Part shown: piece by piece, positions 1 to 64,000 of the stretch
Layout: each line of letters starts with the position of its first letter
How positions within the stretch are numbered: the first letter of the stretch is position 1
Origin: Gulosibacter sp. 10
GTDB lineage: Bacteria; Actinomycetota; Actinomycetes; Actinomycetales; Microbacteriaceae
Direction of reading: 5' to 3'
DNA length: 64,000 nt
Assembly (NCBI RefSeq): GCF_900163695.1
Contig: NZ_FUIC01000027.1
Span: 30,807-94,806 of the forward strand
The notes under the pieces: generated by a model
What the model saw: the letters and a program-made list of their open reading frames with translations, nothing else
The model's database searches: none
Told to the model about the DNA's origin: nothing
Translations under genes and position numbers: made by a program

Positions 1-2
1 TC

Positions 3-545
3 GTGCTGCCGCCCGTGTACCAGGGGTTCGGCGGCGACCACGCGCGATACCCGTGGTCGATCATGATGCCGGGCGGCGAGGGGATCGCCGGTCACGTGCT
101 GGCGACGCTCGAACGGCTCGACGCGCTCGGCGTGCGCCGCGCCGTGCTCTTCAGCGGCCACTGCGCGCACGAGCAGCTCGAGCTGATCGACGACCTCGAG
201 CGGCGCTGGTCCGGGCTGACCGGCCGCGCGCTCGAGCTGACGGCCACCTCCGTGGACCGATGCGCATCGACGCCGATCGCGCCCGACCACGCGGGGCGCT
301 TCGAGACGACGCTGCTGGCCGGCATCGATCCCGGACTCGTCCATCTCGATCGGCTCCCGCGCGGCGCGGCGCCCGATCCCGACGAGGACCCGTACGGTGA
401 GAGCCGGTTCGCGCCGGGCCATCCGCTCCGGGGCATCCTCGGGGAGGACCCGCGGGACGCCGACCTCGCGGAGGGAGCGGCGCTGCTCGAACGGCTCGGC
501 GCCTGGCTCGCCGACATCGCGGAGCACGGAGGAGGAGCGGGATGA
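3..545 (+). CDS. creatininase-family (creatinine amidohydrolase/MftE-like) protein, 5'-truncated by window edge
   Basis: ORF runs from the window start to a stop at 545 (180 aa). Family assignment is by weak recall of creatininase-type C-terminal motifs. Coherent non-Arg-rich composition. Confidence 0.4.
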   Translation: MLPPVYQGFGGDHARYPWSIMMPGGEGIAGHVLATLERLDALGVRRAVLFSGHCAHEQLELIDDLERRWSGLTGRALELTATSVDRCASTPIAPDHAGRFETTLLAGIDPGLVHLDRLPRGAAPDPDEDPYGESRFAPGHPLRGILGEDPRDADLAEGAALLERLGAWLADIAEHGGGAG

Positions 546-1321
546 CGACCTGGGCGAGGTATCCGTACGAGGGGCGCGCCGTGCTGATCACGGGCGGCGG
601 CTCGGGGATCGGCAGGGCGATCGCCCGCGCCTTCCTCGAGCAGGGCGCGACCGTGGCCGTCTGCGGGCGGCGGCGCGAGCCGCTCGAGGAGACGCTCGCC
701 GGCGCCGAGGCCGGCCGCGGCATCGCGCTGGTCGGCGACATGGCCGAGGCGGACGAGATCGAGCGGGTGGTCGGCGAGGCGCGGGAGGCGCTCGGCGGCA
801 TCGACGTCGTGATCGCCAACGCGGGGCTCTCGGAGCCGGGCACCATCGAGGACCTCGACGAGGCCTCCTGGGAGCGGATGCGGTCGATCAACCTCGACGG
901 CCTCATCCGCCTCGCCCGGGCGACGGTCGGCGAGCTCCGCCGCACGAGCGGCGCGTTCATCGCCGTCTCGTCGATCGCCGGGCTCGGCGGAGACTGGAAC
1001 CAGACCGGCTACAACGCGACCAAGGGCGCCGTGAACACGCTCGTCCAGTCGATGGCGCTCGACCTCGGGCGCGACGGCGTGCGGGTGAACGCGATCGCGC
1101 CGGGTTTCACTACGACGAAGCAGACGCGGGAGCGGCTCGAGGATCCGGTGTTCTGGGAGCGGCTGCGCGACCGGCTCGCGCTCGATCGTGCCGGCGTGCC
1201 GGAGGACGTCGCGAAGGCCGCGCTCTTCCTCGCGAGCCCGGACGCGTCGTACATCACCGGCGCGGTGCTGCCGGTGGACGGCGGCGTCACCGCCTCCTGC
1301 GGCACGCCCCGCCCGCTCTGA
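542..1321 (+). CDS. SDR family NAD(P)-dependent oxidoreductase
   Basis: 259 aa. N-terminal TGGGSGIGRAIA Rossmann motif and NAG / YxxxK-type SDR motifs (YNATKGAV). ATGA overlap with the upstream ORF. Confidence 0.85.
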   Translation: MTTWARYPYEGRAVLITGGGSGIGRAIARAFLEQGATVAVCGRRREPLEETLAGAEAGRGIALVGDMAEADEIERVVGEAREALGGIDVVIANAGLSEPGTIEDLDEASWERMRSINLDGLIRLARATVGELRRTSGAFIAVSSIAGLGGDWNQTGYNATKGAVNTLVQSMALDLGRDGVRVNAIAPGFTTTKQTRERLEDPVFWERLRDRLALDRAGVPEDVAKAALFLASPDASYITGAVLPVDGGVTASCGTPRPL

Positions 1322-1332
1322 GGACGATCGCC

Positions 1333-1953
1333 ATGGCACATGCGACCGTCCGAAACGCCTACTCCGCCCGCGCCGAGGAGTACGTGCAGGCGCTCGGCTC
1401 GATCGAGGCGACGGCGGAGGCCGACCGGGCGCTCATCCGGGGGTGGGCCCGCGGCGTCGACGGCCGCATCCTCGACGTCGGCTGCGGACCCGGCCACTGG
1501 ACGGCGCTGCTCGAGGCCGACGGCGCCGAGATCGAGGGCGTCGACCCGGTGCCCGACTTCGTGGAATCGGCCCGCGCCCGCCATCCGGGGGTCCGCTACC
1601 GGCTCGGCCGCGCCGAGCGGCTGGACGCCGAGGACGGCGGCCTCGCCGGCATCCTCGCCTGGTACTCGCTCATCCACATCGAGCCCGAGCGGCTGGGCGC
1701 CGCGATCGACGAGTTCGCGCGGGCGCTGCGTCCCGGCGGCGGCCTGCTGCTCGGGTTCTTCGAGGGCCCCGCCGTCGAGGCCTTCGATCACGCGGTGACC
1801 ACCGCCTACCGCTGGCCGGTGCCCGCCCTCGAGGCCGTGCTGGCGGAGCGCGGGTTCGCCGTGACGGCCCGCGAGACGAGGGCCGATCCGGGCGCCCGCC
1901 CCCACGGGGCGATCACGGCCGTTCGGGCCGCGGGGGAGGCCAACCTCCCGTAG
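1333..1953 (+). CDS. class I SAM-dependent methyltransferase
   Basis: In-frame ATG at 1333 inside the long artefactual 397..1953 ORF. Motif I LDVGCGPGHWT and the Glu-acidic motif are present. Product about 206 aa. Confidence 0.8.
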   Translation: MAHATVRNAYSARAEEYVQALGSIEATAEADRALIRGWARGVDGRILDVGCGPGHWTALLEADGAEIEGVDPVPDFVESARARHPGVRYRLGRAERLDAEDGGLAGILAWYSLIHIEPERLGAAIDEFARALRPGGGLLLGFFEGPAVEAFDHAVTTAYRWPVPALEAVLAERGFAVTARETRADPGARPHGAITAVRAAGEANLP

Positions 1954-1995
1954 CATTGCTGAGGCACCGCACGCATCGACTTGAGAAGGCAGCGC

Positions 1996-3417
1996 ATGAA
2001 ATTCGTCTCGACCCGTGGCCGGATGACCCCGGCCGGCTTCTCCGACGTCCTCCTCGACGGCCTCGCCTCCGACGGCGGGCTCGTGGTGCCGAGCGAGATC
2101 CCCGCCATCCCGGCCGAGCGGCTCGAGGAATGGCGCGCGCTGCGCTACCCCGAGCTCGCCCTCGAGATCATCGGGCTGTACGCGACGGACATCCCGCGGG
2201 AGGACCTCGAGCGGATCGTGCGGGCGGCGTACTCCGCCGAGCGGTTCGCCGCGCCCGAGACGGTGCCCGTGACCGACCTCGACGAGCGCATCTCGCTCGT
2301 GGGGCTCTCGGAGGGGCCGACCATGGCCTTCAAGGACCTCGCGATGCAGTTCCTCGGCGAGGTCATGCCGTACGTGCTGCAGCGCGCCGGACGCACCCTG
2401 AACATCCTCGGCGCGACCTCGGGCGACACCGGCTCGGCCGCCGAGCACGCGTTCAACGGCAAGGAGAACATCCGCGTCTTCATGCTCTCGCCGCAGGGGC
2501 GGATGAGCGCGGTGCAGCGCGCGCAGATGTACAGCCTCGACGACGAGAACATCCACAACATCGCCGTGGACGGCAACTTCGACGACTGCCAGAACCTCGT
2601 CAAGGCGATCAACGCCGATGCGGAGTTCAAGGCCTCCCACACGATCGGCGCCGTCAACTCGATCAACTTCGGCCGCATCTGCGCGCAGATCGTCTACTAC
2701 TTCTGGGCCTGGCTGCGGGCGACCGACGACGAATCCCGCCGCGAGGCGCCCGTCTCGTTCGCGGTGCCCTCCGGCAACTTCGGCAACATCTTCGCCGGCC
2801 ACCTCGCGCGGCGCATGGGGCTGCCCGTGCACCGCCTCGTGCTCGCGACGAATGAGAACAACGTGCTCGACGAGTTCTTCCGCACCGGCGTCTACCGGCC
2901 GCGCTCGCGCGAGCTCACCCTCGCGACGAGCAGCCCGTCCATGGACATCTCGAAGGCCTCGAACCTCGAGCGGTTCGTGCGCGAGCTCTTCGGCGAGGAC
3001 GCGGAGGGCTTCGCCGAGCGCTGGGCGGAGCTCGACCGCGAGGGCGTGCTCGACCTCTCGGATCAGCGCGAGGCGCTCGAGCGCGAGCACGGCTTCCTCA
3101 GCGGCACGAGCACCCACTGGGACCGGGTGAACACCATCCGGGCCGAGTTCGAGGCGAACGGGGTGATCGTCGACCCGCACACGGCCGACGGCCTCGCCGT
3201 GGCGCGCCGGCTGACCGACCTGCCCGGCCGCATCCTCGTGCTCGAGACGGCGAAGCCCGAGAAGTTCCGCGAGACGATCGAGGAGGCGCTCGGGGACCGG
3301 ACCCCGCCGCTGTCCGCGGAGCTGCTCGAGCTGCTCGAGCGGCCGCAGCGCACCGTGGACATCGAGAACTCGGCGGAGCAGCTGCGCGACTACATCGACG
3401 CGGCCTGCGAGCAGTAG
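1996..3417 (+). CDS. thrC: threonine synthase
   Basis: N-terminal MKFVSTRG signature typical of ThrC. PLP-fold residues (SGNFGN, TSGDTG). Start taken at the MKF methionine, index 5 of the listed ORF. Confidence 0.9.
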   Translation: MKFVSTRGRMTPAGFSDVLLDGLASDGGLVVPSEIPAIPAERLEEWRALRYPELALEIIGLYATDIPREDLERIVRAAYSAERFAAPETVPVTDLDERISLVGLSEGPTMAFKDLAMQFLGEVMPYVLQRAGRTLNILGATSGDTGSAAEHAFNGKENIRVFMLSPQGRMSAVQRAQMYSLDDENIHNIAVDGNFDDCQNLVKAINADAEFKASHTIGAVNSINFGRICAQIVYYFWAWLRATDDESRREAPVSFAVPSGNFGNIFAGHLARRMGLPVHRLVLATNENNVLDEFFRTGVYRPRSRELTLATSSPSMDISKASNLERFVRELFGEDAEGFAERWAELDREGVLDLSDQREALEREHGFLSGTSTHWDRVNTIRAEFEANGVIVDPHTADGLAVARRLTDLPGRILVLETAKPEKFRETIEEALGDRTPPLSAELLELLERPQRTVDIENSAEQLRDYIDAACEQ

Positions 3418-3447
3418 CCCGCCGGCAGCCCCGGCACGGCGACGCCG

Positions 3448-3490
3448 AAGGGGCCGGGACGTGAGAACCTCTCTCGCGTCCCGGCCCTTT
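3448..3490. terminator. GC-rich hairpin (14-bp stem AAGGGGCCGGGACG / CGTCCCGGCCCTTT) between convergent thrC and MFS genes
   Basis: Near-perfect inverted repeat seen directly. Followed by TTT on the + strand. Sits in the 86-bp convergent gap, consistent with a bidirectional terminator. Confidence 0.5.
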
Positions 3491-3503
3491 CGGCCTCTCG
3501 GGC

Positions 3504-4712
3504 TCAGGCCGTGGCAGGCGCGGCGGCGGCCCGGCGCTTCGGCGCCCACATGACGTACACCGAGGCGATGATCGAGACGACGAGCACGCACACGCTCACG
3601 ATGAGCATCGAGGTGAACTGGCCGCCCGAGCCGTCGATGAGGCCTCCGGCCACGAGCGGGCCGATCGCGAGTCCCGTGCCGATCATCAGGTTGGCCGCGT
3701 TCATGCCCTGCGGGCCGCCGACCTTCGAGACCGCCGACATGAGGAACGGCAGCAGCCAGCTCCACGCGAACTTGAACATCATCGCGGAGATGGCGAACAC
3801 GAACGCGGGCACGCCGCCGAGGAGCAGGAGGATGCTCGAGATCATCAGCCCGTAGCCGATGAGCACGAACCAGCGGTACAGCCTGTGCTCGCCGACGATC
3901 GTCGTGAGGAGCGCGGAGACCACGCCCACGAGCGTCGCGAGCGACAGCATCGTGGAGGCCTCGTCGAGGGTCGTGCCTCCGGCCACGGCCACGTCGGCCA
4001 TGTACGTCCACACGCCGCTGAGGCCGATGTAGAAGGTGAGCAGCGCGGCCATGCCGCCCAGGAGCGGGCCGATCTGCAGCGAGCCCGTGGCGGCCGGGGC
4101 CTCGGGCCGCGGCTCGCCGGCGGTCTCGGCCGAGGACCGGCCGCGGCGCAGCTCGTCGCCGCGGAGCAGCCAGGCGGCGGGGATGATGAGCACGCACAGC
4201 ACCACGAGCGTCCAGTAGATCGCCGAGACCGGCTGCGCCGAGAACAGCGCGGGGAAGATCGCGAGGATGAGCGCCCCCATCGCGAGCTGGGAGGCGACGA
4301 ACACCCCGTAGGCGCGACTGGGGTTCGCGGTCTTCGCGCTGATCGACAGCACGATCACCATCACCGAGCCGGCGCCCAGCGCGGTGAGCCCGCGGATCAC
4401 GACGAGCAGCGCGTAGCTGTCGATCATCGCGGTCACGGCGTTGCCGAGGATGACGATGCCGAGGCAGATGAGGCTGACGACCCGGAGGTCGGTGTTCCTC
4501 AGCCAGAGGAAGGCGGGGATGGTGGCGAGGCTGAAGCAGCCGAGCTCCACCGAGAACACGGCGCCCACCTGGAGGGCGTCGAGCGAGAACTGCTCGCCGA
4601 GCTTGGTCGCGATGACGGGCGCGACGAGCAGTACTGCGTTGAACACCGCGGAGAAGGCGGCGATGTAGCCGTAGGCCCTCCGGTCGGAGAGGCGGGGAGC
4701 GGTAGTGGTCAT
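3504..4712 (-). CDS. MFS transporter
   Basis: 402 aa, about 12 predicted hydrophobic helices. Typical MFS composition. Immediately downstream (11-nt gap) of the amidohydrolase gene on the same strand. Confidence 0.8.
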   Translation of the reverse strand: MTTTAPRLSDRRAYGYIAAFSAVFNAVLLVAPVIATKLGEQFSLDALQVGAVFSVELGCFSLATIPAFLWLRNTDLRVVSLICLGIVILGNAVTAMIDSYALLVVIRGLTALGAGSVMVIVLSISAKTANPSRAYGVFVASQLAMGALILAIFPALFSAQPVSAIYWTLVVLCVLIIPAAWLLRGDELRRGRSSAETAGEPRPEAPAATGSLQIGPLLGGMAALLTFYIGLSGVWTYMADVAVAGGTTLDEASTMLSLATLVGVVSALLTTIVGEHRLYRWFVLIGYGLMISSILLLLGGVPAFVFAISAMMFKFAWSWLLPFLMSAVSKVGGPQGMNAANLMIGTGLAIGPLVAGGLIDGSGGQFTSMLIVSVCVLVVSIIASVYVMWAPKRRAAAAPATA

Positions 4713-4722
4713 GGGAGAACTC

Positions 4723-6357
4723 CTAGGAGCGGTCGAAGACCTTCTCGCCCGCGAACCAGGTCTGCAGCGCCTGCGCCTGCAGCAGTTCGTCGAGTTCGCA
4801 GGTCATGGGGTCGAAGTCGAGCACGAGGAAGTCGGCGGACTTGCCGACGCTGATGCTGCCCGTGACGTCGTCGATGCCGAGCGCGCGGGCGGGGTTGATG
4901 GTGGCGAACTCGAGCGCCTCCTGGCGGGTGACCGCCTGCTCGGGCCAGAGGGCGCCGGGCATCGTGCGGGTCGGGTCCTGCCGGGTGATGAGCGAGTAGA
5001 TGGCGGGCCACGGGTCGGGGGAGACCGCCACGGGCCAGTCGGAGCCGGCAGCCACGAGCGCGCCGTGGTCCAGCAGGTCCCGGTTCGGCTGCACCTTGGC
5101 CGCCCGCTCGGCGGGCATCACGGATTTGAAGGACTCGGTGATGACGTTCGGGTACCAGAGCGCCGGGCTGATATCCGCGACGACGCCGAGCTCGCGGAAG
5201 CGGGGCAGATCGGAGGGCTCGATGAACTGCCCGTGGGCGATGTGATAGATCGGCTCGTGGTATCCCGCCCGGCGCACCTGCTCGACGGCGTCGAGCACGG
5301 CGCGCGCCGAGGCGTCGCCGGTGGCGTGGATCTTCGCGGAGATGCCGCGCTCGGCGGTCCTGAGCAGCCAGGACGCGAGGTCCTCCTGCGGCATCGTCAT
5401 GTAGCCGAAGTTGCAGTCCGAGCATCCCGAGTCGTCGAGATAGGGCTCGAGGAAGGCCGCCGTCTTCGCGGGCGGGACGCCGTCGAGGAAGATCTTGATG
5501 AAGTCGGGCCGGTGATGCGTGCTGCGGGTCTCCTCCATCGCGAAGATCACCTCCTCGCCGATGGGCTCGATGCCGAAGATGAACTCCTCGACCGGGCTCG
5601 CCGTGACCACCCAGGCCTTGAGCCGGCCGCGCTCGTCGAGCGACTGCAGCGCCTGCTGGGTCTGGAAGGAGGTCGCGGCGTCCTGGAAGGCGGTGATGCC
5701 GTAGCCGTGCAGCATCTCGATGGCCCGCTCGGAGGAGCGCTCGAGATCCTCGGACGAGAAGGGGGCGATGCGCTCGCGCGCCTTCTCGACCATCATGCCG
5801 CCGGCCTCGTAGAGGATGCCGGTCGCGCGGCCCTCCGCGTCGCGGGCGATCGAGCCGCCGCGGGGGTCGGGCGTGCCGTCGCCGATGCCGGCGATCTCGA
5901 GCGCGAGGCTGTTGGCCCAGCGGTTGTGCAGGCTGTCGTCGGTGAGCACGGCCGGATGGCCGTGGGCGACCTCGTCGAACCGGCGGAGCGCCTCGGGGGA
6001 GTCGAGCTCGGGGAAGAGCCCGGAGCCGACGGAGCCGCCGGTGATCCACGCGCCCTCGGGAAGCTCGCGGGCGTAGGCCTCGACGGCCTCGAACAGTGCC
6101 TCGGCCCCGAGCGTGGGGGCGGCCTTGAACTCGAAGAGGTCCTTGCGGCCGGCGATCATGTGGTGGTTGTGCACGTCGATGAGGCCGGGGATGACGGTGC
6201 GGCCGAGCAGGTCGACCCGTTCGTGGATGTCGGTCAGCCCGGCGACCTCGTCCTCGCCCACGGCGACGATGCGGCCGTCGCGGACGGCGAAGGTTGATGC
6301 GGTCGGCCGGTGCGCCTCGAGCGTGCGCACCGTTCCGTTCTCGAAAACTGTGGTCAT
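4723..6357 (-). CDS. amidohydrolase family metal-dependent hydrolase
   Basis: Amidohydrolase-3-like motifs (IPGLIDVHNHH near the N-terminus, HATGD, SDWPV). Start placed at the internal Met (MTTVFENG) because it is preceded by GAGGAA. The track ORF extends to 6414. Confidence 0.8.
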   Translation of the reverse strand: MTTVFENGTVRTLEAHRPTASTFAVRDGRIVAVGEDEVAGLTDIHERVDLLGRTVIPGLIDVHNHHMIAGRKDLFEFKAAPTLGAEALFEAVEAYARELPEGAWITGGSVGSGLFPELDSPEALRRFDEVAHGHPAVLTDDSLHNRWANSLALEIAGIGDGTPDPRGGSIARDAEGRATGILYEAGGMMVEKARERIAPFSSEDLERSSERAIEMLHGYGITAFQDAATSFQTQQALQSLDERGRLKAWVVTASPVEEFIFGIEPIGEEVIFAMEETRSTHHRPDFIKIFLDGVPPAKTAAFLEPYLDDSGCSDCNFGYMTMPQEDLASWLLRTAERGISAKIHATGDASARAVLDAVEQVRRAGYHEPIYHIAHGQFIEPSDLPRFRELGVVADISPALWYPNVITESFKSVMPAERAAKVQPNRDLLDHGALVAAGSDWPVAVSPDPWPAIYSLITRQDPTRTMPGALWPEQAVTRQEALEFATINPARALGIDDVTGSISVGKSADFLVLDFDPMTCELDELLQAQALQTWFAGEKVFDRS

Positions 6358-6625
6358 TGGTGTTCCTCGATGAGTGCGGATAGCGGCTGGTCGGCGCCGA
6401 GGCGCATCCGTCATGCGGAGCCTCGGAGCGAGCGTGCGTTGTGTCTACTAGTGGTTTACGAATGCTCCCATCAGTTGCTAACTGTTGGGGCCACCCTAGG
6501 CCGGACGGCGGGCGTCGGGAATACGGATGCGAATTCCAGACTCGCCGTCTGGTGATCGGAATCAGTGTTCGAATTCCGGATGCGCCCATCGCGCCCGCGA
6601 CTCGGGGCCGCGCGCGGCGCGCGCG

Positions 6626-7399
6626 TCAGGCGGGGAAGGAGGAGCGCCCGGTGTAGCCGAAGTCGGAGAGCAGGTTGACCCCGTTGACGGCTCGCGAGCG
6701 GGGGGATGCGAGATAGGCCACGCTCCACGCGATGTCCTCGGCGCTCTGCACCGGGTAGTCGACGTGCTCGAAGGACTCGACGCCGAGACCCTCTCTGGCC
6801 AGCGGCGTGTCGACGATGGAGGGGCAGACGCTGTTGACGCGGATGCCGTGCGCGTCGTGCAGCTCGACGGCCAGGGCCCTGGTGAGCTGGACCAGCGCGC
6901 CCTTGGAGGCGTTGTAGGCGAGCATCCCCGGCACGGAGACGAATCCCGAGTCGGAGCCGATCAGGACGACGCTGCCACAGGGCGACTCCTTGAGGAACGG
7001 GATCGCGGTCCGCACGGCGACGAACGCGCCCACGACGTTGACGTCGAGCACCTCGCGGAAGGAGTCCGTCGTGACCTCCTCGCAGGCGGCGCCCATCTCG
7101 CCGTCGATGCCGGCGGAGCAGACGAGCAGATCGATGCCGCCGAGCTCGTCGCCGAGATCGCGGACGGCCGCCGTCAGGGCGGACTCGTCGCCGACGTCGG
7201 CGGCTGCGGTGCGCACGTCCCCGGGCTCCCCGGCCAGCTCGGCCCGCGCGCGGGCGAGCCGTTCGTCGCTCCGTCCGATGATGCCCACGACGGCGCCCTC
7301 CGCGGCGTAGTGCCGGGCGACCGCCAGGCCGATGCCGGAGGAGCCGCCGGTCACGACGATGCGGCTCGGGGCGGTGGTGGTGTTCGCGAGTTCTGCCAT
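6626..7399 (-). CDS. SDR family oxidoreductase
   Basis: Start at Met index 96 of the track ORF (MAELANTT...) with an AAAGAGG RBS. The region upstream of that in the ORF is junk-like. TGGSSGIG and YNASKGAL SDR motifs. Confidence 0.8.
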   Translation of the reverse strand: MAELANTTTAPSRIVVTGGSSGIGLAVARHYAAEGAVVGIIGRSDERLARARAELAGEPGDVRTAAADVGDESALTAAVRDLGDELGGIDLLVCSAGIDGEMGAACEEVTTDSFREVLDVNVVGAFVAVRTAIPFLKESPCGSVVLIGSDSGFVSVPGMLAYNASKGALVQLTRALAVELHDAHGIRVNSVCPSIVDTPLAREGLGVESFEHVDYPVQSAEDIAWSVAYLASPRSRAVNGVNLLSDFGYTGRSSFPA

Positions 7400-7592
7400 C
7401 GGTCGGGCCTCTTTCTCGAATGCGTCCTCGTTGACGCGGATACCGTACCCACGTCCGGCGGGGGAAAAGGAATACGAGTTCATTGACCAGACTCCGAGTC
7501 TGATGAATAGACTCGTCTTCCGGACATCGGTCTCCGGGAACAGGATGGGTCCACGCCAGAAACGCTCGCGAAGGCTCCCGAAAGGAACCAGC

Positions 7593-9917
7593 ATGACCAA
7601 TCTCTCCCGCAACGAAGCGCTCGAGCTCGCAGCAGCGGCCCTGCCCTCATTCGGCCTCGCGCCCGACTCCGCCGTCGAGTTCGTCAAGTACCGCGAGAAC
7701 GTCGTCTTCCGCGTCGTCGACGGCGAGGACGCCTATGCGATGCGCGTGCACCGGCTCGATCACCGCACCGAGGCGGAGGTGCGGACCGAGAACGCCTACA
7801 TGCAGCGGCTCGGCGAGGCCGGATTCCCGGTGTCGGAGGTGGTGCCGGCGATCGACGGCGAGCTCTTCGCGGTCGTGGGCGACGGCCGCGGGCGCGAGCA
7901 CCAGATCGACGTGCAGCGCTGGGTCGCGCAGTCCGCGCCCCTGGGCGACATCGCGGAGGCCTGGGAGGGGACCGCCGAGCACGACCCGGAGTTCTTCGCG
8001 GAGCTCGGCGAGCTGTGCGGCGGCTTCCACGCCGTCTCGGCCGAGCTCGGCCGCATCCCGGGCTACTCCCGCAAGCCGTGGGACCTCGACGGCCTCACGG
8101 GAGCGGAGCCGCTCTGGGGCGACCCGCGCCGATTCGCCAAGACCGAGGAGGACCGGGCCGTCATCGACACCGCGCTCGCGAACGTCAGGGCTGAGCTCGA
8201 GGCGCTGGGCACGGGGCCGGAGGCGTACGGCGTCATCCACTCGGACTTCACGCCGGAGAACGTGCTGCTCTCGCCCGGCGGGATGACCCTCATCGACTTC
8301 GACGACTTCGGGGAGGGCTGGTGGCTCTTCGACCTGGCCACGGTGCTGTTCTGGTACCACTGGCATCCGCGCGGCGAGGAGTTCGCCGAGGCGCTCATCG
8401 AGGGTTACGAGCGGCGCTTCCCGATCCCCGAGGCCGCCCGCGCCGCGCTCGGGGGCCTCGTGGTGGCCCGCGCCCTCACCTACTTCGGCTGGGCGGCGGA
8501 CCGCCCCGGCGATGAGACCAGCGAGTTCCACCGCATCGAGCAGTACCCCGCGGTGCTCGAGCTGTGCCGCGAATACAACGACCGCCGGGCGGGCGACCGC
8601 GCCGGCGAGAACGGAGCAACGATGATGACCGACAGCAGCAACGACGACCTCATCGAGCGCCGCAACCGGACGCTCGGCCCCTATTCGCCGCTGTTCTACC
8701 GCGAGCCGCGCCACTTCGTCGAGGGCGACGGCGTATGGCTCACCGACGTGCACGGCGAGCGCTACCTCGACGCCTACAACAACGTGCCGCATGTCGGGCA
8801 CGCGAACCGCCGGGTCGCCGACGCGGCCGCCGAGCAGCTGCGCACCTACAACGTCCACACCCGCTACCTCAGCGAGCCGGTGGTGCGATACGCCGAGGAG
8901 CTGCTCGCCACCTTCGAGTCGCCGCTGGACCGGGTGTACTTCACCAACACGGGCTCCGAGTCGAACGAGCTCGCCCTGCGCATCGCCCGCCACCGCACCG
9001 GCAGCAGCGGCATCATCGTCACCGACCACAGCTATCACGGCAACACCATCACCCTGGCCGCGCTCACCACCGGGCTCCAGGTCTCGGAGCCGCGGGGCGC
9101 GAACATCCGCACGATCCACGTGCCCGACGCCTATGAGGGCGACGAGGCGCAGCTGCTCGAGGCGGCGCTGCGCGAGGTCGACGAGGCGATCGATTCGCTC
9201 GTGGCCGAGGGCTTCGGGGTCTCGGCGCTGCTGATCGAGCCCGTGTTCTCCACCGAGGGGCTGCCGACGGTGCCCGAGGGCTACCTCGCCGGGCTCGTCG
9301 ACCGGGTGCGCGCCGCGGGCGGGCTCATCATCTCCGACGAGGTGCAGGCCGGGCTCGGGCGGCTCGGCGACGACTGGTGGGCGCACCAGGCGACGGGCTT
9401 CGTGCCCGACCTCGTGACGCTCGGCAAGCCGCTCGGCAACGGCTACCCGCTCGGCGGGGTCGTGACCACCGAGGCGCTGCTCGACGACTTCAGCTCGCAG
9501 AACGAGTACTTCAACACGTTCGCCGGCACCCCGGCGGCGGCCGAGGCCGGGCGCGCCGTGCTCGCCGAGATCCGCGACCGCGACCTCGTGAACCGCACCG
9601 GGGAGCTCGGCCGGCACGTGTCCGAGCGGCTGCAGGACCTCGTCGCCCGGCATCCGAACGCGGCCGCGGCCAAGGGCCGCGGGCTGTTCTTCGGCCTCGC
9701 GATCGTGGATGCGCAGGGCCGCCCGGACGGCGCGCTCGCGAAGGAGATCGTCGAGCGCCTCGTCGCCCGGCGCATCCTCATCAGCAAGATCGGCCCCGCC
9801 GACAACGTGCTGAAGATCCGCCCGCCGATGGTCATCGAGCGCGAGGAGCTCGACCTGATCCTCGACGCCCTCGACGAGGCGCTCGCCGAGATCGAGCGCT
9901 CCGCCGCGCGCTCATGA
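7593..9917 (+). CDS. fusion protein: aminoglycoside-phosphotransferase (APH)/hydroxylysine-kinase-like kinase domain + class III (AGXT2-like) PLP-dependent aminotransferase/phospho-lyase domain
   Basis: 774 aa from the ATG at 7593 (AAAGGA RBS). N-terminal half has APH-fold motifs (HSDFTPENVLL, IDFDD). C-terminal half has the class III aminotransferase fold (SGSESNELA, DEVQAGLGRLG, TLGKPLGNGYPLG with the Schiff-base Lys). Confidence 0.8.
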   Translation: MTNLSRNEALELAAAALPSFGLAPDSAVEFVKYRENVVFRVVDGEDAYAMRVHRLDHRTEAEVRTENAYMQRLGEAGFPVSEVVPAIDGELFAVVGDGRGREHQIDVQRWVAQSAPLGDIAEAWEGTAEHDPEFFAELGELCGGFHAVSAELGRIPGYSRKPWDLDGLTGAEPLWGDPRRFAKTEEDRAVIDTALANVRAELEALGTGPEAYGVIHSDFTPENVLLSPGGMTLIDFDDFGEGWWLFDLATVLFWYHWHPRGEEFAEALIEGYERRFPIPEAARAALGGLVVARALTYFGWAADRPGDETSEFHRIEQYPAVLELCREYNDRRAGDRAGENGATMMTDSSNDDLIERRNRTLGPYSPLFYREPRHFVEGDGVWLTDVHGERYLDAYNNVPHVGHANRRVADAAAEQLRTYNVHTRYLSEPVVRYAEELLATFESPLDRVYFTNTGSESNELALRIARHRTGSSGIIVTDHSYHGNTITLAALTTGLQVSEPRGANIRTIHVPDAYEGDEAQLLEAALREVDEAIDSLVAEGFGVSALLIEPVFSTEGLPTVPEGYLAGLVDRVRAAGGLIISDEVQAGLGRLGDDWWAHQATGFVPDLVTLGKPLGNGYPLGGVVTTEALLDDFSSQNEYFNTFAGTPAAAEAGRAVLAEIRDRDLVNRTGELGRHVSERLQDLVARHPNAAAAKGRGLFFGLAIVDAQGRPDGALAKEIVERLVARRILISKIGPADNVLKIRPPMVIEREELDLILDALDEALAEIERSAARS

Positions 9918-10537
9918 CTCCCTCGGCAGCCGGTCCCGGCACCGGCGGCGTGCCGCTGTCGCTGCGCGAGCGCCAGCTGCAGCGGACCCGCGAGGACCTC
10001 ATCCGCGCGACGATCGACGTCATCGCGGAGGTGGGGCTCGAGCAGGCGACCGTGCAGCGCATCACCGCGCGGGCCGGGACGTCGCGGGCGACGCTCTACG
10101 CGCATTTCCCCGATGGCCGGGACGACCTGTACGCCCAGGCGTACCGGGCGCTGGGGCGCGGGCTCATCCAGCGCTCGGAGCAGCTCGCGTCGGAGTGCGA
10201 GACGAGCGTGGACCGGCTGTGCGCCTACACGCAGGCGATGATCGAGCTCGCCGCGCAGCGGCAGCTCGGCCTGTTCTACAACGTCTCGGGGCCGCGGCTC
10301 GCGGGCATGAAGTTCCGCGGCAGCGGCTCGCAGCGGACGCTGGACGCCTTCATCGTGGAGCTGAAGGGGGCGCAGGAGCGCGGCGAGATCGCGGAGTCGC
10401 TCGACATCGAGGCCGTCTCGGCCCTGCTGGTCGGGGCCATCCGCGAGACCGGCATCGATACGGCGCGCAATCCGTCGGTCGCGCGCCGCTCCCTCGCGGC
10501 CTTCCGGCAGCTGATCGAGGCGCTCTGGAACCGATGA
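9914..10537 (+). CDS. TetR/AcrR family transcriptional regulator
   Basis: ATG at 9914 overlaps the stop of the fusion gene (ATGA). N-terminal HTH (LEQATVQRITARAGTSRATLYAHF). Confidence 0.8.
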   Translation: MTPSAAGPGTGGVPLSLRERQLQRTREDLIRATIDVIAEVGLEQATVQRITARAGTSRATLYAHFPDGRDDLYAQAYRALGRGLIQRSEQLASECETSVDRLCAYTQAMIELAAQRQLGLFYNVSGPRLAGMKFRGSGSQRTLDAFIVELKGAQERGEIAESLDIEAVSALLVGAIRETGIDTARNPSVARRSLAAFRQLIEALWNR

Positions 10538-10550
10538 GCCGGCCGCGGCG

Positions 10551-11090
10551 TCACAGCGCCGCCAGCGCGGCGACCGCGTCCCGGACGAGGGCGCGGTCGG
10601 GCGGAGCGGACTGCAGCGTGCGGTGGATCGTCCAGCCCTCGATGAGCGCGTCGATCGCCACGCGAGCCCGCTCGCCGAAGTGGGGCGCGAGCGACTCGTA
10701 GCTGCGCGCGATCAGCTCGGCGGCCATCGTCCCGACGGCCTCGTCGTGGCCCGCGTACGCGTACATCTCGTAGATCAGCTGCTGATCGCCGCGGTCCGCG
10801 ACCTCCGGGCCGCAGATGATCGTGGTCACCGCCTCGACGGCGCCCTCGCGGTCGAGCGTCTCGGGGAGCAGGGCGGCGTAGCGCGAGGCGAGGGTGTCGC
10901 CGAGCAGCGCGAAGGCGCGCTCCAGGATCTCCTGCAGATCGGCGAAGTGGTACGTGCACAGCCCCGGCGAGACGCCGGCCGCGGCGGCGATCTTCCGATG
11001 TGTGGTCTTGTGCACGCCCTCGGCGGCGATGACCTCGAGCGCGCCGTGCAGGATCGCGGTCGGGCCCTCCGGCTGGGGATTGGCGGGCAT
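10551..11090 (-). CDS. TetR/AcrR family transcriptional regulator
   Basis: 179 aa. HTH TTHRKIAAAAGVSPGLCTYHF. Divergent from the MFS gene at 11222. Confidence 0.8.
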   Translation of the reverse strand: MPANPQPEGPTAILHGALEVIAAEGVHKTTHRKIAAAAGVSPGLCTYHFADLQEILERAFALLGDTLASRYAALLPETLDREGAVEAVTTIICGPEVADRGDQQLIYEMYAYAGHDEAVGTMAAELIARSYESLAPHFGERARVAIDALIEGWTIHRTLQSAPPDRALVRDAVAALAAL

Positions 11091-11148
11091 CGTCCTCCTC
11101 GGGTGCGTCCTCCGCCGGCGGCGGAAGGGGTTCTCCCGAAGGGTAGTG

Positions 11149-11181
11149 CCTGTACAGTTGTCCAGGCTGTACTGACGTACA
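11149..11181. promoter_or_regulatory. candidate TetR operator: palindromes CTGTACAG and TGTAC-N4-GTACA in the divergent tetR/MFS intergenic region
   Basis: Self-complementary 8-mer at 11150-11157 and an inverted repeat at 11168-11181, seen directly. Position between divergent regulator and transporter genes is typical of TetR operators. Confidence 0.35.
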
Positions 11182-11221
11182 ACGCCTGTCCGGGCCGCGC
11201 CCCTCGACGATCGGAGCCGAT

Positions 11222-12385
11222 TTGGAGTTCACGCCGCACGTCCGCCGCAACGCCGTCTTCGCGCTGTTCATGATCCCCGGGCTCGCGCTGTCCACCTGGG
11301 TGACGCGCACGCCGGACATCCGGGATCTCGTCGGCGCGAGCACCGCGGAGATGGGGCTCATCCTGTTCGGGCTGTCGATCGGCTCCATGATCGGCGTGCT
11401 CTGCTCCGCGCCGCTCGTGCGACGGTTCGGGACGAGGTCGGTGATCGGCGCCGGGACGACGCTGGTCGTCGCCGGCCTGGCCGGCATCGGCCTCGCGGCG
11501 GCGCTCGCCTCGGGGCCGCTCGTCGCGGCTGCGCTGATGCTGTTCGGCCTGGGCATGGGCGGCGGCGAGGTCGCCATCAACGTGGAGGGCGCCGACGTCG
11601 AGCGGGCGCTCCGGCGGCCGGCCATGCCCGCGATGCATGGCATGTTCAGCGTGGCGGTCACCATCGGCGCCTCGCTCGGCATCCTCGGCAACGCGCTGCG
11701 GGTGCCCATCGCCGTGCACACGGCGGTGCTCGCCGCGGTGTCGGCGCTCGTGCTCGTCGCCGCGCTGCGCCGGGTGCCGCCGGGCACGGGGCGCGCCGGC
11801 CGGAACTCGATGCCAGGGGGCTCCCGCTCGCTCCTCCGGGAGCGCGCACTGCTGCTCATCGGCGTCGTGGTGCTCGCGATGGCCTTCACCGAGGGCGCCG
11901 CCAATGACTGGCTGCCGCTCATCCTCGTCGACGGCCACGGATTCAGCGCGACCGCCGGCGCCTTGGCCTACGCGGGGTTCGCAGCGGCGATGGCGATCGG
12001 GCGGTTCGCGGCAGGGCCCCTGCTGCGTCGGTTCAGCAGGGCCGCGGTGGTGCGCTCGAGCGCGCTCGCAGGCGCGGTCGGCCTCGTGCTGGTCATCTTC
12101 GCGGAGTGGCCGCCCGCGGTGCTGTTCGCCGTGCTGCTGTGGGGCCTTGGCGCCTCGGTCGGCTTCCCTGTCGCGATGTCCGCGGCGGGGGATTCCGGGC
12201 CGGACCCCACCGCCCGGGTGTCGCTCGTTGCGACGGTGGGCTACATCGCGTTCCTGGTCGGACCGCCGGCGCTGGGATTCCTGGGGGAGGCGTTCGGGCT
12301 GCGGCCGACGATGCTCGTGATCGTGGCGCTCCTCGGACTGGCCTTCCTCGCGGCCTCCGCGGTGGGGCGCGGGCGGAAGGATTGA
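11222..12385 (+). CDS. MFS transporter
   Basis: 387 aa, multi-helix hydrophobic protein. Divergent from a TetR gene. Confidence 0.8.
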   Translation: MEFTPHVRRNAVFALFMIPGLALSTWVTRTPDIRDLVGASTAEMGLILFGLSIGSMIGVLCSAPLVRRFGTRSVIGAGTTLVVAGLAGIGLAAALASGPLVAAALMLFGLGMGGGEVAINVEGADVERALRRPAMPAMHGMFSVAVTIGASLGILGNALRVPIAVHTAVLAAVSALVLVAALRRVPPGTGRAGRNSMPGGSRSLLRERALLLIGVVVLAMAFTEGAANDWLPLILVDGHGFSATAGALAYAGFAAAMAIGRFAAGPLLRRFSRAAVVRSSALAGAVGLVLVIFAEWPPAVLFAVLLWGLGASVGFPVAMSAAGDSGPDPTARVSLVATVGYIAFLVGPPALGFLGEAFGLRPTMLVIVALLGLAFLAASAVGRGRKD

Positions 12386-12400
12386 CCTCGGCCTCCCAGA

Positions 12401-12434
12401 GAGTTAGGGTCACCTTAGTTATTGGCCCTAACTC
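12401..12434. promoter_or_regulatory. 9-bp inverted repeat GAGTTAGGG-N16-CCCTAACTC immediately upstream of the tetR-irtA-irtB module
   Basis: Seen directly in the 58-bp gap between the MFS stop (12385) and the TetR start (12444). Weak (11/19) similarity to an IdeR box only. More consistent with a TetR-type operator. Confidence 0.35.
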
Positions 12435-12443
12435 GGGAGGCGC

Positions 12444-13142
12444 GTGGTGACGAACATCGGCGGGAGACCGCGTCGCATCGATCGGCGGGATATCCTCCGC
12501 GTCGGTCTCGGCATCGGACTCCGGGACCTCAGCCTCAACGCCGTGGCCTCAGCGCTCGGCGTCTCCGCGGCGGCGCTGTACCGGCACGTGGACGGGCGAT
12601 GGGGGCTCGAGCAGCTGGTGGGGGAGCACCTGCTCGCCGAGCTGCGCCTGCCCGACGACCCGGAGCGGGACGCGGCGGGGCACCTCGTCGACTTCGGGCT
12701 CGCGCTGCGCGAGTCCGTGCTCGGCCATCCCGGCCTCGCCGCGTACCTGCAGACGCTCTTCCCGCGCGGGGACGGCGGCCGGGCGCTGCTCGTCGCCGAG
12801 ATCGAGGCGCTCGGCCGCCGCGGCTACGCGCCGGCGACCGCGCTGGTGCTCGCGAGCGCCGTCGCCTCGCACACCATCGGCTACGCCGCCGGCGAGGAGA
12901 TCCAGCGGGATCGGGGCGCGGAGCTCGAGCAGCACCGCGATCGCGTGCTGTCCGGGATCATGGCCGACGAGCGGCTCCAGCTCGCGCACACCGACCTGCC
13001 GCAGGTCGACTCGGCGGGCTATTTCCGGCTCGTGCTCATGGCGGTGGTCGACGGGCTCGTGGCCGCCGCGCCGAAGGATCGATCCGTGCACGAGGTGGTG
13101 GCCGCGCTCGAGGCGCGCCACTGCCGAGAGGCGGTGCGCTGA
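12444..13142 (+). CDS. TetR-like transcriptional regulator
   Basis: GTG start preceded by [28 protein letters not shown]. Its stop overlaps the irtA-like start (ATGA at 13140-13144). Confidence 0.7.
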
Positions 13143-15829
13143 TGGCGAAGCGGGGCTTCCAGGGCGCGATCATGCGCGGCTTCGGCGCCCGCGACCACAT
13201 CGCGGTCGTCACGGGCAGGGAGTACCTCGCCGAGCACTTCGTGCGCGTGCGCATGACCTCCGAGACGCTCTTCGACGAGGCGGTGACGGGGCCGGCGGCC
13301 TGGGCCCGCTTCTGGTTCCCCGACCCCGACGGGGGCGAGGCCGAGTACCAGCGCGGCTACACCTTCAGCGAGGCCGATGCGGCCACCGGCGAGTTCGCCG
13401 TCGACTTCGTCCTGCACGAGCCCGCCGGCCCGGCCTCGATCTGGGCCAGGACGGCCGAGCCGGGCTCGGCCGTGCCGGTGCAGGCCGTCGCGACCACCCG
13501 ATTCGACCTCCCGGCCGAGACGCCCGAGGGGTTCCTGCTCATCGGCGACTCCGCGTCGATCCCGGCCATCGGCGGGATCCTCGAGGCGCTGCCCCGAGAC
13601 GTCCCGGTCGAGGTGTACCTCGAGCAGCACGAGGACGCGGACGCGACGATCCCGCTGCCGCGGCATCCCCTCGCGCGCATCCACCGACTGCCGCGGGAGG
13701 GCGCCGACTCGCTGGCCCGCGGCATCGAGGCGCGCGACTGGTCCAACTGGTACGCCTGGATCACGCCGGAGTCCGGCTCCCTCAAGCACCTGCGCACCCG
13801 GCTCCGCGACGAGTTCGGGTTCCCGAAGTCGGAGATGCACCCCCAGGCGTACTGGATCGAGGGCCGCTCCATGGGGAAGATGCGCAACGAGGACGCCGCG
13901 GATGCGGTGCCCGCGGCCGCATCCGTGTCCGAAACCGCGACCGTTCCCGGCGTCGCCGCGGGGGCCGACGGCGCGCGATCGCCCGAGCCGCAGCCCGAGT
14001 CCCGGCCACAGCCCGAGCCCGCCGCCTCCGCGCCCAGGGGCGAGTGGCGGGCGAACGCGGCCGGGCGGCTGCTCGCGCCCCTGCGGATCACCTTCTGGCT
14101 CGCGGGGATCCTGCAGGGCATCGTCACGCTCGTCGAGCTCGCGCCCTTCGTCCTGCTCGTCGAGCTGTCGCGGCTGCTGCTCGAGGGCGCCGAGCCCGCG
14201 CGGCTCTGGACGGTGGGCCTGTGGGCGGCGGGGCTCATGGCCGCGGGCGCGCTGTGCTCGGCGGGGCTGCTCCTCTGGCTCCACGCGGTGGATGCGCGGC
14301 TCTCGAGGGACCTCCGCCGCCGACTGCTCGGCAAGACGGCCCGCCTGCCGCTCGGCTGGTTCGACGCGCGAGGATCGGGCGGGGTCAAGCAGCTCATGCA
14401 GGACGACACGCTGTCGCTGCACTACCTCGTGACCCACGCGGTGCCGGACGCCGTCGCCGCGGCGCTCGCGCCGATCGCCGTGCTGGTGTACCTCTTCGTC
14501 GTCGACTGGCGGCTCGCGCTCGTCCTGCTCGTGCCGGTGCTCGTCTACGTCGTGACGATGTACGGCATGATCGTGCGCAGCGGGACGCGGACGCGCCAGG
14601 CGGTGGCCTGGTCCGAGCGCATGAACGAGGAGGCCGGCGCGTACCTCGAGGGGCAACCCGTGGTCCGCGTCTTCGGCGGGGCCGCGGCCTCCGGCTTCCG
14701 AGCGGCGCTGGGGGAGTACATCCGCTTCCTCGACGCCTGGCAGCGGCCCTTCACCGGGCAGAAGACGGTCATGGACCTCGCGACCCGCCCGGCGACCTTC
14801 CTGCTGCTCATCCTCGGGGTCGGCGCCCTGCTCGTGACCGGCGGCTCGATGGATCCCATCGCGCTCCTGCCCTTCCTGTTCCTCGGGACCACCTTCGGCG
14901 CGCGGCTCCTCGGCATCGGCTACGGACTCTCGGGGCTTCGGGAGGGGCTGCTCGCGGCCAAGCGCATCCAGGTGGTTCTCGACGAGCCCGAGCTCGAGAC
15001 CCGTCCGGCGGAGGCGCCCGCGGCGAAGGGGCCCGTGGGCGAAACGGCCCCGGGGCTCGTGGAGTTCGAGGGCGTCGGATTCGCCTACCGCCCCGGGGCG
15101 CCGGTGCTGCAGGGCATCGATCTGCGGCTCGAGCCGGGCACCGTCACCGCGCTCGTCGGCCCGTCCGGCGCGGGCAAGTCCACCCTGGCCGCCCTCCTCG
15201 CGCGCTTCCACGACCCCGTCGACGGCGCCATCCGCGTCGGCGGCGCGGACCTCCGCGAGCTCGGCGCCGACGAGCTGTACTCCCGCGTGGGCTTCGTCTT
15301 CCAGCAGACGCAGCTCGTCCGCGGCACGGTGCGGGAGAACATCGCCCTCGCCGTCCCCGACGCCGACGACGACCGGGTGGTCGCGGCGGCGCGGGCCGCG
15401 AACATCCACGAGCGGATCCTGCGCCTCCCGGACGGGTACGAGACGGAGCTCGGCCCCGGAGCCGCGCTCTCCGGCGGCGAGCAGCAGCGGCTCACCATCG
15501 CCCGGGCGATCCTCGCCGACTCGCCGGTGCTCGTCCTCGACGAGGCGACCGCGTTCGCCGACCCCGAGTCCGAGCACCTCGTGCAGCAGGCGCTGAGCCG
15601 CCTCACCGCCGGTCGCACGGTGCTCGTCATCGCCCACCGGCTGCACACGATCACCCGCGTCGACCGGATCGCCGTGCTCGAGGAGGGGCGCCTCGTCGAA
15701 TCCGGGACGCACGACGAGCTGCTCCGGCGCGACGGCACCTACCGCAGACTCTGGCACGCCGGCGGCTACGAGGAGCGCCCCGCCCGGGCATCCGAGCCGG
15801 CGGCCACCGGGAAGGAGACCCGCGCATGA
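13142..15829 (+). CDS. irtA: IrtA-like siderophore importer subunit: N-terminal siderophore-interacting (FAD-binding, ViuB/SIP-like) domain fused to ABC exporter-fold transmembrane domain and ATPase
   Basis: 895 aa. N-terminal about 250 aa has the SIP/FAD-binding RxYT motif (QRGYTFSE). A six-helix TMD follows. C-terminal NBD has Walker [10 protein letters not shown], the LSGGEQQR signature and Walker B VLVLDEAT. Confidence 0.85.
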
Positions 15830-17559
15830 TCCGGACGTTCCTCGACCTGCTGCCGAGCGGCAGCCGCGCGCGCCTCGCAGCGCACCTGGCACTGACCCTG
15901 CTGAGCGTCGCGCTGCGCGCCGCCGGCATCGTGCTCCTGGTGCCCGCCCTCGCCGCGCTGTTCGGCCCCGAGCCCGCAGGAGCCTGGCCGTGGATCGGCG
16001 CACTGGCGGCCGCGACCGTCGCGGGCTGGATCGTCGACTGGGTCGTGGCCCGCATCGGCTTCGACCTCGGCTTCGGACTCCTCGAGCACGGGCAGGCCGC
16101 CGTCGCGGAGCGCATCGCCCGAATCCGGCTCGGCTGGTTCGACGTCGAGCATGCGGCGGCCGCGCGACGCGCCGTGGCGGCCACCGGCCCGGAGCTCGTC
16201 GGGCTCATCGGCTATCTCGTGACCCCGCTGCTCAGCGCCGTGCTGCTGCCGATCGCGATCGGGGTCGCGCTCCTCCCGATCGCGTGGCCGCTGGGCGTCG
16301 CCGCGCTCATCGGCGCACCGCTCCTGCTCGGCGCCTTCTGGGCCTCCTCCGCCCTCGGCCGGCGGGCGGACGCCGAGGCGGCGGCGACGAACAGCGATCT
16401 CACCGAGCGGATCGTCGAATTCGCCAGGGTGCAGCAGGCGCTGCGGGCCTCGCGTCGGGTCGAGCCGGCGCGCAGCAGCGCGGGCGAGGCGCTCGCCCGC
16501 CAGCACGGGGCCGGCATGCGCCTGCTCCTGATGCAGGTGCCGGGGCAGATCGTCTTCAGCCTCGCGACGCAGCTCGCGCTGATCGTCCTGGCCGGCACGA
16601 CCGTGCTGCTCACCACCGGCGGAGCCGTGAGCATCCCCGAGGCGATCGCGCTCATCGTCGTGATCGTCCGCTACCTCGACCCGTTCCTCTCGCTGGGCGG
16701 GCTCGCCCCCGGCCTCGAGTCGGCCTCGCGCACGCTGCGCGACATCGGGCGCGTGCTCGACGCCGAGCCGGTGCGCGAGGGCGCCGAGCGCGTGCCGGCC
16801 GCCGACGCCCCCGCGATCGAGCTCCGGGGGGTCGGGTTCCACTACGGCGACCCGGCGCAGCCCGTGCTGGAAGGGCTCGACCTCCGGATCGAGGCGGGCA
16901 CGACCACCGCGATCGTCGGCCCCTCCGGCTCGGGCAAGAGCACCGTCCTGGCGCTCATCGCGGGCCTGCACGAGCCGACCTCGGGGCGGGTGCTGGTGGA
17001 GGGCGTCGACCTCGCCGCCCTCGATGCGGGCAGCCGCGCCGCGCTCATCACCATGGTCTTCCAGCAGCCCTTCCTCTTCGACGGCACGATCCGCGAGAAC
17101 GTGCTCGTCGGCGCCCCGGGCGCCCGGGAGGCCGCGCTCGAGCACGCCGCACGGCTCGCCCGCGTGGATGCGGTCGTCGCGGGCCTGCCCCGCGGCTGGG
17201 AGACGCGTACGGGCGAGGGTGGCGCATCGCTCTCCGGCGGGGAGCGGCAGCGCGTCTCCATCGCGCGGGCGCTGCTCAAGCCGGCGCCCGTCCTGCTCGT
17301 GGACGAGGCGACCAGCGCGCTCGACACCGAGAACGAGGCGGCCGTGGTGGCCGCGCTGGAGGAGGACCCCAGGCGCCGCACCCGGGTGATCGTCGCCCAC
17401 CGGCTCGAGAGCGTCCGGCGCGCGGACCGGGTCCTGTTCCTCGAGGAGGGCCGGATCGTGGAGGACGGGCCGGTGGAGGCGCTCCTGCGGGCGAGCGGTC
17501 GGTTCGCCGAGTTCTGGCGGCGGCAGGACGCGGCCTCGGGGTGGCGGATCCGCGACTAG
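15826..17559 (+). CDS. irtB: IrtB-like ABC transporter permease/ATP-binding subunit
   Basis: 577 aa. ATG overlaps the irtA-like stop (ATGA) and is preceded by GAAGGAG. TMD plus NBD ([28 protein letters not shown]). Confidence 0.85.
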
Positions 17560-17596
17560 GCCGTTCCTCCGTCCTTCCGCCGCGCCTCGGCGCCGC

Positions 17597-18109
17597 TCAA
17601 GCGCGGTCGTCGTCCGGGTCGATCTTGAAGTCCTCCGGCTCGACCTGCTCGACGAACTCGCGGAACTCCGCGATCTCCGCCTCCTCGTCGTCGTCCTGCA
17701 CCTCGGTCTCGACGCCGACCTCGTCAAACACGTCGTCCGCGACCCAGACCGGCGCCCCCACGCGGGAGGCGAGCGCGATGGCGTCGGAGGGCCGCGCATC
17801 CAGGGTCTCCGAGCCGGCGGGGGTCACAAGGTCGATCTCTGCGTAGAACGTGTCCTCGCTGAGCCGGGGGATCGCGACCCGCTCGACACGGCTGTCGGTG
17901 GCCCGCAGCAGCGAGGCCATGAGGTCGTGCGAGAGCGGGCGCTCCACCGCGGTGCCCTGCACGGCGGCGAGGATGGAGGCCGCCTCCTGCGAGCCGATCC
18001 AGACGGGCATCACCTTCTGGGCGCGCACCGGGTCGTCGATCGGCTTGAGCAGAATCACGGGCTGCTGGCGCAGATCGATCGCGAGACCGATGACTTCGAC
18101 ACGGATCAC
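17597..18109 (-). CDS. bifunctional nuclease family (DUF151/BFN) protein
   Basis: 170 aa from a GTG at 18109 (GGGAGG RBS 6 nt upstream). The N-terminus IRVEVIGLAIDLRQQPVILLKP... matches the BFN-family start. Acidic C-terminal tail. It is the only coherent part of the 896-aa track ORF. Confidence 0.7.
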   Translation of the reverse strand: MIRVEVIGLAIDLRQQPVILLKPIDDPVRAQKVMPVWIGSQEAASILAAVQGTAVERPLSHDLMASLLRATDSRVERVAIPRLSEDTFYAEIDLVTPAGSETLDARPSDAIALASRVGAPVWVADDVFDEVGVETEVQDDDEEAEIAEFREFVEQVEPEDFKIDPDDDRA

Positions 18110-19401
18110 AGGGGGCCTCCCGGGGTCGAACGGCTGGCGTTCCAGTCTAACGGCGGCAGGTCGTCCAAGCCGAGGCCCTCGAGGAGCGCGTCGGCGTGCT
18201 CGAGCAGCTCCTCGACCGACCAGGCGTCGGCAGCCAGGAACATCGTGCCGCCTGCGAACCCGGTCGTGGTGAACGCGTCGGCCGCCGCGGGGAGCGGACG
18301 GCCCTCGAGCAGATCGTCGCGGAACCACATCCGGTAGCCCCGGGGCGTCTTCTTGGCGTTGCGTCGCGCCCGGGCCAGGCGGGTGTTGCCGGCGACGAAG
18401 ACGCGGGGCTCGAAGGCCTCGATGGATCGGGCCGCGAGGAAGTCGACGAGCGGGATGTCGGGCTCCTCCTCGGGCGCGACCGGCTGGAACTTGACGAGGA
18501 ACTGGTCGTGGTTCGGACGATCGTGGTTCCGCCAGAGGTTCAACGTGCACCGGGAGCCGGAGGGGACCTCGAGGCGCAGCGTCGTGGTGAGTGACCACCC
18601 CTCGCCGCCTGCCGAGGTCTCGGCCGCGCCCGCGAGGATGCTCCTGAGATGCTGCGAGCCGCCGTCCCACTCGGCATCGGCGAACGTCCACCGCCGGTCG
18701 CCGAAGACCGGCCTGACTGCGTCCGTGAAGCGGAGGAGGGGCGCCGCGAGATCCTGGGGCCGGAGGACGCGGCGGCCGCCGAACGAGGTGATGTTGGCGC
18801 CGACGCTCCACGGCTCCGTGCCCGCGTCGGCGGCTGCCTCCGCGCGGCTCGGCCCGGGTGCGGGCCTCGGCTCCTCGCCCCGGACCTTCGCGAGGTGCGC
18901 GGCGAGGAAATCGCCGAACGTCTCGTGCGCCTCGACCACGCCGAGGCTCCCCTCGATGTATCCGGGAGCGGCGATCACGCGCGGCTGCACCCGGCCCTCC
19001 CGGATCGGCATCACGAACACCGCGCCCCACCACCGGTCGATGCCGATCTGCAGGTGATGCCGGGGGTCGAGCCCCAGACGTTCGAGCTCGCCGGCCCGGG
19101 CGTGCCAGGGCAGCGCGGTGGAGTCCGTCCCCAGCGAGGCGGGGTCCGCGAGCTGGGCGGCGGACGCGAGCTCGAGCCCCTTCGAGGTCTCGCGCGGAAT
19201 GCCGTATTCGCGCGGATTCCAGCCGTTCTGCAGCCCGAGATACCGGCGGTGCTCGGGGTCGAGCGTCGCGCCGAGGCGCCGTTCGAGGTCCTCGAGCTCG
19301 GCCTCGGAGGCGCCGGCAGGCGGTGCTCCCGCAGACCGATCCTCGAGCATCGAGCGGGTCGCGCGGTCCCATTCGCGGATCACATCGTGTTTCGTCTCCA
19401 T
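18106..19401 (-). CDS. hypothetical protein with N-terminal SMI1/KNR4 (SUKH-1)-like domain
   Basis: 431 aa, normal composition. N-terminal segment (SEAELEDLERRLGATLDPEHRRYLGLQNGW) resembles the SMI1/KNR4 signature. Its stop overlaps the BFN GTG start (GTGA). Confidence 0.6.
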   Translation of the reverse strand: METKHDVIREWDRATRSMLEDRSAGAPPAGASEAELEDLERRLGATLDPEHRRYLGLQNGWNPREYGIPRETSKGLELASAAQLADPASLGTDSTALPWHARAGELERLGLDPRHHLQIGIDRWWGAVFVMPIREGRVQPRVIAAPGYIEGSLGVVEAHETFGDFLAAHLAKVRGEEPRPAPGPSRAEAAADAGTEPWSVGANITSFGGRRVLRPQDLAAPLLRFTDAVRPVFGDRRWTFADAEWDGGSQHLRSILAGAAETSAGGEGWSLTTTLRLEVPSGSRCTLNLWRNHDRPNHDQFLVKFQPVAPEEEPDIPLVDFLAARSIEAFEPRVFVAGNTRLARARRNAKKTPRGYRMWFRDDLLEGRPLPAAADAFTTTGFAGGTMFLAADAWSVEELLEHADALLEGLGLDDLPPLDWNASRSTPGGPL

Positions 19402-19522
19402 GCGAAGACGCTAGCGCGGAAGCTTGGCAGGCGGATGCATCCCGGAATTGTCCTCGGATCCGAGCGGCGGCTCGTCGTTCCGCCGGGAAGGGGAGTAGAT
19501 TCCTTGGGAGACGCGGCGCGCG

Positions 19523-20293
19523 GTGCGGCTGCGAGACGACTTGCTGTGCCCGGCGCCGTTGCGCGCCCGCGGCAGAGGGAAGGGTAGGAGGAACTTGGAG
19601 CCCACCGAGAAGGTCCCCGGACACGAGCTGAGCCCCCCGGTGGAGGGCGGCCGCCCGCAGGCGACGCCGCCGAAGTCGCTCGAGCAGTCGATCGCCGAGA
19701 GCACCAGGCAGATGCGGCTCGCGCGCGGGCTCACGCTCGCGGAGCTCGCCTCCCGGGTGGGCATCAGCCGGCAGATGCTGTCGAAGATCGAGAACGCGCA
19801 GACCTCCGCGAGCCTCGCCACGGTCGACGCGCTCGCCAAGGGCCTCGAGGTGCCGGTGACGAGCCTGTTCCGCGCGGCCGACTTCGAGACCCAGGCCGTC
19901 TTCGTCAAGGCGGGCCGCGCCCCGGAGACGGTGCGACGCGGCAGCAACCTCGGCCATCGGTACCAGCTGCTGGGCGCGCTGTCGGGGCACAACGCGAATC
20001 TCGAGCCCCTGCTCGTGACCCTCACCGACGACAGCCAGGCATTCCCGCTGTTCCAGCACACGGGCAGCGAGTTCGTCTACATCATCGAGGGCGTCATGGA
20101 CTACCAGCACCAGGAGACGACCTATCGGATGGAGCCGGGCGACAGCATCCTCTTCGACGGCGAGGGCGTGCACGGCCCGGCGCAGATCGTCGAGGCGCCG
20201 GTGCGCTTCCTCTCCGTCTTCGCCTCGCAGGAGCGCAGGCTCGACACGTTCGGCGACGGCCGGTCGTCGAACGGCGAGAACGGCCACCGCTAG
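19523..20293 (+). CDS. XRE-family HTH + cupin-domain transcriptional regulator
   Basis: HTH LTLAELASRVGISRQMLSKIEN followed by a cupin-like C-terminal domain (GSEFVYIIEGVMDYQH...GDSILFDGEGVHGP). Start is uncertain: GTG at 19523 or TTG at 19595 after AGGAGG. Confidence 0.75.
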   Translation: MRLRDDLLCPAPLRARGRGKGRRNLEPTEKVPGHELSPPVEGGRPQATPPKSLEQSIAESTRQMRLARGLTLAELASRVGISRQMLSKIENAQTSASLATVDALAKGLEVPVTSLFRAADFETQAVFVKAGRAPETVRRGSNLGHRYQLLGALSGHNANLEPLLVTLTDDSQAFPLFQHTGSEFVYIIEGVMDYQHQETTYRMEPGDSILFDGEGVHGPAQIVEAPVRFLSVFASQERRLDTFGDGRSSNGENGHR

Positions 20294-20375
20294 CCGGGGA
20301 TGGATTCGGCTCCAGCGCCGTGCCGCTGGAGCCGAATCCGGTTCTTCGACGGGGCCCGCTCCCGTCCGCGCGCGG

Positions 20376-20710
20376 CTAGAGGGCCGCGTCGCCCCGTTCG
20401 CCGGTGCGAATGCGAACGGCGTCGTCGACCGTGGTGGACCAGACCTTGCCGTCGCCCACCTCGCCAGTGCGGGCGGAACCCGTGATGACCCGGATGACGT
20501 CCTCAGCGGCCTCGTCGGCGACGAGGATCTCGAGCCGGACCTTCACCACGAAGTCGATCGTGAACTCCGCGCCGCGGTACACCTCCCGGTGGCCGAGCTG
20601 GCGGCCGTAGCCGGAGCACTCGCTCACGGTCATCCCGGTGATGCCGTGCTGTGCGAGGGCGACTTGGACATCGGTGAGGACGTCGGGCTGCAGGATTGCG
20701 GTGATGAGTT

Positions 20711-20714
<4 letters not shown>
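20376..20714 (-). CDS. glnK: P-II nitrogen regulatory protein
   Basis: 112 aa from a GTG with an AGGAAGAGG RBS. Classic PII sequence (KLITAI..P, T-loop GYGRQLGHREVYRGAEF, with Tyr51 present). GTGA overlap with the amtB stop. Confidence 0.9.
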
Positions 20715-22048
<1,334 letters not shown>

Positions 22049-22204
22049 ATTCACCCTCCCGAAGAGTCGCGGTCGGGGAACTGCCCTCAGTCCCCCTGTG
22101 TGGGACAAAGGTAACTGTTGGTGGAACTATGTGTCAACTGAAAAGGGCGCATGTCTACTTGTGGATGCGCTCGACGGTGGGGTATCGCCTAGGATGGACG
22201 CATC

Positions 22205-22630
22205 ATGACGGACAGCGTGCGAATCGATGCGTGGCTCTGGTCGGTGCGCGTCTACAAGACCAGGTCGGCCGCCACCGCCGCCGTGCGCGGCGGCAAGGTG
22301 CGGGTGAACGACAACCACGTCAAGGCCTCGTACGGTGTGCGCATCGGGGACCGGGTGCGCGTGCGCATCGACGGCTTCGACCGCATCCTCGTGGTCAAGG
22401 CGCTGCTGCAGAAGCGGGTCGGCGCGCCCGTCGCCGCGACGGCCTACGAGGACCGCTCCGCGCCGCTGCCGCCGCGCGAGCTGCGCCGGCCGCCGGCCAT
22501 CCGCGAGCGCGGGGCCGGCCGTCCCACCAAGCGCGAGCGCCGCGAGCTCGACCGCCTGCTCGCGCAGGACGAGCGCGACCTGGATCGGATCCGGGCGGAG
22601 CTGCTCGGCGAAGCGCAGCCCGAGGACTGA
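22205..22630 (+). CDS. S4-domain RNA-binding protein (Hsp15/HslR-like)
   Basis: 141 aa. N-terminal S4 motif (VRIDAWLWSVRVYKTRSAA...GGKVRVND) and a basic C-terminal tail. Confidence 0.8.
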   Translation: MTDSVRIDAWLWSVRVYKTRSAATAAVRGGKVRVNDNHVKASYGVRIGDRVRVRIDGFDRILVVKALLQKRVGAPVAATAYEDRSAPLPPRELRRPPAIRERGAGRPTKRERRELDRLLAQDERDLDRIRAELLGEAQPED

Positions 22631-22657
22631 GCCGCGGCCGTTCGGCAGGGGGGCGCC

Positions 22658-23950
22658 TCAGCGCCCCGCCGCGGCGTCGATCGCCCGGACGAGCCCATCG
22701 GGGAGCAGCGCCTGCCACCAGTGCGCGTCGTGCCCGCCGACGGCGGTGTCGAAGGAGAGCAGGCCGCCCTGCACGCGCAGCAGCTCGGCGGCCTGGCGGA
22801 TATCCCGGAACAGGTCCCATTCGAGCACTCCGCCCTGGAGGACGAGCGGGGAGGGCCGTGCCGCGGCGGCGCGCTCGCCGAACCAGGTGCCCCGGCCCTC
22901 GCCGAACCGGCCGCTGTTGGGCCACCAGAACGACGGGGACTGCGCGACCCCGGCCAGCACGAGGTCGGGGTCGCGGGTCGCGGCGAGCGCGGTGAAGAGC
23001 CCGCCGAGGCTCTGCCCCGCGAGGATGAGGCCGGCGCTCCGCGGGGCTCCCGCCGCGCGCACCGCTTCGAGCAGCGCGCGCATCGCCTCGGCGTCGGCCG
23101 TGTAGTCGACCGTCCGCTGCCGGGGGCCGCCGGACTCCAGCAGGAGCACGTGGACCGGCTCGCAGCCGCCCGCATCGATGCGTCGCTCGAGCTCCGCGAC
23201 GATCGGGTACTGCTCGTGCCACACCTCGCCGTCGAGGAGCAGCACGGCGGGCGACTCCGGGGTCGCGCGGGGATGCGACCAGCGGTGCAGCGCGAGCGGC
23301 TCGCCGTTCGAGGGGCTCGGGATGCGCACGGGCCCGTCGAGCTCGGCGCGCTCGGCGAGGCGCAGCTCCGGGGCGCCCGGCCCGCGGCCGACGGCCAGGC
23401 GCACGGGGCCGAGCTTGTTCGGCGCGTACTCGCGCGCGTGCGGATCCTCGACGAGCCGGGCGCGCAGCCCGGCCGCGAGCGCCATGTCGACCGGCGCGTG
23501 GAGCCGCGGCGCGGGCAGCGGCGAATCGGGGAGGACGAACTGATACGTGCCGAGCCAGGCGGACGGCAGCTCGAGCGTCAGCGAGTGCAGCCGGGTCTCC
23601 GCGATCGGCGCGAGGGCGGTATCGGCCGGGTCGAGGATGTCGCTGATCTTGTTGGCGAACAGCAGGACTCCGTGGGGCGCCTCGCCGTGCCAGAGGAAGG
23701 TGACGAGGACCTCGCCGTCGTCCCCCGCGGCCGGCTCGACGAGCGGGGTCCCCTGGGCGCGCAGGGCCGTCGCGAGCTCCGCCGCCCGCCGCTCGCGCTC
23801 CTCCGGGCCGGCGATCACGGCGAGCTCGGCCCGCACCGCCTCGACGCGCGGCGATTCGGCCACGGGCAGCGGCCACGGGCGGATCGAGTGCGGCGGCATG
23901 GTGGGATCGCGGCGGGCGCCGTGCTGCGGTGCGGTTCGTGCTGCGGACAT
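22658..23950 (-). CDS. enterochelin-esterase-like (Fes/IroE family) alpha/beta hydrolase
   Basis: 430 aa with a GAAGGAG RBS. C-terminal esterase domain has the nucleophile elbow GQSLGG. An N-terminal domain precedes it, as in Fes. Located at the distal end of the siderophore ABC operon. Confidence 0.7.
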   Translation of the reverse strand: MSAARTAPQHGARRDPTMPPHSIRPWPLPVAESPRVEAVRAELAVIAGPEERERRAAELATALRAQGTPLVEPAAGDDGEVLVTFLWHGEAPHGVLLFANKISDILDPADTALAPIAETRLHSLTLELPSAWLGTYQFVLPDSPLPAPRLHAPVDMALAAGLRARLVEDPHAREYAPNKLGPVRLAVGRGPGAPELRLAERAELDGPVRIPSPSNGEPLALHRWSHPRATPESPAVLLLDGEVWHEQYPIVAELERRIDAGGCEPVHVLLLESGGPRQRTVDYTADAEAMRALLEAVRAAGAPRSAGLILAGQSLGGLFTALAATRDPDLVLAGVAQSPSFWWPNSGRFGEGRGTWFGERAAAARPSPLVLQGGVLEWDLFRDIRQAAELLRVQGGLLSFDTAVGGHDAHWWQALLPDGLVRAIDAAAGR

Positions 23951-24009
23951 CGGGGATGCTCCTTCTCTGGCGATGCGGTTCGGGGATGGTCGGGTTCGGG
24001 CGGCCGGGG

Positions 24010-25131
24010 CTACCGGTCGTCGGCGCGGAGCCGGCTCGCGAGCGTGCCGGGCCCGTATCCGGCGGGGAATCGTCCGGCGGCGACGAGGGCCGGGACGACC
24101 TCCTCGGCGAAGAGCTCGAGGGAGCGCCAGGAGCCCATGGGCAGGGCGATGACGCCGTCGGCCGCGCCCGCGTCGAGCCGCTCGAGGATGCGATCCGCGG
24201 CGGCGCGCGGGGTGTCGGCGACGGTCCAGTGCCGGACGTGAGCGGGCGCGCGGATCCCGCTGCGCTCCGCCGACTCCCGGGCCTCCTGCCGCGTCTCGGC
24301 CAGCCAGAGCGAGAGCCCGGGCAGGATGCGGGGCGAGGGGCGCCCGGCCGCGGCGGCGAGCCGGGCGGCCTCGCGACGGAGCCGGATGCCGTCCTCGGGC
24401 TCCGCGGTCATGGCGAAGATCGCATCGGCGCGGCGCGCGGCGAATGCCAGCGAGGCCGCGGAGCCCCCGGCGTGGAGGAGCGGCAGCGCCGACTCCTCGA
24501 ACGCCGGCGCGGTGAGCGGGCCGGTCGCGCGGAACGGCCCGTGGGGCTCCGCCGTGCGCACCGCGCCGGGGTCGGCGAACTCGCCCGACTCCCGGTTGAG
24601 CCGGAGCACGCCGGCGGGGAAGGTGGCCCGCAGCTCCTCGACGGCCGCGACGAACTCCTCGGCCCGGCGGTACGGGTCATCGACCGGCGGGACGTCGGGG
24701 AAGCGGCCGGGATCGGCGAGCGAGGTGACGACGTTCCAACCGGTCCGGCCCTCGGAGAGCCGGTCGAGCGACTGCAGCTGCCGGGCGGCGGAGTACGCCT
24801 GCGCGAACGTCGAGGAGAGCGTGGGGACGAGGCCGATCCGGGAGGTCGTCGCGGCGAGCGCGCTCATCACGACGATCGGGTCGAGCGAGGCGAACCCCGG
24901 CTCGCGGGACATCGGGGCGGGATCGAGCACGATCGCGTCCGGGCGGAACACGAAGTCGAGCCCGGCGGCCTCGGCGAGTCTCGCCGCCCGCAGCGGGAAC
25001 TCGAGCGAGAACATCGTCTCGACGCCGCTGTCCCGGCGCCGCCAGGCGTCGCCCTTCAGCCAGGTGGGCGAGAGCGAGAGGCCGATGACGGCGCGCTCGC
25101 GAGCCGCCGGGACGCCGTCCGCGGCCGTCAC
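24010..25131 (-). CDS. LLM-class (luciferase-like) flavin-dependent monooxygenase/oxidoreductase
   Basis: About 373 aa. LLM signature LDRLSEGRTGWNVVTS. GTG start overlaps the ABC ATPase stop (GTGA). The N-terminal extension in the 600-aa track ORF was rejected. Confidence 0.75.
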   Translation of the reverse strand: MTAADGVPAARERAVIGLSLSPTWLKGDAWRRRDSGVETMFSLEFPLRAARLAEAAGLDFVFRPDAIVLDPAPMSREPGFASLDPIVVMSALAATTSRIGLVPTLSSTFAQAYSAARQLQSLDRLSEGRTGWNVVTSLADPGRFPDVPPVDDPYRRAEEFVAAVEELRATFPAGVLRLNRESGEFADPGAVRTAEPHGPFRATGPLTAPAFEESALPLLHAGGSAASLAFAARRADAIFAMTAEPEDGIRLRREAARLAAAAGRPSPRILPGLSLWLAETRQEARESAERSGIRAPAHVRHWTVADTPRAAADRILERLDAGAADGVIALPMGSWRSLELFAEEVVPALVAAGRFPAGYGPGTLASRLRADDR

Positions 25132-25952
25132 GAGGAGGGGGCCGCGGTGCTGCTGGCGATCGGCACGACCATCGGCGTCTCGAACACGGGATCGCTGAGC
25201 ACCCGGGCGGTGAGGCCGAAGACGTCCTCGAGCAGGGGCTCGGTGAGCACCTCCTCGGGCCGGCCGCTCGCGGCGAGCGCGCCGTCCTTCATCACGACGA
25301 GATGATCGGCGTACCGGGCGGCCTGGTTCAGGTCGTGCAGCACGAGCACCATGGTGCGCGACTCCTCGCGGTTGAGGCGCCGGCAGAGCTCGAGCACGTC
25401 GAGCTGATGGGCGATGTCGAGGAACGTGGTCGGCTCGTCGAGGAGCATCGTCGGGGTGTCCTGCGCCAGCAGCATCGCGATCCAGACCCGCTGCCGCTGC
25501 CCGCCGGAGAGCTCCTCGACGGCGCGGTCCGCGAGGTCGATCACGCCAGTCGAGCGCATCGCGAGGTCCACGGCGCGCTCGTCGTCCTGCGACCACTGCT
25601 GCAGCATCCGCTGATGCGGGAACCTGCCGCGGGCGACGAGATCCGCGACGGTGATGCCGAACGGCGCCGTCGAGGACTGGGGGAGCAGTCCGAGGCGCTT
25701 CGCGAGCGTTTTCGGGGCCAGCGAGCGGACGTCCTCCCCGCCGAGCAGGACGCGCCCGGCATCGGGGACGAGCAGGCGCGAGAGCGCGCGCAGGAGGGTC
25801 GACTTGCCGCACGCGTTCGGGCCGATGATGATCGTGACCTCGCCCTCGGGGATCGAGACGGTGAGATCGCGCGCGATCTCGCGGGCGTCGTAGGAGAGCG
25901 TGACGCGCTCGGCGTGGAGCGAGGAGGGGGATGGCATTGGGGATCCTTGCAT
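25128..25952 (-). CDS. iron-siderophore ABC transporter ATP-binding protein (FepC/FecE-like)
   Basis: Walker A GPNACGKST, signature LSGGQRQR, Walker B LLDEPT. An alternative start at 25937 is preceded by AAGGA. Confidence 0.9.
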   Translation of the reverse strand: MQGSPMPSPSSLHAERVTLSYDAREIARDLTVSIPEGEVTIIIGPNACGKSTLLRALSRLLVPDAGRVLLGGEDVRSLAPKTLAKRLGLLPQSSTAPFGITVADLVARGRFPHQRMLQQWSQDDERAVDLAMRSTGVIDLADRAVEELSGGQRQRVWIAMLLAQDTPTMLLDEPTTFLDIAHQLDVLELCRRLNREESRTMVLVLHDLNQAARYADHLVVMKDGALAASGRPEEVLTEPLLEDVFGLTARVLSDPVFETPMVVPIASSTAAPSS

Positions 25953-25953
25953 G

Positions 25954-27000
25954 TCAGACCTGCTTGGAGCGGGTCAGGAGCCAGATGAGGTAGAAGCCGC
26001 CGATGATGCCGGTGATGCGGCCGATCGGCAGCGTCGCGGTGACCGGCAGCAGCTGGCCGATGAGGTCGGCGACGAGGAGCATCGCGGCGCCCATCGCCCC
26101 GGCGCTGAACACCGGCATGGACCGCGAGCGCGAGAGGCGGATGACGAGCTGCGGCGCCGCGAGCGCGATGAACGCGATCGGGCCGGCCGCGCCCGTGGCG
26201 AGCCCGGCGAGCACCACGGCGGCGAGCATGAGCAGCAGCCTGGTCCGCTCGACGCGCACGCCGAGCTGCTGCGAGAGGTCGTCGCCCATCTCCATGAGGG
26301 AGGCGCGGCGCCCGAGCGCGCCGATGAACGGCACGATGAGGACCACGCCGATCATGACGGGCAGGGCGTGGCCCCAGTTGCGGGCGTCGAGCGAGCCGGA
26401 GAGCCAGAGGTTCGCGGCGATGGCGTTGTCGAGCTCGCCCAGCACGAGCATGAGCCCGTTGAGCGCGCCGAGCACCGCGCCGACCCCGATGCCCACGAGC
26501 ACGAGCCGGTAGCCGCCCGTCACCCCGCCCTTGCGGGAGAGCAGGTACACGGCGGCGGCGGTGAGGATGCCGCCCGCGACCGCGCTCAGGGCGATCTCGA
26601 GCGGGGTGCCCTGGAAGATCACGATCTGCGTGATCGCGCCCGTGGCGGCGCCGGTCGTGAAGCCGATGATGTCCGGCGAGCCGAGGGCGTTGCGCGAGAC
26701 CGACTGGAAGACGGCGCCGGAGACCCCCAGCGCGGCGCCGGCGAAGATCGCGGTGAGCACGCGGGGGAGGCGCAGGTTCTGCACCACGTGCGTATTGCGC
26801 CCGTCCTCGCCGCCGAAGAGCGCCGAGAGCACGTCGCCCATGGAGATGTCGAGGCTGCCGACGGTCATGGCGAAGACGCCGAGGACGAGCAGCAGCGCGA
26901 GCAGCACCGCGGTGACGGCGACGAGCCGCGGCGAGACGAGCACGGAGAAGCGCCGGGTGCGCCAGACGGCGCGGCGGGGCGGGGCTTCGGTTCGGGTCAC
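25954..27000 (-). CDS. iron-siderophore ABC transporter permease (FecCD family)
   Basis: 348 aa. FecCD-type hydrophobic profile. 1-nt gap to the ATPase gene. Confidence 0.85.
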   Translation of the reverse strand: MTRTEAPPRRAVWRTRRFSVLVSPRLVAVTAVLLALLLVLGVFAMTVGSLDISMGDVLSALFGGEDGRNTHVVQNLRLPRVLTAIFAGAALGVSGAVFQSVSRNALGSPDIIGFTTGAATGAITQIVIFQGTPLEIALSAVAGGILTAAAVYLLSRKGGVTGGYRLVLVGIGVGAVLGALNGLMLVLGELDNAIAANLWLSGSLDARNWGHALPVMIGVVLIVPFIGALGRRASLMEMGDDLSQQLGVRVERTRLLLMLAAVVLAGLATGAAGPIAFIALAAPQLVIRLSRSRSMPVFSAGAMGAAMLLVADLIGQLLPVTATLPIGRITGIIGGFYLIWLLTRSKQV

Positions 27001-28085
27001 AGTTGCACCATCCTGCGGCGGCGGACGAGGTAGACGAAGAAGGGGCCTCCCAGCAGCGCGACCATGATGCCGACGCTCACCTCGCCCGCGACGGGCAGGG
27101 CGCGCCCCAGCGTGTCCGCGAACACGAGCAGGAAGGCGGAGATGAGCGCGGAGTAGGGCAGCACCCAGCGGTGGTCGACCCCGACGATGAGCCGCGCGAG
27201 GTGGGGCGCGGCGAGCCCGAGGAAGGCGATGGGGCCGGCGGCTGCGGTGGCGGCGCCCGCGAGGACGATCACGACGACCCCCGAGAGGGCCCAGACGCGC
27301 GAGGGGTTGCCGCCCAGGGATTTGCTGAGGTCCTCGCCGAGCATCGCGGCATCGAGCGCCCGCGAGAGGAAGAAGGCGGCGACCAGGCCGAGCGCGACGA
27401 CCGGGGCCACCGCGGCGAGCACGTCGTAGCCGCGGCCGGCGAGGGAGCCGACCATCCAGTGCCGGTACCGGTCGAAGACGTCCTCGGGGCCGTTCACGAG
27501 CACGAACTGGGTGAGCGCCGTCATCACGACCGAGAACGCGGCCCCGGCCAGCACCAGGCGCACGGGATTCGTGCCGCGGCGCACGCCGCCGAGCAGGTAC
27601 ACCGCGACGCCCGCCGCGGCCGCGCCGACGAAGCCGAGCAGCATGTACCCGAAGACGTTGGCGATGCCGAAGAACGAGATGCCCGTCGCGATCGCGAGGG
27701 CGGCGCCGCCGTTGACGCCGAGGATCCCGGGCTCGGCCAGCGGATTGCGGGTGAGCGACTGCATGATCACGCCCGCGACCCCGAGCGCGAGCCCGACGAC
27801 CACCGAGAGCAGGGCGCGCGGGATCCGCTGATGGAACACCAGCAGGTGCGCGGAATCCTCCGGGTCGAACGCGAAGATCGCCTGCCAGGTGTCGGCGAGC
27901 GCGATCTCGCGGACGCCGATGCAGGCGCTGAAGAACATCGTCACCGCGATCGCGATGACGAGGGGGACGACTCCGAGCCGGCGCCGACGGCGCATCCGCG
28001 CGGTGACGGGGGAGGACGACGGGGCGGGGCGGCGCCGGGCGGACCCGGCGCCGCCGCGCCGACTAGTTGCCGAAGTGGTTGACAA
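26997..28085 (-). CDS. iron-siderophore ABC transporter permease (FecCD family)
   Basis: 362 aa. FecCD family. 4-nt overlap with the downstream permease. Confidence 0.85.
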   Translation of the reverse strand: MSTTSATSRRGGAGSARRRPAPSSSPVTARMRRRRRLGVVPLVIAIAVTMFFSACIGVREIALADTWQAIFAFDPEDSAHLLVFHQRIPRALLSVVVGLALGVAGVIMQSLTRNPLAEPGILGVNGGAALAIATGISFFGIANVFGYMLLGFVGAAAAGVAVYLLGGVRRGTNPVRLVLAGAAFSVVMTALTQFVLVNGPEDVFDRYRHWMVGSLAGRGYDVLAAVAPVVALGLVAAFFLSRALDAAMLGEDLSKSLGGNPSRVWALSGVVVIVLAGAATAAAGPIAFLGLAAPHLARLIVGVDHRWVLPYSALISAFLLVFADTLGRALPVAGEVSVGIMVALLGGPFFVYLVRRRRMVQL

Positions 28086-29064
28086 CGCTGTCGACGATCT
28101 CCGTGGCGCTGTACTTGTCGATGCGGAAGGAGTTCAGCCCGAGGCCGTACACCTGCCCGTCCTGCACGGAGGGCAGATTGGCGAGGGTCGGGTCCTCCAC
28201 GAACGCCTTCGCGCCCTCGTCGTCCTGGCTCAGGATGAATGTGGTGTCGGCGGTGAGCTCGGTGAGGTTCTCGTAGGAGGCGAAGACGAAGTCCTCTCGC
28301 TCCTGCGGCTGGGTGTGCCAGTCGGGGTTCGGCTCCTCGATCTCGAAGCCGAGCTGGGCGAGCAGCTGCCCGTGCGGGCCCTCGGCGCGGCCGATGGGGT
28401 TGCCCTCGCTGGGGCCGTTGTAGGAGACGATGTTCGCCTGGCCCTCGGGCACGGTGATGCTCGAGGCGGCGTCCTCGACGTAGGCGTCGAACTCGTCGAT
28501 GCTCGCCTGCGCCTGCTCCTCGAGGCCGGTGGCCTCGCCGAGCTCGACCGCGAGGTCCTGCCAGGTCTGCGCGCCGTAGTCGACGACGATCGTCGGCGCG
28601 ATCTGCTGCAGCTCGGCGACCTGGTCGGCGACGGAGTCGGCGCCGGTCGCGGCGACCACGATGAGGTCCGCGTCGTAGGCGTAGGCCGCCTCGATGTCGA
28701 CCTCGCCCGCCGACCACAGGTTCTCCACGCCCTGCTCCTCGGCGACGTCCGCCCACTGGGCGAAGAAGTCGCCGGCGGCGTCGGTGCCCGAGGCGACCAG
28801 CGGCGCGTCGATCGCGAGCAGCGTGCCCGAGACCGAGACGGAGGTCGAGACGATGTTCTGCGGCTGCTCGGGGATCTCGGTGGTGGTGCCGTCCGCGTTC
28901 TCGAAGGTGCGGGGCCAGGTGCCGCCGTCGGTCGAGGAGGCATCGCCCTCGCCGGTGGATTCGGGCGCGGCGTCGGAGGCGCAGCCGGCGAGCGCGAGGG
29001 CGCCGACGGAGAGCGCGGCGAGCCCGGCCAGCAGTCGGGAGCGCGTGGAGCGCGAACGGTTCAT
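28063..29064 (-). CDS. iron-siderophore ABC transporter substrate-binding lipoprotein
   Basis: Start at Met index 14 (MNRSRSTRSRLLAGLAALSVGALALAGC) with an AAAGGA RBS, giving a signal peptide plus a LAGC lipobox. Periplasmic-binding-protein type 2 sequence. The 3' end overlaps the permease start. Confidence 0.8.
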   Translation of the reverse strand: MNRSRSTRSRLLAGLAALSVGALALAGCASDAAPESTGEGDASSTDGGTWPRTFENADGTTTEIPEQPQNIVSTSVSVSGTLLAIDAPLVASGTDAAGDFFAQWADVAEEQGVENLWSAGEVDIEAAYAYDADLIVVAATGADSVADQVAELQQIAPTIVVDYGAQTWQDLAVELGEATGLEEQAQASIDEFDAYVEDAASSITVPEGQANIVSYNGPSEGNPIGRAEGPHGQLLAQLGFEIEEPNPDWHTQPQEREDFVFASYENLTELTADTTFILSQDDEGAKAFVEDPTLANLPSVQDGQVYGLGLNSFRIDKYSATEIVDSVVNHFGN

Positions 29065-29168
29065 GATCGTCCTTTCGGGGGTCGACGATGCGTCGAAGGC
29101 CGGCACCGCGGCGGCGAGGGATTCGCGTGGCCGTGGAAGGGCCGGATTCGCGCATCACTGAGCATTGG

Positions 29169-29187
29169 CTAGGCAAGGCTAGCCTAA
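29169..29187. promoter_or_regulatory. candidate IdeR/DtxR iron box (CTAGGCAAGGCTAGCCTAA) upstream of the siderophore ABC operon
   Basis: 15/19 match to the IdeR consensus TTAGGTTAGGCTAACCTAA, counted by hand. Lies about 105-125 bp upstream of the SBP start codon on the operon side of the terminator. Confidence 0.4.
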
Positions 29188-29230
29188 CCGGAAGGTGTTC
29201 GGAATGCCGGGACGCGAACCGGGGGAGAAC

Positions 29231-29290
29231 GGGCTGAAAAACAGCGAGGGGCCGGCGCCGCGATCAAGCATCGCGGCGCCGGCCCCTCGC
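29231..29290 (-). terminator. intrinsic terminator: perfect 21-bp stem (GCGAGGGGCCGGCGCCGCGAT / loop CAAGC) followed by a U-tract on the minus strand
   Basis: Perfect inverted repeat at 29244-29264 and 29270-29290, seen directly. Minus-strand downstream sequence is TGTTTTTCAG. Lies 6 nt after the AKR stop codon. Confidence 0.65.
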
Positions 29291-29295
29291 CGTCG

Positions 29296-30782
<1,487 letters not shown>

Positions 30783-31420
30783 TCGTCGACCATCCCGGTG
30801 GCCTGCATGAGCGCGTACATCGTGGTCGGGCCGACGAACCGGAATCCGCGCGCGCGGAGCGCGGCGCTCATCGCCGTGGACTCCGGCGTGATCGCGGGCA
30901 CCTCCCGCAGGGAGCGCGGCCGCGGCGCGGCGGCGGGGGCGAATGACCAGAGCAGCTCGTCGAACCCGCCGGGCGCCATCTCCGCGACGAGCCCGGCGTT
31001 GGTGATCGCGGCGAGGATCTTCTGCCGGTTGCGGATGATGCCCGCGTCGGCGAGCAGGCGCTCGACGTCGGCGTCCGTGTAGCCGGCCACCGCGCGCGGA
31101 TCGAATCCGTCGAACACGGCGCGGAACCGGGGCCGCTTGCGCAGCACCGTGATCCACGAGAGCCCCGCCTGGAAGCCCTCGAGCACGAGGCGCTCGAAGA
31201 GCGCGGCGTCGCCGTGCACCGGATGCCCCCATTCCTCGTCGTGATATCGCGTGTAGTCGGGCGTCCTGCCCGCCCAGCCGCAGCGGGCGGCGCCGTCCTC
31301 GCCGGTGATGAGATCGCTGTCCATGCCGTTCAGCGTACGGTCCTTCCGGGCGCGGCGCGGCGCCCATCCACACCGGCCGGACCTGTGGATGCATGCGCCG
31401 CCCACGGCGGAACTGCGAGG

Positions 31421-32572
31421 ATGTCGGGTATGAATCCGAACTCGCAGCCGCCGAATCCGCAGCAGCCGCACCCGCAGTTCCAGGGCCGGCCGGGGCAGGG
31501 CCCGCAGCCGTTCGCGAACGCCGGGTCGCCGCGTCCGGCCGCCGGGGGCGTTCCCGGGCAGCCCCCGCGCGGCCCGCAGGGCTTCCCCGCCGAGCCGGTC
31601 GGCGGAGGCCGGCCGCCGGCCGTAGGCGGGCCAGCCCCGCAGGCCCCGAACCGCCGGCCGGAGGACGGCATCCGCGAGCGCCGGGCGATCTCGATCAACG
31701 GCCTGCTGGGCCTGCTCATCGGCCTCGGGCTCATGGTCGTGGGGGTCGTCGTCGGGTTCAACGGCGCCCGGGCCGCCGGCGACTCCGCGCCGGGCGGGGG
31801 CAGCGGCGGCGGCGTCCTGGCGATCGTCCTGGGCATCCTGCTCTTCGTGCTGGGATGGCTGCTGCTGCAGAGCCTCACGATCAACGGCCCGGGCGACTCC
31901 AAGGTCGTCCAGTTCTTCGGCTCCTACATCGGCACCATCCGCGCCGAGGGGCTGCGCATGACCGTGCCGCTCACGCGCAAGCGCCCGGTGTCGGTGAAGG
32001 TGCGGAACTTCGAGACGCACGAGCTCAAGGTGAACGACGCCGACGGCAATCCCATCAACATCGCCGCGATCATCGTGTGGCGGGTGGCGGACACCGCCCG
32101 CGCCGTCTTCTCGGTCGAGCACTTCCAGCAGTTCGTGGCGGTGCAGTCCGAGTCCGCGCTGCGGCACGTGGCCTCGACCCACCCCTACGACGACCCCGGC
32201 CCGGGGGAGACCTCGCTGCGGGGCTCGGCCGAGCTGATCTCGCGCGAGATCGCCGAGGAGGTCGCGGCGCGGATCGGCATCGCGGGCCTCGAGGTCGTCG
32301 AGGCCCGGATCTCCTCCCTCGCCTACGCGCCGGAGATCGCGCAGTCGATGCTGCAGCGCCAGCAGGCCTCGGCGGTGATCGCGGCGCGCGAGCGCATCGT
32401 GGAGGGCGCCGTGACGATGGTGCAGCAGGCCGTGCAGCGGCTCGAGGACGACGGCACCGTGGCGCTCGACGCGGACCGGCGCGCGGAGATCGTGTCGAAC
32501 ATGCTCGTCGTGCTCACCTCCGACCAGACGGTCACGCCGGTCATCAACACGGCGGCGAACCGCCCCGGCTGA
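31421..32572 (+). CDS. SPFH/band-7 domain membrane protein with Pro/Gln/Gly-rich N-terminal low-complexity region
   Basis: Start placed after the tag start (ATG at 31421 or 31430). Pro/Gln/Gly-rich disordered N-terminus, one TM segment, then an SPFH domain (VVQFFGSYIGTIRAEGLRMTVP...). Confidence 0.75.
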   Translation: MSGMNPNSQPPNPQQPHPQFQGRPGQGPQPFANAGSPRPAAGGVPGQPPRGPQGFPAEPVGGGRPPAVGGPAPQAPNRRPEDGIRERRAISINGLLGLLIGLGLMVVGVVVGFNGARAAGDSAPGGGSGGGVLAIVLGILLFVLGWLLLQSLTINGPGDSKVVQFFGSYIGTIRAEGLRMTVPLTRKRPVSVKVRNFETHELKVNDADGNPINIAAIIVWRVADTARAVFSVEHFQQFVAVQSESALRHVASTHPYDDPGPGETSLRGSAELISREIAEEVAARIGIAGLEVVEARISSLAYAPEIAQSMLQRQQASAVIAARERIVEGAVTMVQQAVQRLEDDGTVALDADRRAEIVSNMLVVLTSDQTVTPVINTAANRPG

Positions 32573-32646
32573 ACGGAGCGGTAGTCCGCATGCGATGCGG
32601 ATGCAAGCCCCAGGAACCTCCAGGGGCAGATCGTTACTCTGTCGTA

Positions 32647-33258
32647 ATGAGCACCAGAGGTCGAGGCCGTCCCCCAGTCACCACGCATGAAGCGGTCGAG
32701 GAGACCGCGCTCGCACTGTTCGAGGAGCGCGGCGTCGAGAACACGACCGTCGTCGACATCGCCGAGGCGTGCGAGATGAGCAAGACGAGCTTCTTCCGCT
32801 ACTTCGCCTCGAAGAACGAGATCCTCTGGCGGCCCTTCGACGAGCACGTCGAGCGCATCCGCGAGGGCCTCGCGGACCAGCCGGAGGACAGGCCCGTGAC
32901 CGCGGCCATCGACGACGCGCTGCGCGCCGCGCTCACCTCGGAGGTCGACATCGCCGGGGTGTGGCTGCGCCGGCTGCGCTTCCAGAGCGCCCCGGACCAG
33001 CAGGCGGTCGCGGCGGAGCACTGGGCGCGATGGACGCAGCTCATGGCGCGCTTCATCCGGGTGCGCTCCGAGCCGGCCGAGGACGACCTGCTGCCCGAGA
33101 CCGTCGCAGGCGCGGTGACCGGCACCTTCACGGCGTTCGTGCGCATCCTCGTGGTGCGGCACCAGATCTCGCCCGACGAGGTGCTGGCGCGGTACGACGA
33201 GAAGGTGTCGCCGATCATCCGCGAGCTCCAGCCCTTCGTCGAGCGCATCGAGCGGTAG
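32647..33258 (+). CDS. TetR/AcrR family transcriptional regulator
   Basis: 203 aa. HTH VVDIAEACEMSKTSFFRYF. Convergent with the MMPL gene. Confidence 0.75.
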   Translation: MSTRGRGRPPVTTHEAVEETALALFEERGVENTTVVDIAEACEMSKTSFFRYFASKNEILWRPFDEHVERIREGLADQPEDRPVTAAIDDALRAALTSEVDIAGVWLRRLRFQSAPDQQAVAAEHWARWTQLMARFIRVRSEPAEDDLLPETVAGAVTGTFTAFVRILVVRHQISPDEVLARYDEKVSPIIRELQPFVERIER

Positions 33259-33270
33259 CCGGGGCGCCCG

Positions 33271-35445
33271 TCAGGGCGTCGACCGGCGCGCGAGCCGCGA
33301 GGGCCACCAGGCCCGCCGGCCGAGATCGTAGACGAGGGCGGGCACGAGCAGGGTCCGCACGACGAACGTGTCGAGCAGCACGCCGAAAGCCACGATGAAG
33401 GCGAGCTGCACCAGGAACAGGATCGGGATCACCGAGAGCGCGGCGAAGGTCGCCGCGAGCACGACGCCGGCCGAGGTGATCACCCCTCCCGTGATGGTGA
33501 GCCCGCGCAGGACGCCCTGTCGGGTGCCGTGCTCGAGCGATTCCTCGCGCACCCGCGTCATGAGGAAGATGTTGTAGTCGATGCCCAGCGCGACGAGGAA
33601 CACGAAGCCGTAGAGGGGTACGGCGGGATCGGCGCCGGGGAGGTCGAGGACGCCGTTGAAGACGAGCGCCGAGACGCCCATCGCGGTGCCGAAGGACAGC
33701 ACGGTCGTGAGGATGAGCAGCACCGGCGCCACCAGCGCGCGCAGCAGCAGCATGAGGATGAGCGTGATCACCACGAGCACGATCGGGATGATGAGGTTCC
33801 GGTCGTGGATCGAGGCGTCGTTCGTGTCCACCGCGGTGGCCGTCACCCCGCCCACGAGCGCGTCGGGGCTCGTGCCGGCGAGCTCGGCGCGGAGCGCGCG
33901 CACGGTGTCGGCCGCCGCATCCGAGTCGGCGGCGTCCGCGAGCGTGGCCTGCAGCAGCACCTGGCCGTCGACGACGGTCGGCTCGGGGGCCGGCGTCCCC
34001 GGCGGGCCGGCCGCCTCGATGCCGGCCTCCGTCACCGGGGCGGTGCCGCTCGGCGAGTCCGCCGCGGCGATCGAGACCGCGTCGAGCCCCTCGTGGCCGA
34101 GGAGCAGCTGCGCGGCGTCGTCGAGCTCCGACTCGGGGAGGAGCACGTAGACCGGGCTCCCGGAGCCCTGGGGGAAGTGCTCGCCGAGGGCGACCTGGCC
34201 GTCGCGGGCCTCGGACTCGCCGAGTACGAGGTCCGATTGGGGGACGCCGTCGGCGTCGAGCTGGGTCGCCGCGAGGGCGCCGAGCACGAGCACGCCGCTC
34301 GTGGCGAGCCACACGACGCGCGGCCGGGCGCTGATGAGCCGCGCGGTGCGCGCCCACAGCCCGCGGTCGGCGACGGCGTGGGGATCGGCCTGCGGCCGGT
34401 ACTCCGGCCGGCGGGGCCAGAACGCGGCACGGCCGAAGAGGAAGAGGATCGACGGCAGGAGGGTCAGGGCCGCGAGCATCGCGAAGACGATGCCGATCGA
34501 GGCCACGGGGCCGAGCGTGGAGTTCGACTTGAGGTCGCTGAGCAGCAGGCACAGCAGGCCGGCGATCACGGTGCCGCCCGAGGCGAGGATCGGCTCGAGC
34601 GTGCCGCGCACGGCGTTCCTCGTGGCGAGGCCCTTGTCGGTGGTCTGGCGGAGCTCCTCCCGGTATCTCGCGACGTAGAGCAGCGAGTAGTCGGTGGCCG
34701 CGCCGATCACGAGGATGAAGAGGATGCCCTGCGTCTGCCCGCTCAGCAGCAGCACCTCGGCCTTCGCGAGCCACCAGACCGTGAGCAGCGCGACGCAGAG
34801 CGCGAACATGCTGGTCGACAGCACGGCGATGGGCAGCAGCAGCGAGCGGTAGACGAGGACGAGGATGACGAGCACGGCGAGGAGCGCGACGCCCAGCAGC
34901 AGGCCGTCGATGCCGGCGAAGCCGGCGATGAGATCGGCGCTGAACCCCGCGGGGCCGGTCACCGAGGCGGCGACGCCCTCGGGCAGATCGGCGTTCAGGG
35001 CGTCGTGCACGGCGGCGACCACGTCGCCGATCTCCGCGTCCGAGTCGATGGGGAGGAAGGCCTGCGCCGCGAGGCCGTCCTCGGAGGGGAGCACGGGGGA
35101 GACGTCCGCCGCGACGCCGTCGATCTCGGCGGCGCGGTCCACGGCCGCGCCGATCGCGTCGAGCGCCTCGTCGTCGAGGGCCTCCTCGCCGACGAACACG
35201 ACCACGGCGGGGATCGCGTCCGAGTCGCTGAACTCCGGCAGCAGCAGCTGCACCCGCGTCGCGTCGGCCGAATCGGGCAGATAGGCGGTCTGATCGTTCG
35301 AGGAGACCTCGGACACCTTGCCGAAATACGGCCCGCCGACGCCCGCCCCCGCCAGCCACAGGAGGATGAGGAGGGCGGGGACGAGCACGCGCGCCCACGT
35401 CCGGCCCCGGCTCCGCGTCCCGGTCCGCCCCGATGCATGTGCCAT
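33271..35445 (-). CDS. MMPL family RND-type transporter
   Basis: 724 aa with two blocks of about six TM helices plus two periplasmic domains. GIDYSLLY / GIDYNIFL MMPL motifs. Confidence 0.85.
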   Translation of the reverse strand: MAHASGRTGTRSRGRTWARVLVPALLILLWLAGAGVGGPYFGKVSEVSSNDQTAYLPDSADATRVQLLLPEFSDSDAIPAVVVFVGEEALDDEALDAIGAAVDRAAEIDGVAADVSPVLPSEDGLAAQAFLPIDSDAEIGDVVAAVHDALNADLPEGVAASVTGPAGFSADLIAGFAGIDGLLLGVALLAVLVILVLVYRSLLLPIAVLSTSMFALCVALLTVWWLAKAEVLLLSGQTQGILFILVIGAATDYSLLYVARYREELRQTTDKGLATRNAVRGTLEPILASGGTVIAGLLCLLLSDLKSNSTLGPVASIGIVFAMLAALTLLPSILFLFGRAAFWPRRPEYRPQADPHAVADRGLWARTARLISARPRVVWLATSGVLVLGALAATQLDADGVPQSDLVLGESEARDGQVALGEHFPQGSGSPVYVLLPESELDDAAQLLLGHEGLDAVSIAAADSPSGTAPVTEAGIEAAGPPGTPAPEPTVVDGQVLLQATLADAADSDAAADTVRALRAELAGTSPDALVGGVTATAVDTNDASIHDRNLIIPIVLVVITLILMLLLRALVAPVLLILTTVLSFGTAMGVSALVFNGVLDLPGADPAVPLYGFVFLVALGIDYNIFLMTRVREESLEHGTRQGVLRGLTITGGVITSAGVVLAATFAALSVIPILFLVQLAFIVAFGVLLDTFVVRTLLVPALVYDLGRRAWWPSRLARRSTP

Positions 35446-35492
35446 ACCGCGAACCTACACCGAAGCCGCCGGACGCGGGCGGAGGCCGGCGA

Positions 35493-36386
35493 TCAGGAGA
35501 AGCGCGCGATCTCGATCCTGCGCATCGTCATGAGCGTCTCGTACGCGCGCGGCCGGGTCATGAGGTCGTCCATGTCCTCGGGGACGATCTGCCAGCTCAC
35601 CCCGAACTCGTCCTTGCACCAGCCGCACGCCTCCGCGTCGGGGACGGCCGAGAGGGCGTGCCAGTACCGGTCGATCTCGGCCTGATCCCGGCAGTTCACC
35701 TGCAGGGAGACGCCCTCGGTGAAGGTGAAGCCCTGCTCGACGCCGCTGTCCATCGCGGCGAAATGGCCGCCGCCGAGCACGAAGCGGCCGTGCATGACGG
35801 ACCCGGGGGAGGCCGGCCCCGTCTGCTCGGGGTACTCGGCGACGGCGCCCATCCGGGAGTCGCGGAAGATCCCGGTCCAGCGCTCCATCGCCGCGCGGGC
35901 CCGATTGACGACGGGGCCGCCGAACATGAACGTGGGGATGATCACCGGCTGGAGCTCCCCGGTCGGCTGCGAGAGGAGGAGCTGCCAGCTCGTGCCGAAG
36001 CGGTCCTGCACCCAGCCGTACAGCTCCGAGAAGGGGTACGCGTCGAGGGGCATGAGGACCTCGCCGCCCTCGCCGAGCCGCTCCCAGAGCCGCTCGATGT
36101 GCCCGCGGGCGTCCGCCCGCGCCGAGGGGTCGACGTTCACCGTGAACGAGATCGCGGGGTTCGGCCGGAACTCGTCGCCCGCGTTGATCGCGATGAACTC
36201 TGTGTCGGCGATCTGGAACCCGATGGTCAGCACCTCGCCCGCCATGCTCCGCTGGAACTCCGGCAGCCCCTCGGACGGGTAGTGGGATATCGAGGTCCTG
36301 ACGGCCTCTGGGAAGGCGCCGAGGTAGAAGTCCACCGCCTCCTCGGCATCGCCGTCGCACCAGATGTTCGGCGTGATGAACTGCAT
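35493..36386 (-). CDS. VOC-superfamily protein with tandem PhnB / 3-demethylubiquinone-9 3-methyltransferase-like domains
   Basis: 297 aa. Two repeated halves with an FxGxAEEAxxFY-like motif at each N-terminus (MQFITPNIWCDGDAEEAVDFY... and ...VNCRDQAEIDRYW). Confidence 0.7.
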   Translation of the reverse strand: MQFITPNIWCDGDAEEAVDFYLGAFPEAVRTSISHYPSEGLPEFQRSMAGEVLTIGFQIADTEFIAINAGDEFRPNPAISFTVNVDPSARADARGHIERLWERLGEGGEVLMPLDAYPFSELYGWVQDRFGTSWQLLLSQPTGELQPVIIPTFMFGGPVVNRARAAMERWTGIFRDSRMGAVAEYPEQTGPASPGSVMHGRFVLGGGHFAAMDSGVEQGFTFTEGVSLQVNCRDQAEIDRYWHALSAVPDAEACGWCKDEFGVSWQIVPEDMDDLMTRPRAYETLMTMRRIEIARFS

Positions 36387-36484
36387 GATGGCTCCTTCGC
36401 TCGCAGCGGCGCGGGCGCCGCGCCCGCGCCCTCAGGCTAGGAGCGCGGGCGGGGAATCGCCCGGACGGGAGGTGGGAGAACCGC

Positions 36485-38863
36485 TCAGGGGGCCGAGACG
36501 TACTCCCGCAGGTGCCGCCCGGTGAGCGTGCCCGCCTCCGCCACGAGCGCTCGCGGGGTGCCCTCGAAGACCACGCGGCCGCCCTCGCTCCCGGCCCCGG
36601 GGCCGAGGTCGATGATCCAGTCGGCATGGGCCATGACCGCCTGGTGGTGCTCGATCACGACGACCGACTTGCCGGCGTCCACCAGCCGGTCCAGCAGCGC
36701 CAGCAGCTGCTCGACGTCCGCGAGGTGGAGGCCGGTGGTGGGCTCGTCGAGCACGTAGACGCCGCCCTTCCCACCCATCCGGGTGGCGAGCTTGATGCGC
36801 TGCCGCTCGCCGCCGGAGAGCGTCGAGAGGGGCTGCCCGAGCGTGAGGTAGCCGAGCCCCACGTCCTCGAGCCGGTCGAGGACCTTCGAGGCGGCCGGGG
36901 TGCGGGCCTCGCCCTCGGCGAAGAATTCGCGGGCGCGAGAGACGGAGAGCCCGAGCACCTCGCTGATGTCGAGGCCTCCGAGCGTGTACTCGAGCACCTC
37001 GGCCTGGAAGCGCTTGCCGCCGCACTCCTCGCAGATGCTCGAGACGGTGGCCATGACGCCGAGCTCGGTGAAGACGAGGCCGAGCCCCTTGCAGGCCGGG
37101 CAGGCGCCGGCCGAGTTGGCGCTGAACAGCGCGGGCTTGACGCCGTTGGCCTTGGCGAAGGCCTTGCGGATGGGGTCGAGGAGCCCCGTGTAGGTGGCGG
37201 GGTTGCTGCGGCGCGAGCCCCGGATCGCGCTCTGGTCGATGGCGATGAGCTCCTCGCCTTCCCCGATCGCGGCGGGCAGCGAGCCCTCGACGAGGGAGCT
37301 CTTGCCGGAGCCCGCGACGCCGGTCACGACGCAGAGCACCCCGAGGGGCACGTCCACGTCCACGTGCCGCAGGTTGTGCGAGTGCGCGTCCCGGATCTCG
37401 ACGCGGCCGCGGGGCGCGCGGACCTCCTCCTTGAGCGAGGCGCGGTAGGCGAGGTGGGCTCCGGTCAGGGTGCCGCTCCCGCGGAGCGCGGCGACCGAGC
37501 CCTCGAAGGTGATCTCGCCGCCGGCGGCGCCCGCGCGCGGGCCGAGGTCCACCACGTGGTCGGCGATCGCGATCGTCTCGGGCTTGTGCTCGACCACGAG
37601 CACGGTGTTGCCCTTGTCGCGCAGCTGCAGCAGGAGCTCGTTCATCCGCTGGATGTCGTGCGGGTGCAGGCCGATCGTGGGCTCGTCGAACACGTAGGTG
37701 ACATCGGTCAGGGCCGAGCCCAGATGGCGGATGAGCTTGGTGCGCTGCGCCTCGCCGCCGGAGAGCGTGCCGGCGGGGCGGTCGAGCGAGAGGTACCCGA
37801 GGCCGATGTCGATGAAGGAGTCGAGGGTGTCCGCGATGCTCTCGAGCAGCGGGGCGAGCCCGGGCTCGTCGATGCCGCGCACCCACTCCGCGAGCTCGGT
37901 GATCTGCATGCGGCACGCGTCCGCGATGCTCGTGCCGTCGATCCGGGACTCGCGGGCCCCCTCCGCGAGCCGGGTGCCCTCGCAGTCGGGGCAGGCGGTG
38001 AACGTCACGGCGCGGTCGACGAAGGCGCGGATGTGCGGCTGCATCGAGTCGCGGTCCTTCTGCAGCATCGACTTCTGGATCTTCGGGATGAGCCCCTCGT
38101 AGGTCATGTTCGCCCCCTCGAGCCTCACCTTGACCTGCTCCTTGTAGAGGAAGTCGTGGAGCTCGCGCTTCGTATAGCGCTTGATGGGCTTGCCCGGGTC
38201 CATGAACCCGGAGGCGGCGAAGAGCTTCACGTACCAGCCGTCGGCGGTGTAGCCGGGCACCTTGATCGCGCCCTCGCGCAGGCTCAGGTCCTCGTCGTAG
38301 ATCTCGCCCAGGTCGATGTCGTTGATCACGCCCATGCCCTCGCAGCGGGGGCACATGCCGCCGGTCTGCTCGAAGGTGGCCTTCTCGGCGATCGTGTTGC
38401 CGCGCTTGACGGTGATCGCGCCGCTGGCCTGCACCGAGGGGACGTTGAAGGAGTACGCCTGCGGCCCGCCGATCTGCGGCTGCGCGAGACGGCTGAAGAG
38501 TATGCGCAGCATCGCGTTCACGTCGGTGGCGGTGCCGACCGTCGAGCGGGGGTTCGCGCCGAGCCGTTCCTGGTCGACGATGATGGCGGTCGTGAGGCCC
38601 TCGAGCCGATCGACCTCCGGGCGGGCGAGCGAGGGCATGAACCCCTGGAGGAAGGCGCTGTAGGTCTCGTTGATCATGCGCTGCGACTCGGCGGCGATCG
38701 TGCCGAAGACGAGCGAGCTCTTGCCGGAGCCGGAGACGCCGGTGAAGACGGTGAGCCGCCGCTTGGGGATGTCGACGCTGATGTTCTTGAGGTTGTTCTC
38801 CCGTGCGCCGATGACGCGGATGACGTTGTGGCTGTCGGCGATGTGGACCGAGGTGTCGCTCAT
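36485..38863 (-). CDS. UvrA class II paralog (excinuclease ABC subunit A-like, DrrC/UvrA2 type)
   Basis: 792 aa. Two ABC ATPase modules (GVSGSGKSS and GVAGSGKSS Walker A; LSGGEAQR and LSGGERQR signatures). Zinc-finger C-x2-C pairs. Shorter than canonical UvrA and lacks the UvrB-interaction domain region. Confidence 0.85.
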   Translation of the reverse strand: MSDTSVHIADSHNVIRVIGARENNLKNISVDIPKRRLTVFTGVSGSGKSSLVFGTIAAESQRMINETYSAFLQGFMPSLARPEVDRLEGLTTAIIVDQERLGANPRSTVGTATDVNAMLRILFSRLAQPQIGGPQAYSFNVPSVQASGAITVKRGNTIAEKATFEQTGGMCPRCEGMGVINDIDLGEIYDEDLSLREGAIKVPGYTADGWYVKLFAASGFMDPGKPIKRYTKRELHDFLYKEQVKVRLEGANMTYEGLIPKIQKSMLQKDRDSMQPHIRAFVDRAVTFTACPDCEGTRLAEGARESRIDGTSIADACRMQITELAEWVRGIDEPGLAPLLESIADTLDSFIDIGLGYLSLDRPAGTLSGGEAQRTKLIRHLGSALTDVTYVFDEPTIGLHPHDIQRMNELLLQLRDKGNTVLVVEHKPETIAIADHVVDLGPRAGAAGGEITFEGSVAALRGSGTLTGAHLAYRASLKEEVRAPRGRVEIRDAHSHNLRHVDVDVPLGVLCVVTGVAGSGKSSLVEGSLPAAIGEGEELIAIDQSAIRGSRRSNPATYTGLLDPIRKAFAKANGVKPALFSANSAGACPACKGLGLVFTELGVMATVSSICEECGGKRFQAEVLEYTLGGLDISEVLGLSVSRAREFFAEGEARTPAASKVLDRLEDVGLGYLTLGQPLSTLSGGERQRIKLATRMGGKGGVYVLDEPTTGLHLADVEQLLALLDRLVDAGKSVVVIEHHQAVMAHADWIIDLGPGAGSEGGRVVFEGTPRALVAEAGTLTGRHLREYVSAP

Positions 38864-40068
38864 GAGGAACGAGTGTATGCGCGATCCCCGTCGGGCATGG
38901 CGAGCCGCAGCACGAGCGCGGCGAACGGCACGAGCGCGATGATGCTCAGTGCGATCGGCAGGGTGAACAGGTCGCCGAGCCCGGCGATCGAGGGGGTCAG
39001 CGCGATCAGCCCGAGCCGCATCGTCCAGGCCACGAGCGTGACGCCCGTGTGCTCGCGGATGCCCGGCACGGCGTCCGCCTTCGCGAAGGCGAGGGGGACG
39101 GTCACGGCGCTGCTGCACCCCGCGATCGCGAAGCCGACGAGCGTGAGCGCCGCGTCGGGCGCCCAGGCCACGAGGCCCACGCCGAGGAGGATGCCGATGA
39201 GGCTCGCGACGATCGTGCGGTTCGCGCCGAAGGCGTTGATGACGGCGTCGCCGAGCAGCCGGCCCGCGAACTGGGCGGCGAGCAGCACGGTGAGCCCGAT
39301 GCCCGCCGAGGCGGGCTCGATGCCGCGCTCGCCGCTCAGCAGCACCGCGGACCAGTTGTTGCCGATGTCCTCGACGGTGATGCCCGCGATCGCGACCAGC
39401 GACAGCGGGATGAGGAACCGCCACGCCGAGGCGGGCACCCTGCCGGGCCGCTCCTCGTCCTCGCCCCGATCGGCGGGGATGAAGGCGGTGCCGGCGATCG
39501 CGACGGTCGCCGTGAGGAAGGCGCCCCACACGAGCAGGTGGAGGACGAGCGGCACGCCGAGCGTGGCCGCGAGGGTGCCGACCGCGCCGCCCGCGGCGGC
39601 GCCGATGCTCCAGCCCGCGTGCATCGAGGTGAGCACGGATCGCCCCAGCTCCTCCTGGACGCGGAGCCCCTGCGCGTTCTGGGCGACGTCGACGGTCGAG
39701 TCGAGGAATCCGGCGAGGAGGAGGCCGAGGACGAAGACCCAGAGCTGCAGCGTCAGGACGCCCACGGCCGCGAGGACGAAGGCGAGGGCGATGCCGCCGG
39801 TGCCGAGCACCGTCACGGCGCGCGCCCCGAACCGCCGCAGCAGGACGCCGGGGAGGTGGAGGACGGCGGCCATGCCGATCGTTGTCGCCACCACGACGAG
39901 GCCGAACGCGCCCGTCGTGAGCCCGAACGTCTCCTTGACCTCCGCGTAGCGGGCGAGCAGGGTCGCGGGCATGGCGCCGTTCACCATGAACGCGGCGGTT
40001 GCGCCGATCCGCGCCCGCCGAAGGGTCCTCGTGTTCCCGTCCGATGCCATCAGCACAGGGAAGCACAC
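38860..40068 (-). CDS. MFS transporter
   Basis: 402 aa, 12-TM profile. Its stop abuts the uvrA-paralog start. Alternative start at 40050. Confidence 0.75.
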   Translation of the reverse strand: MCFPVLMASDGNTRTLRRARIGATAAFMVNGAMPATLLARYAEVKETFGLTTGAFGLVVVATTIGMAAVLHLPGVLLRRFGARAVTVLGTGGIALAFVLAAVGVLTLQLWVFVLGLLLAGFLDSTVDVAQNAQGLRVQEELGRSVLTSMHAGWSIGAAAGGAVGTLAATLGVPLVLHLLVWGAFLTATVAIAGTAFIPADRGEDEERPGRVPASAWRFLIPLSLVAIAGITVEDIGNNWSAVLLSGERGIEPASAGIGLTVLLAAQFAGRLLGDAVINAFGANRTIVASLIGILLGVGLVAWAPDAALTLVGFAIAGCSSAVTVPLAFAKADAVPGIREHTGVTLVAWTMRLGLIALTPSIAGLGDLFTLPIALSIIALVPFAALVLRLAMPDGDRAYTRSS

Positions 40069-40152
40069 GTCGCGGCGCGAAGAAAACCGACGGCCGGTCC
40101 GGCGCGCCTCCGAGGAGGGGCGCCGGACCGGCCGGTTGGGACGCCTTCCGAG

Positions 40153-42039
40153 CTAGTAGCGCTTGAAGGGCTTCCGCCCGCCGCCGTCCCAGTCGTCGCG
40201 CCGGCCCCGTCCGCCGCGGTCATCGCGGTCGTAGCCGCCGCGTCCGCCGCGGTCGTAGCCGCCGCGGCCCCGGCGGTCGTCGCGGTCGTAGCCGCCGCGG
40301 CCTCCCCGGTAGCCGCCGCGGTCGTCGTTCCGCCCGCCGCGCCCCCGGCCGCCCTTGTCCGGCTTGATGTCGATGTCGCGCCCGCCGACCTGCGTGTTCC
40401 GCAGCCGGTCGAGCACCGACCGGTCGAGGTTCTCGGGCAGCTCGACGATCGAGAAGCTCGGGAAGATCTTGATCGAGCCGATCTGCTCGCGCGAGAGGCC
40501 GCCCTCGTTCGCCAGGGCGCCGACGATGCGGCCCGGCATCGCGCCGTCGCGCTTGCCGACCTCGATGCGGTAGCCCGTCAGGCCCTCGGAGCTCCGCTCG
40601 CGGCGGGGCCCGCGCTCGCGGTCCTCGCCGCGGCGCTCGCCCCGGCCCGAGGTCCGCAGCTCGTCCTTCTGGGGGTCGAGCAGCAGGCGGTCCTCGCCCT
40701 GGCCGACCACCGCGAGGGCGGCGGCGACGTCGAGCTCGGGCACGTCGTGGTGGCGCACGTAGTGGTCGATGATGTCGCGGAAGGCGGAGACGCGCTCGGT
40801 CTGCTCGAGCGCCTTGGTGATCTCGTCGTCGAACCTGGTGAGCCGCGTCTCGTTGATGTCTGCGACCGAGGGCAGCTGCACCTCGGTCATGGGCTGCCGG
40901 GTGGTGCGCTCGATGTGGTTGAGCAGGCGCCGCTCGCGCGGGGTGACGAAGCTGATGGCGATGCCCGAACGGCCCGCGCGGCCCGTGCGGCCGATGCGGT
41001 GCACGTAGGACTCCGGGTCGGTGGGGATGTCGAAGTTCACGACGTGCGTGATGCGCTCCACGTCGAGGCCGCGCGCCGCGACGTCGGTGGCGACGAGCAC
41101 GTCGAGCCGGCCCGACTTGAGATTGTCGACGAGCCGCTCGCGCTGGGCCTGCGGCACGTCGCCGTTGAGCGATCCCGCAGAGAACCCGCGGGCGCGGAGC
41201 TTCTCGGCGAGCTGCTCCGTCTCGCTCTTGGTGCGCACGAAGACGATCATGCCCTCGAACTCCTCGACCTCGAAGATGCGCGTGAGGGCGTCGACCTTCT
41301 GCTGGTAGGAGACGATCAGGTAGCGCTGCTCGATGTTCGAGGAGGTGGTGGTCTTCGACTTGACCGTGATCTCGGCGGCGTCGTTGAGGTACTTCTGCGA
41401 GATGCGGCGGATCTGCGGCGGCATGGTGGCGGAGAACAGGGCGACCTGCTTCTCGGCGGGCGTGTCCGCGAGGATGGTCTCGACGTCCTCCGCGAAGCCC
41501 ATCTTCAGCATCTCGTCGGCCTCGTCGAGCACGAGGAAGCGGAGCTGGGTGAGGTCGAGGGTGCCCCGCTTGAGGTGGTCCATGATGCGGCCGGGCGTGC
41601 CGACCACGACATCCACGCCGCGGCGCAGGGCCGAGAGCTGGCCGCCGTAGGCCTGGCCGCCGTAGATGGGCAGCAGGCGGACGTCGGGGAGCTTTGACGC
41701 GAAGCTCTCGAACGCCTCCGCCACCTGCAGCGCGAGCTCTCGGGTCGGGGAGAGCACGAGCGCCTGCGGCGCGCGCTGGCCGGGCTCGATGCGAGAGAGC
41801 ACGGGCAGCGCGAACGCGGCGGTCTTGCCGGTGCCGGTCTGCGCGAGGCCGACGACATCCCGGCCCTCGAGGAGGGTCGGGATGGTCGCCGCCTGGATGG
41901 GGGACGGGCGCTCGTAGCCGATCGCGCTGATCGCTTCGAGCACGGGTGCGCTCAAGCCGAGTTCTGCGAATTTGGGGGTGGCATCGGGCGCCTCGGAGGC
42001 GGAACCGTTCGTTTCGGGGCCATTGGAATGAGGCGTCAT
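40153..42039 (-). CDS. DEAD-box ATP-dependent RNA helicase (DeaD/CsdA-like) with DbpA-type RNA-binding domain and RGG/RGGY-repeat C-terminal tail
   Basis: Start at Met index 112 (MTPHSNG...). The upstream part of the track ORF is junk. Q-motif, Walker A AQTGTGKT, DEAD (VLDEADEM), SAT and HRIGRTGRAG motifs. Low-complexity Arg/Gly/Tyr tail. Confidence 0.85.
   Translation of the reverse strand: MTPHSNGPETNGSASEAPDATPKFAELGLSAPVLEAISAIGYERPSPIQAATIPTLLEGRDVVGLAQTGTGKTAAFALPVLSRIEPGQRAPQALVLSPTRELALQVAEAFESFASKLPDVRLLPIYGGQAYGGQLSALRRGVDVVVGTPGRIMDHLKRGTLDLTQLRFLVLDEADEMLKMGFAEDVETILADTPAEKQVALFSATMPPQIRRISQKYLNDAAEITVKSKTTTSSNIEQRYLIVSYQQKVDALTRIFEVEEFEGMIVFVRTKSETEQLAEKLRARGFSAGSLNGDVPQAQRERLVDNLKSGRLDVLVATDVAARGLDVERITHVVNFDIPTDPESYVHRIGRTGRAGRSGIAISFVTPRERRLLNHIERTTRQPMTEVQLPSVADINETRLTRFDDEITKALEQTERVSAFRDIIDHYVRHHDVPELDVAAALAVVGQGEDRLLLDPQKDELRTSGRGERRGEDRERGPRRERSSEGLTGYRIEVGKRDGAMPGRIVGALANEGGLSREQIGSIKIFPSFSIVELPENLDRSVLDRLRNTQVGGRDIDIKPDKGGRGRGGRNDDRGGYRGGRGGYDRDDRRGRGGYDRGGRGGYDRDDRGGRGRRDDWDGGGRKPFKRY
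40156..40330. repeat. tandem imperfect GC-rich repeats (about 17-24 nt unit, CGCGGTCGTAGCCGCCG-like) encoding the RGGY tail
   Basis: Repeated GTCGTAGCCGCCGCG units seen directly. In frame, encoding the GGYDR/GGRGG repeats. Confidence 0.5.
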
Positions 42040-42062
42040 GCCCTCAAGGCTACTCGCTCCGG

Positions 42063-43214
42063 CTACCCTTCGACCGCCGTTCGGAAGATCGAGGCCACCG
42101 GGGAGTCGTCCGGCAGATCCGCCCGGCGCACCGCGACGACGCGACCGCCGGTGCGCAGCACCCGCGCCGCGATCTCGTCGACGAGCCGGTAGGTGGTCGG
42201 CCCGGGCTCCGGGACCGGGAACACGGCGCCGAACTCGTCGATGACCCCCTCGTCGTTCGCCTCGATGTCGAACAGCAGCTCCTCCACCTGGCCGGCGCTG
42301 GCCGCCTTCGCCACCGCCTCGAGGTTCGAGCCGGCCCGGCGGTGCGCCTTCTGGGTGCCGAAGCGCTCGCACCACTCCGCGAGGCCGCGCCGGTACTCGC
42401 GGTCGAGGACGGCGCGGCCGCGCTGCTCGAGATCCGCGAGCGAGAGCGAGGCGGGGTTCGCCGAGATGCCCTCCTCGAGCAGCGCGCCGTAGCGGTTGAC
42501 CTGCCGGTACGCCGGATCGAGGTCGGCGGCCGCGGCGAGCACGAGCGGCACCGAGTCCTCGCCGATCTCGGCGAGCACCGCGTCCTGCACGATGGTGCAG
42601 TAGCGCCGCTGCTCGATCTTCGGTCCGAGCGTGCCGTCGGCCCGATGCCGGTCGAACCGTCCGGTGGTGACGGAGTTGCTCAGCACGTCCGAGGCGTCCT
42701 CGGGGAGCGAGCGCAGCTCGATGCTCCGGCTCGTCGCCGCCGAGTCGAGGTAGAGCAGCCGGACGTCGCCCTCGGTGACGGCGAGCACGTAGCCGGTGTG
42801 GGCGAAGCTCGAGGCGCGCACGAGCGGGCCGACGTCGAACCGGTCGCCGACGGCGGTGAGCGGCGCGAGGCGGTTCATCAGGCGGAAGGCGCGGATGCCC
42901 TCGGGCGAGGCGAAGACGGCGACGCTGCGAGCCTGGGTGCCCCAGAAGTCGCGATCGCCCTCGAGCTCCCGGATCCGCTCGGCGATCGCCTCGCGCTCGG
43001 GCTTGGGGATGTCGATCTCGGCGAGCTCCGCGAGCGCGGCGTTCGCGGCTGATCGGAGCGAGAGGCGCGCGGCCTCGGTGTCGTGGGCGATCGGGGGACG
43101 CTGGCCGTCGTCCTTCCCGTGCTCCGCGGCGCTCACGTAGATCGACACGCTCGCCACGTCGCGGTGCCTGGTCAGCTGGGCAAAGTCTTCTGCGGAAGGA
43201 ATATCGATGCTCAT
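42063..43214 (-). CDS. conserved hypothetical protein, possibly eRF1/Pelota-like (baeRF-type) fold
   Basis: 383 aa, normal composition. C-terminal segment AGQVEELLFDIEANDEGVIDE resembles the eRF1 domain-3 motif. Assignment is by weak pattern recall only. Confidence 0.45.
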   Translation of the reverse strand: MSIDIPSAEDFAQLTRHRDVASVSIYVSAAEHGKDDGQRPPIAHDTEAARLSLRSAANAALAELAEIDIPKPEREAIAERIRELEGDRDFWGTQARSVAVFASPEGIRAFRLMNRLAPLTAVGDRFDVGPLVRASSFAHTGYVLAVTEGDVRLLYLDSAATSRSIELRSLPEDASDVLSNSVTTGRFDRHRADGTLGPKIEQRRYCTIVQDAVLAEIGEDSVPLVLAAAADLDPAYRQVNRYGALLEEGISANPASLSLADLEQRGRAVLDREYRRGLAEWCERFGTQKAHRRAGSNLEAVAKAASAGQVEELLFDIEANDEGVIDEFGAVFPVPEPGPTTYRLVDEIAARVLRTGGRVVAVRRADLPDDSPVASIFRTAVEG

Positions 43215-43279
43215 CCCCGCAGGCTAGCCAGCGCCGATCAGAGCCGCCTCAACGCCGAGCGGGCGTGGCCCCGGGCGGA

Positions 43280-45805
43280 TCAGCGAGCGGGGCGCTTCAC
43301 GCCGCGGCGGGGCTCTGCGGCGAGCGGATCCTCGGGCCACGGATGCTTGGGGTAGCGGCCCCGCATCTCGGCTCGCACCTGGGCGTAGGGCCCGGCCCAG
43401 AACGACTCGAGATCGTCCGTGATCGCGACCGGCCTGCCCGCCGGGGAGAGCAGCTGGAGCAGCAGCGGGACGCGGCCGTCGACGAGCCGCGGGGTGCGGA
43501 GCCACCCGAAGCACTCCTGCAGCTTGACCCGCAGGACGGGCCGGGGCCGCTCGGTTCCCGGGTCCGGGTAGTCGACGCGGATGCGGGAACCGCTCGGCAC
43601 CTCGATGCGCTCCGGCGCGAGCTCGTCGAGGCGCGCGGCCTCGGGCCAGGGCAGGAGCCGTCGGAGGGCGCCGAGCACGTCGACGCGCCCGAGCGGGGCG
43701 CCGCGGGAGACGGCATCGAGCTCGGGGCCGAGCCACTCCTCGAGCCGCTTCCGCAGCCCGGCGTCGGAGACGTCCGGCCACGGCTCGCCCAGCTCGCCGC
43801 GCAGCAGCGCGAGGCGGTTGCGCAGCTGCACCGCCGCGGGCGGCCACGGCAGCATCGAGAGGCCGTCCCGTGCGAGGGCCTCGGCGAGCGCGGCCCGCGC
43901 CTGCGCGGGGCTCGGCGCGACCGGGGCGGCCGAGAGCTCGATCGCCCCCAGCCGGCGGATGCGCCGCGCACGGGCCTTCCCGTCCCGCCATCGGGTCTCC
44001 ACGCGCTCCTCGAGGAGGGGCCCGGCCAGCTCGATGGCGAGATCCGGGTCGATCGGGGCCGCGGCGCGGATGACCGCCCCGCCGGAGGGCCTCCTGCCGA
44101 GGTCGGCGATCGCGAGCCAGGGCTGGCCGCGAAGCGCGGCGTCCCGGGGGAGCGAGGCGCCGGTGCCGCCGGCGAGCAGGTAGTCCTCGGACCCCTCGCC
44201 GCGGGCCCGGGCGAGCCGCTCAGGATAGGCGAGCGCCGCGATGACGCCGAGCGCCGTGTCGTCCGAGGAGGGCGGGGCGGGGCGGCCGCCCGCAGCCCCC
44301 GCGATCCCGGCGAGCCGGTCGGCATCCCGCCGCCAGCGCCGGGCCTCGCGCGAGGAGCCGTCCCGGAGCCGGCGCAGCGCGGCCGCGAGGTCGGCGCCCG
44401 GCGCGCGCTCCGCGCTCTCGATCGCGGCGACCAGCTCACCCGCGCGCCGGGGCCCGAGCCGCTCGGCGCCGTCCAGCAGCGCCCGGGCGAGGCGGGGATG
44501 CGCCGGCACCTCGGCGAGCCGCCGGCCCCGGGCCGTGACCGCCACGCGCTCCCCGTCGAGCTCGATCGCGCCGAGCGAGCGGAGCGTCTCGTGGGCCAGC
44601 GCGAGCGCGCGCGGCTCCGGCGCATCGGGCAGCGCCATGCCCCGGCCGCCGGGGGCGCCCCAGACCGCGAGGGCCAGGGCGGCGGCCGTGAGGTCGCCGC
44701 TCAGCATCTCCGGGCGGGCCTCGCGGGGGAAGCCCGCCCACTCGTGCTCGGCGGCGCAGCGGATGGCGATCCCAGGGCCGAGCCGGGCGGCACGGCCCGC
44801 CCGCTGGTCGCCCGAGGCCTGCGAGACCGATTCGGTGACGAGCCCCGAGATATTGCGCTCGACGTCGAGCCGCGGCACCCGGGCGAGCCCCGAATCCACC
44901 ACCAGCCGGACATCGGGAACCGTCAGGGAGGACTCCGCCACCGAGGTCGCGACGATGGCGCGCCTCGGCCCGGGCGCGAGCGCGGCGTCCTGCTCCGCGC
45001 TCGAGAGCGAGCCCGTCAGCGGCAGCGCGTCGACGCCGAGGGCCCGCAGCTCGCGCACGACGGCGTCGACCTCGTAGCCGCCCGGCAAGAAGACGAGCAC
45101 CGAACCCGAATCCGAGGCGCGCATGGCCCCGGCGGCGGTGCGCGCCACGTGCGCGAGGAACTCGCGCGAGACGCCCCGCCGGTCGAGCCGCGCGCCGGCG
45201 AACGGCGCCCAGCGGATCTCGAGCGGATGCGGCGCGGCCGGCGCGCGGACCACGGGCGCCGCCTCGCCCGCCGCGCGCCCCAGCAGCGACGCCCAGCGGC
45301 CCGCGTCGAGCGTGGCCGACATCGCGAGGATCGCGAGATCCTCCCGCAGCGTCCCGACCTCCGCGAGCATGGCCGCCGCGAGATCCGTGTCGAGATGCCG
45401 CTCGTGCACCTCGTCGAGGACGACGGCGTCCACCCCCGGCAGCTCCGGATCCCGCAGCAGCCGGCGCAGCAGGATCCCGGAGGTCACGAACTCGATCCTC
45501 GTCGCCGGGCCCGCCCGGCGCTCGCCCCGGATCGAGTACCCGACCGCCTCGCCCACGCGGGTCCCCGCCAGCGCCGCGAGCCGGGAGGCGGCCGCGCGGG
45601 CCGCGATCCGCCGCGGCTGCGCCACCAGGACGCGACCGCGCGCGTTCGCGACCGCGGGCGGCACGATCGTCGTCTTGCCGGAGCCCGGCGGCGCCTCGAC
45701 CACCGCCCGGCCGCGATCGCGCACGGCCCGGTCGAGATCGGGGATCAGCCGCGCCGCGGGCAGCCCCGCCGCGATCGCCTCGAGATCGAACATGGCATCC
45801 AGCAT
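43280..45805 (-). CDS. hrpB: ATP-dependent helicase HrpB (DEAH-box)
   Basis: Walker A PPGSGKTT, DEVHER (DEAH) box, C-terminal HrpB-specific domain. Start ambiguous among 45793, 45805 and 45850. Confidence 0.85.
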   Translation of the reverse strand: MLDAMFDLEAIAAGLPAARLIPDLDRAVRDRGRAVVEAPPGSGKTTIVPPAVANARGRVLVAQPRRIAARAAASRLAALAGTRVGEAVGYSIRGERRAGPATRIEFVTSGILLRRLLRDPELPGVDAVVLDEVHERHLDTDLAAAMLAEVGTLREDLAILAMSATLDAGRWASLLGRAAGEAAPVVRAPAAPHPLEIRWAPFAGARLDRRGVSREFLAHVARTAAGAMRASDSGSVLVFLPGGYEVDAVVRELRALGVDALPLTGSLSSAEQDAALAPGPRRAIVATSVAESSLTVPDVRLVVDSGLARVPRLDVERNISGLVTESVSQASGDQRAGRAARLGPGIAIRCAAEHEWAGFPREARPEMLSGDLTAAALALAVWGAPGGRGMALPDAPEPRALALAHETLRSLGAIELDGERVAVTARGRRLAEVPAHPRLARALLDGAERLGPRRAGELVAAIESAERAPGADLAAALRRLRDGSSREARRWRRDADRLAGIAGAAGGRPAPPSSDDTALGVIAALAYPERLARARGEGSEDYLLAGGTGASLPRDAALRGQPWLAIADLGRRPSGGAVIRAAAPIDPDLAIELAGPLLEERVETRWRDGKARARRIRRLGAIELSAAPVAPSPAQARAALAEALARDGLSMLPWPPAAVQLRNRLALLRGELGEPWPDVSDAGLRKRLEEWLGPELDAVSRGAPLGRVDVLGALRRLLPWPEAARLDELAPERIEVPSGSRIRVDYPDPGTERPRPVLRVKLQECFGWLRTPRLVDGRVPLLLQLLSPAGRPVAITDDLESFWAGPYAQVRAEMRGRYPKHPWPEDPLAAEPRRGVKRPAR

Positions 45806-45962
45806 GCCACCGTCTGCGTCGCACGAGAGCCGGTCCGGCGCGCGCCGCATCCGACCGCGGCCGGATGCGGCGGGGGAGGCGGCTCGAGGATAATCGTCTC
45901 AGTTCATCCTCGGCCCAGGTCACATCGCGACGGAAGGCGATGCCGACCCGCCGGCACAACGC

Positions 45963-47453
45963 ATGAAAGGCCCATCGCCTATGGACTTCGTCCTGACACC
46001 CCTGCTGATCGTGGGCGGCATCGTCGCGCTCGTGATCATCGTCGTGATCGCGATCGTGTTCGCGATCATCACCCGCACCTGGTACCGCACCGCCGCAGCC
46101 GACGAGGCCCTCGTCATCACGGGCAAGGCCAAGCGCGGCGCCGAGTCCTCGAAGATCGACGTCGTCTCCGGCGGCGGCCTCTTCGTCAACCCCTTCACGC
46201 AGCGCTCCTCCAAGCTCTCGCTGCGCTCGCGGTCGATCGAGATCAAGCCCACCGCGCAGGCCGCGAACGGCGTGACCGTGGACGTCGAGGGCATCGCGCT
46301 CGTCAAGGTCGGCTCCAACCCCGACTACATCCGCCGGGCCGCCGAGCGATTCCTCTCGCAGGACCGCGCCATCGAGGCCTTCACCACCGAGGTGCTCGAG
46401 GGCGCCCTGCGCGGTGTGGTCGCCACGCTGACCGTCGAGACGCTCATGAAGGACCGCAAGGCCCTCGCGGCGCAGATCGCGGAGGGCATCGAGGGCGACC
46501 TCGAGCGCCAGGGCCTCGTGCTCGACTCCTTCCAGATCCTCGGCATCACCGATCAGGGCGGCTACATCGAGGCGCTCGGCGCGCAGGAGCTCCAGCGCGT
46601 GCACCGGGAGGCCGACACCGCGCGGATCGACGCCGAGCGCGCGGTCGCCAAGCGCCAGATCGAGACGAACACCGAGACGCTCGGCGAGCGTACGGCGTTC
46701 CAGGAGTCCGAGGCCGCCGCGAAGGCGAAGGTCGGCCGCGCGAACGCCGAGGCCGAGCAGGCGGAGGCCCTCCGCCGCGCCGAGCTGCAGCAGGCGGTGC
46801 TCGAGCAGGAGGCGAACAACAAGCAGTCCGAGCTCGACGCCGAGGTGAAGAAGGTCGCCGACGCGAACCTGTACGACCAGGAGCGGAAGGCCGACGCGCG
46901 CGCCTACCAGGAGTCGAAGGAGGCCGAGACCCGCAAGAAGGTCGCGGACGCCGATGCGCAGGCGCGCACCACGGCGGCCCGCGCGGAGGCCGCGGCCCGC
47001 ACCACGCACGCCGAGGCCGAGGCGGCCGCGAGACGAGCCGAGGCGGATGCCGAGGCCCACGCCCGCCGCGTGCAGGCCGAGGCCGAGGCCGAGGCGATCC
47101 GTCAGGCCGGCGAGGCCGAGGCCGCGTCGCAGCTCGCGATCGGCGAGGCGATCGAGAAGCACGAGCAGGCGCTCATCACCCAGAAGCTCATCGACCAGCT
47201 CGTGCCGATGGTCGCGGAGTTCGCCAAGGCGCAGACCGCGATCGGCGGCTACACGGTGATCTCGGCCGAGGGCGCGGCGGAGCACCAGGCCGCGCAGTCG
47301 GCGGCGACGCTCAAGGCCCCGTTCGACGCGATCAACGCCGCGACGGGCATCGACCTCGGCGCGCTCATCCAGTCGGGCGTGCAGGGAGAGCGCACCGGCT
47401 CGGCCCTCGCCGAGGGGATGCGCCGGCGCGAGTCCGCGGAGCCGCAGGAGTAG
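45963..47453 (+). CDS. flotillin-family (SPFH) membrane protein
   Basis: 496 aa. N-terminal TM segment, SPFH domain, long Ala/Glu-rich coiled-coil (EA repeats), flotillin-like C-terminus. Alternative start at 45981 with a GAAAGG RBS. Confidence 0.8.
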   Translation: MKGPSPMDFVLTPLLIVGGIVALVIIVVIAIVFAIITRTWYRTAAADEALVITGKAKRGAESSKIDVVSGGGLFVNPFTQRSSKLSLRSRSIEIKPTAQAANGVTVDVEGIALVKVGSNPDYIRRAAERFLSQDRAIEAFTTEVLEGALRGVVATLTVETLMKDRKALAAQIAEGIEGDLERQGLVLDSFQILGITDQGGYIEALGAQELQRVHREADTARIDAERAVAKRQIETNTETLGERTAFQESEAAAKAKVGRANAEAEQAEALRRAELQQAVLEQEANNKQSELDAEVKKVADANLYDQERKADARAYQESKEAETRKKVADADAQARTTAARAEAAARTTHAEAEAAARRAEADAEAHARRVQAEAEAEAIRQAGEAEAASQLAIGEAIEKHEQALITQKLIDQLVPMVAEFAKAQTAIGGYTVISAEGAAEHQAAQSAATLKAPFDAINAATGIDLGALIQSGVQGERTGSALAEGMRRRESAEPQE

Positions 47454-47487
47454 GCGCTGCGGCGGGTCGCGCGGCGACACGCGTGCG

Positions 47488-47517
47488 GAGGGGTCCGGCC
47501 GGTCGGCCGGGCCCCTC
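47488..47517 (+). terminator. GC-rich hairpin (GAGGGGTCCGGCC-GGTC-GGCCGGGCCCCTC) downstream of the flotillin gene
   Basis: 13-bp stem with one mismatch, seen directly, 35 nt after the stop. No U-tract, so function as a terminator is uncertain. Confidence 0.35.
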
Positions 47518-47519
47518 CG

Positions 47520-47596
47520 TGCATACTGGCAGGCAGCCCGCCGGGCTGGGCGCCGATGCCTTCCTGCTCGGGCCCTTCCATGCATACTGGCAGGCA
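47520..47596. repeat. two direct copies of TGCATACTGGCAGGCA (about 22 bp with flanks) 45 bp apart, the second ending at the ATG of the downstream esterase gene
   Basis: Copies at 47520-47535 and 47581-47596, seen directly. Flanks CCTCCG / CCTTCCA are also similar. Confidence 0.5.
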
Positions 47597-48273
47597 TGAC
47601 GACCGAATCCAGCGCCGAGCCGAATCGGCTGCCGCCGATAGCCCCCATCACGACCGCCATCGGCCCCGCGGGCCCCCGCGCCCAGGAGGGCCCGCTGCTC
47701 CTGCTGCTGCACGGATTCGGGTCGAACGAGCGCGATCTGCCGGGGATCGTCTCCCGGCTCGGGGACGGGTGGGACTGGTGCTCGGTGCGCGCGCCATACC
47801 CCGTCCCGACGATGGGCGGTTCCGCGTGGTTCCCGATCGGCCAGTACGCCGAGCTCGATCGCGGGGCCGTGGATGCGGCCGCGGCCGGGCTGGTGGAATT
47901 CGTGGACGAGCGGATCGAGCCGGGGCGGCCCGTCGTGCCGGTCGGCTTCTCGCAGGGCGGGCTCATGGCGCTCGAGCTGCTGCGCGCGCGGCCCGACCGG
48001 GTGCCGGCGGCCGCGGTGCTGTCGGGATTCGTGGACCCGGCGCCGCACGAGGGCGACGAGGGGCTCGCGGCCCGGGCGCGGCGGGTGTTCTTCGGCCGCG
48101 GCGACCGGGACGACTCCATGATCCCTCCCGAGGCGTTCCTCATCACGGAGTCATGGCTGCGGGAGCACTCCGAGGCGACGATCCGCGTGTATCCCGGGCT
48201 CGGCCACGCCGTCTCGGAGGAGGAGATCGGCGATCTCGCCGACTTCCTCGCCGGCGCCGTCGAGCGCGGCTGA
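47596..48273 (+). CDS. phospholipase/carboxylesterase-family alpha/beta hydrolase
   Basis: 225 aa. LLLHGFGSNERDL, nucleophile elbow GFSQGG, and C-terminal GDRD and H (GLGHAV) triad residues. Confidence 0.75.
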   Translation: MTTESSAEPNRLPPIAPITTAIGPAGPRAQEGPLLLLLHGFGSNERDLPGIVSRLGDGWDWCSVRAPYPVPTMGGSAWFPIGQYAELDRGAVDAAAAGLVEFVDERIEPGRPVVPVGFSQGGLMALELLRARPDRVPAAAVLSGFVDPAPHEGDEGLAARARRVFFGRGDRDDSMIPPEAFLITESWLREHSEATIRVYPGLGHAVSEEEIGDLADFLAGAVERG

Positions 48274-48313
48274 CCGGTCGACCGACCCGCTCCGGGCCGG
48301 CGCACCGACCGGG

Positions 48314-51300
48314 TCAGTCCGCCGGGCCGGAGGCGGGCTCCGCCACGATCTCGCTGGCGCCGTCGGGGCGCACGCGCACGTCGAGCTGCGCCGGGATGCG
48401 CTCGTGCATCGAGCGCACATGGCTGATCACGCCGATCGTCCTGCCGCCCTGCCGCAGATCGTCGAGGGTCCGCATCGCCAGCTCGAGGGTGTCGCCGTCG
48501 AGCGATCCGAAGCCCTCGTCGATGAACATGGTGTCGAGGGCGATGCCGCCGGCCTGGGCGGAGACGACGTCGGCGAGCCCGAGCGCGAGCGCGAGGGACA
48601 CGAGGAAGGTCTCGCCGCCCGAGAGCGAGGCGGGGGTCCGCGACCTGCCGTTGTAGACGTCGAAGATCCGCAGCCCGAGCCCGGACTGCCGCTGCCTGCC
48701 GGCGAGGCCGTCGTCGAGCTCGAGCTCGTAGCGGCCGGCGGTGATGCCCCCGAGGCGGGCATTCGCCGCGGCGATGATCTCCTCGAAGTGGCCGGCGAGC
48801 ACGAACGCCTCGAGGTTGATCCGGCGCTCGTTCTGCCCGGAGAGGTCCGACGCGAGCTGCCGCTCGGCCTCGGCGCGTTCGCCGAGCTCATCGAGCCGGC
48901 GCATCGCGGCGCGCGCCCGCTCGGCCTCGTCGGCCGCGGTACGGTGCAGGCGTTCCGCGGCCCCGATACGGGTCGCCGCCGCGTTGAGCGCGTCCGCAGC
49001 CGTGCGCTCCGCGGTGCGGAGCGGCTCGAGGTCGACCCGGGCCTCGGGCAGGCCGTCGAGGTCCGGCTCCGCGAGGGCGCGGAGCGCCGTGCGCAGCGCG
49101 GTGCGATGGGCGTCGAGCTCCTCGGCGAGCGCCCGCCTCGTCGAATCCTCGAGATGCGCCGCGCGCACGGCCCCGGCATCCTCGAACCCGCTCTCGGCGA
49201 GCGCGGCGACGAGCGTCTCGCGGGCGGCGTCGGCCTCCTCGCCGGCCGACTCGGCGGCGCGCTCGGCCCGGTTCCGGGCGCGCACGGCCTCGAGCAGCGC
49301 CTCCGTCCGCCGCAGTCGGTCCCGTACCGTGTCGAATGCTCCCCGGAGGGCGCGCTGCTCGGCGCGCAGCTGCTCGAGCGCGCCCGCCGCGCGGGTCGCC
49401 GCGGCGCGATGCTCCTGGAGTCGCCGGTCGAGCGCCCGGCCGGCCCTCGCGTCCTCGGCGTCGGCGGCGTCGAGCGCCTCGATCTCGGCCGCGAGGGCCG
49501 CGGCCCGCTCATCCGCGTCTCGTGCGCGCCCCACCTCGGCGAGCGCCGCCTCGACCCGCGCCGCCGCTGCCGCGATATCGAGTCCGCCGGTCTCGGCGGC
49601 CCTCGCGGCGTGCTCCTTGCTCGCCGTCTCGGCGCGTTCGCGGGCCTGCGCGAGCTCCGCATCCGCCTTCGCCGCGGCGTGTTCGGCGGCGTCGATCTCG
49701 GCGTCGGAGACCGGCTCGATCGACGCGGCGGCTGGAGCGGGATGCTCGAGCGAGCCGCAGACGGGGCAGGGGCCGCCCGGCCGCAGATCCGCGGCGAGGT
49801 GCGGGGCCGCCCCTCGCCAGCGGCGGTCGTAGCGCTCGCGCACCGCCCGCTCCGCCTCGTCGGCGTCGGCCTCCGCCCGCCGCACCGCGGCGAGGGCGGA
49901 GCCGAGACGCTCCTCGAGCTCCGGCAGCGCCCGCGCGGCGGCCTCCTGGTTCCGAAGGCGCTCGAGCGTCTCGTCGGCGCGCTCGAGACTCTGGGCGCTC
50001 GCGCGCGCCTCGGCCCGACGCTCCGCGAGGCGCTCCCGCGCCTCCGGCCGCTCGGCGCGCCGAAGCTCGAGCTCGGCCGCGCGCGCCTCGAGCTCGCGTA
50101 CCGTCTTCTCGAGCTCGCGGCAGCGCTCTGCCTCGGACTCGATGCGGTCGTCCAGGTCGGCGCCGTCCGAGAGCGACCCGAAGAGCTCGGTGAGCACCCG
50201 CTCCGCGGCCTCGCGAGCGGCGGCGGCCTCGTCGGGAGCCCGGCTCTCCGCGCCTGCCGGAGGCGCTCCGGCGTCACGATCGGAGGGTTCCCCGACGCGC
50301 AGGCCGTCGTGCGGCAGGGCGCGGCCGGCCGCCGCCTCGATATGGCACTCCTCGAGGAGATGCGCCCGTGCCTCCTCGAGCCGTTCGAGGGCGGCCGAAC
50401 GCACCGCACGGCGGCGCTCATCCGCGGCCACGGCGGCGAGCAGCGGACGGGCGCGCTCGTCCGCGGCGAGCCGGTCGGCGACCTCGCTGTCGATGCGCTC
50501 CCGATCCGCCTCGCGCTCGGCGCGCTCGGCGCGGGCCGCGTCGCGACGGCGCTGCAGGTCGAGGGTGCGCTCGCCGAGCCGGCGCCGCTCGGATGCGCGC
50601 TCGAGCGAGCTCCTGCACCGCGCCTCTCGGGAGCGGCAGTCGGCGAGGTGCGCTTCGCCGCGCTCCAGCAGATGCCCGAGCCATTCGGCGTCGAGAGGCG
50701 GATCGTCCGCGGCGGAGCCGGGCGCCGTGCCGCGAGGCTCCGCGTCATCGGGAGCCGTGCCGACGGATTCCCTGCCGACGGATTCCCTGCCGACGGACTC
50801 GGTGCCGACGGACTCGGTGCCGAGGCGCCTCGCAACGTCGGATGCGGCGCCGGTCTCGTCCCCGGCGGCGGCATCCCCGGCGCCGTCGATCTCCCGCTCC
50901 GCGGCGTCGAGATCGGCCTCGACGCCGCGGAGGCGCACCGCCACGTCCTCGAGCCGCCTGCGCTCGGCCGTGAGCTCCGCGCCCGAGGTCTTCGCGCGTT
51001 CGACGACGAGCCCCGCGATCCGCTCGTACCGCCGGGTCCGGAAGAGCGTGCGCAGCAGCCGCTGCCGATTCGCGGAATCGGCGCGGAGGAACTCCTGGAA
51101 CTTGTTCTGCGCGAGCATGACGACCTGCAGGAACTCGCCCGCCGTGAGGGGGAAGATGCCCGCGAGGAGTTCCGCGACGTCGCGCGCCCTCGTCGCCAGC
51201 GCCACCCAGGTCGCCCCCTCGAGCCGTTCGAGCCGCTGGGCCGACGGGCGCACGGTCGTGCCGGTGCCGCGCGCCTTGGCGGCCTCGTACTCGGGCGCCC

Positions 51301-51580
51301 GGGTCACCCGATGGCGCGCGCCGCCGTGCTCGAACTCGAGCATCACCGAGGTGGGCTCCTCGAGGGAGCAGAACGTGCTGCGCACCTCCTTCGACGCCCC
51401 CTCGTAGCGGGGCGTGCTGCCGTAGAGCGCGTAGACGATCGCGTCGAGCACGCTGGACTTGCCGGCCCCGGTCCTGCCCCGGATGAGGAAGAGCCCCTCC
51501 TCGTCGAAGCGCGCGAAGTCGATGCGCTGCGGGTCGCGGAACGGCCCGAAGCCCCGGAGCTCGAGGGCGAGGAGCCTCAT
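48314..51580 (-). CDS. sbcC: exonuclease SbcCD subunit C (SMC-like ATPase)
   Basis: 1088 aa. N-terminal Walker A GRTGAGKSS, long coiled-coil with a central CPVCGS zinc hook, C-terminal signature LSGGETF and Walker B. Confidence 0.9.
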   Translation of the reverse strand: MRLLALELRGFGPFRDPQRIDFARFDEEGLFLIRGRTGAGKSSVLDAIVYALYGSTPRYEGASKEVRSTFCSLEEPTSVMLEFEHGGARHRVTRAPEYEAAKARGTGTTVRPSAQRLERLEGATWVALATRARDVAELLAGIFPLTAGEFLQVVMLAQNKFQEFLRADSANRQRLLRTLFRTRRYERIAGLVVERAKTSGAELTAERRRLEDVAVRLRGVEADLDAAEREIDGAGDAAAGDETGAASDVARRLGTESVGTESVGRESVGRESVGTAPDDAEPRGTAPGSAADDPPLDAEWLGHLLERGEAHLADCRSREARCRSSLERASERRRLGERTLDLQRRRDAARAERAEREADRERIDSEVADRLAADERARPLLAAVAADERRRAVRSAALERLEEARAHLLEECHIEAAAGRALPHDGLRVGEPSDRDAGAPPAGAESRAPDEAAAAREAAERVLTELFGSLSDGADLDDRIESEAERCRELEKTVRELEARAAELELRRAERPEARERLAERRAEARASAQSLERADETLERLRNQEAAARALPELEERLGSALAAVRRAEADADEAERAVRERYDRRWRGAAPHLAADLRPGGPCPVCGSLEHPAPAAASIEPVSDAEIDAAEHAAAKADAELAQARERAETASKEHAARAAETGGLDIAAAAARVEAALAEVGRARDADERAAALAAEIEALDAADAEDARAGRALDRRLQEHRAAATRAAGALEQLRAEQRALRGAFDTVRDRLRRTEALLEAVRARNRAERAAESAGEEADAARETLVAALAESGFEDAGAVRAAHLEDSTRRALAEELDAHRTALRTALRALAEPDLDGLPEARVDLEPLRTAERTAADALNAAATRIGAAERLHRTAADEAERARAAMRRLDELGERAEAERQLASDLSGQNERRINLEAFVLAGHFEEIIAAANARLGGITAGRYELELDDGLAGRQRQSGLGLRIFDVYNGRSRTPASLSGGETFLVSLALALGLADVVSAQAGGIALDTMFIDEGFGSLDGDTLELAMRTLDDLRQGGRTIGVISHVRSMHERIPAQLDVRVRPDGASEIVAEPASGPAD
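50758..50824. repeat. four tandem 15-bp repeats (TGCCGACGGAYTCSS) inside sbcC, encoding an (ESVGx)n peptide repeat
   Basis: Seen directly at 50758-50819. The unit is 5 codons, so copy-number change stays in frame. Confidence 0.5.
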
Positions 51581-52746
51581 CGCGATGCCTCCTGCGCGGC
51601 GTACTCGTCGAGCGCCTCCTCGAGGATGCGCCGCTCGGCCTCCGTCGGGCCCTGCCCGTTGCGGGTGTGCTCCAGGAAGCGCTCGATGCGCTCCGCGTCG
51701 GTCGGGGCCTTCGCGAGCGTCGCCGCGTAGCCGCCGTGCTCCCGCCCGCGTCGCTCGGCGGGGGCGTGCTCGACGTGCACGGCCCGGGGGAACCGCGTGC
51801 GCAGCCGGGACATCGCGTCCACGGGGCGGCGCTCATCGGTGAGGGTCGCGGCGACCCAGTGCTCGCGCACGGCCTCATAGTCGGGCGCCTCGAGCAGCGC
51901 CCGGAGCGAGTCGCGCAGGCGCACGAGGGGGCGCGGGACGGGCAGCGGCAGCCACTCGGCGCCGGCGAACCCGTGCGCGTCCAGCTCGACCAGCCAGGCG
52001 CCCCTGGGGGAGCCGGCCTCGGAGAACGAGTAGTGCAGCGGCGAGCCGGAGTAGCGGACGCGGTCGCGCAGCGTCGCGCGGCCGTGGATGTGCCCGAGCG
52101 CCACGTAGTCGAAGCCGTCGAAGACCTCGACGGGCACGACGTCGAGGCCGCCGGCGGTGAGGTCGCGCTCGATGTCCTGGGCGTCCGCGGAAGCAGGCAC
52201 GCCCGCGGCGAAGCAGTGGGCGATCAGCAGGGAGCGGGGCGAGCCGGAGGCGTCCAGATCGGCGCGCGCGAGGTCGGCGGCCCAGCGCATCGCCGCCTCC
52301 TGCGTCCGGCTCGCCGGCGCGCCCTCGACGTGGCGGATGAGGGCCGGCTCGAGATAGGGCACGCCGTAGACGCGCACGGGGCCGTGCTCGTCCCGGAGCT
52401 CGATCGCTCCGAAGGCCGACTCGGGATCGGCGATCACGTGGATCCCGGAGGCGCGCGCCCAGCGGGACTGGAAGCGCAGCCGCGAGGCGGAGTCGTGGTT
52501 GCCGCTCGTGAGCACCACCCGGGCGCCGGTCTCGTGCAGCGCGACGAGGATGTCGGTGAGGAAGTCGAAGGCCGCGGCCGAGGGCATCGTCGAGTCGAAG
52601 ACGTCGCCCGCGACCACCACGGCGTCGACCTCGTGCTCGCGCGCCGCCGCGACGAGCGCGAGGAGGGCCTCGCGCAGCTGCGCGGAGACGTCCTCGCCGA
52701 AGAACGTCCGGCCGATATGCCAATCGGAGGTGTGGAGAATCCTCAT
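51577..52746 (-). CDS. sbcD: exonuclease SbcCD subunit D (Mre11-like phosphoesterase)
   Basis: 389 aa. Metallophosphatase motifs (HTSDWHIG, GDVFD, GNHD, HGH). 4-nt overlap with sbcC. Confidence 0.9.
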   Translation of the reverse strand: MRILHTSDWHIGRTFFGEDVSAQLREALLALVAAAREHEVDAVVVAGDVFDSTMPSAAAFDFLTDILVALHETGARVVLTSGNHDSASRLRFQSRWARASGIHVIADPESAFGAIELRDEHGPVRVYGVPYLEPALIRHVEGAPASRTQEAAMRWAADLARADLDASGSPRSLLIAHCFAAGVPASADAQDIERDLTAGGLDVVPVEVFDGFDYVALGHIHGRATLRDRVRYSGSPLHYSFSEAGSPRGAWLVELDAHGFAGAEWLPLPVPRPLVRLRDSLRALLEAPDYEAVREHWVAATLTDERRPVDAMSRLRTRFPRAVHVEHAPAERRGREHGGYAATLAKAPTDAERIERFLEHTRNGQGPTEAERRILEEALDEYAAQEASR

Positions 52747-52755
52747 GCGCGCAGG

Positions 52756-53241
52756 CTAGCGCGAGCCCGCGACATCGGGCTCGGGCAGCACCCGCCGGGC
52801 CTGCGCGACGACGAACCAGACGAGCAGGACGGCGATCACGACGTCCGCGGCGATGTAGAAGTAGTGCACCGTCGAGCCGCCGTCGTCGAGGCCGGCGAGC
52901 ACCGCGTCGGTGTGCCCCGCCAGCAGCGGCCGGATGACGAGGAGCTTGACGAGCAGGACCGCGGCGAGCGCCCCGAAGAGCGTCCAGCTGCGGCGGTCCG
53001 CGCGGGAGCGCCGCAGCGCCGCGGCGAGCAGCGCGGCGGTGACGAGCTCGGCGATGTTCATGGCGAGGAAGACGAGGCGACCGATGCCGAGCCCGAGCGG
53101 GATCGTGATGCCGGGGGCCTGGAACTTGAGCGGCGCCTCGATGACGTCGATCGCGATGATCATGCCGATCCAGATCGCCGGCAGGACGAGGCGGAGCGCG
53201 AGGGAGGCACGGACTGACACGAGGCCGATCCTACTCCCCAA
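52756..53241 (-). CDS. hypothetical membrane protein
   Basis: 161 aa with four predicted hydrophobic helices. No recognisable family. Start uncertain. Confidence 0.45.
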   Translation of the reverse strand: MGSRIGLVSVRASLALRLVLPAIWIGMIIAIDVIEAPLKFQAPGITIPLGLGIGRLVFLAMNIAELVTAALLAAALRRSRADRRSWTLFGALAAVLLVKLLVIRPLLAGHTDAVLAGLDDGGSTVHYFYIAADVVIAVLLVWFVVAQARRVLPEPDVAGSR

Positions 53242-53244
53242 GGC

Positions 53245-53994
53245 TCAGCCGCCCGGGGCGGTCACGAAGTCGATGAGCTCCTCGACGCGGCCGATCATCG
53301 CCGGCTCGAGGTCGCGCCAGTCGCGCACCCGCCCGAGGATCCGCTGCCACGCGCGCGCGATGTCGGCCTGATCCTCGTGGGGGAGGCCCAGCGCCGCGCA
53401 GATGCCGTGCTTCCAGGACTGCCCCTTGGGGATCACCGGCCAGGACTCCCGGCCGAGCCGCTGCGGGCGCACGGCCTGCCAGACGTCGACGTAGGGATGG
53501 CCGACCACGAGCACCGCGTCGGCGCCGAAGCGCTCGGCGATCGCGTCCGCGATGCGCGACTCCTTGGAGCCCCGCACGAGGTGGTCCAGCAGGACGCCGA
53601 CCCGTCGCGCGGGGGCGGGGCCGAACTCTGCGAGCACCTCGTCGAGGCGGTCGGCGCCCTCGAGGTACTCGACCACGACGCCCTCGACGCGGAGATCGTG
53701 GCCCCAGACCTTCTCGACGAGCTCCGCGTCGTGCCGTCCCTCGACGAAGATCCGTCCCGACCGCGCGACCCGCGCCGTCGCGTCCTCGACGAGGAAGGAG
53801 CCGGAGGTGCTGCGGGCGCGGGCCTTCGGCTCGGGCGCGCGGAAGACGAGCCGGACGGCGCCCTCGTCGTCGAAGAAGGTGCTGTGCCGGGGGAACGAGC
53901 GCCGGGCGCCGTCGGCATCCTGCAGCGTGACGGTCTCGCGCGTCGCGGAGACGAGCCGGCCGTAGAACTCGGTCACCGGGTCCTCCAGCCACAT
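53245..53994 (-). CDS. DUF3097-family conserved actinobacterial protein
   Basis: 249-aa C-terminal portion of the 446-aa track ORF, starting at MWLEDPVTEFYG. The upstream part of that ORF is antisense junk over the garA gene. Confidence 0.65.
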   Translation of the reverse strand: MWLEDPVTEFYGRLVSATRETVTLQDADGARRSFPRHSTFFDDEGAVRLVFRAPEPKARARSTSGSFLVEDATARVARSGRIFVEGRHDAELVEKVWGHDLRVEGVVVEYLEGADRLDEVLAEFGPAPARRVGVLLDHLVRGSKESRIADAIAERFGADAVLVVGHPYVDVWQAVRPQRLGRESWPVIPKGQSWKHGICAALGLPHEDQADIARAWQRILGRVRDWRDLEPAMIGRVEELIDFVTAPGG

Positions 53995-54214
53995 GCCGCG
54001 CCGGGCGGTCGCCTCCCGCGGCGGCCGCGGCTTCCGGCCCTCGCGGAACGCGATCAGGGGATCGCCGTCGTATCGCTCATCGAAGTCCACGCCGTGCAGT
54101 GTAGCCGTCGACCCGGCTGAGCGATGTCCCAGGTACTCCGGGGAAGATTGGGGGAGTTTTCGCACCAGTGCCCATGCGGTAGGCTGGAGCATCTTGACCA
54201 AGCAGGAGGAATTC

Positions 54215-54715
54215 ATGGCGCAGTTCGACGAACGAGACTCCGAGCAGAGCTCCACCGCCGGCGCCAACCCGGAGGGCGACACCTCGTCGACGATGTCGTT
54301 CACCGGGGACTTCAGCGCGCAGCTTGCCGCGCTCATCGCCGGCGGCGTCTCCAAAGAAGAGATGGACTCGATCGGCGCGCTGCCGTCCGGGTCGGCCCTG
54401 CTCATCGTTCGCCGCGGCAACAATGTCGGCGCGCGCTTCCTGCTCGACACCGACCTGCAGATCGCGGGCCGCCACCCGAACGCCGAGATCTTCCTCGACG
54501 ACGTGACGGTCTCGCGGCGCCACGCGGAGTTCACCCGCCAGGGGCGGCACTTCCAGGTGCGCGACCTCGGCTCGCTCAACGGCACCTACTACAACGGCGA
54601 GCGCATCGATCAGGTGCAGCTGGCGAACGGCGGCGAGGTGCAGATCGGCAAGTACCGGCTGACCTTCTACGCGTCGCCGCTCGACGCGAACGCCGCCCCG
54701 ATGGCCGCCGAGTAG
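54215..54715 (+). CDS. garA: FHA-domain regulator GarA/OdhI
   Basis: 166 aa, with an AGGAGG RBS 6 nt upstream. Close full-length similarity to M. tuberculosis GarA (SALLIVRRGNNVGARFLLD...IFLDDVTVSRRHAEF...GSLNGTYYNGERID...VQIGKYRLTFY). N-terminal phospho-acceptor region DTSSTMSF. Confidence 0.85.
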   Translation: MAQFDERDSEQSSTAGANPEGDTSSTMSFTGDFSAQLAALIAGGVSKEEMDSIGALPSGSALLIVRRGNNVGARFLLDTDLQIAGRHPNAEIFLDDVTVSRRHAEFTRQGRHFQVRDLGSLNGTYYNGERIDQVQLANGGEVQIGKYRLTFYASPLDANAAPMAAE

Positions 54716-54720
54716 CCCGC

Positions 54721-55440
54721 ATGGGGTTGAGTTCCGCAGCGTCCCGCAACTCCGGGGCGCTTCCCAAGCTATCGATCGGGCAGGTGCTCCAGCGCCTCGG
54801 CGGCGAGCATCCCGAGCTGACGCCCTCGAAGATCCGCTTCCTCGAGGAGCAGGGGCTCGTGCACCCCGCTCGCACCTCCTCGGGCTATCGCAAGTTCTCG
54901 GACGACGATGTCGAACGCATCCGCACGATCCTCTCCCTGCAGCGCGACTACTACCTGCCGCTCAAGGTCATCGGCGAGCACCTCGAGGCGCTCGACCGCG
55001 GCGAGCGCCCGGAGCTGCCCGCGCTGGCATCGGCGCGCCCGCAGCACTCCTCCGGCAGCATCCTCGAGGACGCCGCCGAGCTGACGCGGGAGGAGCTGCT
55101 GCGCCGCTCCGGCGCGTCGAAGGAGCTGCTCGAGCAGTCGCAGGGCGCCGGGCTGATCCCGCGCGCGGGGCGCTTCCACGAGGACGACCTGCTCGTGCTG
55201 TCCGCCCTCATGGAGCTCGAGTCGAGCGGCATCGGGCCGCGCCATCTGCGCCCCTTCCGCACCGCCGCGCAGCACGAGGTCGGGCTCGTCGAGCAGGCGC
55301 TCGGGACCCTCAGCCGCAAGCCGGAGTCGACGCATCGCGCGCGCACGGAGGCGAAGGCCGAGGAGCTCACCGCGGCGCTCGAACGGGTCCGCCGGGGGCT
55401 CGTGCGCCAGTCGCTGCGGGATCGTCATCAGCACCGATGA
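54721..55440 (+). CDS. MerR-family transcriptional regulator (FtsR/Rv1828-like)
   Basis: Starts 5 nt after the garA stop. MerR HTH (LSIGQVLQRLGGEHPELTPSKIRFLEEQGLVHPART). Same gene order as garA-Rv1828 in mycobacteria. Confidence 0.8.
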   Translation: MGLSSAASRNSGALPKLSIGQVLQRLGGEHPELTPSKIRFLEEQGLVHPARTSSGYRKFSDDDVERIRTILSLQRDYYLPLKVIGEHLEALDRGERPELPALASARPQHSSGSILEDAAELTREELLRRSGASKELLEQSQGAGLIPRAGRFHEDDLLVLSALMELESSGIGPRHLRPFRTAAQHEVGLVEQALGTLSRKPESTHRARTEAKAEELTAALERVRRGLVRQSLRDRHQHR

Positions 55441-55688
55441 TCACGGTTTGGTCTCAACCTCAAGTTGAACCTGAACTTCACGGCGTGGCTCCCGAACCGG
55501 CCCTCGCGATCTGACACGATCACATCGTTGTTGTTTCGACACTCGAGGTCTGCGAAGGCCTCCCATAGACTGTGTGTGGCCTAGTGGTTCGCCGAAGTCC
55601 TCACGCGTCCGCAGGCGCGCCTCGCACGGGGTGTCGTTTCCTGCGGTTAGCGTGGGACGACTCCGCGTCAGGCAAGAAAGGTGACGTC

Positions 55689-56237
55689 ATGAGCGTTGAA
55701 GACGGTAGGGAAGCGAAGCGGGAGGTCCGTGAGGAGTTCCTCTTCACCGACGGGCTGCCCGACCTGGACCCCTCGATCGGCTACCGCGGCGCCGTCGCGG
55801 CCCGAGTGGCCGGGATCACCTACCGCCAACTCGACTACTGGGCGCGCACCGAGCTGGTGGGGCCGAGCATCCAGGACGCCAGCGGCTCGGGATCGAAGCG
55901 CCTCTACTCCTTCCGCGACGTGCTCGTGCTCAAGCTCGTGAAGCGCCTGCTCGAGACCGGCATCTCGCTGCAGCAGATCCGCATCGCCGTCGAGCAGCTG
56001 CACGATGCGGGCATCACCGACCTCGCCCAGACGACGCTGATGTCGGACGGTGCGAGCGTCTACCTCTGCACCTCCAACGACGAGGTGATCGACCTCGTCC
56101 AGCGGGGGCAGGGCGTGTTCGGCATCTTCGTCGGCCAGGTGCTCCGCGAGGTCGAGGGCAATCTCGTCGACATCGAGACGGATGCCGCCGACCCCATGGA
56201 CGAGCTCGCGGCCCGCAGGAAGAGCCGCGCCAGCTGA
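55689..56237 (+). CDS. MerR-family transcriptional regulator (Rv1830-like)
   Basis: Start at internal Met MSVEDG with an AAAGG RBS. MerR HTH (ITYRQLDYWARTELVGPS). Confidence 0.8.
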   Translation: MSVEDGREAKREVREEFLFTDGLPDLDPSIGYRGAVAARVAGITYRQLDYWARTELVGPSIQDASGSGSKRLYSFRDVLVLKLVKRLLETGISLQQIRIAVEQLHDAGITDLAQTTLMSDGASVYLCTSNDEVIDLVQRGQGVFGIFVGQVLREVEGNLVDIETDAADPMDELAARRKSRAS

Positions 56238-56339
56238 GGATGATCAACTTGTAGGCGTACTACAAGAACCAGGCTCGTAACTTGTCCCAAGTTCGGATAT
56301 ATTGAGTCCGAAATTGTGATTCGGCCAAAGGGGGCTTGG

Positions 56340-59300
56340 GTGTTCCGAAAAATTCTCGTTGCGAACCGTGGTGAGATCGCCATTCGCGCGTTCCGCGCCG
56401 CAGTCGAACTCGGTGTGCGCACGGTGGCGGTCTATCCGTTCGAGGACCGCAACTCGCTGCACCGGCTCAAAGCCGATGAGGCCTACGAGATCGGCTCGCA
56501 GGGCTCCCCGGTCCAGGCCTACCTCGACATCGACGAGATCATCCGCGTCGCCCTCGAGAGCGGTGCCGACGCGATCTACCCGGGGTACGGGTTCCTCTCC
56601 GAGAACGCCGACTTCGCCCGCGCGTGCGCGGAGAACGGGATCACCTTCATCGGGCCCGCCTCCGAGATCCTCGCGAACGCGGGCAACAAGGTGCACGCGA
56701 AGGAGCAGGCCATCCGGGCCGGCGTGCCGGTGCTCGCCTCCTCCGATCCCTCCACGGATGTGGACGCGCTCGTCGCGGCGGCGGAGGAGATCGGCTTCCC
56801 GGTCTTCGCCAAGGCGGTCGCGGGCGGCGGCGGTCGGGGCATGCGCCGCGTCGAGCGGCCCGAGGATCTCCGGGATGCGCTCGAATCCGCGATGAAGGAG
56901 GCCGAGGCGGCCTTCGGCGACGCGACGATGTTCATCGAGCAGTGCGTGCTGCGCCCGCGCCACATCGAGGTCCAGGTGCTCGCGGACTCGACGGGGCACG
57001 TGGTGCACCTCTTCGAGCGCGACTGCTCGGTCCAGCGCCGGCACCAGAAGGTGATCGAGATCGCCCCGGCGCCCTTCCTCGACGAGGACATCCGGCAGGC
57101 GCTCTACCGCGACGCGGTCGCCTTCGCCGAGTCCATCGGCTACGTGAACGCCGGGACCGTCGAATTCCTCGTCGACACCGCGGGGGAGCGGGCCGGTCAG
57201 CACGTGTTCATCGAGATGAACCCGCGCATCCAGGTCGAGCACACGATCACCGAGGAGATCACCTCGGTGGACCTCGTGCAGTCCCAGATGCTCATCGCCT
57301 CGGGCTCCTCGCTCGAGGAGCTCGGCCTCACCCAGGACCGCATCGAGATGCGCGGCTCGGCGATCCAGTGCCGGATCACCACCGAGGACCCGACGCACGA
57401 CTTCCGCCCCGACTCCGGCACGATCACCACCTACCGATCGGCGGGCGGCTCCGGCATCCGCATCGACGGCGGCACGATCGCCACCGGCTCCGAGGTGCTG
57501 CCGTACTTCGACTCGCTGCTGCTCAAGCTCATCGCGCACGGCAAGGACTTCGCCACCGCGGTGCTGCGCGCGCGCCGGGCGCTTGCGGAGTTCCGGGTCC
57601 GCGGCATCGCGACGAACATCCCGTTCCAGAGCGCCGTGCTCGGCCACGCCGACTTCCTCGCGGGCGAGCTGTCCACCGGCTTCATCGAGGAGCGCCCCGA
57701 GCTCTTCGAGTACCGCAAGCCCGGCGACCGCTCGACCAAGATCCTCAACTGGCTCGCCGACGTCACCGTGAACCAGCCCAACGGCGAGCGCCCGACCGCG
57801 GTCCGCGCCCGCGTCAAGCTCCCCGAGCTGCCCGGCGGGGAGCTGCCCGAGGGGGAGCGCGACCGCCTGCTGCGGCTCGGCCCCTCGGAATGGGCGAGGG
57901 CGCTGCGCGCCGAGACGGGGCTGCGGGTCACCGACACCACGTTCCGGGACGCGCACCAGTCGCTGCTGGCGACGCGCGTCCGCACGAAGGACCTCCAGCT
58001 CGCGGCGCCGTACGTCGCGCACCGGCTGCAGGGCCTGCTCTCGGTCGAGGCCTGGGGCGGGGCGACCTACGACGTGGCGCTGCGCTTCCTCGGCGAGGAC
58101 CCGTGGGAGCGGCTCGAGAAGCTCCGCGAGGCCATGCCGAACGTGCCCATCCAGATGCTCCTGCGCGGCCGCAACACCGTGGGCTACACGCCCTCGCCCA
58201 CCGCGGTGACGAACGCCTTCGTCGGGGAGGCCGCCACGACCGGCGTGGACATCTTCCGGATCTTCGACGCGCTCAACGACGTGAAGCAGATGCGCCCGGC
58301 GATCGACGCGGTGCTCGAGACCGGCACGGCGGTGGCGGAGACGACGCTCTGCTACACCGGCAACCTCCTCGACCCCCGCGAGGACCTCTACACGCTCGAC
58401 TACTACCTCCGGCTCGCCGAGGAGATCGTCGAGGCGGGGTCCCACGCGCTCGCCATCAAGGACATGGCCGGACTGCTGCGCCCGGCCGCCGCGAAACGGC
58501 TCGTCTCGGCGCTGCGCGAGCGGTTCGACGTGCCCGTGCACCTGCACACCCACGACACCGCGGGCGGCCAGCTCGCGACCCTGCTCGCCGCCTCCGAGGC
58601 GGGCGTGGACGCGGTGGACGTGGCCGCCGCCCCGCTGTCCGGCACCACGAGCCAGGTGCCGATGAGCGCCCTCGTCGCCGCGCTGGAGGGCACGGAGCGG
58701 GACACCGGGATCGACCTCGACGTGGTGACCGACTTCGAGCCCTACTGGGAGGCCGTGCGCCACATCTACCGGCCCTTCGAGTCCGGTCTGCCCGGCCCGA
58801 CGGGGCGCGTCTACCGCCACGAGATCCCGGGCGGTCAGCTCTCGAACCTCCGTCAGCAGGCGATCGCGCTGGGGCTCGCCGACGAGTTCGAGCGCATCGA
58901 GGACATGTACGAGGCCGCCGACCGCATCCTCGGCCGCATCCCCAAGGTGACCCCGTCCTCGAAGGTGGTCGGCGACCTGGCCCTGCACCTGGTCGCGGTG
59001 AACGCCGACCCGGAGGACTTCGAGGCGAACCCGGAACGGTACGACATCCCGGACTCGGTGATCGGCTTCCTCGCCGGCGAGCTGGGGGAGCTCCCGGGCG
59101 GCTGGCCCGAGCCCTTCCGCTCCAAGGCGCTCGCCGGCAAGCACCCGCAGATCGAGGTGAAGCCGCTCACCGCCGAGGAGCAGGCGGGCCTCGAGGGGGA
59201 GTCCGCAACGCGCCGCTCGACCCTCAACCGGTTCCTGTTCCCGCAGCCCAGCGCGATCTTCGAGGACGTGCGCGAGCTGTTCGGCGACCTCTCCGTGCTC

Positions 59301-59768
59301 GACACCCTGGACTACCTCTACGGCCTCGAGCCCGGGACGGAGCACCGGGTGCGCCTCGGCAAGGGCGTGGACGTGTTCATCCAGCTCGAGGCCATCGGCG
59401 AGCCCGACGAGGACGGGAAGCGCACGGTCATGGCGATGGTGAACGGCCAGCTCCGCCCCGTGCTGGTCCGCGATCGCAGCGTGCAGGTCGACGCCGTGGT
59501 GCGGGAGCAGGCCGACCCGAACCAGCTCGGCCACGTGGCGGCGCCCTTCTCCGGCGTGGTCACCGTGCGCGTCGAGCCCGGCGCGAAGGTGAACCAGGGC
59601 GACCAGGTCGCGACCATCGAGGCCATGAAGATGGAGGCGTCCATCACGGCCACCTGCACGGGTATCATCGACCGAGTGGTGCTGCACGCACCCGAGGAGG
59701 TAGACCACGGCGATCTGCTCGTGGTGATTCGACCCGACGACGCCGCGGGAGCCTCCGACGTCGAGTGA
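56340..59768 (+). CDS. pyc: pyruvate carboxylase
   Basis: GTG at 56340 (AAGGGGG RBS) gives the canonical N-terminus VFRKILVANRGEIAIRAFRAA. The track start is 56316. Biotin carboxylase, carboxyltransferase (HTHDTAG) and C-terminal biotinyl domain (EAMKME) are all present. Confidence 0.9.
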   Translation: MFRKILVANRGEIAIRAFRAAVELGVRTVAVYPFEDRNSLHRLKADEAYEIGSQGSPVQAYLDIDEIIRVALESGADAIYPGYGFLSENADFARACAENGITFIGPASEILANAGNKVHAKEQAIRAGVPVLASSDPSTDVDALVAAAEEIGFPVFAKAVAGGGGRGMRRVERPEDLRDALESAMKEAEAAFGDATMFIEQCVLRPRHIEVQVLADSTGHVVHLFERDCSVQRRHQKVIEIAPAPFLDEDIRQALYRDAVAFAESIGYVNAGTVEFLVDTAGERAGQHVFIEMNPRIQVEHTITEEITSVDLVQSQMLIASGSSLEELGLTQDRIEMRGSAIQCRITTEDPTHDFRPDSGTITTYRSAGGSGIRIDGGTIATGSEVLPYFDSLLLKLIAHGKDFATAVLRARRALAEFRVRGIATNIPFQSAVLGHADFLAGELSTGFIEERPELFEYRKPGDRSTKILNWLADVTVNQPNGERPTAVRARVKLPELPGGELPEGERDRLLRLGPSEWARALRAETGLRVTDTTFRDAHQSLLATRVRTKDLQLAAPYVAHRLQGLLSVEAWGGATYDVALRFLGEDPWERLEKLREAMPNVPIQMLLRGRNTVGYTPSPTAVTNAFVGEAATTGVDIFRIFDALNDVKQMRPAIDAVLETGTAVAETTLCYTGNLLDPREDLYTLDYYLRLAEEIVEAGSHALAIKDMAGLLRPAAAKRLVSALRERFDVPVHLHTHDTAGGQLATLLAASEAGVDAVDVAAAPLSGTTSQVPMSALVAALEGTERDTGIDLDVVTDFEPYWEAVRHIYRPFESGLPGPTGRVYRHEIPGGQLSNLRQQAIALGLADEFERIEDMYEAADRILGRIPKVTPSSKVVGDLALHLVAVNADPEDFEANPERYDIPDSVIGFLAGELGELPGGWPEPFRSKALAGKHPQIEVKPLTAEEQAGLEGESATRRSTLNRFLFPQPSAIFEDVRELFGDLSVLDTLDYLYGLEPGTEHRVRLGKGVDVFIQLEAIGEPDEDGKRTVMAMVNGQLRPVLVRDRSVQVDAVVREQADPNQLGHVAAPFSGVVTVRVEPGAKVNQGDQVATIEAMKMEASITATCTGIIDRVVLHAPEEVDHGDLLVVIRPDDAAGASDVE

Positions 59769-59799
59769 CACCGGCGCCGGCCATGGCTCGACGCGGAGA

Positions 59800-61269
59800 A
59801 TGCGAGGAGCCATGGCCGGCAGTTCCGCCGAGCAGCCCGGTGCGGAGGAGGTCTTCGATCTCATCGTGATCGGAGCGGGGTCAGGGAACTCGATCCCGTC
59901 CCCGGAATTCGCGGATCGCAGGATCGCGATCGTCGACGACGGCCGATGGTTCGGCGGCACCTGCCTCAACGCGGGATGCATCCCCACCAAGATGTTCGTC
60001 CGCCCCGCCGAGATCGCTCGCGAGGCGCGGGAGGGCGGCCGCCTCGGCCTCGCCGCGGACTCGGTCCGGCTCGACTGGGCCGCGGTCCGCGACCGCGTGT
60101 TCGGGCGCACCGACTCGATCTCCCGCTCCGGCGAGGAGTACCGCGAATCGGGGGAGCGGAACGTCTCCCTCGTGCGGGAGACGGTGCGCTTCACCGGCCC
60201 CCGCACGCTGGTCACCGAATCGGGGCGGATCCTGCGCGGCGAGCGCATCGTGATCGGCGCCGGCTCGCGGCCCCGGGAGCTCGAGCTGCTGCCGTTCGGC
60301 GGCTCGGTCTTCTCGAGCGACGACGCGCTGCGGCTCGACGCGCTCCCGCAGCGCCTCGCGGTGCTCGGCGGCGGGGTGGTCGCGTCCGAGTTCGCGGCGA
60401 TCTTCTCGGCGTTCGGCGCGGAGGTGGTGCAGGCCAACCGCTCCCCGCTGCTGCGCTCGCTCGACGGCGAGGTCTCCGAATCCTTCAACCGCATCGCCGC
60501 CCGCAACTGGCGCGTGGAGACCGACGCCGCCCTCGAATCGGCCGAGCACGGGGAGGGCGGCTGGCGCCTGGGCTTCGCCAACGGCGCCGCGGTCGAGGTG
60601 GACGCGGTGCTCGTGGCCGTCGGACGGGTGCCGAACAGCGATCGGCTCGACACGGCCGCCGCCGGGTTCGACCACCACGAGGACGGCCGGATCGAGGTCG
60701 ACGCCCATCAGCGGGTTCTCGCGGGCGGCAGGCCGCTCGAGGGCGTCTACGCGCTCGGCGACGTGAGCTCCCCGCATCAGCTCAAGCACGTGGCCAATCA
60801 CGACGCGCGCGTCGTCGCGGCCAACCTGCTGGCCGAATCCGAGGGGCGGGCGCTCGTCGAGAACACGCTCGGCCCGGTCCCCTCGACCATCTTCAGCTGG
60901 CCCGAGATCGCGGTGTTCGGCAGCACCCTCGAGGAGGCGCGCGCCGCCGGCGCGGACGCGCTCGAGGTGCGCCAGGACTACGGCGGGACCGCGTGGGGCT
61001 GGGCGCTCGAGGACGAGGAGAGCTTCTGCAAGCTCGTCGTCGACCGCGGCTCCGGCGCGCTGCTCGGCGCGCACATCATCGGCCCGGACGCGCCCATCCT
61101 GCTGCAGCCGCTGCTGCAGGCGGCGAGCTTCGGCGCAGGCGTGCGCGGCCTCGCGCGCGGACAGTACTGGCCGCATCCCGCGGCCACCGAGATCATCGAG
61201 AACGCCCTGCTCCAGGCAGAGGCGGAGCTGACGGCATCCGCGCCGTCGCAGTCACAGGAGGACGACTAG
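59800..61269 (+). CDS. mycothione-reductase-like FAD/NAD(P)-dependent disulfide oxidoreductase
   Basis: FAD motif IVIGAGSGN, redox-active disulfide [15 protein letters not shown]-terminal HP-x-x-x-E (WPHPAATE). Alternative start at 59812. Confidence 0.75.
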
Positions 61270-61271
61270 CA

Positions 61272-61763
61272 GTGGCAGTTCGCAATATCCGCTACTACGG
61301 GGACCCGGTGCTCCGCACCCCGTGCGACCCGATCGCCGAGATCGACGACAGCGTGCGCACGCTCATCCAGGATCTGCTCGACACGACCGACATGGAGGGC
61401 AGGGCGGGCGTCGCCGCACCGCAGATCGGCGTCGGCCTGCGGGCCTTCAGCTGGCACATCGACGGCCGGACCGGCTACATGATCAACCCCGTGCTCGAGG
61501 AGGTCTCGGGCGAGCCCGAGGAGATCGACGAGGGCTGCCTCTCGGTGCCCGGCCTGTGGTTCAAGACGAAGCGCTACCCCTATGCGCGCGCCCGGGGCAT
61601 CGACCTCGACGGCGAGGAGATCGTGCTGGAGGGGGAGGGCCTCATGGCGCAGATGATCCAGCACGAGTGCGGGCACCTCGACGGCACCGTCTTCGTGGAC
61701 ACGCTCGCGAAGGACGAGCGCCGCGCGGCCATGCGGCAGATCCGCGAGTCGGACTGGTTCTGA
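61272..61763 (+). CDS. def: peptide deformylase
   Basis: GTG start 3 nt after the upstream stop. The three Def motifs are present: G-x-G-x-AAPQ-x-G ([11 protein letters not shown]), EGCLS and HExxH (QHECGHLDG). Confidence 0.85.
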
Positions 61764-61826
61764 GCCGTTCCGGAAGCGCCGCGCCCCGGGTCCCGATCGG
61801 GACCCGGGGCGCGGCGCTTCCGGCTC

Positions 61827-63683
61827 CTACACCGTGGGGATCGAGGAGGTCCCCGAGTAGATCCGGTCGATCACCGGGGCGATCTGCTCCATCGCGACGT
61901 TCCGCTTGAGGGAGAGCTTGGGGGTGAGCGTGCCGTCCTCGATCGTGAACGTGCGGTCGAGGACCTCGAACTTGCGGATGGACTCGGCGCGGGACACGCG
62001 CCGGTTGGCGCGGTCGATGACGCCCTGGATGTGCTCGCGCACCCGCGGGTGCGCCGCGGCCTCCGCGAGCGGCATCCCGGGGTCGAGGTCGTGCAGCTCG
62101 AGCCACTTCGGCAGCATCTCGGGGTCGAGGGTGACCACGGCCGCGATGAAGGGCTTCTGATCGCCGACCACGATGCACTCGCCGACGATGCCGTCGGCGC
62201 GGATCGGATCCTCGAACGCGGCGGGGGCCACGTTCTTGCCGCCCGCCGTGACGATGATGTCCTTCTTGCGGCCGGTGATCGTGATGTACCCCTCCTCGTC
62301 GAGCTGCCCGAGATCGCCGGTGCGGAACCAGCCGTCCTCGGTGAACGCGGCCTCCGTGGCCTCGGGGTTGTTCCAGTACTCGCGGAACACGTTGATGCCC
62401 CGGGTGAGGATCTCCCCGTCCTCGGCGATCCGGACGCCGCAGCCCGGCAGCGGCGGGCCGACCGTGCCGATCTTGAACCTGCCCGGCAGGTTCACCGAGA
62501 CCGGCGCGGTCGTCTCGGTGAGCCCGTAGCCCTCGAGCACCTGCACGCCGAGCGCCCGGTAGAAGTGGCCGAGGAAGAGCCCGAGCGGGGCGGAGCCGGA
62601 GACCGCGTGCTGGACGCGCCCGCCGAGGGTGGCCCGCAGCTTCCTGAAGACGAGCAGGTCGAACAGCCGGTACTGGAGCCTGAGCCCGAGGGAGGCGCCG
62701 CCCGAGTCCATCGCCCGCGAATACGCGACGCCGACGCTCACCGCGCGTCGGAAGATCTTCTCCTTGCCGCCCTCGGACGCCTTCTGCAGCGCCGAGTTGT
62801 AGACCTTCTCGAAGACCCTGGGCACCGCCAGCAGGAAGGAGGGCCGGAAGGAGCCGAGGGAGGGCACGAGCCGGGTGGTGTCGTGCTGGTGGCCGACGCG
62901 GATGCCGTAGGCCACGCCGATCACCGAGATGAGCCGGGCGAAGACGTGCGCGAGGGTCACGAAGAGCAGGGTCGAGGAGCCCGGCACGTCGATGACCTCG
63001 CCGAGGGGCTCCTGGATGTTCCGCGAGAGCTCCACGAAGTTGGAATGGACCAGCACCGTGCCCTTGGGCCGCCCGGTCGTGCCGGCCGTGTAGATGAGCG
63101 TCGCGATCGAGTCGCCCCGGGCGTGCGAGCGGGCCTGCTCGAGCCGCTCGTCGCTCACCTCGGCGCCCGCCCCGCGCAGCTCGTCGAGGGCGCCCTCGGC
63201 CATCGAGAGCCGCCAGCGCAGCTCGGGGCGGTCGCCCTCGATCTCGTCGTACTTGGCGTCGAGCTCCGGCGTCTGCGAGATCAGCCCCTCCGCGCCGGAG
63301 TCCTGCAGGATCCACTGCAGCTGCCCGGGCGAGTTGGTCTCGTACACCGGCACCATGATGGCGCCCGCGTACCAGAGGGCGAAGTCCACGAGCGTCCACT
63401 CGTAGCTCGTGTACGCGATGAAGGCGATCCGGGTCTCGGGGACGATGCCCTTCGCGATGAGACCCTTGGCGATGGCCCGCACGTCGTCGTGGAACTCCTT
63501 CGTCGTGATGTCGCGCCAGGACTCGCCCTCCGGCACCGCGAACAGCGGCCGATCGGGGGTGGCGGCGACGCGCGCCTCGAGCAGGTCCGTCGTGTTCTGC
63601 TCGGGCGCGGGGGCGGCGATGGGCGGAGTGATCCACTCACGTCGGGCTCCGGGAGCCACGGCAGCGGTCGGCGAGTCTGTCAT
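61827..63683 (-). CDS. long-chain fatty-acid--CoA ligase (AMP-dependent synthetase, FadD15-like)
   Basis: 618 aa. AMP-binding motifs (TSGTTGRPKG-type TAGTTGRPKGTVL, YGLTET, TGDLG), with the long-chain ACS insertion. Confidence 0.85.
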   Translation of the reverse strand: MTDSPTAAVAPGARREWITPPIAAPAPEQNTTDLLEARVAATPDRPLFAVPEGESWRDITTKEFHDDVRAIAKGLIAKGIVPETRIAFIAYTSYEWTLVDFALWYAGAIMVPVYETNSPGQLQWILQDSGAEGLISQTPELDAKYDEIEGDRPELRWRLSMAEGALDELRGAGAEVSDERLEQARSHARGDSIATLIYTAGTTGRPKGTVLVHSNFVELSRNIQEPLGEVIDVPGSSTLLFVTLAHVFARLISVIGVAYGIRVGHQHDTTRLVPSLGSFRPSFLLAVPRVFEKVYNSALQKASEGGKEKIFRRAVSVGVAYSRAMDSGGASLGLRLQYRLFDLLVFRKLRATLGGRVQHAVSGSAPLGLFLGHFYRALGVQVLEGYGLTETTAPVSVNLPGRFKIGTVGPPLPGCGVRIAEDGEILTRGINVFREYWNNPEATEAAFTEDGWFRTGDLGQLDEEGYITITGRKKDIIVTAGGKNVAPAAFEDPIRADGIVGECIVVGDQKPFIAAVVTLDPEMLPKWLELHDLDPGMPLAEAAAHPRVREHIQGVIDRANRRVSRAESIRKFEVLDRTFTIEDGTLTPKLSLKRNVAMEQIAPVIDRIYSGTSSIPTV

Positions 63684-63910
63684 GAGCGTTGCGGCCTTCC
63701 AATCGGGGGAACGGGCCGGCGCGGATTCGGCGGCCGCGCATCGTCAGACGATTCGCGGCAGCTCTGCCGCGCCGATGTCCCCCAATAGTAGACAGTCGGG
63801 CGCCGGTTTCCGTCAGCCATCGGACCCGCGAGGCGAATCGCGCCCGCACGAATAATAGGGACGGCCGTTCGGTGGGTATGATGTGAGTCGCCCGACGGGA
63901 GGATCACCGC

Positions 63911-64000
63911 ATGTTCTATTGGCTGCTCAAGCATCTTGTTGCCGGCCCCGTCGCGCGTCGGCTCTTCCGGCCCCAGGTGGAGGGGGCGGAGAACATCCCC
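63911..64000 (+). CDS. lysophospholipid (1-acyl-sn-glycerol-3-phosphate) acyltransferase family protein, 3'-truncated by window edge
   Basis: ATG at 63911 gives MFYWLLKHLVAGPVARRLFRPQVEGAENIP, a typical PlsC-family N-terminus. Only 30 codons are available. Confidence 0.45.
   Translation, partial: MFYWLLKHLVAGPVARRLFRPQVEGAENIP

Follow-up and report, generated by a model that had tools for sequence, protein, structure and literature searches.

The region from 3504 to 12385 of the window (the whole 64,000-nucleotide stretch of Gulosibacter sp. 10 DNA that was analysed) contains a fused, non-compartment member of the already known amino-alcohol kinase/phospholyase pathway. The gene set for the breakdown of small amino alcohols is ordinary, but it is tidily arranged. 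The region consists of three transcription units, and the reading of it as a single compact island was overstated. According to our explanation, which we regard as reasonably probable when taken as a whole, an SDR, a fusion enzyme and the regulator TetR_A make up Unit A (6626-10537), a module for amino-alcohol catabolism without a compartment. Unit B (6357-3504, minus strand) would be an operon of a YtcJ-type amidohydrolase and the transporter MFS1 behind a 268-bp leader, and Unit C (10551-12385) a divergent TetR_B/MFS2 pair that is unrelated to Units A and B.

Gene content and surroundings of the region

Gene models in the window were based on GC3 frame analysis, Pfam and independent gene calls on identical public contigs. 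The genes within 3504-12385 are real. The features are as follows.

3441-3497, no strand: GC-rich inverted repeat with 26-nt arms (88% complementary, 5-nt loop)
3504-4712, minus strand: MFS1 transporter, 402 aa, second gene of its operon (Pfam MFS_1, E 9e-16)
4723-6357, minus strand: YtcJ-like metal-dependent amidohydrolase (Amidohydro_3), 544 aa (PF07969, E 1.4e-92, full length)
6358-6625, minus strand: non-coding leader, 268 bp, without coding signal; probable promoter region of the amidohydrolase-MFS1 operon
6518-6577, no strand: second TetR_A-type putative operator, in the leader (GGAATACG-N10-CCAGACTC-GCC-GTCTGG, then GGAATCAGTGTTCGAATTCC)
6626-7399, minus strand: classical SDR oxidoreductase, 257 aa (Pfam adh_short, E 6e-50)
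7469-7521, no strand: 53-bp composite palindromic putative operator in the SDR/fusion spacer (26-nt arms, 81% complementary)
7593-9917, plus strand: bifunctional APH+Aminotran_3 fusion, 774 aa (Pfam APH, E 4e-25; Aminotran_3, E 7e-67)
9914-10537, plus strand: TetR_A, 207 aa (TetR_N, E 3.6e-11)
10551-11090, minus strand: TetR_B, 179 aa (TetR_N, E 2.6e-10)
11091-11221, no strand: divergent TetR_B/MFS2 spacer, 131 bp, with short palindromes and repeats
11222-12385, plus strand: MFS2 transporter, 387 aa (MFS_1, E 2e-23)

The two MFS transporters, the amidohydrolase, the SDR and the fusion enzyme that an earlier note on this DNA had listed are all present as Pfam-supported gene models, and the SDR on the minus strand indeed faces the fusion and TetR_A genes on the plus strand. 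That note also counted three TetR genes, but only two of them, TetR_A and TetR_B, lie inside the region. The third is likely the gene at 12444-13142, outside the region, which scores 21.3 bits against a Pfam cut-off of 24. This weakly TetR-like gene goes with an IrtA/IrtB-like importer.

TetR_B and MFS2 are a generic regulator/transporter pair outside the pathway. A TetR_B homologue was present in none of the 47 related loci, MFS2 was absent from all 47 loci scanned, and nothing in the pair scored above the NCBIfam cut-offs. MFS2 shows no BLAST similarity to MFS1 and is probably an efflux pump or other transporter under the control of TetR_B. The spacer carries CTGTACAG at 11150-11157 and CTGTAC at 11167-11172, with the arrangement GTACAG-N9-CTGTAC, and these palindromes are too short to be distinguished from chance. 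The second divergent TetR/MFS pair described earlier stands. The idea of an inducible amino-alcohol unit fits the core of SDR, fusion enzyme and TetR_A but does not extend to TetR_B and MFS2.

That the whole of 3504-12385 is a recently acquired genomic island seems improbable to us. The SDR/kinase/lyase/TetR set recurs across Micrococcales, each time in other flanks, and in Paenarthrobacter aurescens TC1 it is found on the conjugative plasmid pTC2; there its genes are separate, one of them encoding the crystallised phospholyase 5g4i. The flanks differ in every genome examined, so the gene order is not that of a universally conserved core genome, the finding that the earlier note had named as speaking against an island. 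In 80 thrC loci taken from other Micrococcales and from outside that order, these genes never lie next to thrC, and the GC of the region (0.69-0.71) is a little below that of some flanks. These observations favor acquisition. However, per-gene GC, GC3 and codon usage, the last of which had been proposed as a check, fall inside the spread seen for the other genes in the window, and thrC is already part of the lower-GC stretch. No tRNA genes and no direct repeats flanking 3504-12385 were found, and the window genes scanned included neither an integrase nor a transposase, so that composition, tRNA and repeat checks show no sign of recent acquisition. The nearest thrC found for comparison is only 69% identical and the thrC flanks themselves are not conserved, which makes the thrC comparison uninformative on recent gain. 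The upstream flank, which had been called housekeeping, is not plainly so, as it comprises a creatininase-family gene, an SDR, a methyltransferase and a solitary thrC.

The fusion enzyme, the SDR and their likely substrate

Comparison of its sequence with solved enzymes supports the fusion enzyme as a kinase of the amino-alcohol type fused with a phospholyase for O-phospho-amino-alcohols. Residues from about 1 to 340 form the APH-fold kinase half and those from about 345 to 774 the PLP-dependent class-III phospholyase half. The best solved relative of the kinase half is 6ef6 (E 1.2e-30), an aminopropanol kinase (PMC7314540), and the catalytic motifs HSDFTPEN and DFDD are intact. The lyase half matches phospholyase 5g4i with E 4e-147 and about 53% identity over the full length, and human ethanolamine-phosphate phospho-lyase ETNPPL (6tor) with E 2e-83, whereas the best non-lyase class-III enzyme reaches only E 2e-44. 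Its PLP lysine is conserved within GKPLGNG. Twelve homologues (60-72% identity) have the same length as the fusion. The kinase half would phosphorylate a vicinal amino alcohol, and the phospholyase half would then yield an aldehyde by elimination of phosphate and ammonia.

The start of the SDR at 7399 agrees with orthologues of 257-258 aa, and orthologues with 55-74% identity adjoin kinase and lyase genes in some 19 loci, one of them on plasmid pTC2. The solved structures nearest to it are those of generic alcohol and hydroxypropyl-CoM dehydrogenases (E about 1e-32), and among the solved relatives compared no specific tie to a characterised aminopropanol dehydrogenase was obtained. The divergent SDR may be the amino-ketone/amino-alcohol dehydrogenase of the pathway. 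It would interconvert amino ketone and amino alcohol and in this way supply the kinase from aminoacetone-type substrates or from the wrong enantiomer. There is no aldehyde dehydrogenase or amino-acid permease homologue anywhere within the 64-kb window, and the pathway is therefore incomplete locally.

The most likely substrate is 1-amino-2-propanol/aminoacetone, with ethanolamine as the alternative. If the unit served ethanolamine, by way of phosphoethanolamine, the kinase half would be an ethanolamine kinase and the lyase would produce acetaldehyde, and the SDR would either handle or reduce the aldehyde or be loosely associated. Among characterised lyases, 5g4i and ethanolamine-phosphate phospho-lyase 6tor come closest, and 5g4i was reportedly assayed on O-phosphoethanolamine, which counts for ethanolamine and against aminopropanol. 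Ethanolamine is also far commoner in nature than aminopropanol, another point for ethanolamine. On the other hand, ethanolamine requires no SDR, that is, no dehydrogenase step before phosphorylation, and the SDR is kept beside the kinase/lyase genes in the loci mentioned above. In sister clusters the aldehyde is taken by aldehyde dehydrogenases and not by SDRs, and the kinase half has an aminopropanol kinase as its best solved relative. We consider ethanolamine an unlikely substrate, but one that deserves attention.

A hydroxylated amino acid that ends in a 2-hydroxy-1-amino group, for instance 5-hydroxylysine or 4-amino-3-hydroxybutyrate, is a very improbable substrate; it would be processed as by the animal hydroxylysine kinase/phosphohydroxylysine phospholyase pair. 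Bacterial kinase-lyase fusions were reportedly noted in the context of hydroxylysine by Veiga-da-Cunha et al. in 2012, a study cited in PMC8154272, which counts for this idea. Orthologous clusters contain an amino-acid permease of the GabP/AA_permease type and have aldehyde dehydrogenases annotated as semialdehyde-type nearby. However, the window has an MFS transporter and no amino-acid permease, and a GabP-family permease is also found in the RMM/Aut aminopropanol loci (PMC6620236), so the permease does not discriminate between substrates.

The amidohydrolase operon and the candidate operators

The tight linkage of the amidohydrolase and MFS1 genes was noted before, but the gap is 10 nt instead of 11; in it, AGGAG overlaps the amidohydrolase stop codon. 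The inverted repeat at 3441-3497, between the convergent thrC and MFS1 genes at the left end of the cluster, is probably a bidirectional terminator. The HxH metal motif of the amidohydrolase is present in DVHNHH. Its solved relatives are the uncharacterised 3igh and 3icj (E 1e-16 at best), and every close homologue carries the name 'amidohydrolase YtcJ'. NfdA, epsilon-lysine acylase and metallo bile-salt hydrolase, which are characterised YtcJ-like enzymes, strip primary alkyl amines of an N-acyl or N-formyl group (PMC13081902, PMC10699109). The window enzyme may act on an N-acyl or N-formyl conjugate and set free the primary amine or amino alcohol in it, and MFS1 may import the amide substrate. 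Unit B would then take in the conjugate before liberating the free amine, and plausibly it supplies an N-acylated precursor to the pathway. This preserves part of the N-acylated compound suggested by the earlier note, but the amidohydrolase/MFS pair also occurs without kinase/lyase genes nearby.

A link between the two units is suggested by their candidate operators. The TetR_A start overlaps the fusion stop (ATGA), indicating translational coupling, and wherever fusion loci were compared a TetR_A orthologue is always behind the fusion gene (53-75% identity, directly 3' in eight loci). In the palindrome at 7469-7521, GTCTG/CAGAC half-sites alternate about 10 bp apart, with the flanks GGAATA...TCTTCC. 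It overlaps a possible fusion-operon promoter, TTGACC-N19-TAGACT, which was assigned by eye; a consensus promoter scan located none for the fusion operon or the amidohydrolase leader. Alignment of orthologous SDR/fusion spacers and a motif scan of related loci placed the palindrome core CAGAC-N5-GTCTG about 105-110 nt 5' of the fusion start in the window and six other loci. Seven loci have the pattern [CT]AGA[AC]-N5-[GT]TCT[AG] once each, and two further loci have it with a single mismatch; apart from the leader of the window, the scan of the related loci showed it at no other place.

The leader is non-coding over exactly the 268 bp given before: there is no coding signal in any frame, and GC is about 0.60 at all three codon positions. 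It contains no Rfam family match and no permease remnant. Its RNA fold z-score is marginal (-1.9), and a GC-rich hairpin lies at about 6600-6635, at the SDR-proximal end. The unusual repeats that had been pointed out in it exceed chance. CCAGACTC-N3-GTCTG has two sites only in the window, 6536-6551 and 7487-7502 (0.13 expected per window), and GGAATACG-N10-CCAGACTC is present at 6518 and at 7469, with the opposite arm at 7496-7521 in addition (0.03 expected). Beyond the leader copy and the orthologous operator position, the core palindrome is found nowhere in the 64-kb window. Outside the window, the leader copy is present only in contigs 100% identical to it, which provide no independent replicate.

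The presence of the palindrome in the fusion spacer and again in the amidohydrolase leader suggests one TetR_A regulon that takes in the neighboring amidohydrolase and transporter. TetR_A may be a repressor acting on both sites. Binding to 7469-7521 would repress the divergent promoters, a pathway metabolite would release it, and the leader copy would have drawn Unit B into the regulon of Unit A. The leader site is about 180 nt upstream of the amidohydrolase start codon and no promoter was placed by the scan, which weakens the case for its regulatory effect.

Alternatively, the amidohydrolase-MFS1 operon may be merely adjacent and functionally unrelated, the leader motif being a leftover, without function, of the recombination event by which the modules were joined; we find this doubtful, but it is a serious possibility. 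The window amidohydrolase belongs to clade A, with 58-59% identity to the enzymes of loci L094 and L095 and about 40% to the copies of clade B that accompany other fusion loci. MFS1 homologues (44-73% identity) follow the amidohydrolase in L088, L089, L090, L094 and L095. In L094 and L095 the clade-A enzyme and its MFS partner have no kinase/lyase genes nearby, so the coupling to the pathway in the window may be recent or incidental. Locus L088, the closest relative, retains only a 94-aa remnant of the amidohydrolase, with the SDR, fusion and TetR genes still intact. The leader, in which no promoter was located, keeps only the central palindrome and one flank. Nevertheless, at least six loci have an Amidohydro_3 gene, of one clade or the other, next to a kinase/lyase cluster (the window, L086, L088 with its remnant, L089, L090, L093 and L115/116, in the last inside an SDR-AldDH operon). 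Moreover, the two operator copies of the window have in common the half-sites, which are conserved across genera, and the GGAATACG flank, and their spacers are almost entirely different. This is unlike the neutral decay of a duplicate and fits selection on contact bases, not recent duplication.

Comparison with known systems

The enzymes NfdA (N-substituted formamide deformylase), SmELA and BwBSH1 hydrolyse amides to release primary alkyl amines (PMC13081902, PMC10699109). The window amidohydrolase shares the full-length PF07969 domain (COG1574, YtcJ-like) and the HxH motif with them, a likeness at the family level. Similarly, TetR_B and MFS2 are divergent like TetR/TetA and QacR/QacA, across a spacer with short palindromes, and resemble them at the family level only.

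In animals, an APH-type kinase is paired with a phospholyase in hydroxylysine kinase and PHYKPL, as in the window fusion, and ETNPPL/AGXT2L1 shares its class-III fold lyase chemistry with the lyase half. The animal enzymes are separate proteins without an operon, SDR or repressor.

The RMM/Aut microcompartment loci for the use of aminoacetone/1-amino-2-propanol in Mycobacterium smegmatis and Rhodococcus are defined by an SDR, an APH kinase, a class-III enzyme, a permease and an AldDH (PMC4207490, PMC6620236, PMC6787980). The window follows the same enzyme logic of SDR, APH-fold kinase and class-III 'aminotransferase', but its kinase and lyase are fused, its regulator is a TetR instead of a GntR, and it has neither AldDH nor GabP permease. 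Microcompartment shell genes, present in the RMM/Aut loci, were not found among the window genes scanned.

A close counterpart is the pTC2 cluster around phospholyase A1RDF1 (PDB 5g4i/5g4j), arranged as SDR, amino-acid permease and APH kinase, divergent from TetR, lyase and aldehyde dehydrogenase. The SDR is 55%, the APH kinase 44% and the lyase 53% identical to their window counterparts, and the lyases have the PLP lysine in common; the TetR and TetR_A share only 34% identity. The pTC2 kinase and lyase are encoded by two genes, one on each strand, with the TetR divergent from the kinase side, and there are a permease and an aldehyde dehydrogenase, which the window lacks. No amidohydrolase is adjacent to the pTC2 cluster, whereas the window joins the two enzymes in one fusion and adds the amidohydrolase-MFS operon with a second putative operator.

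Gene content and the probable kinase-phospholyase fusion

The segment at 3504-12385 of the window carries a real and well-organized gene cluster of a known kind. With about 72% G+C in the window, raw ORF lists are of no use; the genes were modelled by GC3 frame analysis, one per stretch. Public contigs identical to the window carry independent gene calls that agree with these models. Every protein assignment at 3504-12385 is backed by Pfam, and none of the eight proteins searched against NCBIfam reached a curated cut-off.

Genes and intergenic regions from thrC to MFS2, with the basis of each call in brackets
1996-3417, + strand, thrC (GC3 frames, Pfam)
3504-4712, - strand, MFS1, operon partner of the amidohydrolase (GC3 frames, Pfam)
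4723-6357, - strand, Amidohydro_3 amidohydrolase (GC3 frames, Pfam)
6358-6625, non-coding leader of 268 bp (GC3 frames)
6626-7399, - strand, SDR (GC3 frames, Pfam)
between 7399 and 7593, SDR/fusion spacer of 193 bp
7593-9917, + strand, APH+Aminotran_3 fusion of 774 aa (GC3 frames, Pfam)
9914-10537, + strand, TetR_A (start overlaps the fusion gene stop, ATGA)
10551-11090, - strand, TetR_B (GC3 frames, Pfam)
between 11090 and 11222, TetR_B/MFS2 spacer of 131 bp
11222-12385, + strand, MFS2 (GC3 frames, Pfam)

The gene list of an earlier note on this DNA stands apart from two points. It counted three TetR genes at 3504-12385, where two are present and the GC3 frames leave no coding space for a third; the third was probably the sub-threshold TetR-like gene at 12444-13142, which lies beyond the cluster. 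The gap between the amidohydrolase and MFS1, given there as 11 nt, measures 10 nt, and the Shine-Dalgarno sequence overlaps the stop codon. Directly upstream of the weak TetR-like gene is a 34-bp palindrome, GAGTTAGGGTCA-N10-TGGCCCTAACTC (12401-12434), and the gene itself runs into an IrtA-like SIP+ABC fusion (13142-15829), followed by an IrtB-like gene (15826-17559). The palindrome is a candidate operator or iron box for this siderophore importer.

The N-terminal half of the fusion protein is an APH-fold kinase domain (PF01636, E = 4e-25 with Pfam). Its best solved relative is 6ef6 (E = 1.2e-30), with amicoumacin kinase as runner-up (4e-14), and its motifs IHSDFTPEN (HxDxxxxN) and IDFDDFG (the metal-binding DxD) align with their equivalents in 6ef6. 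This structure was deposited as an 'aminoglycoside phosphotransferase' and identified as an aminopropanol kinase (PMC7314540). The C-terminal half is a class-III aminotransferase PLP domain of fold type I (PF00202, E = 7e-67 with Pfam, residues 375-764). Its closest solved proteins are the crystallized phospholyase A1RDF1 (5g4i, E = 4e-147) and human ethanolamine-phosphate phospho-lyase (6tor, 2e-83), and the next solved protein of the fold is a racemase (2e-44); no transaminase, racemase, or decarboxylase of the fold comes nearly as close to this half as the characterized lyases. The Schiff-base lysine motif GKP(M/L)GNG is intact as GKPLGNG, with LVTLGKPLGNGYP of the fusion aligned with VTMGKPMGNGHP of 5g4i and 6tor. 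The possibility that two genes were joined by an assembly artefact is ruled out by 12 homologues that match it in length and architecture (60-72% identity) and come from Arthrobacter, Zafaria, Paeniglutamicibacter, Citricoccus, and metagenomes.

Given the identities of its two halves, the fusion appears to join both steps of the known amino-alcohol route. The kinase half would phosphorylate the hydroxyl of a vicinal amino alcohol at the expense of ATP, and the PLP lyase half would then remove phosphate and ammonia from the resulting O-phosphate by 1,2-elimination, without transamination, to give an aldehyde. We consider this general enzymology of the cluster very likely. The same lyase also occurs in other architectures (proteins P0069, P0084, P0097, and P0103; positions 12672-15626 of locus L087). 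These include lyase-aldehyde dehydrogenase fusions of about 935 aa, one of them annotated 'phenylacetaldehyde dehydrogenase StyD', a 984-aa APH+Aminotran_3 protein near the 769-aa fusion of Zafaria, and the gene order lyase then kinase in loci L105-L113 and L129-L131.

The putative TetR_A operator and the amidohydrolase-MFS1 operon

TetR_A, the regulator coupled to the fusion gene, has an N-terminal TetR helix-turn-helix (PF00440, E = 3.6e-11 with Pfam). The SDR/fusion spacer contains a composite palindrome of 53 bp (7469-7521), and the aligned orthologous spacers share one design, in which GTCTG/CAGAC half-sites alternate about 10 bp apart between the flanks GGAATA...TATTCC. When the window and related loci were scanned with the pattern [CT]AGA[AC]-N5-[GT]TCT[AG], L087-L091, L104, and the window each gave a single match ahead of the fusion gene, about 105-110 nt before its start; L086 and L096 have it with one mismatch. 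The sole extra match in all of this sequence is at 6537-6551, within the leader that precedes the amidohydrolase-MFS1 operon (6357-3504, - strand). In the 64-kb window, CCAGACTC-N3-GTCTG is present only at the leader and SDR/fusion spacer sites (0.13 expected), and GGAATACG-N10-CCAGACTC only at the same two sites and on the opposite palindrome arm (0.03 expected). The two copies agree in flank and half-sites, whereas nearly all of their spacer bases differ, a pattern more in keeping with selection to preserve protein contacts than with recent duplication.

A GC-rich hairpin lies in the leader directly past the SDR stop codon, so the simplest reading is that the amidohydrolase and MFS1 genes are transcribed separately, under a putative TetR_A-type operator of their own. 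On the fusion side, TTGACC-N19-TAGACT overlaps the operator and is a candidate promoter placed by eye; the consensus sigma-70 scan, uninformative for a high-GC actinobacterium, returned no promoters, and the terminator scan returned one intragenic terminator-like site at chance level. There is about an even chance that the fusion and amidohydrolase-MFS1 operons would form a shared TetR_A regulon. The leader could instead have been a riboswitch or another structured RNA; no Rfam family matched it at E <= 1, its fold z-score is only -1.9, and the three Rfam matches in the region are sub-threshold, at chance level, and outside the leader. It could also have been the remnant of a deleted permease gene, and a tblastn search with AA_permease found no match anywhere in the window. 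Both candidates were rejected.

The amidohydrolase belongs to the YtcJ-like family (PF07969, E = 1.4e-92, profile positions 3-472 of 472) and has the N-terminal HxH metal ligands (DVHNHH, residues 61-66). Its solved relatives are uncharacterized, and none of its hundreds of close homologues is named for a function. The amidohydrolases compared fall into two clades. Clade A (58-71% identity) comprises the enzymes of the window, L094, and L095 and a remnant in L088, and takes the form of an amidohydrolase-MFS pair, which in L094 and L095 has no kinase or lyase genes nearby. Clade B, about 40% identical to clade A, is within or beside kinase/lyase clusters in L086, L089, L090, and L115/116, and in L093 a more distant Amidohydro_3 protein (33% identical) adjoins a split cluster. 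The nearest named homologue of the window's pair is carried by Zafaria cholistanensis (L095, 4540-15085), next to genes for a copper amine oxidase, a TetR, an AraC regulator, an amino-acid permease, and an aldehyde dehydrogenase. This amine-catabolic setting fits an amine-releasing role for the clade A amidohydrolase.

The characterized YtcJ-like enzymes, namely, N-substituted formamide deformylase, epsilon-lysine acylase, and metallo bile-salt hydrolase, all release a primary alkyl amine from an amide (PMC13081902, PMC10699109), and it is therefore reasonable to suppose that this amidohydrolase supplies the kinase with an amino alcohol. Such a supply is supported by the recurrent association and by the shared putative operator, and the amidohydrolase/MFS front end probably belongs to one regulon with the fusion. 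By analogy with these enzymes, the amidohydrolase may feed the amino-alcohol pathway, a step on which we lean somewhat to the negative side. The cluster most closely related to this one, in L088 (72-75% identical), retains of the amidohydrolase only a decayed C-terminal remnant of 94 aa (3638-3922), and its other genes are intact; the coupling is therefore dispensable. A wider and more doubtful reading is that TetR_A captured a YtcJ-type amidohydrolase and an MFS importer through the second operator, giving a route of three stages. An amino alcohol in N-acylated or N-formylated form, such as N-acyl-ethanolamine or N-acyl-aminopropanol, would be taken up and deacylated to the free amino alcohol, which the bifunctional enzyme would cleave; the phospho-intermediate may pass directly between the two halves. 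To our knowledge, such a three-stage route has not been described in bacteria.

Mobility of the module and its neighbours

The earlier note regarded the segment as an accessory island, set off by housekeeping flanks. Its composition does not set it apart: the GC content per gene is 0.70-0.74 and GC3 is 0.94-0.98, compared with 0.68-0.79 and 0.88-0.99 in the window, and codon usage is also within the window's range. The slightly lower GC begins already in thrC. No tRNA target was found, no direct repeat of 9 nt or longer is common to both borders, and no integrase or transposase domain was detected with Pfam in 38 window proteins, a set that covers all but a few genes beyond 53 kb. The contrast with the flanks is weak as well, because a creatininase-family protein, another SDR, and a methyltransferase are encoded upstream of thrC. 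Nothing marks a recent acquisition at this site. Over evolutionary time there is evidence that the modules move: their flanks differ in each genome, one copy is on the conjugative plasmid pTC2, and kinase/lyase pairs are present on many rhizobial plasmids.

The only contigs that carry the block are 100% identical to the window. In a presence/absence check anchored on thrC, the best thrC is 69% identical (Pseudoclavibacter) and the flanking genes are kept in none of the 80 loci with a related thrC; the source organism therefore has no close representative in the genome collection. The thrC of the window is solitary and of the long 473-aa type, with Thr_synth_N and THR4_C domains. Between the convergent thrC and MFS1 genes is a strong GC-rich hairpin (3441-3497; 26-nt arms, 88% complementary), probably a bidirectional terminator without a T-tract.

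The second TetR/MFS pair is indeed divergent, across 131 bp, as had been noted, but the palindromes proposed as its operators are short and indistinguishable from chance. MFS2 has no similarity to MFS1, no homologue of TetR_B or MFS2 was found in any of 47 related loci, and in L088 an aldehyde dehydrogenase gene (8580-9452) follows TetR_A where the window has TetR_B/MFS2. We treat this pair as an unrelated neighbour. Elsewhere in the window are a second iron-uptake block (22658-29106) with an enterochelin-esterase-like gene, an ABC ATPase, two FecCD permeases, and a periplasmic binding protein, and two SPFH/Band-7 proteins (31214-32572 and 45963-47453). A bacterial archaeo-eukaryotic release-factor-like protein (baeRF family 11, E = 1e-31; 42063-43214) is flanked by a DeaD-type RNA helicase (40153-42375) and an HrpB-type helicase (43280-45850); the baeRF and DeaD ORF calls overlap by about 300 nt, so one start is probably wrong.

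Substrate and relation to known amino-alcohol pathways

We surveyed the gene context of 47 loci that encode relatives of the fusion and mapped the window proteins onto them. The divergent SDR and fusion-TetR_A block is kept in L086-L090, L096, and L097 (SDR 67-74%, fusion 63-73%, and TetR 57-75% identical), and in about a dozen further loci SDR orthologues (55-74%) lie beside split or reordered kinase and lyase genes. The SDR has only generic relatives among solved structures. Its constant presence suggests that the substrate needs keto/hydroxy interconversion, which would favour aminoacetone/1-amino-2-propanol over ethanolamine. That this is the actual substrate is a proposal we put just short of even.

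The gene for 5g4i is AAur_pTC20101 (all 446 residues matched, E = 2.6e-297), located on the conjugative plasmid pTC2 of Paenarthrobacter aurescens TC1 (L132, CP000476.1, 4422-11876). The cluster there consists of SDR, amino-acid permease, and 'homoserine kinase' (APH) genes, divergent from TetR, lyase, and aldehyde dehydrogenase genes; compared with the window, its SDR is 55%, its kinase 44%, and its lyase 53% identical. Judged by this context, 5g4i may act physiologically on an aminopropanol-type compound and not solely on phosphoethanolamine.

Bacterial kinase/phospholyase clusters outside microcompartment loci are largely unannotated and carry labels such as 'aminotransferase', 'homoserine kinase', and 'YtcJ'. 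The locus and its relatives provide a natural, ready-made kinase-lyase fusion, together with a conserved putative TetR operator of possible use as a switch that responds to amino alcohols. They also suggest a link, open to experiment, between amino-alcohol catabolism and an orphan clade of amidohydrolases. The placement of 5g4i in its pTC2 operon helps in guessing its physiological substrate. Current understanding is not overturned; the value lies in annotation and tools.

The kinase/phospholyase route for amino alcohols is itself established knowledge: its biochemistry has been known for decades, and each of its enzymes has a solved structure. PMC8154272 (ref. 31) cites the animal enzymes, and the bacterial counterparts are the aminoacetone/1-amino-2-propanol microcompartment (RMM/Aut) loci of Mycobacterium smegmatis and Rhodococcus (PMC4207490, PMC6620236, PMC6787980). 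As in those loci, an SDR dehydrogenase, an APH kinase, and a class-III enzyme are encoded together in the window. Unlike them, the window has no shell genes (PF00936 / PF03319) among 38 proteins searched with Pfam, which include all but a few genes beyond 53 kb, and its regulator is a TetR instead of a GntR. The RMM/Aut loci also have a GabP-family permease and an acylating aldehyde dehydrogenase; no AA_permease or Aldedh homologue is present within the 64-kb window, whereas the orthologous loci have both, a GabP-type amino-acid permease and an aldehyde dehydrogenase being the customary partners in related loci. The cluster is a fused, putatively TetR-controlled, non-compartment version of the known amino-alcohol kinase/phospholyase pathway.

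Follow-up and report, generated by a model that had tools for sequence, protein, structure and literature searches.

The window, by which we mean the whole 64,000-nucleotide stretch of Gulosibacter sp. 10 DNA that was analysed, carries a forward-strand gene whose single product joins an APH-family kinase to a PLP-dependent enzyme of the class-III aminotransferase fold. This gene and the features around it are listed in Table 1. As the original prediction had it, one continuous ORF encodes both parts, and Pfam recognized each of them in the 774-aa protein, APH (PF01636) at 1.6e-25 and 90.7 bits (cut-off 23.2) and Aminotran_3 (PF00202) at 9.1e-67 and 225.9 bits (cut-off 30.5). The longest ORF of this frame opens at 7332. 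We rejected this position and preferred the ATG at 7593, because the earlier start runs into the divergent SDR gene and because homologues begin at the equivalent of 7593. M1 is an invariant column in the alignment of 16 full-length homologues, and GAAAGGAA stands 5' of the start codon. With GC3 at 0.94 and GC2 at 0.47 in a window of 72.7% GC, the coding signal of the ORF is not due to GC composition; the antisense ORF at 7647..9653 (668 aa) failed the same GC3/GC2 coding filter. Full-length homologues share 47–72% identity with the protein, and an identical copy was found on an independent public contig (P0001). A scan of the whole window with Rfam returned zero matches, and a promoter and terminator scan of positions 3300–11300 returned nothing exceeding chance.

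Table 1. Genes, domains and sites at the locus (positions are those of the window)
Feature	Position	Strand	Basis or remark
Fused kinase + phospho-lyase gene	7593..9917	+	774 codons + TGA, translation; Pfam APH + Aminotran_3
APH-family small-molecule kinase domain, residues 1 to about 336	7593..8600	+	Pfam; AlphaFold pLDDT about 90
Kinase catalytic loop H216-x-D218-x4-N223	8238-8270	+	HSDFTPENVLL, residues 216-226
Kinase Mg site D235-F-D237	8292-8306	+	IDFDD, residues 234-238
Inter-domain linker, residues about 337-367	8601..8693	+	AlphaFold pLDDT <50 at 338-367
PLP-dependent phospho-lyase domain, class-III aminotransferase fold	8694..9914	+	5G4I 4e-147, 6TOR 1.8e-83
PLP Schiff-base lysine K612	9426-9428	+	In LGKPLGNG
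NVLK741-I-R743-PP motif	9804-9827	+	
TetR-family regulator	9914..10537	+	Pfam TetR_N; ATGA overlap 9914-9917 with fusion gene
Imperfect palindrome, 53 bp, 26-nt arms, 81% complementary	7469..7521	.	Divergent intergenic region; candidate TetR operator
SDR, divergent from fusion gene	6626..7399	-	NCBIfam + PDB: generic secondary-alcohol-type SDRs
Amidohydro_3 (YtcJ-like) metal-dependent hydrolase	4723..6414	-	Pfam 1.6e-92
MFS transporter, putative substrate importer	3504..4712	-	Pfam MFS_1; 10 bp downstream of amidohydrolase gene
Second SDR	542..1321	+	Outside conserved cassette
Second TetR	10551..11090	-	Outside conserved cassette
Second MFS	11222..12385		Outside conserved cassette

The motifs that had been read from the letters, HSDFTPENVLL, IDFDD and the Schiff-base lysine, are all present. 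In the kinase half the catalytic Asp is D218, which is accompanied by the Mg-binding D235 and D237, and these three residues, together with H216 and N223, were kept in 16/16 homologues of the alignment. By sequence, this half is placed in the general APH family. Its best solved relative is 6EF6 (1.2e-30), which comes from a microcompartment locus of M. smegmatis and shows IHADLRLANLL and IDFDD at the aligned motif positions; in that genome the 6EF6 gene is flanked by microcompartment shell genes on one side and by an SDR gene on the other. The kinase of the locus has been published as an (S)-1-amino-2-propanol kinase, to go by the title as cited (Mallette and Kimber, 2018). The next-best solved relatives are amicoumacin kinases.

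The lyase half scored 493.5 bits against A1RDF1 (5G4I/5G4J), with 53% identity over 422 residues, and 283.8 bits, with 37% identity, against human ETNPPL (6TOR). The two PDB entries of A1RDF1 carry the deposited label 'phospholyase'. The top non-lyase match among transaminases, racemases and decarboxylases reached 156.8 bits, and the transaminases in PDB reached about 1e-44 at best, so that the C-terminal domain groups with phospho-lyases rather than transaminases, as had been anticipated. It falls inside the actinobacterial clade that holds A1RDF1, in a different sub-clade from A1RDF1 itself. K612 and the pyridine-N aspartate, D582, were found in 77/77 aligned lyase sequences, and these two residues and NVLK-x-R-PP taken together are invariant in 75–77 of 76–77 aligned lyases, A1RDF1 and human ETNPPL included. 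The lyase half, A1RDF1 and ETNPPL have in common the clade-specific motifs NNV-x-HVGH and NVLK-x-(R/K)-PP, whose residues may bind phosphate. These relationships support its assignment as a putative O-phospho-amino-alcohol phospho-lyase of the ETNPPL/A1RDF1 type (EC 4.2.3.2-like), with a specificity that may differ from that of A1RDF1 because identity is 53%. Several segments of the lyase half have low confidence in the AlphaFold monomer, which is expected since the fold is dimeric and the model is of a monomer.

Within the linker lies M344-M345 (ATGATG, 8622-8627) with a GGAG 6 nt 5' of it, apparently a leftover start site from a time when the lyase had a gene of its own. Unfused sister lyase genes at two surveyed loci, L018 and the Micrococcoides locus L019, begin at the linker-equivalent point (MSTTPDD and MTTPSSD), and at L007, from Citricoccus, the kinase gene shares a stretch of overlap with the lyase gene, each in its own frame. 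The fusion was probably born from two such adjacent, overlapping genes. At least two separate kinase-lyase fusion events have occurred, and the fused proteins group into coherent clades. The flexible linker would tie the two activities together. Channelled chemistry, which the original prediction took the fusion to imply, is unsupported because the AlphaFold model of the full 774-aa protein (pTM 0.51) has a disordered linker and shows no fixed inter-domain interface or readable geometry.

With the kinase profile we collected 80 actinobacterial genomes/loci, about 70 of which have a lyase homologue no more than 8 kb from the kinase. Seventeen loci, one of them the window and the other 16 from scanned genomes, carry the two as a fusion; elsewhere they are split. 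Representatives of the Microbacteriaceae keep separate yet adjacent kinase and lyase genes, and all fused forms among the named scanned genomes, Arthrobacter hankyongi and a Paeniglutamicibacter isolate among them, are from Micrococcaceae, the source also of the closest homologues, which reach at best 66% identity for the kinase and 75% for the lyase. Near the kinase-lyase pair we found an APC-family permease in 44 loci, which holds the place of the MFS transporter in most other loci, a gene of the SDR cluster in 41, a TetR in at least 28, Amidohydro_3 in 24 (about 30%), copper amine oxidase in 18, and aldehyde dehydrogenase in 13, to which four lyase-aldehyde-dehydrogenase fusions are added. 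The associated APC permease scored 54.9 bits against the ethanolamine permease model, far under its cut-off of 381.75, and that identity was rejected. A search of the 80 related loci and the window with five M. smegmatis shell and shell-associated proteins (tblastn) found no microcompartment shell genes.

Gene by gene, the neighbours listed earlier (an amidohydrolase, two SDRs, an MFS transporter and TetR regulators) are present as described, and so is the ATGA overlap through which the first TetR is predicted to be translationally coupled to the fusion gene. The description of the whole as a dedicated island holds in part. Four members recur next to kinase-lyase pairs elsewhere, namely the neighbouring SDR, the amidohydrolase, the transporter and the TetR whose gene overlaps the fusion gene; the second SDR, the second TetR and the second MFS lie outside the cassette. 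A TetR orthologue (53–66% identity) follows the fusion gene in 14/16 other fused loci, SDR orthologues of 56–71% identity adjoin the kinase-lyase pair in many of the 41 loci with a gene of the SDR cluster, the amidohydrolase occupies the matching operon position in L004, L010 and L011, and MFS orthologues (47–48% identity) hold the matching position in L009, L010 and L011. The closest relatives share one layout, in which the fusion gene and its overlapping TetR stand opposite a group made up of transporter, amidohydrolase and SDR. Palindromes similar in length and position to that of the window are present in L010 and L006 and absent from L004 and L012. No aldehyde dehydrogenase gene stands next to the fusion gene in the window. 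For the amidohydrolase, searches of PDB and NCBIfam gave no characterized close relative, its solved relatives being uncharacterized.

Taken together, these findings suggested that the product of the gene is a catabolic enzyme with two activities, belonging to a TetR-controlled cassette for amino alcohols, a reading to which we assign a probability of about three in four. Its most likely function would be the TetR-controlled catabolism of ethanolamine and/or 1-aminopropan-2-ol. In the proposed sequence of steps, the N-terminal kinase would transfer a phosphate group from ATP to the hydroxyl of a small vicinal amino alcohol, these two compounds being the likeliest substrates. The PLP domain would then take up the O-phospho-amino alcohol through its amino group, as an external aldimine formed via K612, and abstract the alpha proton, upon which phosphate would be eliminated and the freed enamine would hydrolyse to an aldehyde (acetaldehyde or propanal) and ammonium. 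For phosphoethanolamine, the reaction of the family yields acetaldehyde, ammonium and phosphate (PMC8233209). The transporter would bring the substrate in, the Amidohydro_3 enzyme may free the amine from a precursor that is N-acylated or cyclic, and the translationally coupled TetR would control the cassette, probably by way of the divergent promoter region and its 53-bp palindrome. The divergent SDR, which had been assigned to aldehyde/alcohol redox, we propose instead as an amino-ketone/amino-alcohol dehydrogenase that would most likely act ahead of the kinase, interconverting the amino alcohol and an amino ketone (e.g. aminoacetone). It is probably not just an aldehyde sink, because L021, L050 and L052 have its orthologues together with lyase-aldehyde-dehydrogenase fusions. 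As a candidate for an M. smegmatis-type aminopropanol dehydrogenase the SDR was rejected, with 33% identity to that protein and generic hits in PDB and NCBIfam.

The nature of the substrate is where other readings come closest. We see a modest chance that it is an undescribed conjugate of an amino alcohol or amino ketone (N-acyl, N-formyl, cyclic carbamate or amide) instead of ethanolamine or aminopropanol, in which case the fusion would have arisen repeatedly and independently because selection favoured the handover of a labile or toxic phosphoester. The same chemistry might also act on another class of compound, either a hydroxy-amino acid such as 5-hydroxylysine or a larger amino-polyol or amino-sugar-like molecule, delivered by the amidohydrolase and, elsewhere, by a neighbouring sugar-type ABC transporter. 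The commonest neighbouring transporter does belong to an amino-acid permease family, about 12 loci hold Amidohydro_3 beside a sugar-type ABC transporter (Peripla_BP_4, BPD_transp_2 and an AraG-like ATPase), the vertebrate paralogue PHYKPL acts on 5-phosphohydroxylysine, and the amicoumacin kinases, second-best among the solved kinase relatives, act on a large substrate. However, that transporter and amidohydrolase module is missing from most loci, the best kinase relative comes from an amino-propanol microcompartment locus, the conserved SDR looks like a small secondary-alcohol dehydrogenase, and A1RDF1, the sole protein of the actinobacterial clade to have been tested, has phospholyase as its deposited label and reportedly takes phosphoethanolamine. 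We regard this other class of substrate as rather doubtful.

Three further readings concern the nature of the protein itself. A genuine aminotransferase at the C-terminus, passing the amino group of a phosphorylated or other amine to a keto acid, would fit the fold of this domain and its full set of class-III PLP-binding residues, as well as the public records, in which homologues are labelled 'aspartate aminotransferase family protein'. Its score against A1RDF1 is nevertheless about 340 bits above that of any transaminase, a lysine (K741) that runs through the clade and is found in A1RDF1 and ETNPPL replaces the conserved Arg of the acetylornithine aminotransferase 8HT2, and A1RDF1 is said to lack transaminase activity, all of which make a transaminase improbable. 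We think it still harder to accept that the kinase modifies antibiotics, as aminoglycoside or amicoumacin kinases do, in a protein for resistance or detoxification rather than nutrition. Membership of the APH family, weak matches (3.8e-14 to 7e-3) to the kinases of amicoumacin, hygromycin and corramycin and the likeness of the nearby TetR-MFS pairs to efflux modules would speak for it, but the pair at 10551..12385 is not conserved with the cassette, and linkage with the phospho-lyase, permeases, SDR, amine oxidase and aldehyde dehydrogenase across the 80 genomes has a catabolic character. Finally, the two overlapping genes of the close relatives L007, L018 and L019 and the vestigial start with its GGAG might raise the suspicion that a frameshift or another assembly or sequencing error joined two genes in the window. 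The fused ORF is, however, unbroken in 16 independently assembled genomes and is seen in many metagenomic proteins; together with the identical protein on an independent contig and the coherent clades of fused proteins, this leaves almost no room for such an artefact.

Both the type of fusion and the pathway are already known, and the window protein adds a further example. An amino alcohol kinase and an amino alcohol O-phosphate phospho-lyase were reportedly described in Erwinia and Pseudomonas by Jones, Faulkner and Turner in 1973, as two separable activities of these Proteobacteria that are said to take ethanolamine and 1-aminopropan-2-ol to acetaldehyde and propionaldehyde. To our knowledge, genes were never assigned to them. 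The steps of that route are the same two that are proposed for the window protein. In vertebrates, HYKK/AGPHD1 with ETNPPL (AGXT2L1) and PHYKPL (AGXT2L2) follow the same logic, in which phosphorylation precedes a PLP-dependent elimination that releases phosphate and ammonia, although kinase and lyases are separate proteins there. Veiga-da-Cunha et al. reportedly took bacterial 'bi- or tri-functional' APH-AGXT2L fusions, in 2012, as a clue to the vertebrate activities. A review of 2025 gives that study as an example of the discovery of function from gene fusion (PMC12138971). In the full-text literature searched, we found no enzyme assay or characterization of a bacterial fused kinase-lyase.

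Among profiles, the two best NCBIfam matches of the 774-aa protein were PRK06148 (1.6e-138) and PRK06149 (5.8e-110), which likewise have the kinase N-terminal and the lyase C-terminal, with lyase halves about 34–41% identical. Proteins of these families (APH / Peptidase_M23 / Aminotran_3) are about 970–1030 aa long and carry an M23 peptidase-like insert where the window protein has a linker of about 30 residues. No Pfam match to Peptidase_M23 was obtained in the 774-aa protein, profile positions of about 41–302 and 578–1012 were matched, and the scores stayed far under both cut-offs (463.4 versus 1128 bits and 368.8 versus 973), so that membership of either family was rejected. The fusion architecture as such is common: 114 of the best 150 cluster representatives exceed 700 aa, and both domains are present in 41 of the 45 sampled representatives above 520 aa, the M23 insert being found in 17 of these 45.

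The best functional analogue of the cassette is the RMM locus of M. smegmatis (Mycolicibacterium) for aminoacetone and (S)-1-amino-2-propanol, which draws on the same families, namely an APC permease, an SDR, an APH kinase and a class-III aminotransferase fold (PMC4207490). Its genes are unfused and its regulator is a GntR, in contrast to the TetR found here, and its aminotransferase-fold protein has RVLQFKPG in place of NVLK-x-R-PP. We treat that pathway as an analogue, not an orthologue, because the counterparts are 26–33% identical (lyase 26%, kinase 27%, SDR 33%); orthology was rejected on these identities and on the absence of shell genes. If the proposed reading is right, kinase and phospho-lyase together would provide a B12-independent and microcompartment-independent use of amino alcohols as carbon and nitrogen sources, a candidate catabolic route in these soil bacteria, from which the released phosphate could be reused. 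Amino alcohols could further be converted or sensed with the fused enzyme as a one-protein biocatalyst or biosensor module.

Seen across the survey, the kinase-lyase pair appears as a standard TetR-regulated locus of the Actinomycetota, A1RDF1 included. According to what Cuetos et al. are said to have found in 2016, A1RDF1 of Arthrobacter (Paenarthrobacter) aurescens TC1 is an O-phosphoethanolamine phospho-lyase. It shares with the lyase half the actinobacterial clade, the PLP lysine, HVGH and NVLK-x-R-PP, but it is a stand-alone protein of 446 residues whose gene is divergent from that of a separate kinase, whereas the window protein holds both in one polypeptide. The locus of its orthologue also has a kinase, a permease, an SDR and a TetR; in L049 the orthologue (92% identity) is divergent to the kinase and has the permease and the SDR orthologue after it. 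A1RDF1, whose structure was solved as an orphan, thereby gains a genomic context.

The frame of the fusion gene translates without interruption into 774 residues and a stop codon. Long open frames are expected by chance in DNA of 72.7% GC; this one shows the codon pattern of genuine coding sequence (GC3 0.94, GC2 0.47). An ORF antisense to it failed the GC3/GC2 coding filter and is apparently a by-product of the high GC content. The frame stays open as far upstream as an ATG at 7332, a start that would run into the divergent SDR gene (ATG at 7399). GAAAGGAA stands just before ATG 7593, and the equivalent methionine is the start of 16 of 16 aligned full-length homologues. Given the clash at 7332 and the agreement of the homologues, the coordinates of the original prediction are correct. 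Pfam assigned the N-terminal third of the protein to APH (PF01636, 1.6e-25) and the C-terminal half to Aminotran_3 (PF00202, 9.1e-67). Translation and Pfam thus confirmed the original prediction of one ORF joining an APH domain to a class-III aminotransferase-fold domain, and the details quoted for it were all found: the kinase motifs HSDFTPENVLL (216-226) and IDFDD (234-238), an intact Schiff-base lysine (K612) and the ATGA overlap with the downstream TetR gene.

Features of the window at and around the fusion gene
Feature	Position	Strand	Observation
Creatininase-family ORF	3-545		Cut off at the window start; precedes second SDR
Second SDR	542-1321	+	NCBIfam meso-2,3-butanediol dehydrogenase BudC, just reached (271.7 against a 270-bit cut-off)
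MFS transporter	3504..4712	-	Cassette
Amidohydro_3	4723..6414	-	Cassette
Divergent SDR	6626..7399	-	Cassette
Imperfect palindrome	7469-7521		53 bp; 26-nt arms, 81% complementary
Fusion gene	7593..9917	+	Cassette; APH kinase and PLP phospho-lyase
Antisense ORF	7647-9653	-	668 aa; rejected
ATGATG in linker	8622-8627	+	Within 8601-8640; two in-frame methionines
TetR	9914..10537	+	Cassette
Second TetR	10551-11090	-	Divergent from second MFS
Second MFS	11222-12385	+	Divergent from second TetR
Region with FAD-binding reductase and ABC exporter	12422-23950		Looks siderophore-handling
Ammonium transporter	20711-22108	-
Enterochelin-esterase-like gene	22658-23950	-

When the C-terminal 431 residues were searched against all solved structures, the top match was 5G4I/5G4J (493.5 bits, 4e-147), deposited as 'phospholyase / putative aminotransferase class III protein' and corresponding to A1RDF1, a stand-alone enzyme of Arthrobacter aurescens. 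Human ethanolamine-phosphate phospho-lyase (ETNPPL, 6TOR) scored 283.8 bits (1.8e-83), and all remaining matches, at 156.8 bits or less, were racemases, transaminases or decarboxylases. In tblastn, the lyase half was 53% identical to A1RDF1 and 37% to ETNPPL. Clustering with classical transaminases had been named as evidence against the original prediction; the domain falls with the phospho-lyases. In HMMER alignments, the Arg of acetylornithine aminotransferase 8HT2 (NIIRLTPPL) is replaced by Lys in our protein (NVLKIRPP), A1RDF1 (NVLKMRPP) and ETNPPL (NVLKIKPP). K741 is invariant in 76 of 76 aligned lyase sequences and R743 in 75, the A1RDF1 and ETNPPL references included. We read the two basic residues as a signature of the clade, and infer that they bind the substrate phosphate. 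Each sequence test run placed the lyase half in the ETNPPL/A1RDF1 clade, and it is orthologous to the tested phospho-lyase A1RDF1. The family's reaction, as described for ETNPPL, turns phosphoethanolamine into acetaldehyde, ammonium and phosphate (PMC8233209).

Residues 1-346 had one good match among solved structures, 6EF6 (1.2e-30), followed by amicoumacin kinases (3.8e-14 and 3.9e-9). The 6EF6 sequence, rebuilt from its alignment, shares 97% identity with a phosphotransferase of Mycolicibacterium smegmatis, the gene for which sits between an SDR and microcompartment shell genes. The locus further holds an aldehyde dehydrogenase, an APC permease and a gene of the class-III aminotransferase fold. 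This is the RMM microcompartment locus (PMC4207490), and its kinase has been published, according to the title cited in PMC8007038, as an (S)-1-amino-2-propanol kinase. The catalytic loop (H216/D218/N223) and metal-binding D235/D237 align with 6EF6 and are invariant across homologues; the catalytic Asp, whose loss would have spoken against the original prediction, is kept as D218. With permease, SDR, kinase and class-III aminotransferase-fold gene, the RMM locus has the same gene set as the pathway proposed here, and by analogy the two would work alike. The window's system is, however, not a member: identities to the RMM counterparts are 26-33%, and no RMM shell genes were found at it.

A scan with the kinase-domain profile, one genome per species, returned 80 loci, nearly all in Actinomycetota, whose neighbour genes were compared by tblastn and clustering of called genes, with families from Pfam/NCBIfam. 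In about 70 of the 80, the kinase has a lyase homologue no more than 8 kb away. Kinase and lyase form a single ORF in 17 loci, the window included (Arthrobacter, Paeniglutamicibacter, Zafaria, Citricoccus and several metagenome-assembled genomes), and are encoded separately, side by side or divergently, in Microbacterium, Leucobacter, Leifsonia, Agrococcus, Subtercola, Streptomyces, Modestobacter, Nocardia and others. Beside the pair stand an APC-type permease (44 loci), an SDR cluster (41, with orthologues of the window's divergent SDR 56-71% identical), TetR (at least 28), Amidohydro_3 (24), copper amine oxidase (18), a FeaR-like regulator (16) and aldehyde dehydrogenase (13, plus four lyase-aldehyde-dehydrogenase fusions). 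In Arthrobacter oryzae (locus L049), a 92% identical A1RDF1 orthologue is divergent from a kinase gene, followed by a permease and an SDR orthologue; from these neighbours, the structurally characterised 'orphan' phospho-lyase A1RDF1 belongs to this locus type.

Copper amine oxidase, FeaR-like AraC regulators and BetI-type TetR are frequent flankers (L012, L014-L017, L024, L039, L055, L059, L064, L067 and other loci), so that in many Actinomycetota the locus may be part of a larger island for amine utilisation. In the window, the cassette adjoins none of the three. The lyase-aldehyde-dehydrogenase fusions (about 930-1020 aa; L021 3611-6676, L041, L050, L052), with the kinase encoded separately nearby, occur in Geodermatophilus, Amycolatopsis and Streptomyces, and also as proteins P0069, P0084 and P0097. 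Aldehyde dehydrogenase is thus an alternative fusion partner of the lyase within the same pathway. Zafaria cholistanensis (L006, 11681-12937, minus strand) has a second lyase-like gene about 1.4 kb downstream of its fused gene, with motif NVLKVKPP, the highest identity to human ETNPPL of all loci (41.6%) and no kinase fused to or directly beside it.

The closest relatives (64-68% full-length identity) share the window's cassette: transporter, Amidohydro_3 and SDR on one strand, the fused gene on the other, then a TetR gene overlapping its stop codon. A farther fused homologue (48% identity) has a different gene context. Of the dedicated island originally predicted, the transporter, Amidohydro_3, adjacent SDR and overlapping TetR therefore stood; the window's second SDR, its second TetR and its second MFS do not recur. 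A candidate operator for TetR is the palindrome that separates the fusion gene from the divergent SDR; palindromes of comparable length occupy the same place in two of four homologous loci examined (present in L010 and L006, absent from L004 and L012).

Taken together, domain families, catalytic residues, lyase orthology and a conserved catabolic gene context that includes a coupled TetR support the predicted phosphorylate-then-eliminate chemistry. In the proposed pathway, the transporter would import an amino alcohol or its precursor, the kinase would phosphorylate the hydroxyl next to the amine-bearing carbon, and the PLP domain would eliminate phosphate to leave an aldehyde and ammonium. 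The SDR probably works upstream of the kinase, reducing aminoacetone to 1-aminopropan-2-ol for instance, since its orthologue is kept where the lyase is fused to aldehyde dehydrogenase (L021, L050, L052) and the same genes are gathered in the analogous locus of M. smegmatis. The amidohydrolase may liberate the amine from a precursor that is N-acylated or cyclic, the weakest step of the proposal; its gene is within the operon in the nearest clade and in only about 30% of loci overall, and no characterised relative was found. The likeliest substrates are ethanolamine and/or 1-aminopropan-2-ol, which match the amino-alcohol kinase and phospho-lyase route reportedly described in Erwinia and Pseudomonas by Jones, Faulkner and Turner in 1973.

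In a neighbour-joining tree of lyase domains, the window fell within a single fused clade, with unfused sisters in Micrococcoides (L019) and a Micrococcaceae metagenome-assembled genome (L018); a Citricoccus sp. member (L007) has the genes split again. The Paeniglutamicibacter L003 and L071 proteins formed a fused group of their own, and its separation from the window's clade indicates at least two fusion events. In unfused relatives, kinase stop and lyase start abut or overlap, and the lyases begin MSTTPDD or MTTPSSD. The window's linker contains GENGATMMTDSSNDD, with GGAG 6 nt before ATG 8622, and its paired methionines lie exactly where the lyase of unfused relatives starts. Methionines and GGAG look, from sequence, like a fossil of the old lyase start and gene boundary, and free lyase could possibly be made by internal initiation at 8622. 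AlphaFold with 16 homologues gave a confident kinase domain (pLDDT about 90), values below 50 for linker residues 338-367 and a pTM of 0.51, which leaves the domains' relative position undefined. The model fits a flexible tether; it lends no support to a structured channel, and hence to the channelled chemistry read from the fusion.

The full fusion protein, searched against 1.84 billion cluster representatives, gave 1807 matches below 1e-30. Among the best 150, 64 were 701-880 aa long and 50 were 881-1120 aa; 41 of 45 sampled from these and longer than 520 aa carried APH and Aminotran_3, and 17 of the 45 also a central Peptidase_M23. Such three-domain proteins (P0263, P0276, P0288 and others; about 970-1050 aa) accounted for roughly one in three of the best 150. 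The top NCBIfam matches, PRK06148 and PRK06149, are curated three-domain families; our protein scored far below their cut-offs and left the middle of each profile unmatched. As a pathway concept, the kinase-lyase fusion is not new. Veiga-da-Cunha et al. reportedly took just such bacterial 'bi- or tri-functional' proteins as their lead in 2012, when they proposed and then proved what AGPHD1, AGXT2L1 and AGXT2L2 do. As bacterial fusions are thus said to have led to the vertebrate activities, the original prediction reverses the 2012 argument. A 2025 review presents that work as function discovery from a gene fusion with both partners uncharacterised (PMC12138971). No assays of any fused bacterial protein were found in the searchable literature, which leaves most subscription journals outside its coverage.

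Downstream of the cassette, the divergent TetR/MFS pair looks like an ordinary efflux module. Beyond it, the region that looks siderophore-handling holds the enterochelin-esterase-like gene, the ammonium transporter gene and a single extended reading frame for both an ABC exporter and a siderophore-interacting FAD-binding reductase; in that frame the ORF caller has probably run several genes together.

Follow-up and report, generated by a model that had tools for sequence, protein, structure and literature searches.

In Gulosibacter sp. 10, a gene for a TetR-fold regulator (tetR) and the genes irtA and irtB, which are clear orthologues of the genes for the mycobacterial siderophore importer IrtAB, form a single unit of overlapping cistrons. 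Its control region contains two adjacent elements that are conserved in related loci, an iron-box-like 19-mer and the palindrome AGTTA-N7-TAACT. We consider it fairly probable (roughly 0.6 for the explanation as a whole, which includes one translationally coupled operon of all three genes) that tetR-irtAB is under double repression by an iron repressor and by the autoregulated TetR. Because double repression is the likeliest explanation, the initial annotation, which proposed a TetR rather than an IdeR box, appears half right: a dedicated, coupled TetR and a palindrome are present, but the left arm of the repeat that it described lies inside a conserved iron-box-like 19-mer. We favour joint control, in which neither regulator has replaced the other. 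The IrtAB system is already known; the tetR-linked layout with its composite control region is a variant. Features of the window, by which we mean the whole analysed stretch of 64,000 nucleotides, are listed in Table 1.

Table 1. Features of the tetR-irtAB region and related sites in the window
Feature	Position	Strand	Description or basis
Divergent TetR gene beside the MFS gene	10551-11090	minus	TetR_N 2.6e-10; the MFS gene's own
MFS transporter gene, upstream	11222-12385	+	Pfam MFS_1 2e-23; outside the tetR-irtAB unit
Extended inverted repeat / RNA hairpin	12383-12450	+	Repeat arms and RNA folding; encloses the 9-bp repeat
Iron-box-like 19-mer GAGAGTTAGGGTCACCTTA, candidate IdeR/DtxR site	12399-12417	+	Consensus match, positional orthology
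Candidate -10 hexamer TAGTTA	12416-12421	+	Putative, from alignment of 30 promoters
Palindrome AGTTA-N7-TAACT, putative operator of the operon-encoded TetR	12417-12433	+	Comparative
tetR ribosome-binding site GGGAGG	12435-12440	+	From the sequence by eye
tetR alternative start GTG	12444	+	
tetR	12447-13142	+	TetR-fold regulator, 231 aa; stop TGA 13140-13142
irtA	13142-15829	+	895 aa; SIP/FAD domain, linker, ABC exporter-fold membrane domain, ATPase domain
irtB	15826-17559	+	Partner half-transporter of irtA
Canonical iron box CTAGGCAAGGCTAGCCTAA	29169-29187	+	Precedes an operon for a FecCD-type siderophore ABC importer

The gene unit and its products

The tetR stop codon and the irtA ATG (13142-13144) share one nucleotide in the sequence TGATG. 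An overlap at this junction had been predicted correctly, but the ATGA placed there belongs to the irtA/irtB junction (15826-15829). Siderophore uptake genes also lie near tetR-irtAB in the window.

The proposed architecture, in which an 895-aa protein with a siderophore-interacting FAD domain and an RGYTFS motif is fused to an ABC exporter fold and followed by an overlapping partner half-transporter, as in mycobacterial IrtA/IrtB, was borne out in each part. Pfam detected FAD_binding_9 (1.2e-11) and SIP (2.9e-26), both exceeding the Pfam cut-offs, together with ABC_membrane and ABC_tran in the irtA product, and RGYTFS occupies residues 71-76. The protein matched PDB 6TEJ_A with 1197 bits over residues 4-881 and 7WIU_A with 1143 bits, its N-terminal domain matched the structure of the isolated siderophore-interaction domain (6TEK) with 344.9 bits, and the YbtPQ structure (PDB 6P6I) was matched with 303 bits. 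The FAD and NAD(P)H motifs of the siderophore-interaction domain are intact: R71-x-Y73-T74, H92-EPAGPAS and GDSASIP are kept in the alignment with M. tuberculosis IrtA, and RxYT, HEPAGPAS and GDSASIP also align with M. thermoresistibile IrtA. In addition, H381/H427/H432 align to the zinc triple-histidine motif of IrtA, which has been defined as H393/H439/H444 (PMC11779899).

IrtB matched PDB 7WIU_B (702 bits) and 6TEJ_B (664 bits), each over its full length, and it keeps the residues corresponding to the mycobactin-contacting Q249 and the crevice residue A256. Pfam detected ABC_tran in this protein, and its membrane domain is evident from the full-length alignment to the IrtB structures. Overall, characterised IrtA/IrtB proteins are about 60-70% identical to the Gulosibacter pair. 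The two exporter-fold half-transporters are predicted to be heterodimer partners, and by orthology with the mycobacterial importer/reductase their predicted role is the import and reduction of ferric siderophores.

The initial annotation also placed a TetR-like gene immediately 5' of irtA, which sequence, Pfam, an AF2 model and Foldseek all support. The tetR product is 100% identical to the entry 'TetR family transcriptional regulator' of Gulosibacter sp. 10. Its Pfam TetR_N score of 21.3 bits is under the 24-bit cut-off, and some members of its family have PF00440 on record. The AF2 model (pLDDT 94.8, 12 helices) gave TetR(D), ActR and SimR as the best Foldseek matches with probability 1.00 and TM up to 0.72, so that in the model the fold match to the TetR family is unambiguous. 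As judged from conservation, the N-terminus carries a TetR_N-type helix-turn-helix: LSxNAVAxxLGVSxxALYRHV is kept in every orthologue, and the helix-turn-helix and a YxQxLFPRG motif are conserved among 40 homologues. The C-terminal part is modelled as an all-helical ligand-binding and dimerisation domain. In the literature, we found no paper on this irtAB-linked TetR.

Two adjacent conserved elements in front of tetR

We sampled 80 IrtA loci from genome contigs and aligned the promoters of 30 tetR-irtAB loci spread over many Actinomycetota. A tetR gene encoding 216-253 aa, with its stop overlapping or abutting the irtA start, is found in 27 of the 80 loci, which come from Mycobacterium, Rhodococcus, Streptomyces, Micropruina, Leucobacter, Micromonosporaceae and others; TetR-based look-ups found tetR-irtA-irtB also in Amycolatopsis and Brevibacterium. 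Nearly all tetR-bearing loci retain the TGATG overlap, and the same element of about 31 bp lies at a fixed distance from tetR in tetR-irtA-irtB loci of all these groups. In the 30 aligned loci, this conservation comprises the iron-box-like 19-mer and, adjacent to it, AGTTA-N7-TAACT. The layout is widespread in related bacteria, and tetR was lost many times while irtAB stayed. Where it was lost, the iron box beside irtA persists and the right half-site of the palindrome decays. Only a wreck of the layout is left in M. tuberculosis; the M. tuberculosis complex retains tetR as an eroded relic and no longer has the right half-site.

The 19-mer GAGAGTTAGGGTCACCTTA agrees in its best register with 12 of 19 positions of the strict IdeR consensus TTAGGTTAGGCTAACCTAA; the earlier count of 11/19 holds for the register used then but is not the best attainable. 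Against the degenerate consensus TWAGGTWAGSCTWACCTWA, it scores 14/19 (5 mismatches) and ranks second among the sites of the 64-kb window. Because shuffled sequences yield 0.7 such sites per window, this match is not significant alone. By position, this 19-mer, which contains the left arm of the repeat, corresponds to the iron box found at irtA promoters across Actinomycetota; the orthologous sites of other loci have 2-3 mismatches, and about 50 of the 59 sites with at most 3 mismatches to the IdeR/DtxR consensus in the 80 related loci are exactly the irtA promoter box. Positions 5-10 and 15-19 are well conserved across loci and the left outer pentamer is degenerate; the window box is off-consensus in this pentamer (GAGAG) and at position 11.

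Loci without tetR, including those of the M. tuberculosis complex, keep the iron box, usually with at most 3 mismatches to the IdeR/DtxR consensus. The median is 4 mismatches in tetR-bearing and 3 in tetR-less loci (p = 0.016, kinship ignored). Because the boxes are weaker on average in tetR-bearing loci, iron control may be relaxed where the TetR is present, and because the window's own box is degenerate, it may be weakened in the Gulosibacter genome. With a box this weak, we infer iron control in Gulosibacter from the comparison. From the canonical box CTAGGCAAGGCTAGCCTAA, it is evident that this genome has an IdeR/DtxR-type regulon. [quoted passage not shown]

The palindrome co-occurs closely with tetR. 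At 9/10 or better, it is found in 25 of 27 tetR-bearing and 0 of 49 tetR-less loci (Fisher p = 4e-18), 27 of its 28 matches in 826 kb of fetched loci are at a tetR promoter, and the 64-kb window contains a single 10/10 match and no second palindrome. Across the 30 aligned promoters, the symmetric columns are 93-100% complementary, with AGTT-N9-AACT as the symmetric core. A Kribbella tetR homologue that is unlinked to irtA has a near-identical palindrome with a spacer 1 nt shorter and without an iron box, and at one locus (L077) tetR has no palindrome and a canonical box lies between tetR and irtA. These comparative data support a link between one specific palindrome and the coupled TetR-fold regulator.

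In related loci, the 19-mer lies between TTGAC-type -35 elements and the candidate -10 TAGTT(T/A). Mycobacteria have TAGTTT 17-18 nt downstream of TTGACC/TTGACA, and one locus (L081) reads TTGACA-N18-TAGTTT. The candidate -10 of Gulosibacter is without the usual final T, a -35 is not visible, and scanning the window for E. coli-type promoters gave none.

Inverted repeat and RNA hairpin

The 9-bp inverted repeat reported upstream of tetR exists but is longer than described. GAGTTAGGG (12401-12409) and CCCTAACTC (12426-12434) are perfect complements with a 16-nt spacer; the arms in fact extend to 12 nt with one mismatch (12401-12412 and 12423-12434) and are flanked by GCCTCCC and GGGAGGC (12391-12397 and 12435-12441). 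It is also not the only conspicuous upstream element, as had been stated, given the 19-mer and the palindrome. In other loci the 9-bp repeat is not kept in register: in mycobacteria CGGTAAG pairs with CTTACCG around a centre displaced by 2 nt, and such pairing is missing from most loci. By alignment, the repeat joins the right half of the palindrome to the core of the 19-mer and is not the conserved unit.

Folded as RNA, 12380-12460 forms a hairpin at about 12383-12450 of -40.9 kcal/mol (z = -5.8; none of 200 shuffles as stable) that spans the MFS stop codon and the tetR ribosome-binding site and start codon. Most orthologous loci are without a comparably stable hairpin. Because a T-tract is absent, it is not a canonical intrinsic (rho-independent) terminator, and none was called here. 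It probably acts against read-through from the MFS gene, as an insulator or as a terminator without a T-tract, and overlies the putative operator region. GC-rich hairpins without a T-tract are frequent across the window, and several lie in intergenic gaps.

Predicted control and comparison with known systems

We propose that two neighbouring sites make up the control region: an iron box of the IdeR/DtxR type across the promoter and a TetR operator, AGTTA-N7-TAACT, over the -10 and transcription-start region. When iron is plentiful, an iron-loaded IdeR-type repressor would shut the operon. The operon's TetR would shut the operon and its own gene until a small-molecule ligand releases it; by inference, the most plausible candidate for this ligand is the siderophore that is transported, or one of its derivatives. 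The extension of the 9-bp repeat into a long hairpin would probably stop or silence MFS read-through.

Control by the TetR only, acting through GAGTTAGGG-N16-CCCTAACTC in response to a ligand in a genome where irtAB has escaped IdeR, strikes us as improbable. The weak match of the window box (12/19 strict, 5 mismatches degenerate), the tendency to weaker boxes in the presence of tetR and the perfect repeat, extending to 12 nt, would fit it. However, the outer repeat is out of register elsewhere, the conserved symmetric core is that of the palindrome, the left arm of the repeat is inside a box retained without tetR, and a 16-nt gap, or 25 bp between centres, is unusual for a single TetR dimer. 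Similarly unlikely, although compatible with double repression as an added layer, is that the repeat acts chiefly as RNA and resembles an operator only secondarily, the hairpin terminating MFS transcription or, in transcripts that read through, occluding the tetR start codon together with its ribosome-binding site. Its stability, the stem over the MFS stop, GGGAGG and GTG, the gap of just 61 nt between the MFS gene and tetR and the abundance of similar hairpins in the window speak for such a role. Because the central 31 bp are kept in 30 loci with unrelated upstream genes, mostly without a stable hairpin, the hairpin cannot account for the conservation, and it also has no T-tract.

That the pair is instead a TetR-controlled exporter of a drug or metabolite and no siderophore importer is very unlikely. 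The proteins have an exporter fold, TetR(D), ActR and SimR, the nearest structural relatives of the regulator, control efflux pumps, and mycobactin production is not known for Gulosibacter. Against this stand the complete siderophore-interaction domain with its FAD and NAD(P)H motifs, the conserved zinc triple-histidine and IrtB Q249/A256 residues that IrtAB import needs, the identity to characterised IrtA/IrtB, the iron-box-like site at the promoter and the siderophore uptake genes close by. We give equally little credence to control of irtAB by the iron repressor alone, with the TetR a passenger regulating only itself or distant genes. M. tuberculosis irtAB is under IdeR without any TetR and tetR was repeatedly lost without irtAB, but the TGATG overlap is conserved in nearly all tetR-bearing loci. 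Furthermore, with the one palindrome placed between promoter and operon, a protein bound to it would affect all three genes.

The tetR-irtAB unit has partial parallels in known systems. IdeR-controlled mycobacterial IrtAB (M. tuberculosis Rv1348/Rv1349; M. thermoresistibile PDB 6TEJ, 7WIU, 9FXC) shares with it the arrangement in two genes, the FAD-binding siderophore-interaction domain at the N-terminus of IrtA, the type IV exporter fold, the zinc motif and the crevice residues, and an iron-box-like 19-mer at the orthologous promoter position. Unlike M. tuberculosis, Gulosibacter has an intact tetR as first cistron, a TetR-associated palindrome abutting the box and a weaker box (5 versus 3 mismatches), and this host is a member of the Microbacteriaceae without known mycobactin. 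The yersiniabactin system YbtPQ is likewise an exporter-fold siderophore importer, and in it a dedicated siderophore-responsive regulator acts alongside the iron repressor Fur. That regulator (YbtA) is an AraC-type activator and not a TetR repressor, the transporter has no fused reductase domain, and the system belongs to a different phylum. In the pairs TetR(D)/TetA, ActR/ActA and SimR/SimX, a palindromic operator lies over the transporter-gene promoter, as proposed here. TetR-family regulators are usually released by the transported molecule, the signal for TetR itself being a metal chelate, tetracycline-Mg. Those regulators are divergently transcribed and control exporters, whereas the Gulosibacter regulator would be co-transcribed with and translationally coupled to an importer, at a promoter shared with the iron box.

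The transporter and its regulator

Pfam assigned FAD_binding_9, SIP, ABC_membrane and ABC_tran domains to IrtA, which aligned over its full length with IrtA of M. thermoresistibile (6TEJ_A, 1197 bits) and of M. tuberculosis (7WIU_A, 1143 bits); IrtB aligned with 7WIU_B at 702 bits. Judged from these sequences, the window transporter is a real IrtAB, and the IrtA/IrtB architecture with a SIP/FAD domain described in the initial annotation was borne out. Because the flavin and nucleotide motifs of IrtA are retained (R71-x-Y73-T74, HEPAGPAS and GDSASIP), the loss of FAD/NAD(P)H-binding residues that the annotation had named as grounds for dropping its reading is not seen in the N-terminal domain. 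The triple histidine H393/H439/H444, which binds zinc and couples ATP hydrolysis to import (PMC11779899), has its counterparts in H381, H427 and H432, and the equivalents of Q249 and A256 (mycobactin site, crevice) are conserved in IrtB.

The genes tetR, irtA and irtB overlap on the plus strand. The ATGA that had been placed between tetR and irtA belongs instead to the irtA/irtB junction, and the regulator stop and the irtA start have a single base in common. Only 61 nt separate the MFS gene from tetR. Together with a divergent TetR gene, the MFS gene looks like a classic regulator-pump pair, with an ordinary second TetR, that is separate from the irtAB unit.

The irtAB-linked regulator is 100% identical to the entry 'TetR family transcriptional regulator [Gulosibacter sp. 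10]', and its database names are generic only. Its TetR_N score of 21.3 bits lies slightly under the 24-bit cut-off of Pfam, but an AlphaFold model computed with 40 homologues reached a pLDDT of 94.8, and its top structural matches were TetR(D), ActR and SimR. The model thus predicts a TetR fold, in line with the identity first proposed, and the helix-turn-helix is kept in all orthologues. An invariant block in the C-terminal domain (Y100-x-Q102-x-x-F105-P106-R107-G108), together with H79, D70-D71-P72 and R125-G126-Y127, provides candidate ligand-pocket residues.

Features of the tetR-irtA-irtB region and its surroundings in the window
Feature	Position	Strand	Remarks
Two-domain fusion ORF	7332-9917	+	861 aa
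TetR gene divergent from MFS gene	10551-11090	minus	TetR_N 2.6e-10
MFS transporter gene	11222-12385	+	upstream neighbour, outside irtAB unit
Candidate iron box	12399-12417		GAGAGTTAGGGTCACCTTA
Palindrome AGTTA-N7-TAACT	12417-12433		perfect, 10/10
Palindrome spacer	12422-12428		7 nt
TetR-like regulator gene (tetR)	12447-13142	+	231 aa; alternative GTG start 12444
tetR/irtA junction	13140-13144	+	TGATG
irtA	13142-15829	+	895 aa
irtA/irtB junction	15826-15829	+	ATGA
irtB	15826-17559	+	577 aa
Enterochelin-esterase-like gene	22658-23950	minus	Enterochelin_N and Esterase domains
FecCD-type siderophore ABC importer operon	25128-29156	minus	four genes: binding protein, two permeases, ATPase
Canonical iron box	29169-29187		CTAGGCAAGGCTAGCCTAA; best site in window; just upstream of FecCD-type importer
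Hairpin	29241-29293		24-nt perfect stem; between 29169 iron box and aldo-keto reductase gene

A composite element upstream of tetR

We surveyed one genome per species, which yielded 80 IrtA loci across Actinomycetota (59-70% identity). In 27 of these, a tetR of 216-253 aa extends up to or into the irtA start; among the hosts are Mycobacterium asiaticum, M. scrofulaceum, Rhodococcus, Streptomyces, Micropruina, Leucobacter, Brachybacterium and Micromonosporaceae, and look-ups seeded with the TetR revealed this gene order in Amycolatopsis alba and in Brevibacterium as well. No link was found between tetR and adjacency of the mycobactin gene mbtK, which neighbours irtA in 6 tetR-less loci only. 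All tetR-irtAB loci have a common element at a fixed distance 5′ of tetR, nnnnGTTAGGCTnCCCTTAGTTA-N7-TAACTTA, which consists of two parts of different behaviour, an iron box and a palindrome. An exceptional arrangement occurs in a Propionibacteriaceae MAG (L077, 3130-4010), where 66 nt containing the canonical box ACAGGTTAGGCTAACCTTC lie between the tetR end and irtA and AGTTA-N7-TAACT is absent before tetR. In three fetched loci (L064, L067 and L070) whose records are labelled Microbacterium, Brachybacterium and Frigoribacterium sp. JB110, tetR-irtAB and the DNA downstream of it share 98-99% identity over 7.3 kb or more (from position 3268 onward), and the identity of the Brachybacterium record (L067) to the other two begins within the iron box; this suggests that the cassette was recently transferred horizontally or that bins are mislabelled.

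The left 19 bases of the element match the IdeR/DtxR consensus, and the best orthologous boxes (GTAGGTTAGGCTCACCTTA and AATGGTTAGGCTAACCTTA) differ from TWAGGTWAGSCTWACCTWA by 2-3 mismatches. In the 826 kb of loci, 59 sites have at most 3 mismatches, and about 50 of them are this box at the promoter; the box is also retained directly 5′ of irtA in loci without tetR. Across loci, positions 5-10 and 15-19 hardly vary, and conservation of the left outer pentamer is poor. The window box has 5 mismatches and is the second-best site in the window, a match that alone is not significant. We scored boxes by mismatch counts because only about 10 non-irtA boxes were available for a position weight matrix. 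An M. tuberculosis-complex genome was located by way of the M. tuberculosis IrtA sequence in the PDB; its irtA promoter is TTGACC-TTCGGTAAGGCAACCCTTAGTTT, with the box called by consensus scan. In M. tuberculosis, IdeR represses irtA, and iron-uptake genes have one box each, positioned over the promoter (PMC11779899; PMC9132128; bioRxiv 10.64898/2026.07.13.738276). Because boxes are slightly weaker in tetR-bearing than in tetR-less loci (median of 4 versus 3 mismatches, uncorrected p = 0.016), there is room for iron control to be reduced where TetR is present, as the initial annotation had proposed.

The palindrome, at 9/10 or better, was found in 25/27 tetR-bearing and 0/49 tetR-less loci (Fisher p = 4e-18, for loci that are not phylogenetically independent, with counts uncorrected for shared ancestry). 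Among all fetched loci, 27 of its 28 occurrences are at tetR promoters, and a search of the window found no second copy. In loci that have lost tetR, the iron box persists and the right half-site has decayed, as seen in Phytohabitans suffuscus versus P. maris, in many mycobacteria and in the M. tuberculosis complex. A TetR homologue in Kribbella (L082, 3897-4000; 50% identity) is divergent from a PF00756 esterase gene, is not adjacent to irtA, and has a near-identical palindrome (AAGTTA...TAACTT, CTAAGTTAGTAACATAACTTTG) with a spacer one nt shorter and no adjacent iron box. Because the palindrome co-occurs with tetR, loses its right half where tetR is lost and is kept in Kribbella without an iron box, we assigned it to the TetR of the operon as its predicted operator. 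Regulators of this family may also control other siderophore-processing genes. In an alignment of 30 promoters, the spacer is a G-run (nnGGGGG) in most loci, and its complement CCCCCTA occurs in Micromonosporaceae, in the fetched locus L052 and in Amycolatopsis, as if an asymmetric centre had been flipped.

Other readings of this region were weighed against the comparative data. The 9-bp inverted repeat reported upstream of tetR is real, GAGTTAGGG and CCCTAACTC being exact complements, but it is longer than claimed: allowing one mismatch, each arm reaches 12 nt, and the flanking sequences are GCCTCCC/GGGAGGC. The left arm corresponds to the core of the iron box, GTTAGG, and the TAACT half-site forms the right arm. 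These short cores are complementary in most loci, and only the Gulosibacter sp. 10 genome has the neighbouring bases that extend the repeat. As a conserved operator the repeat was rejected since its symmetry centre differs in other loci; in mycobacterial loci CGGTAAG pairs with CTTACCG around a centre shifted by 2 nt. The idea that the region holds two iron boxes that overlap was likewise rejected, its right half having only 6-9/19 matches by hand comparison.

As RNA, the repeat segment folds into a hairpin of -40.9 kcal/mol (z = -5.8) that takes in the MFS stop codon and the ribosome-binding site and start codon of tetR. Conservation of this hairpin across loci was rejected, with z between -1.7 and +1.8 in most and strong stability only in the window and a few mycobacteria. 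Most likely, the extra repeat length in Gulosibacter sp. 10 halts or silences read-through from the MFS gene. No canonical terminator or E. coli-type promoter was called at 12200-12600, and GC-rich hairpins without a T-tract are frequent in the window, several of them in intergenic gaps.

Erosion of tetR

A tblastn search revealed remains of tetR 5′ of irtA in 14 loci without an intact tetR (L014, L015, L024, L025, L029, L038, L043, L044, L051, L065, L068, L071, L078 and L080), which belong to Micromonospora, a Gulosibacter MAG and many Mycobacterium. Because of these remnants, the sequences indicate a history of repeated independent loss of tetR rather than gain. In an M. tuberculosis-complex assembly (L084, 2783-3003; GCA_030574035.1), the roughly 190 nt from the promoter and iron box to the irtA start are an eroded tetR. 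Its alignment with intact mycobacterial tetR covers patches of the helix-turn-helix (MRGLSISAVAAQLGVSA), a piece from the middle and the 3′ end, which survives as the irtA ribosome-binding site (...GAGAGGACCGCTGATG); the right operator half-site is deleted. In the same locus (3001-4465), irtA is cut at 359 aa, irtB is absent and a short-chain dehydrogenase gene lies about 1.5 kb past the irtA start, which points to a deletion of roughly 3 kb that removed the importer.

Proposed dual control and genomic setting

Our preferred model is a self-regulated operon of three genes under double repression, in which an iron repressor would occupy the iron box and the operon's TetR would occupy the palindrome over the probable -10 and start site. 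The probable -10 is TAGTTA (in mycobacteria TAGTTT, 17-18 nt past TTGACC/TTGACA). TetR(D), ActR and SimR sense the molecule carried by their pump, and because they are the closest structural relatives of the regulator, the most economical guess, still a tentative one, is that its ligand would be the transported siderophore or the iron-free form. We give a probability of about 0.3 to the full reading, in which TetR would be a cytoplasmic sensor of ferric or iron-free siderophore, IrtAB would need both low iron (IdeR released) and substrate (TetR released), and this two-key state would be ancestral in Actinomycetota and repeatedly lost, including in the M. tuberculosis lineage, with the irtA leader as the wreck of tetR.

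M. tuberculosis requires IrtAB for virulence, and the importer is regarded as controlled purely by IdeR. IrtAB and its control by IdeR are well known; a literature search for a TetR regulating irtAB found no such paper, and the conserved composite control region, the strict association of palindrome and tetR and the repeated erosion of tetR (14 further loci and the M. tuberculosis complex) appear undescribed. If the widespread tetR-irtAB form is ancestral and ligand-responsive, it would provide an example, open to direct testing, of Gram-positive siderophore uptake gated by its substrate, and the long untranslated irtA leader of M. tuberculosis would be explained as what is left of a dead regulator gene. 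To ask what was gained when the second lock was lost, natural strains with an intact tetR, such as M. asiaticum and M. scrofulaceum, could be compared with other mycobacteria without it, and TetR could help to identify what IrtAB homologues transport in bacteria that do not produce mycobactin.

The window is rich in iron-siderophore functions, because an enterochelin-esterase-like gene lies 5 kb from irtB. At 7332-9917, a phosphotransferase (APH) domain and a class-III aminotransferase domain are joined in a single ORF.
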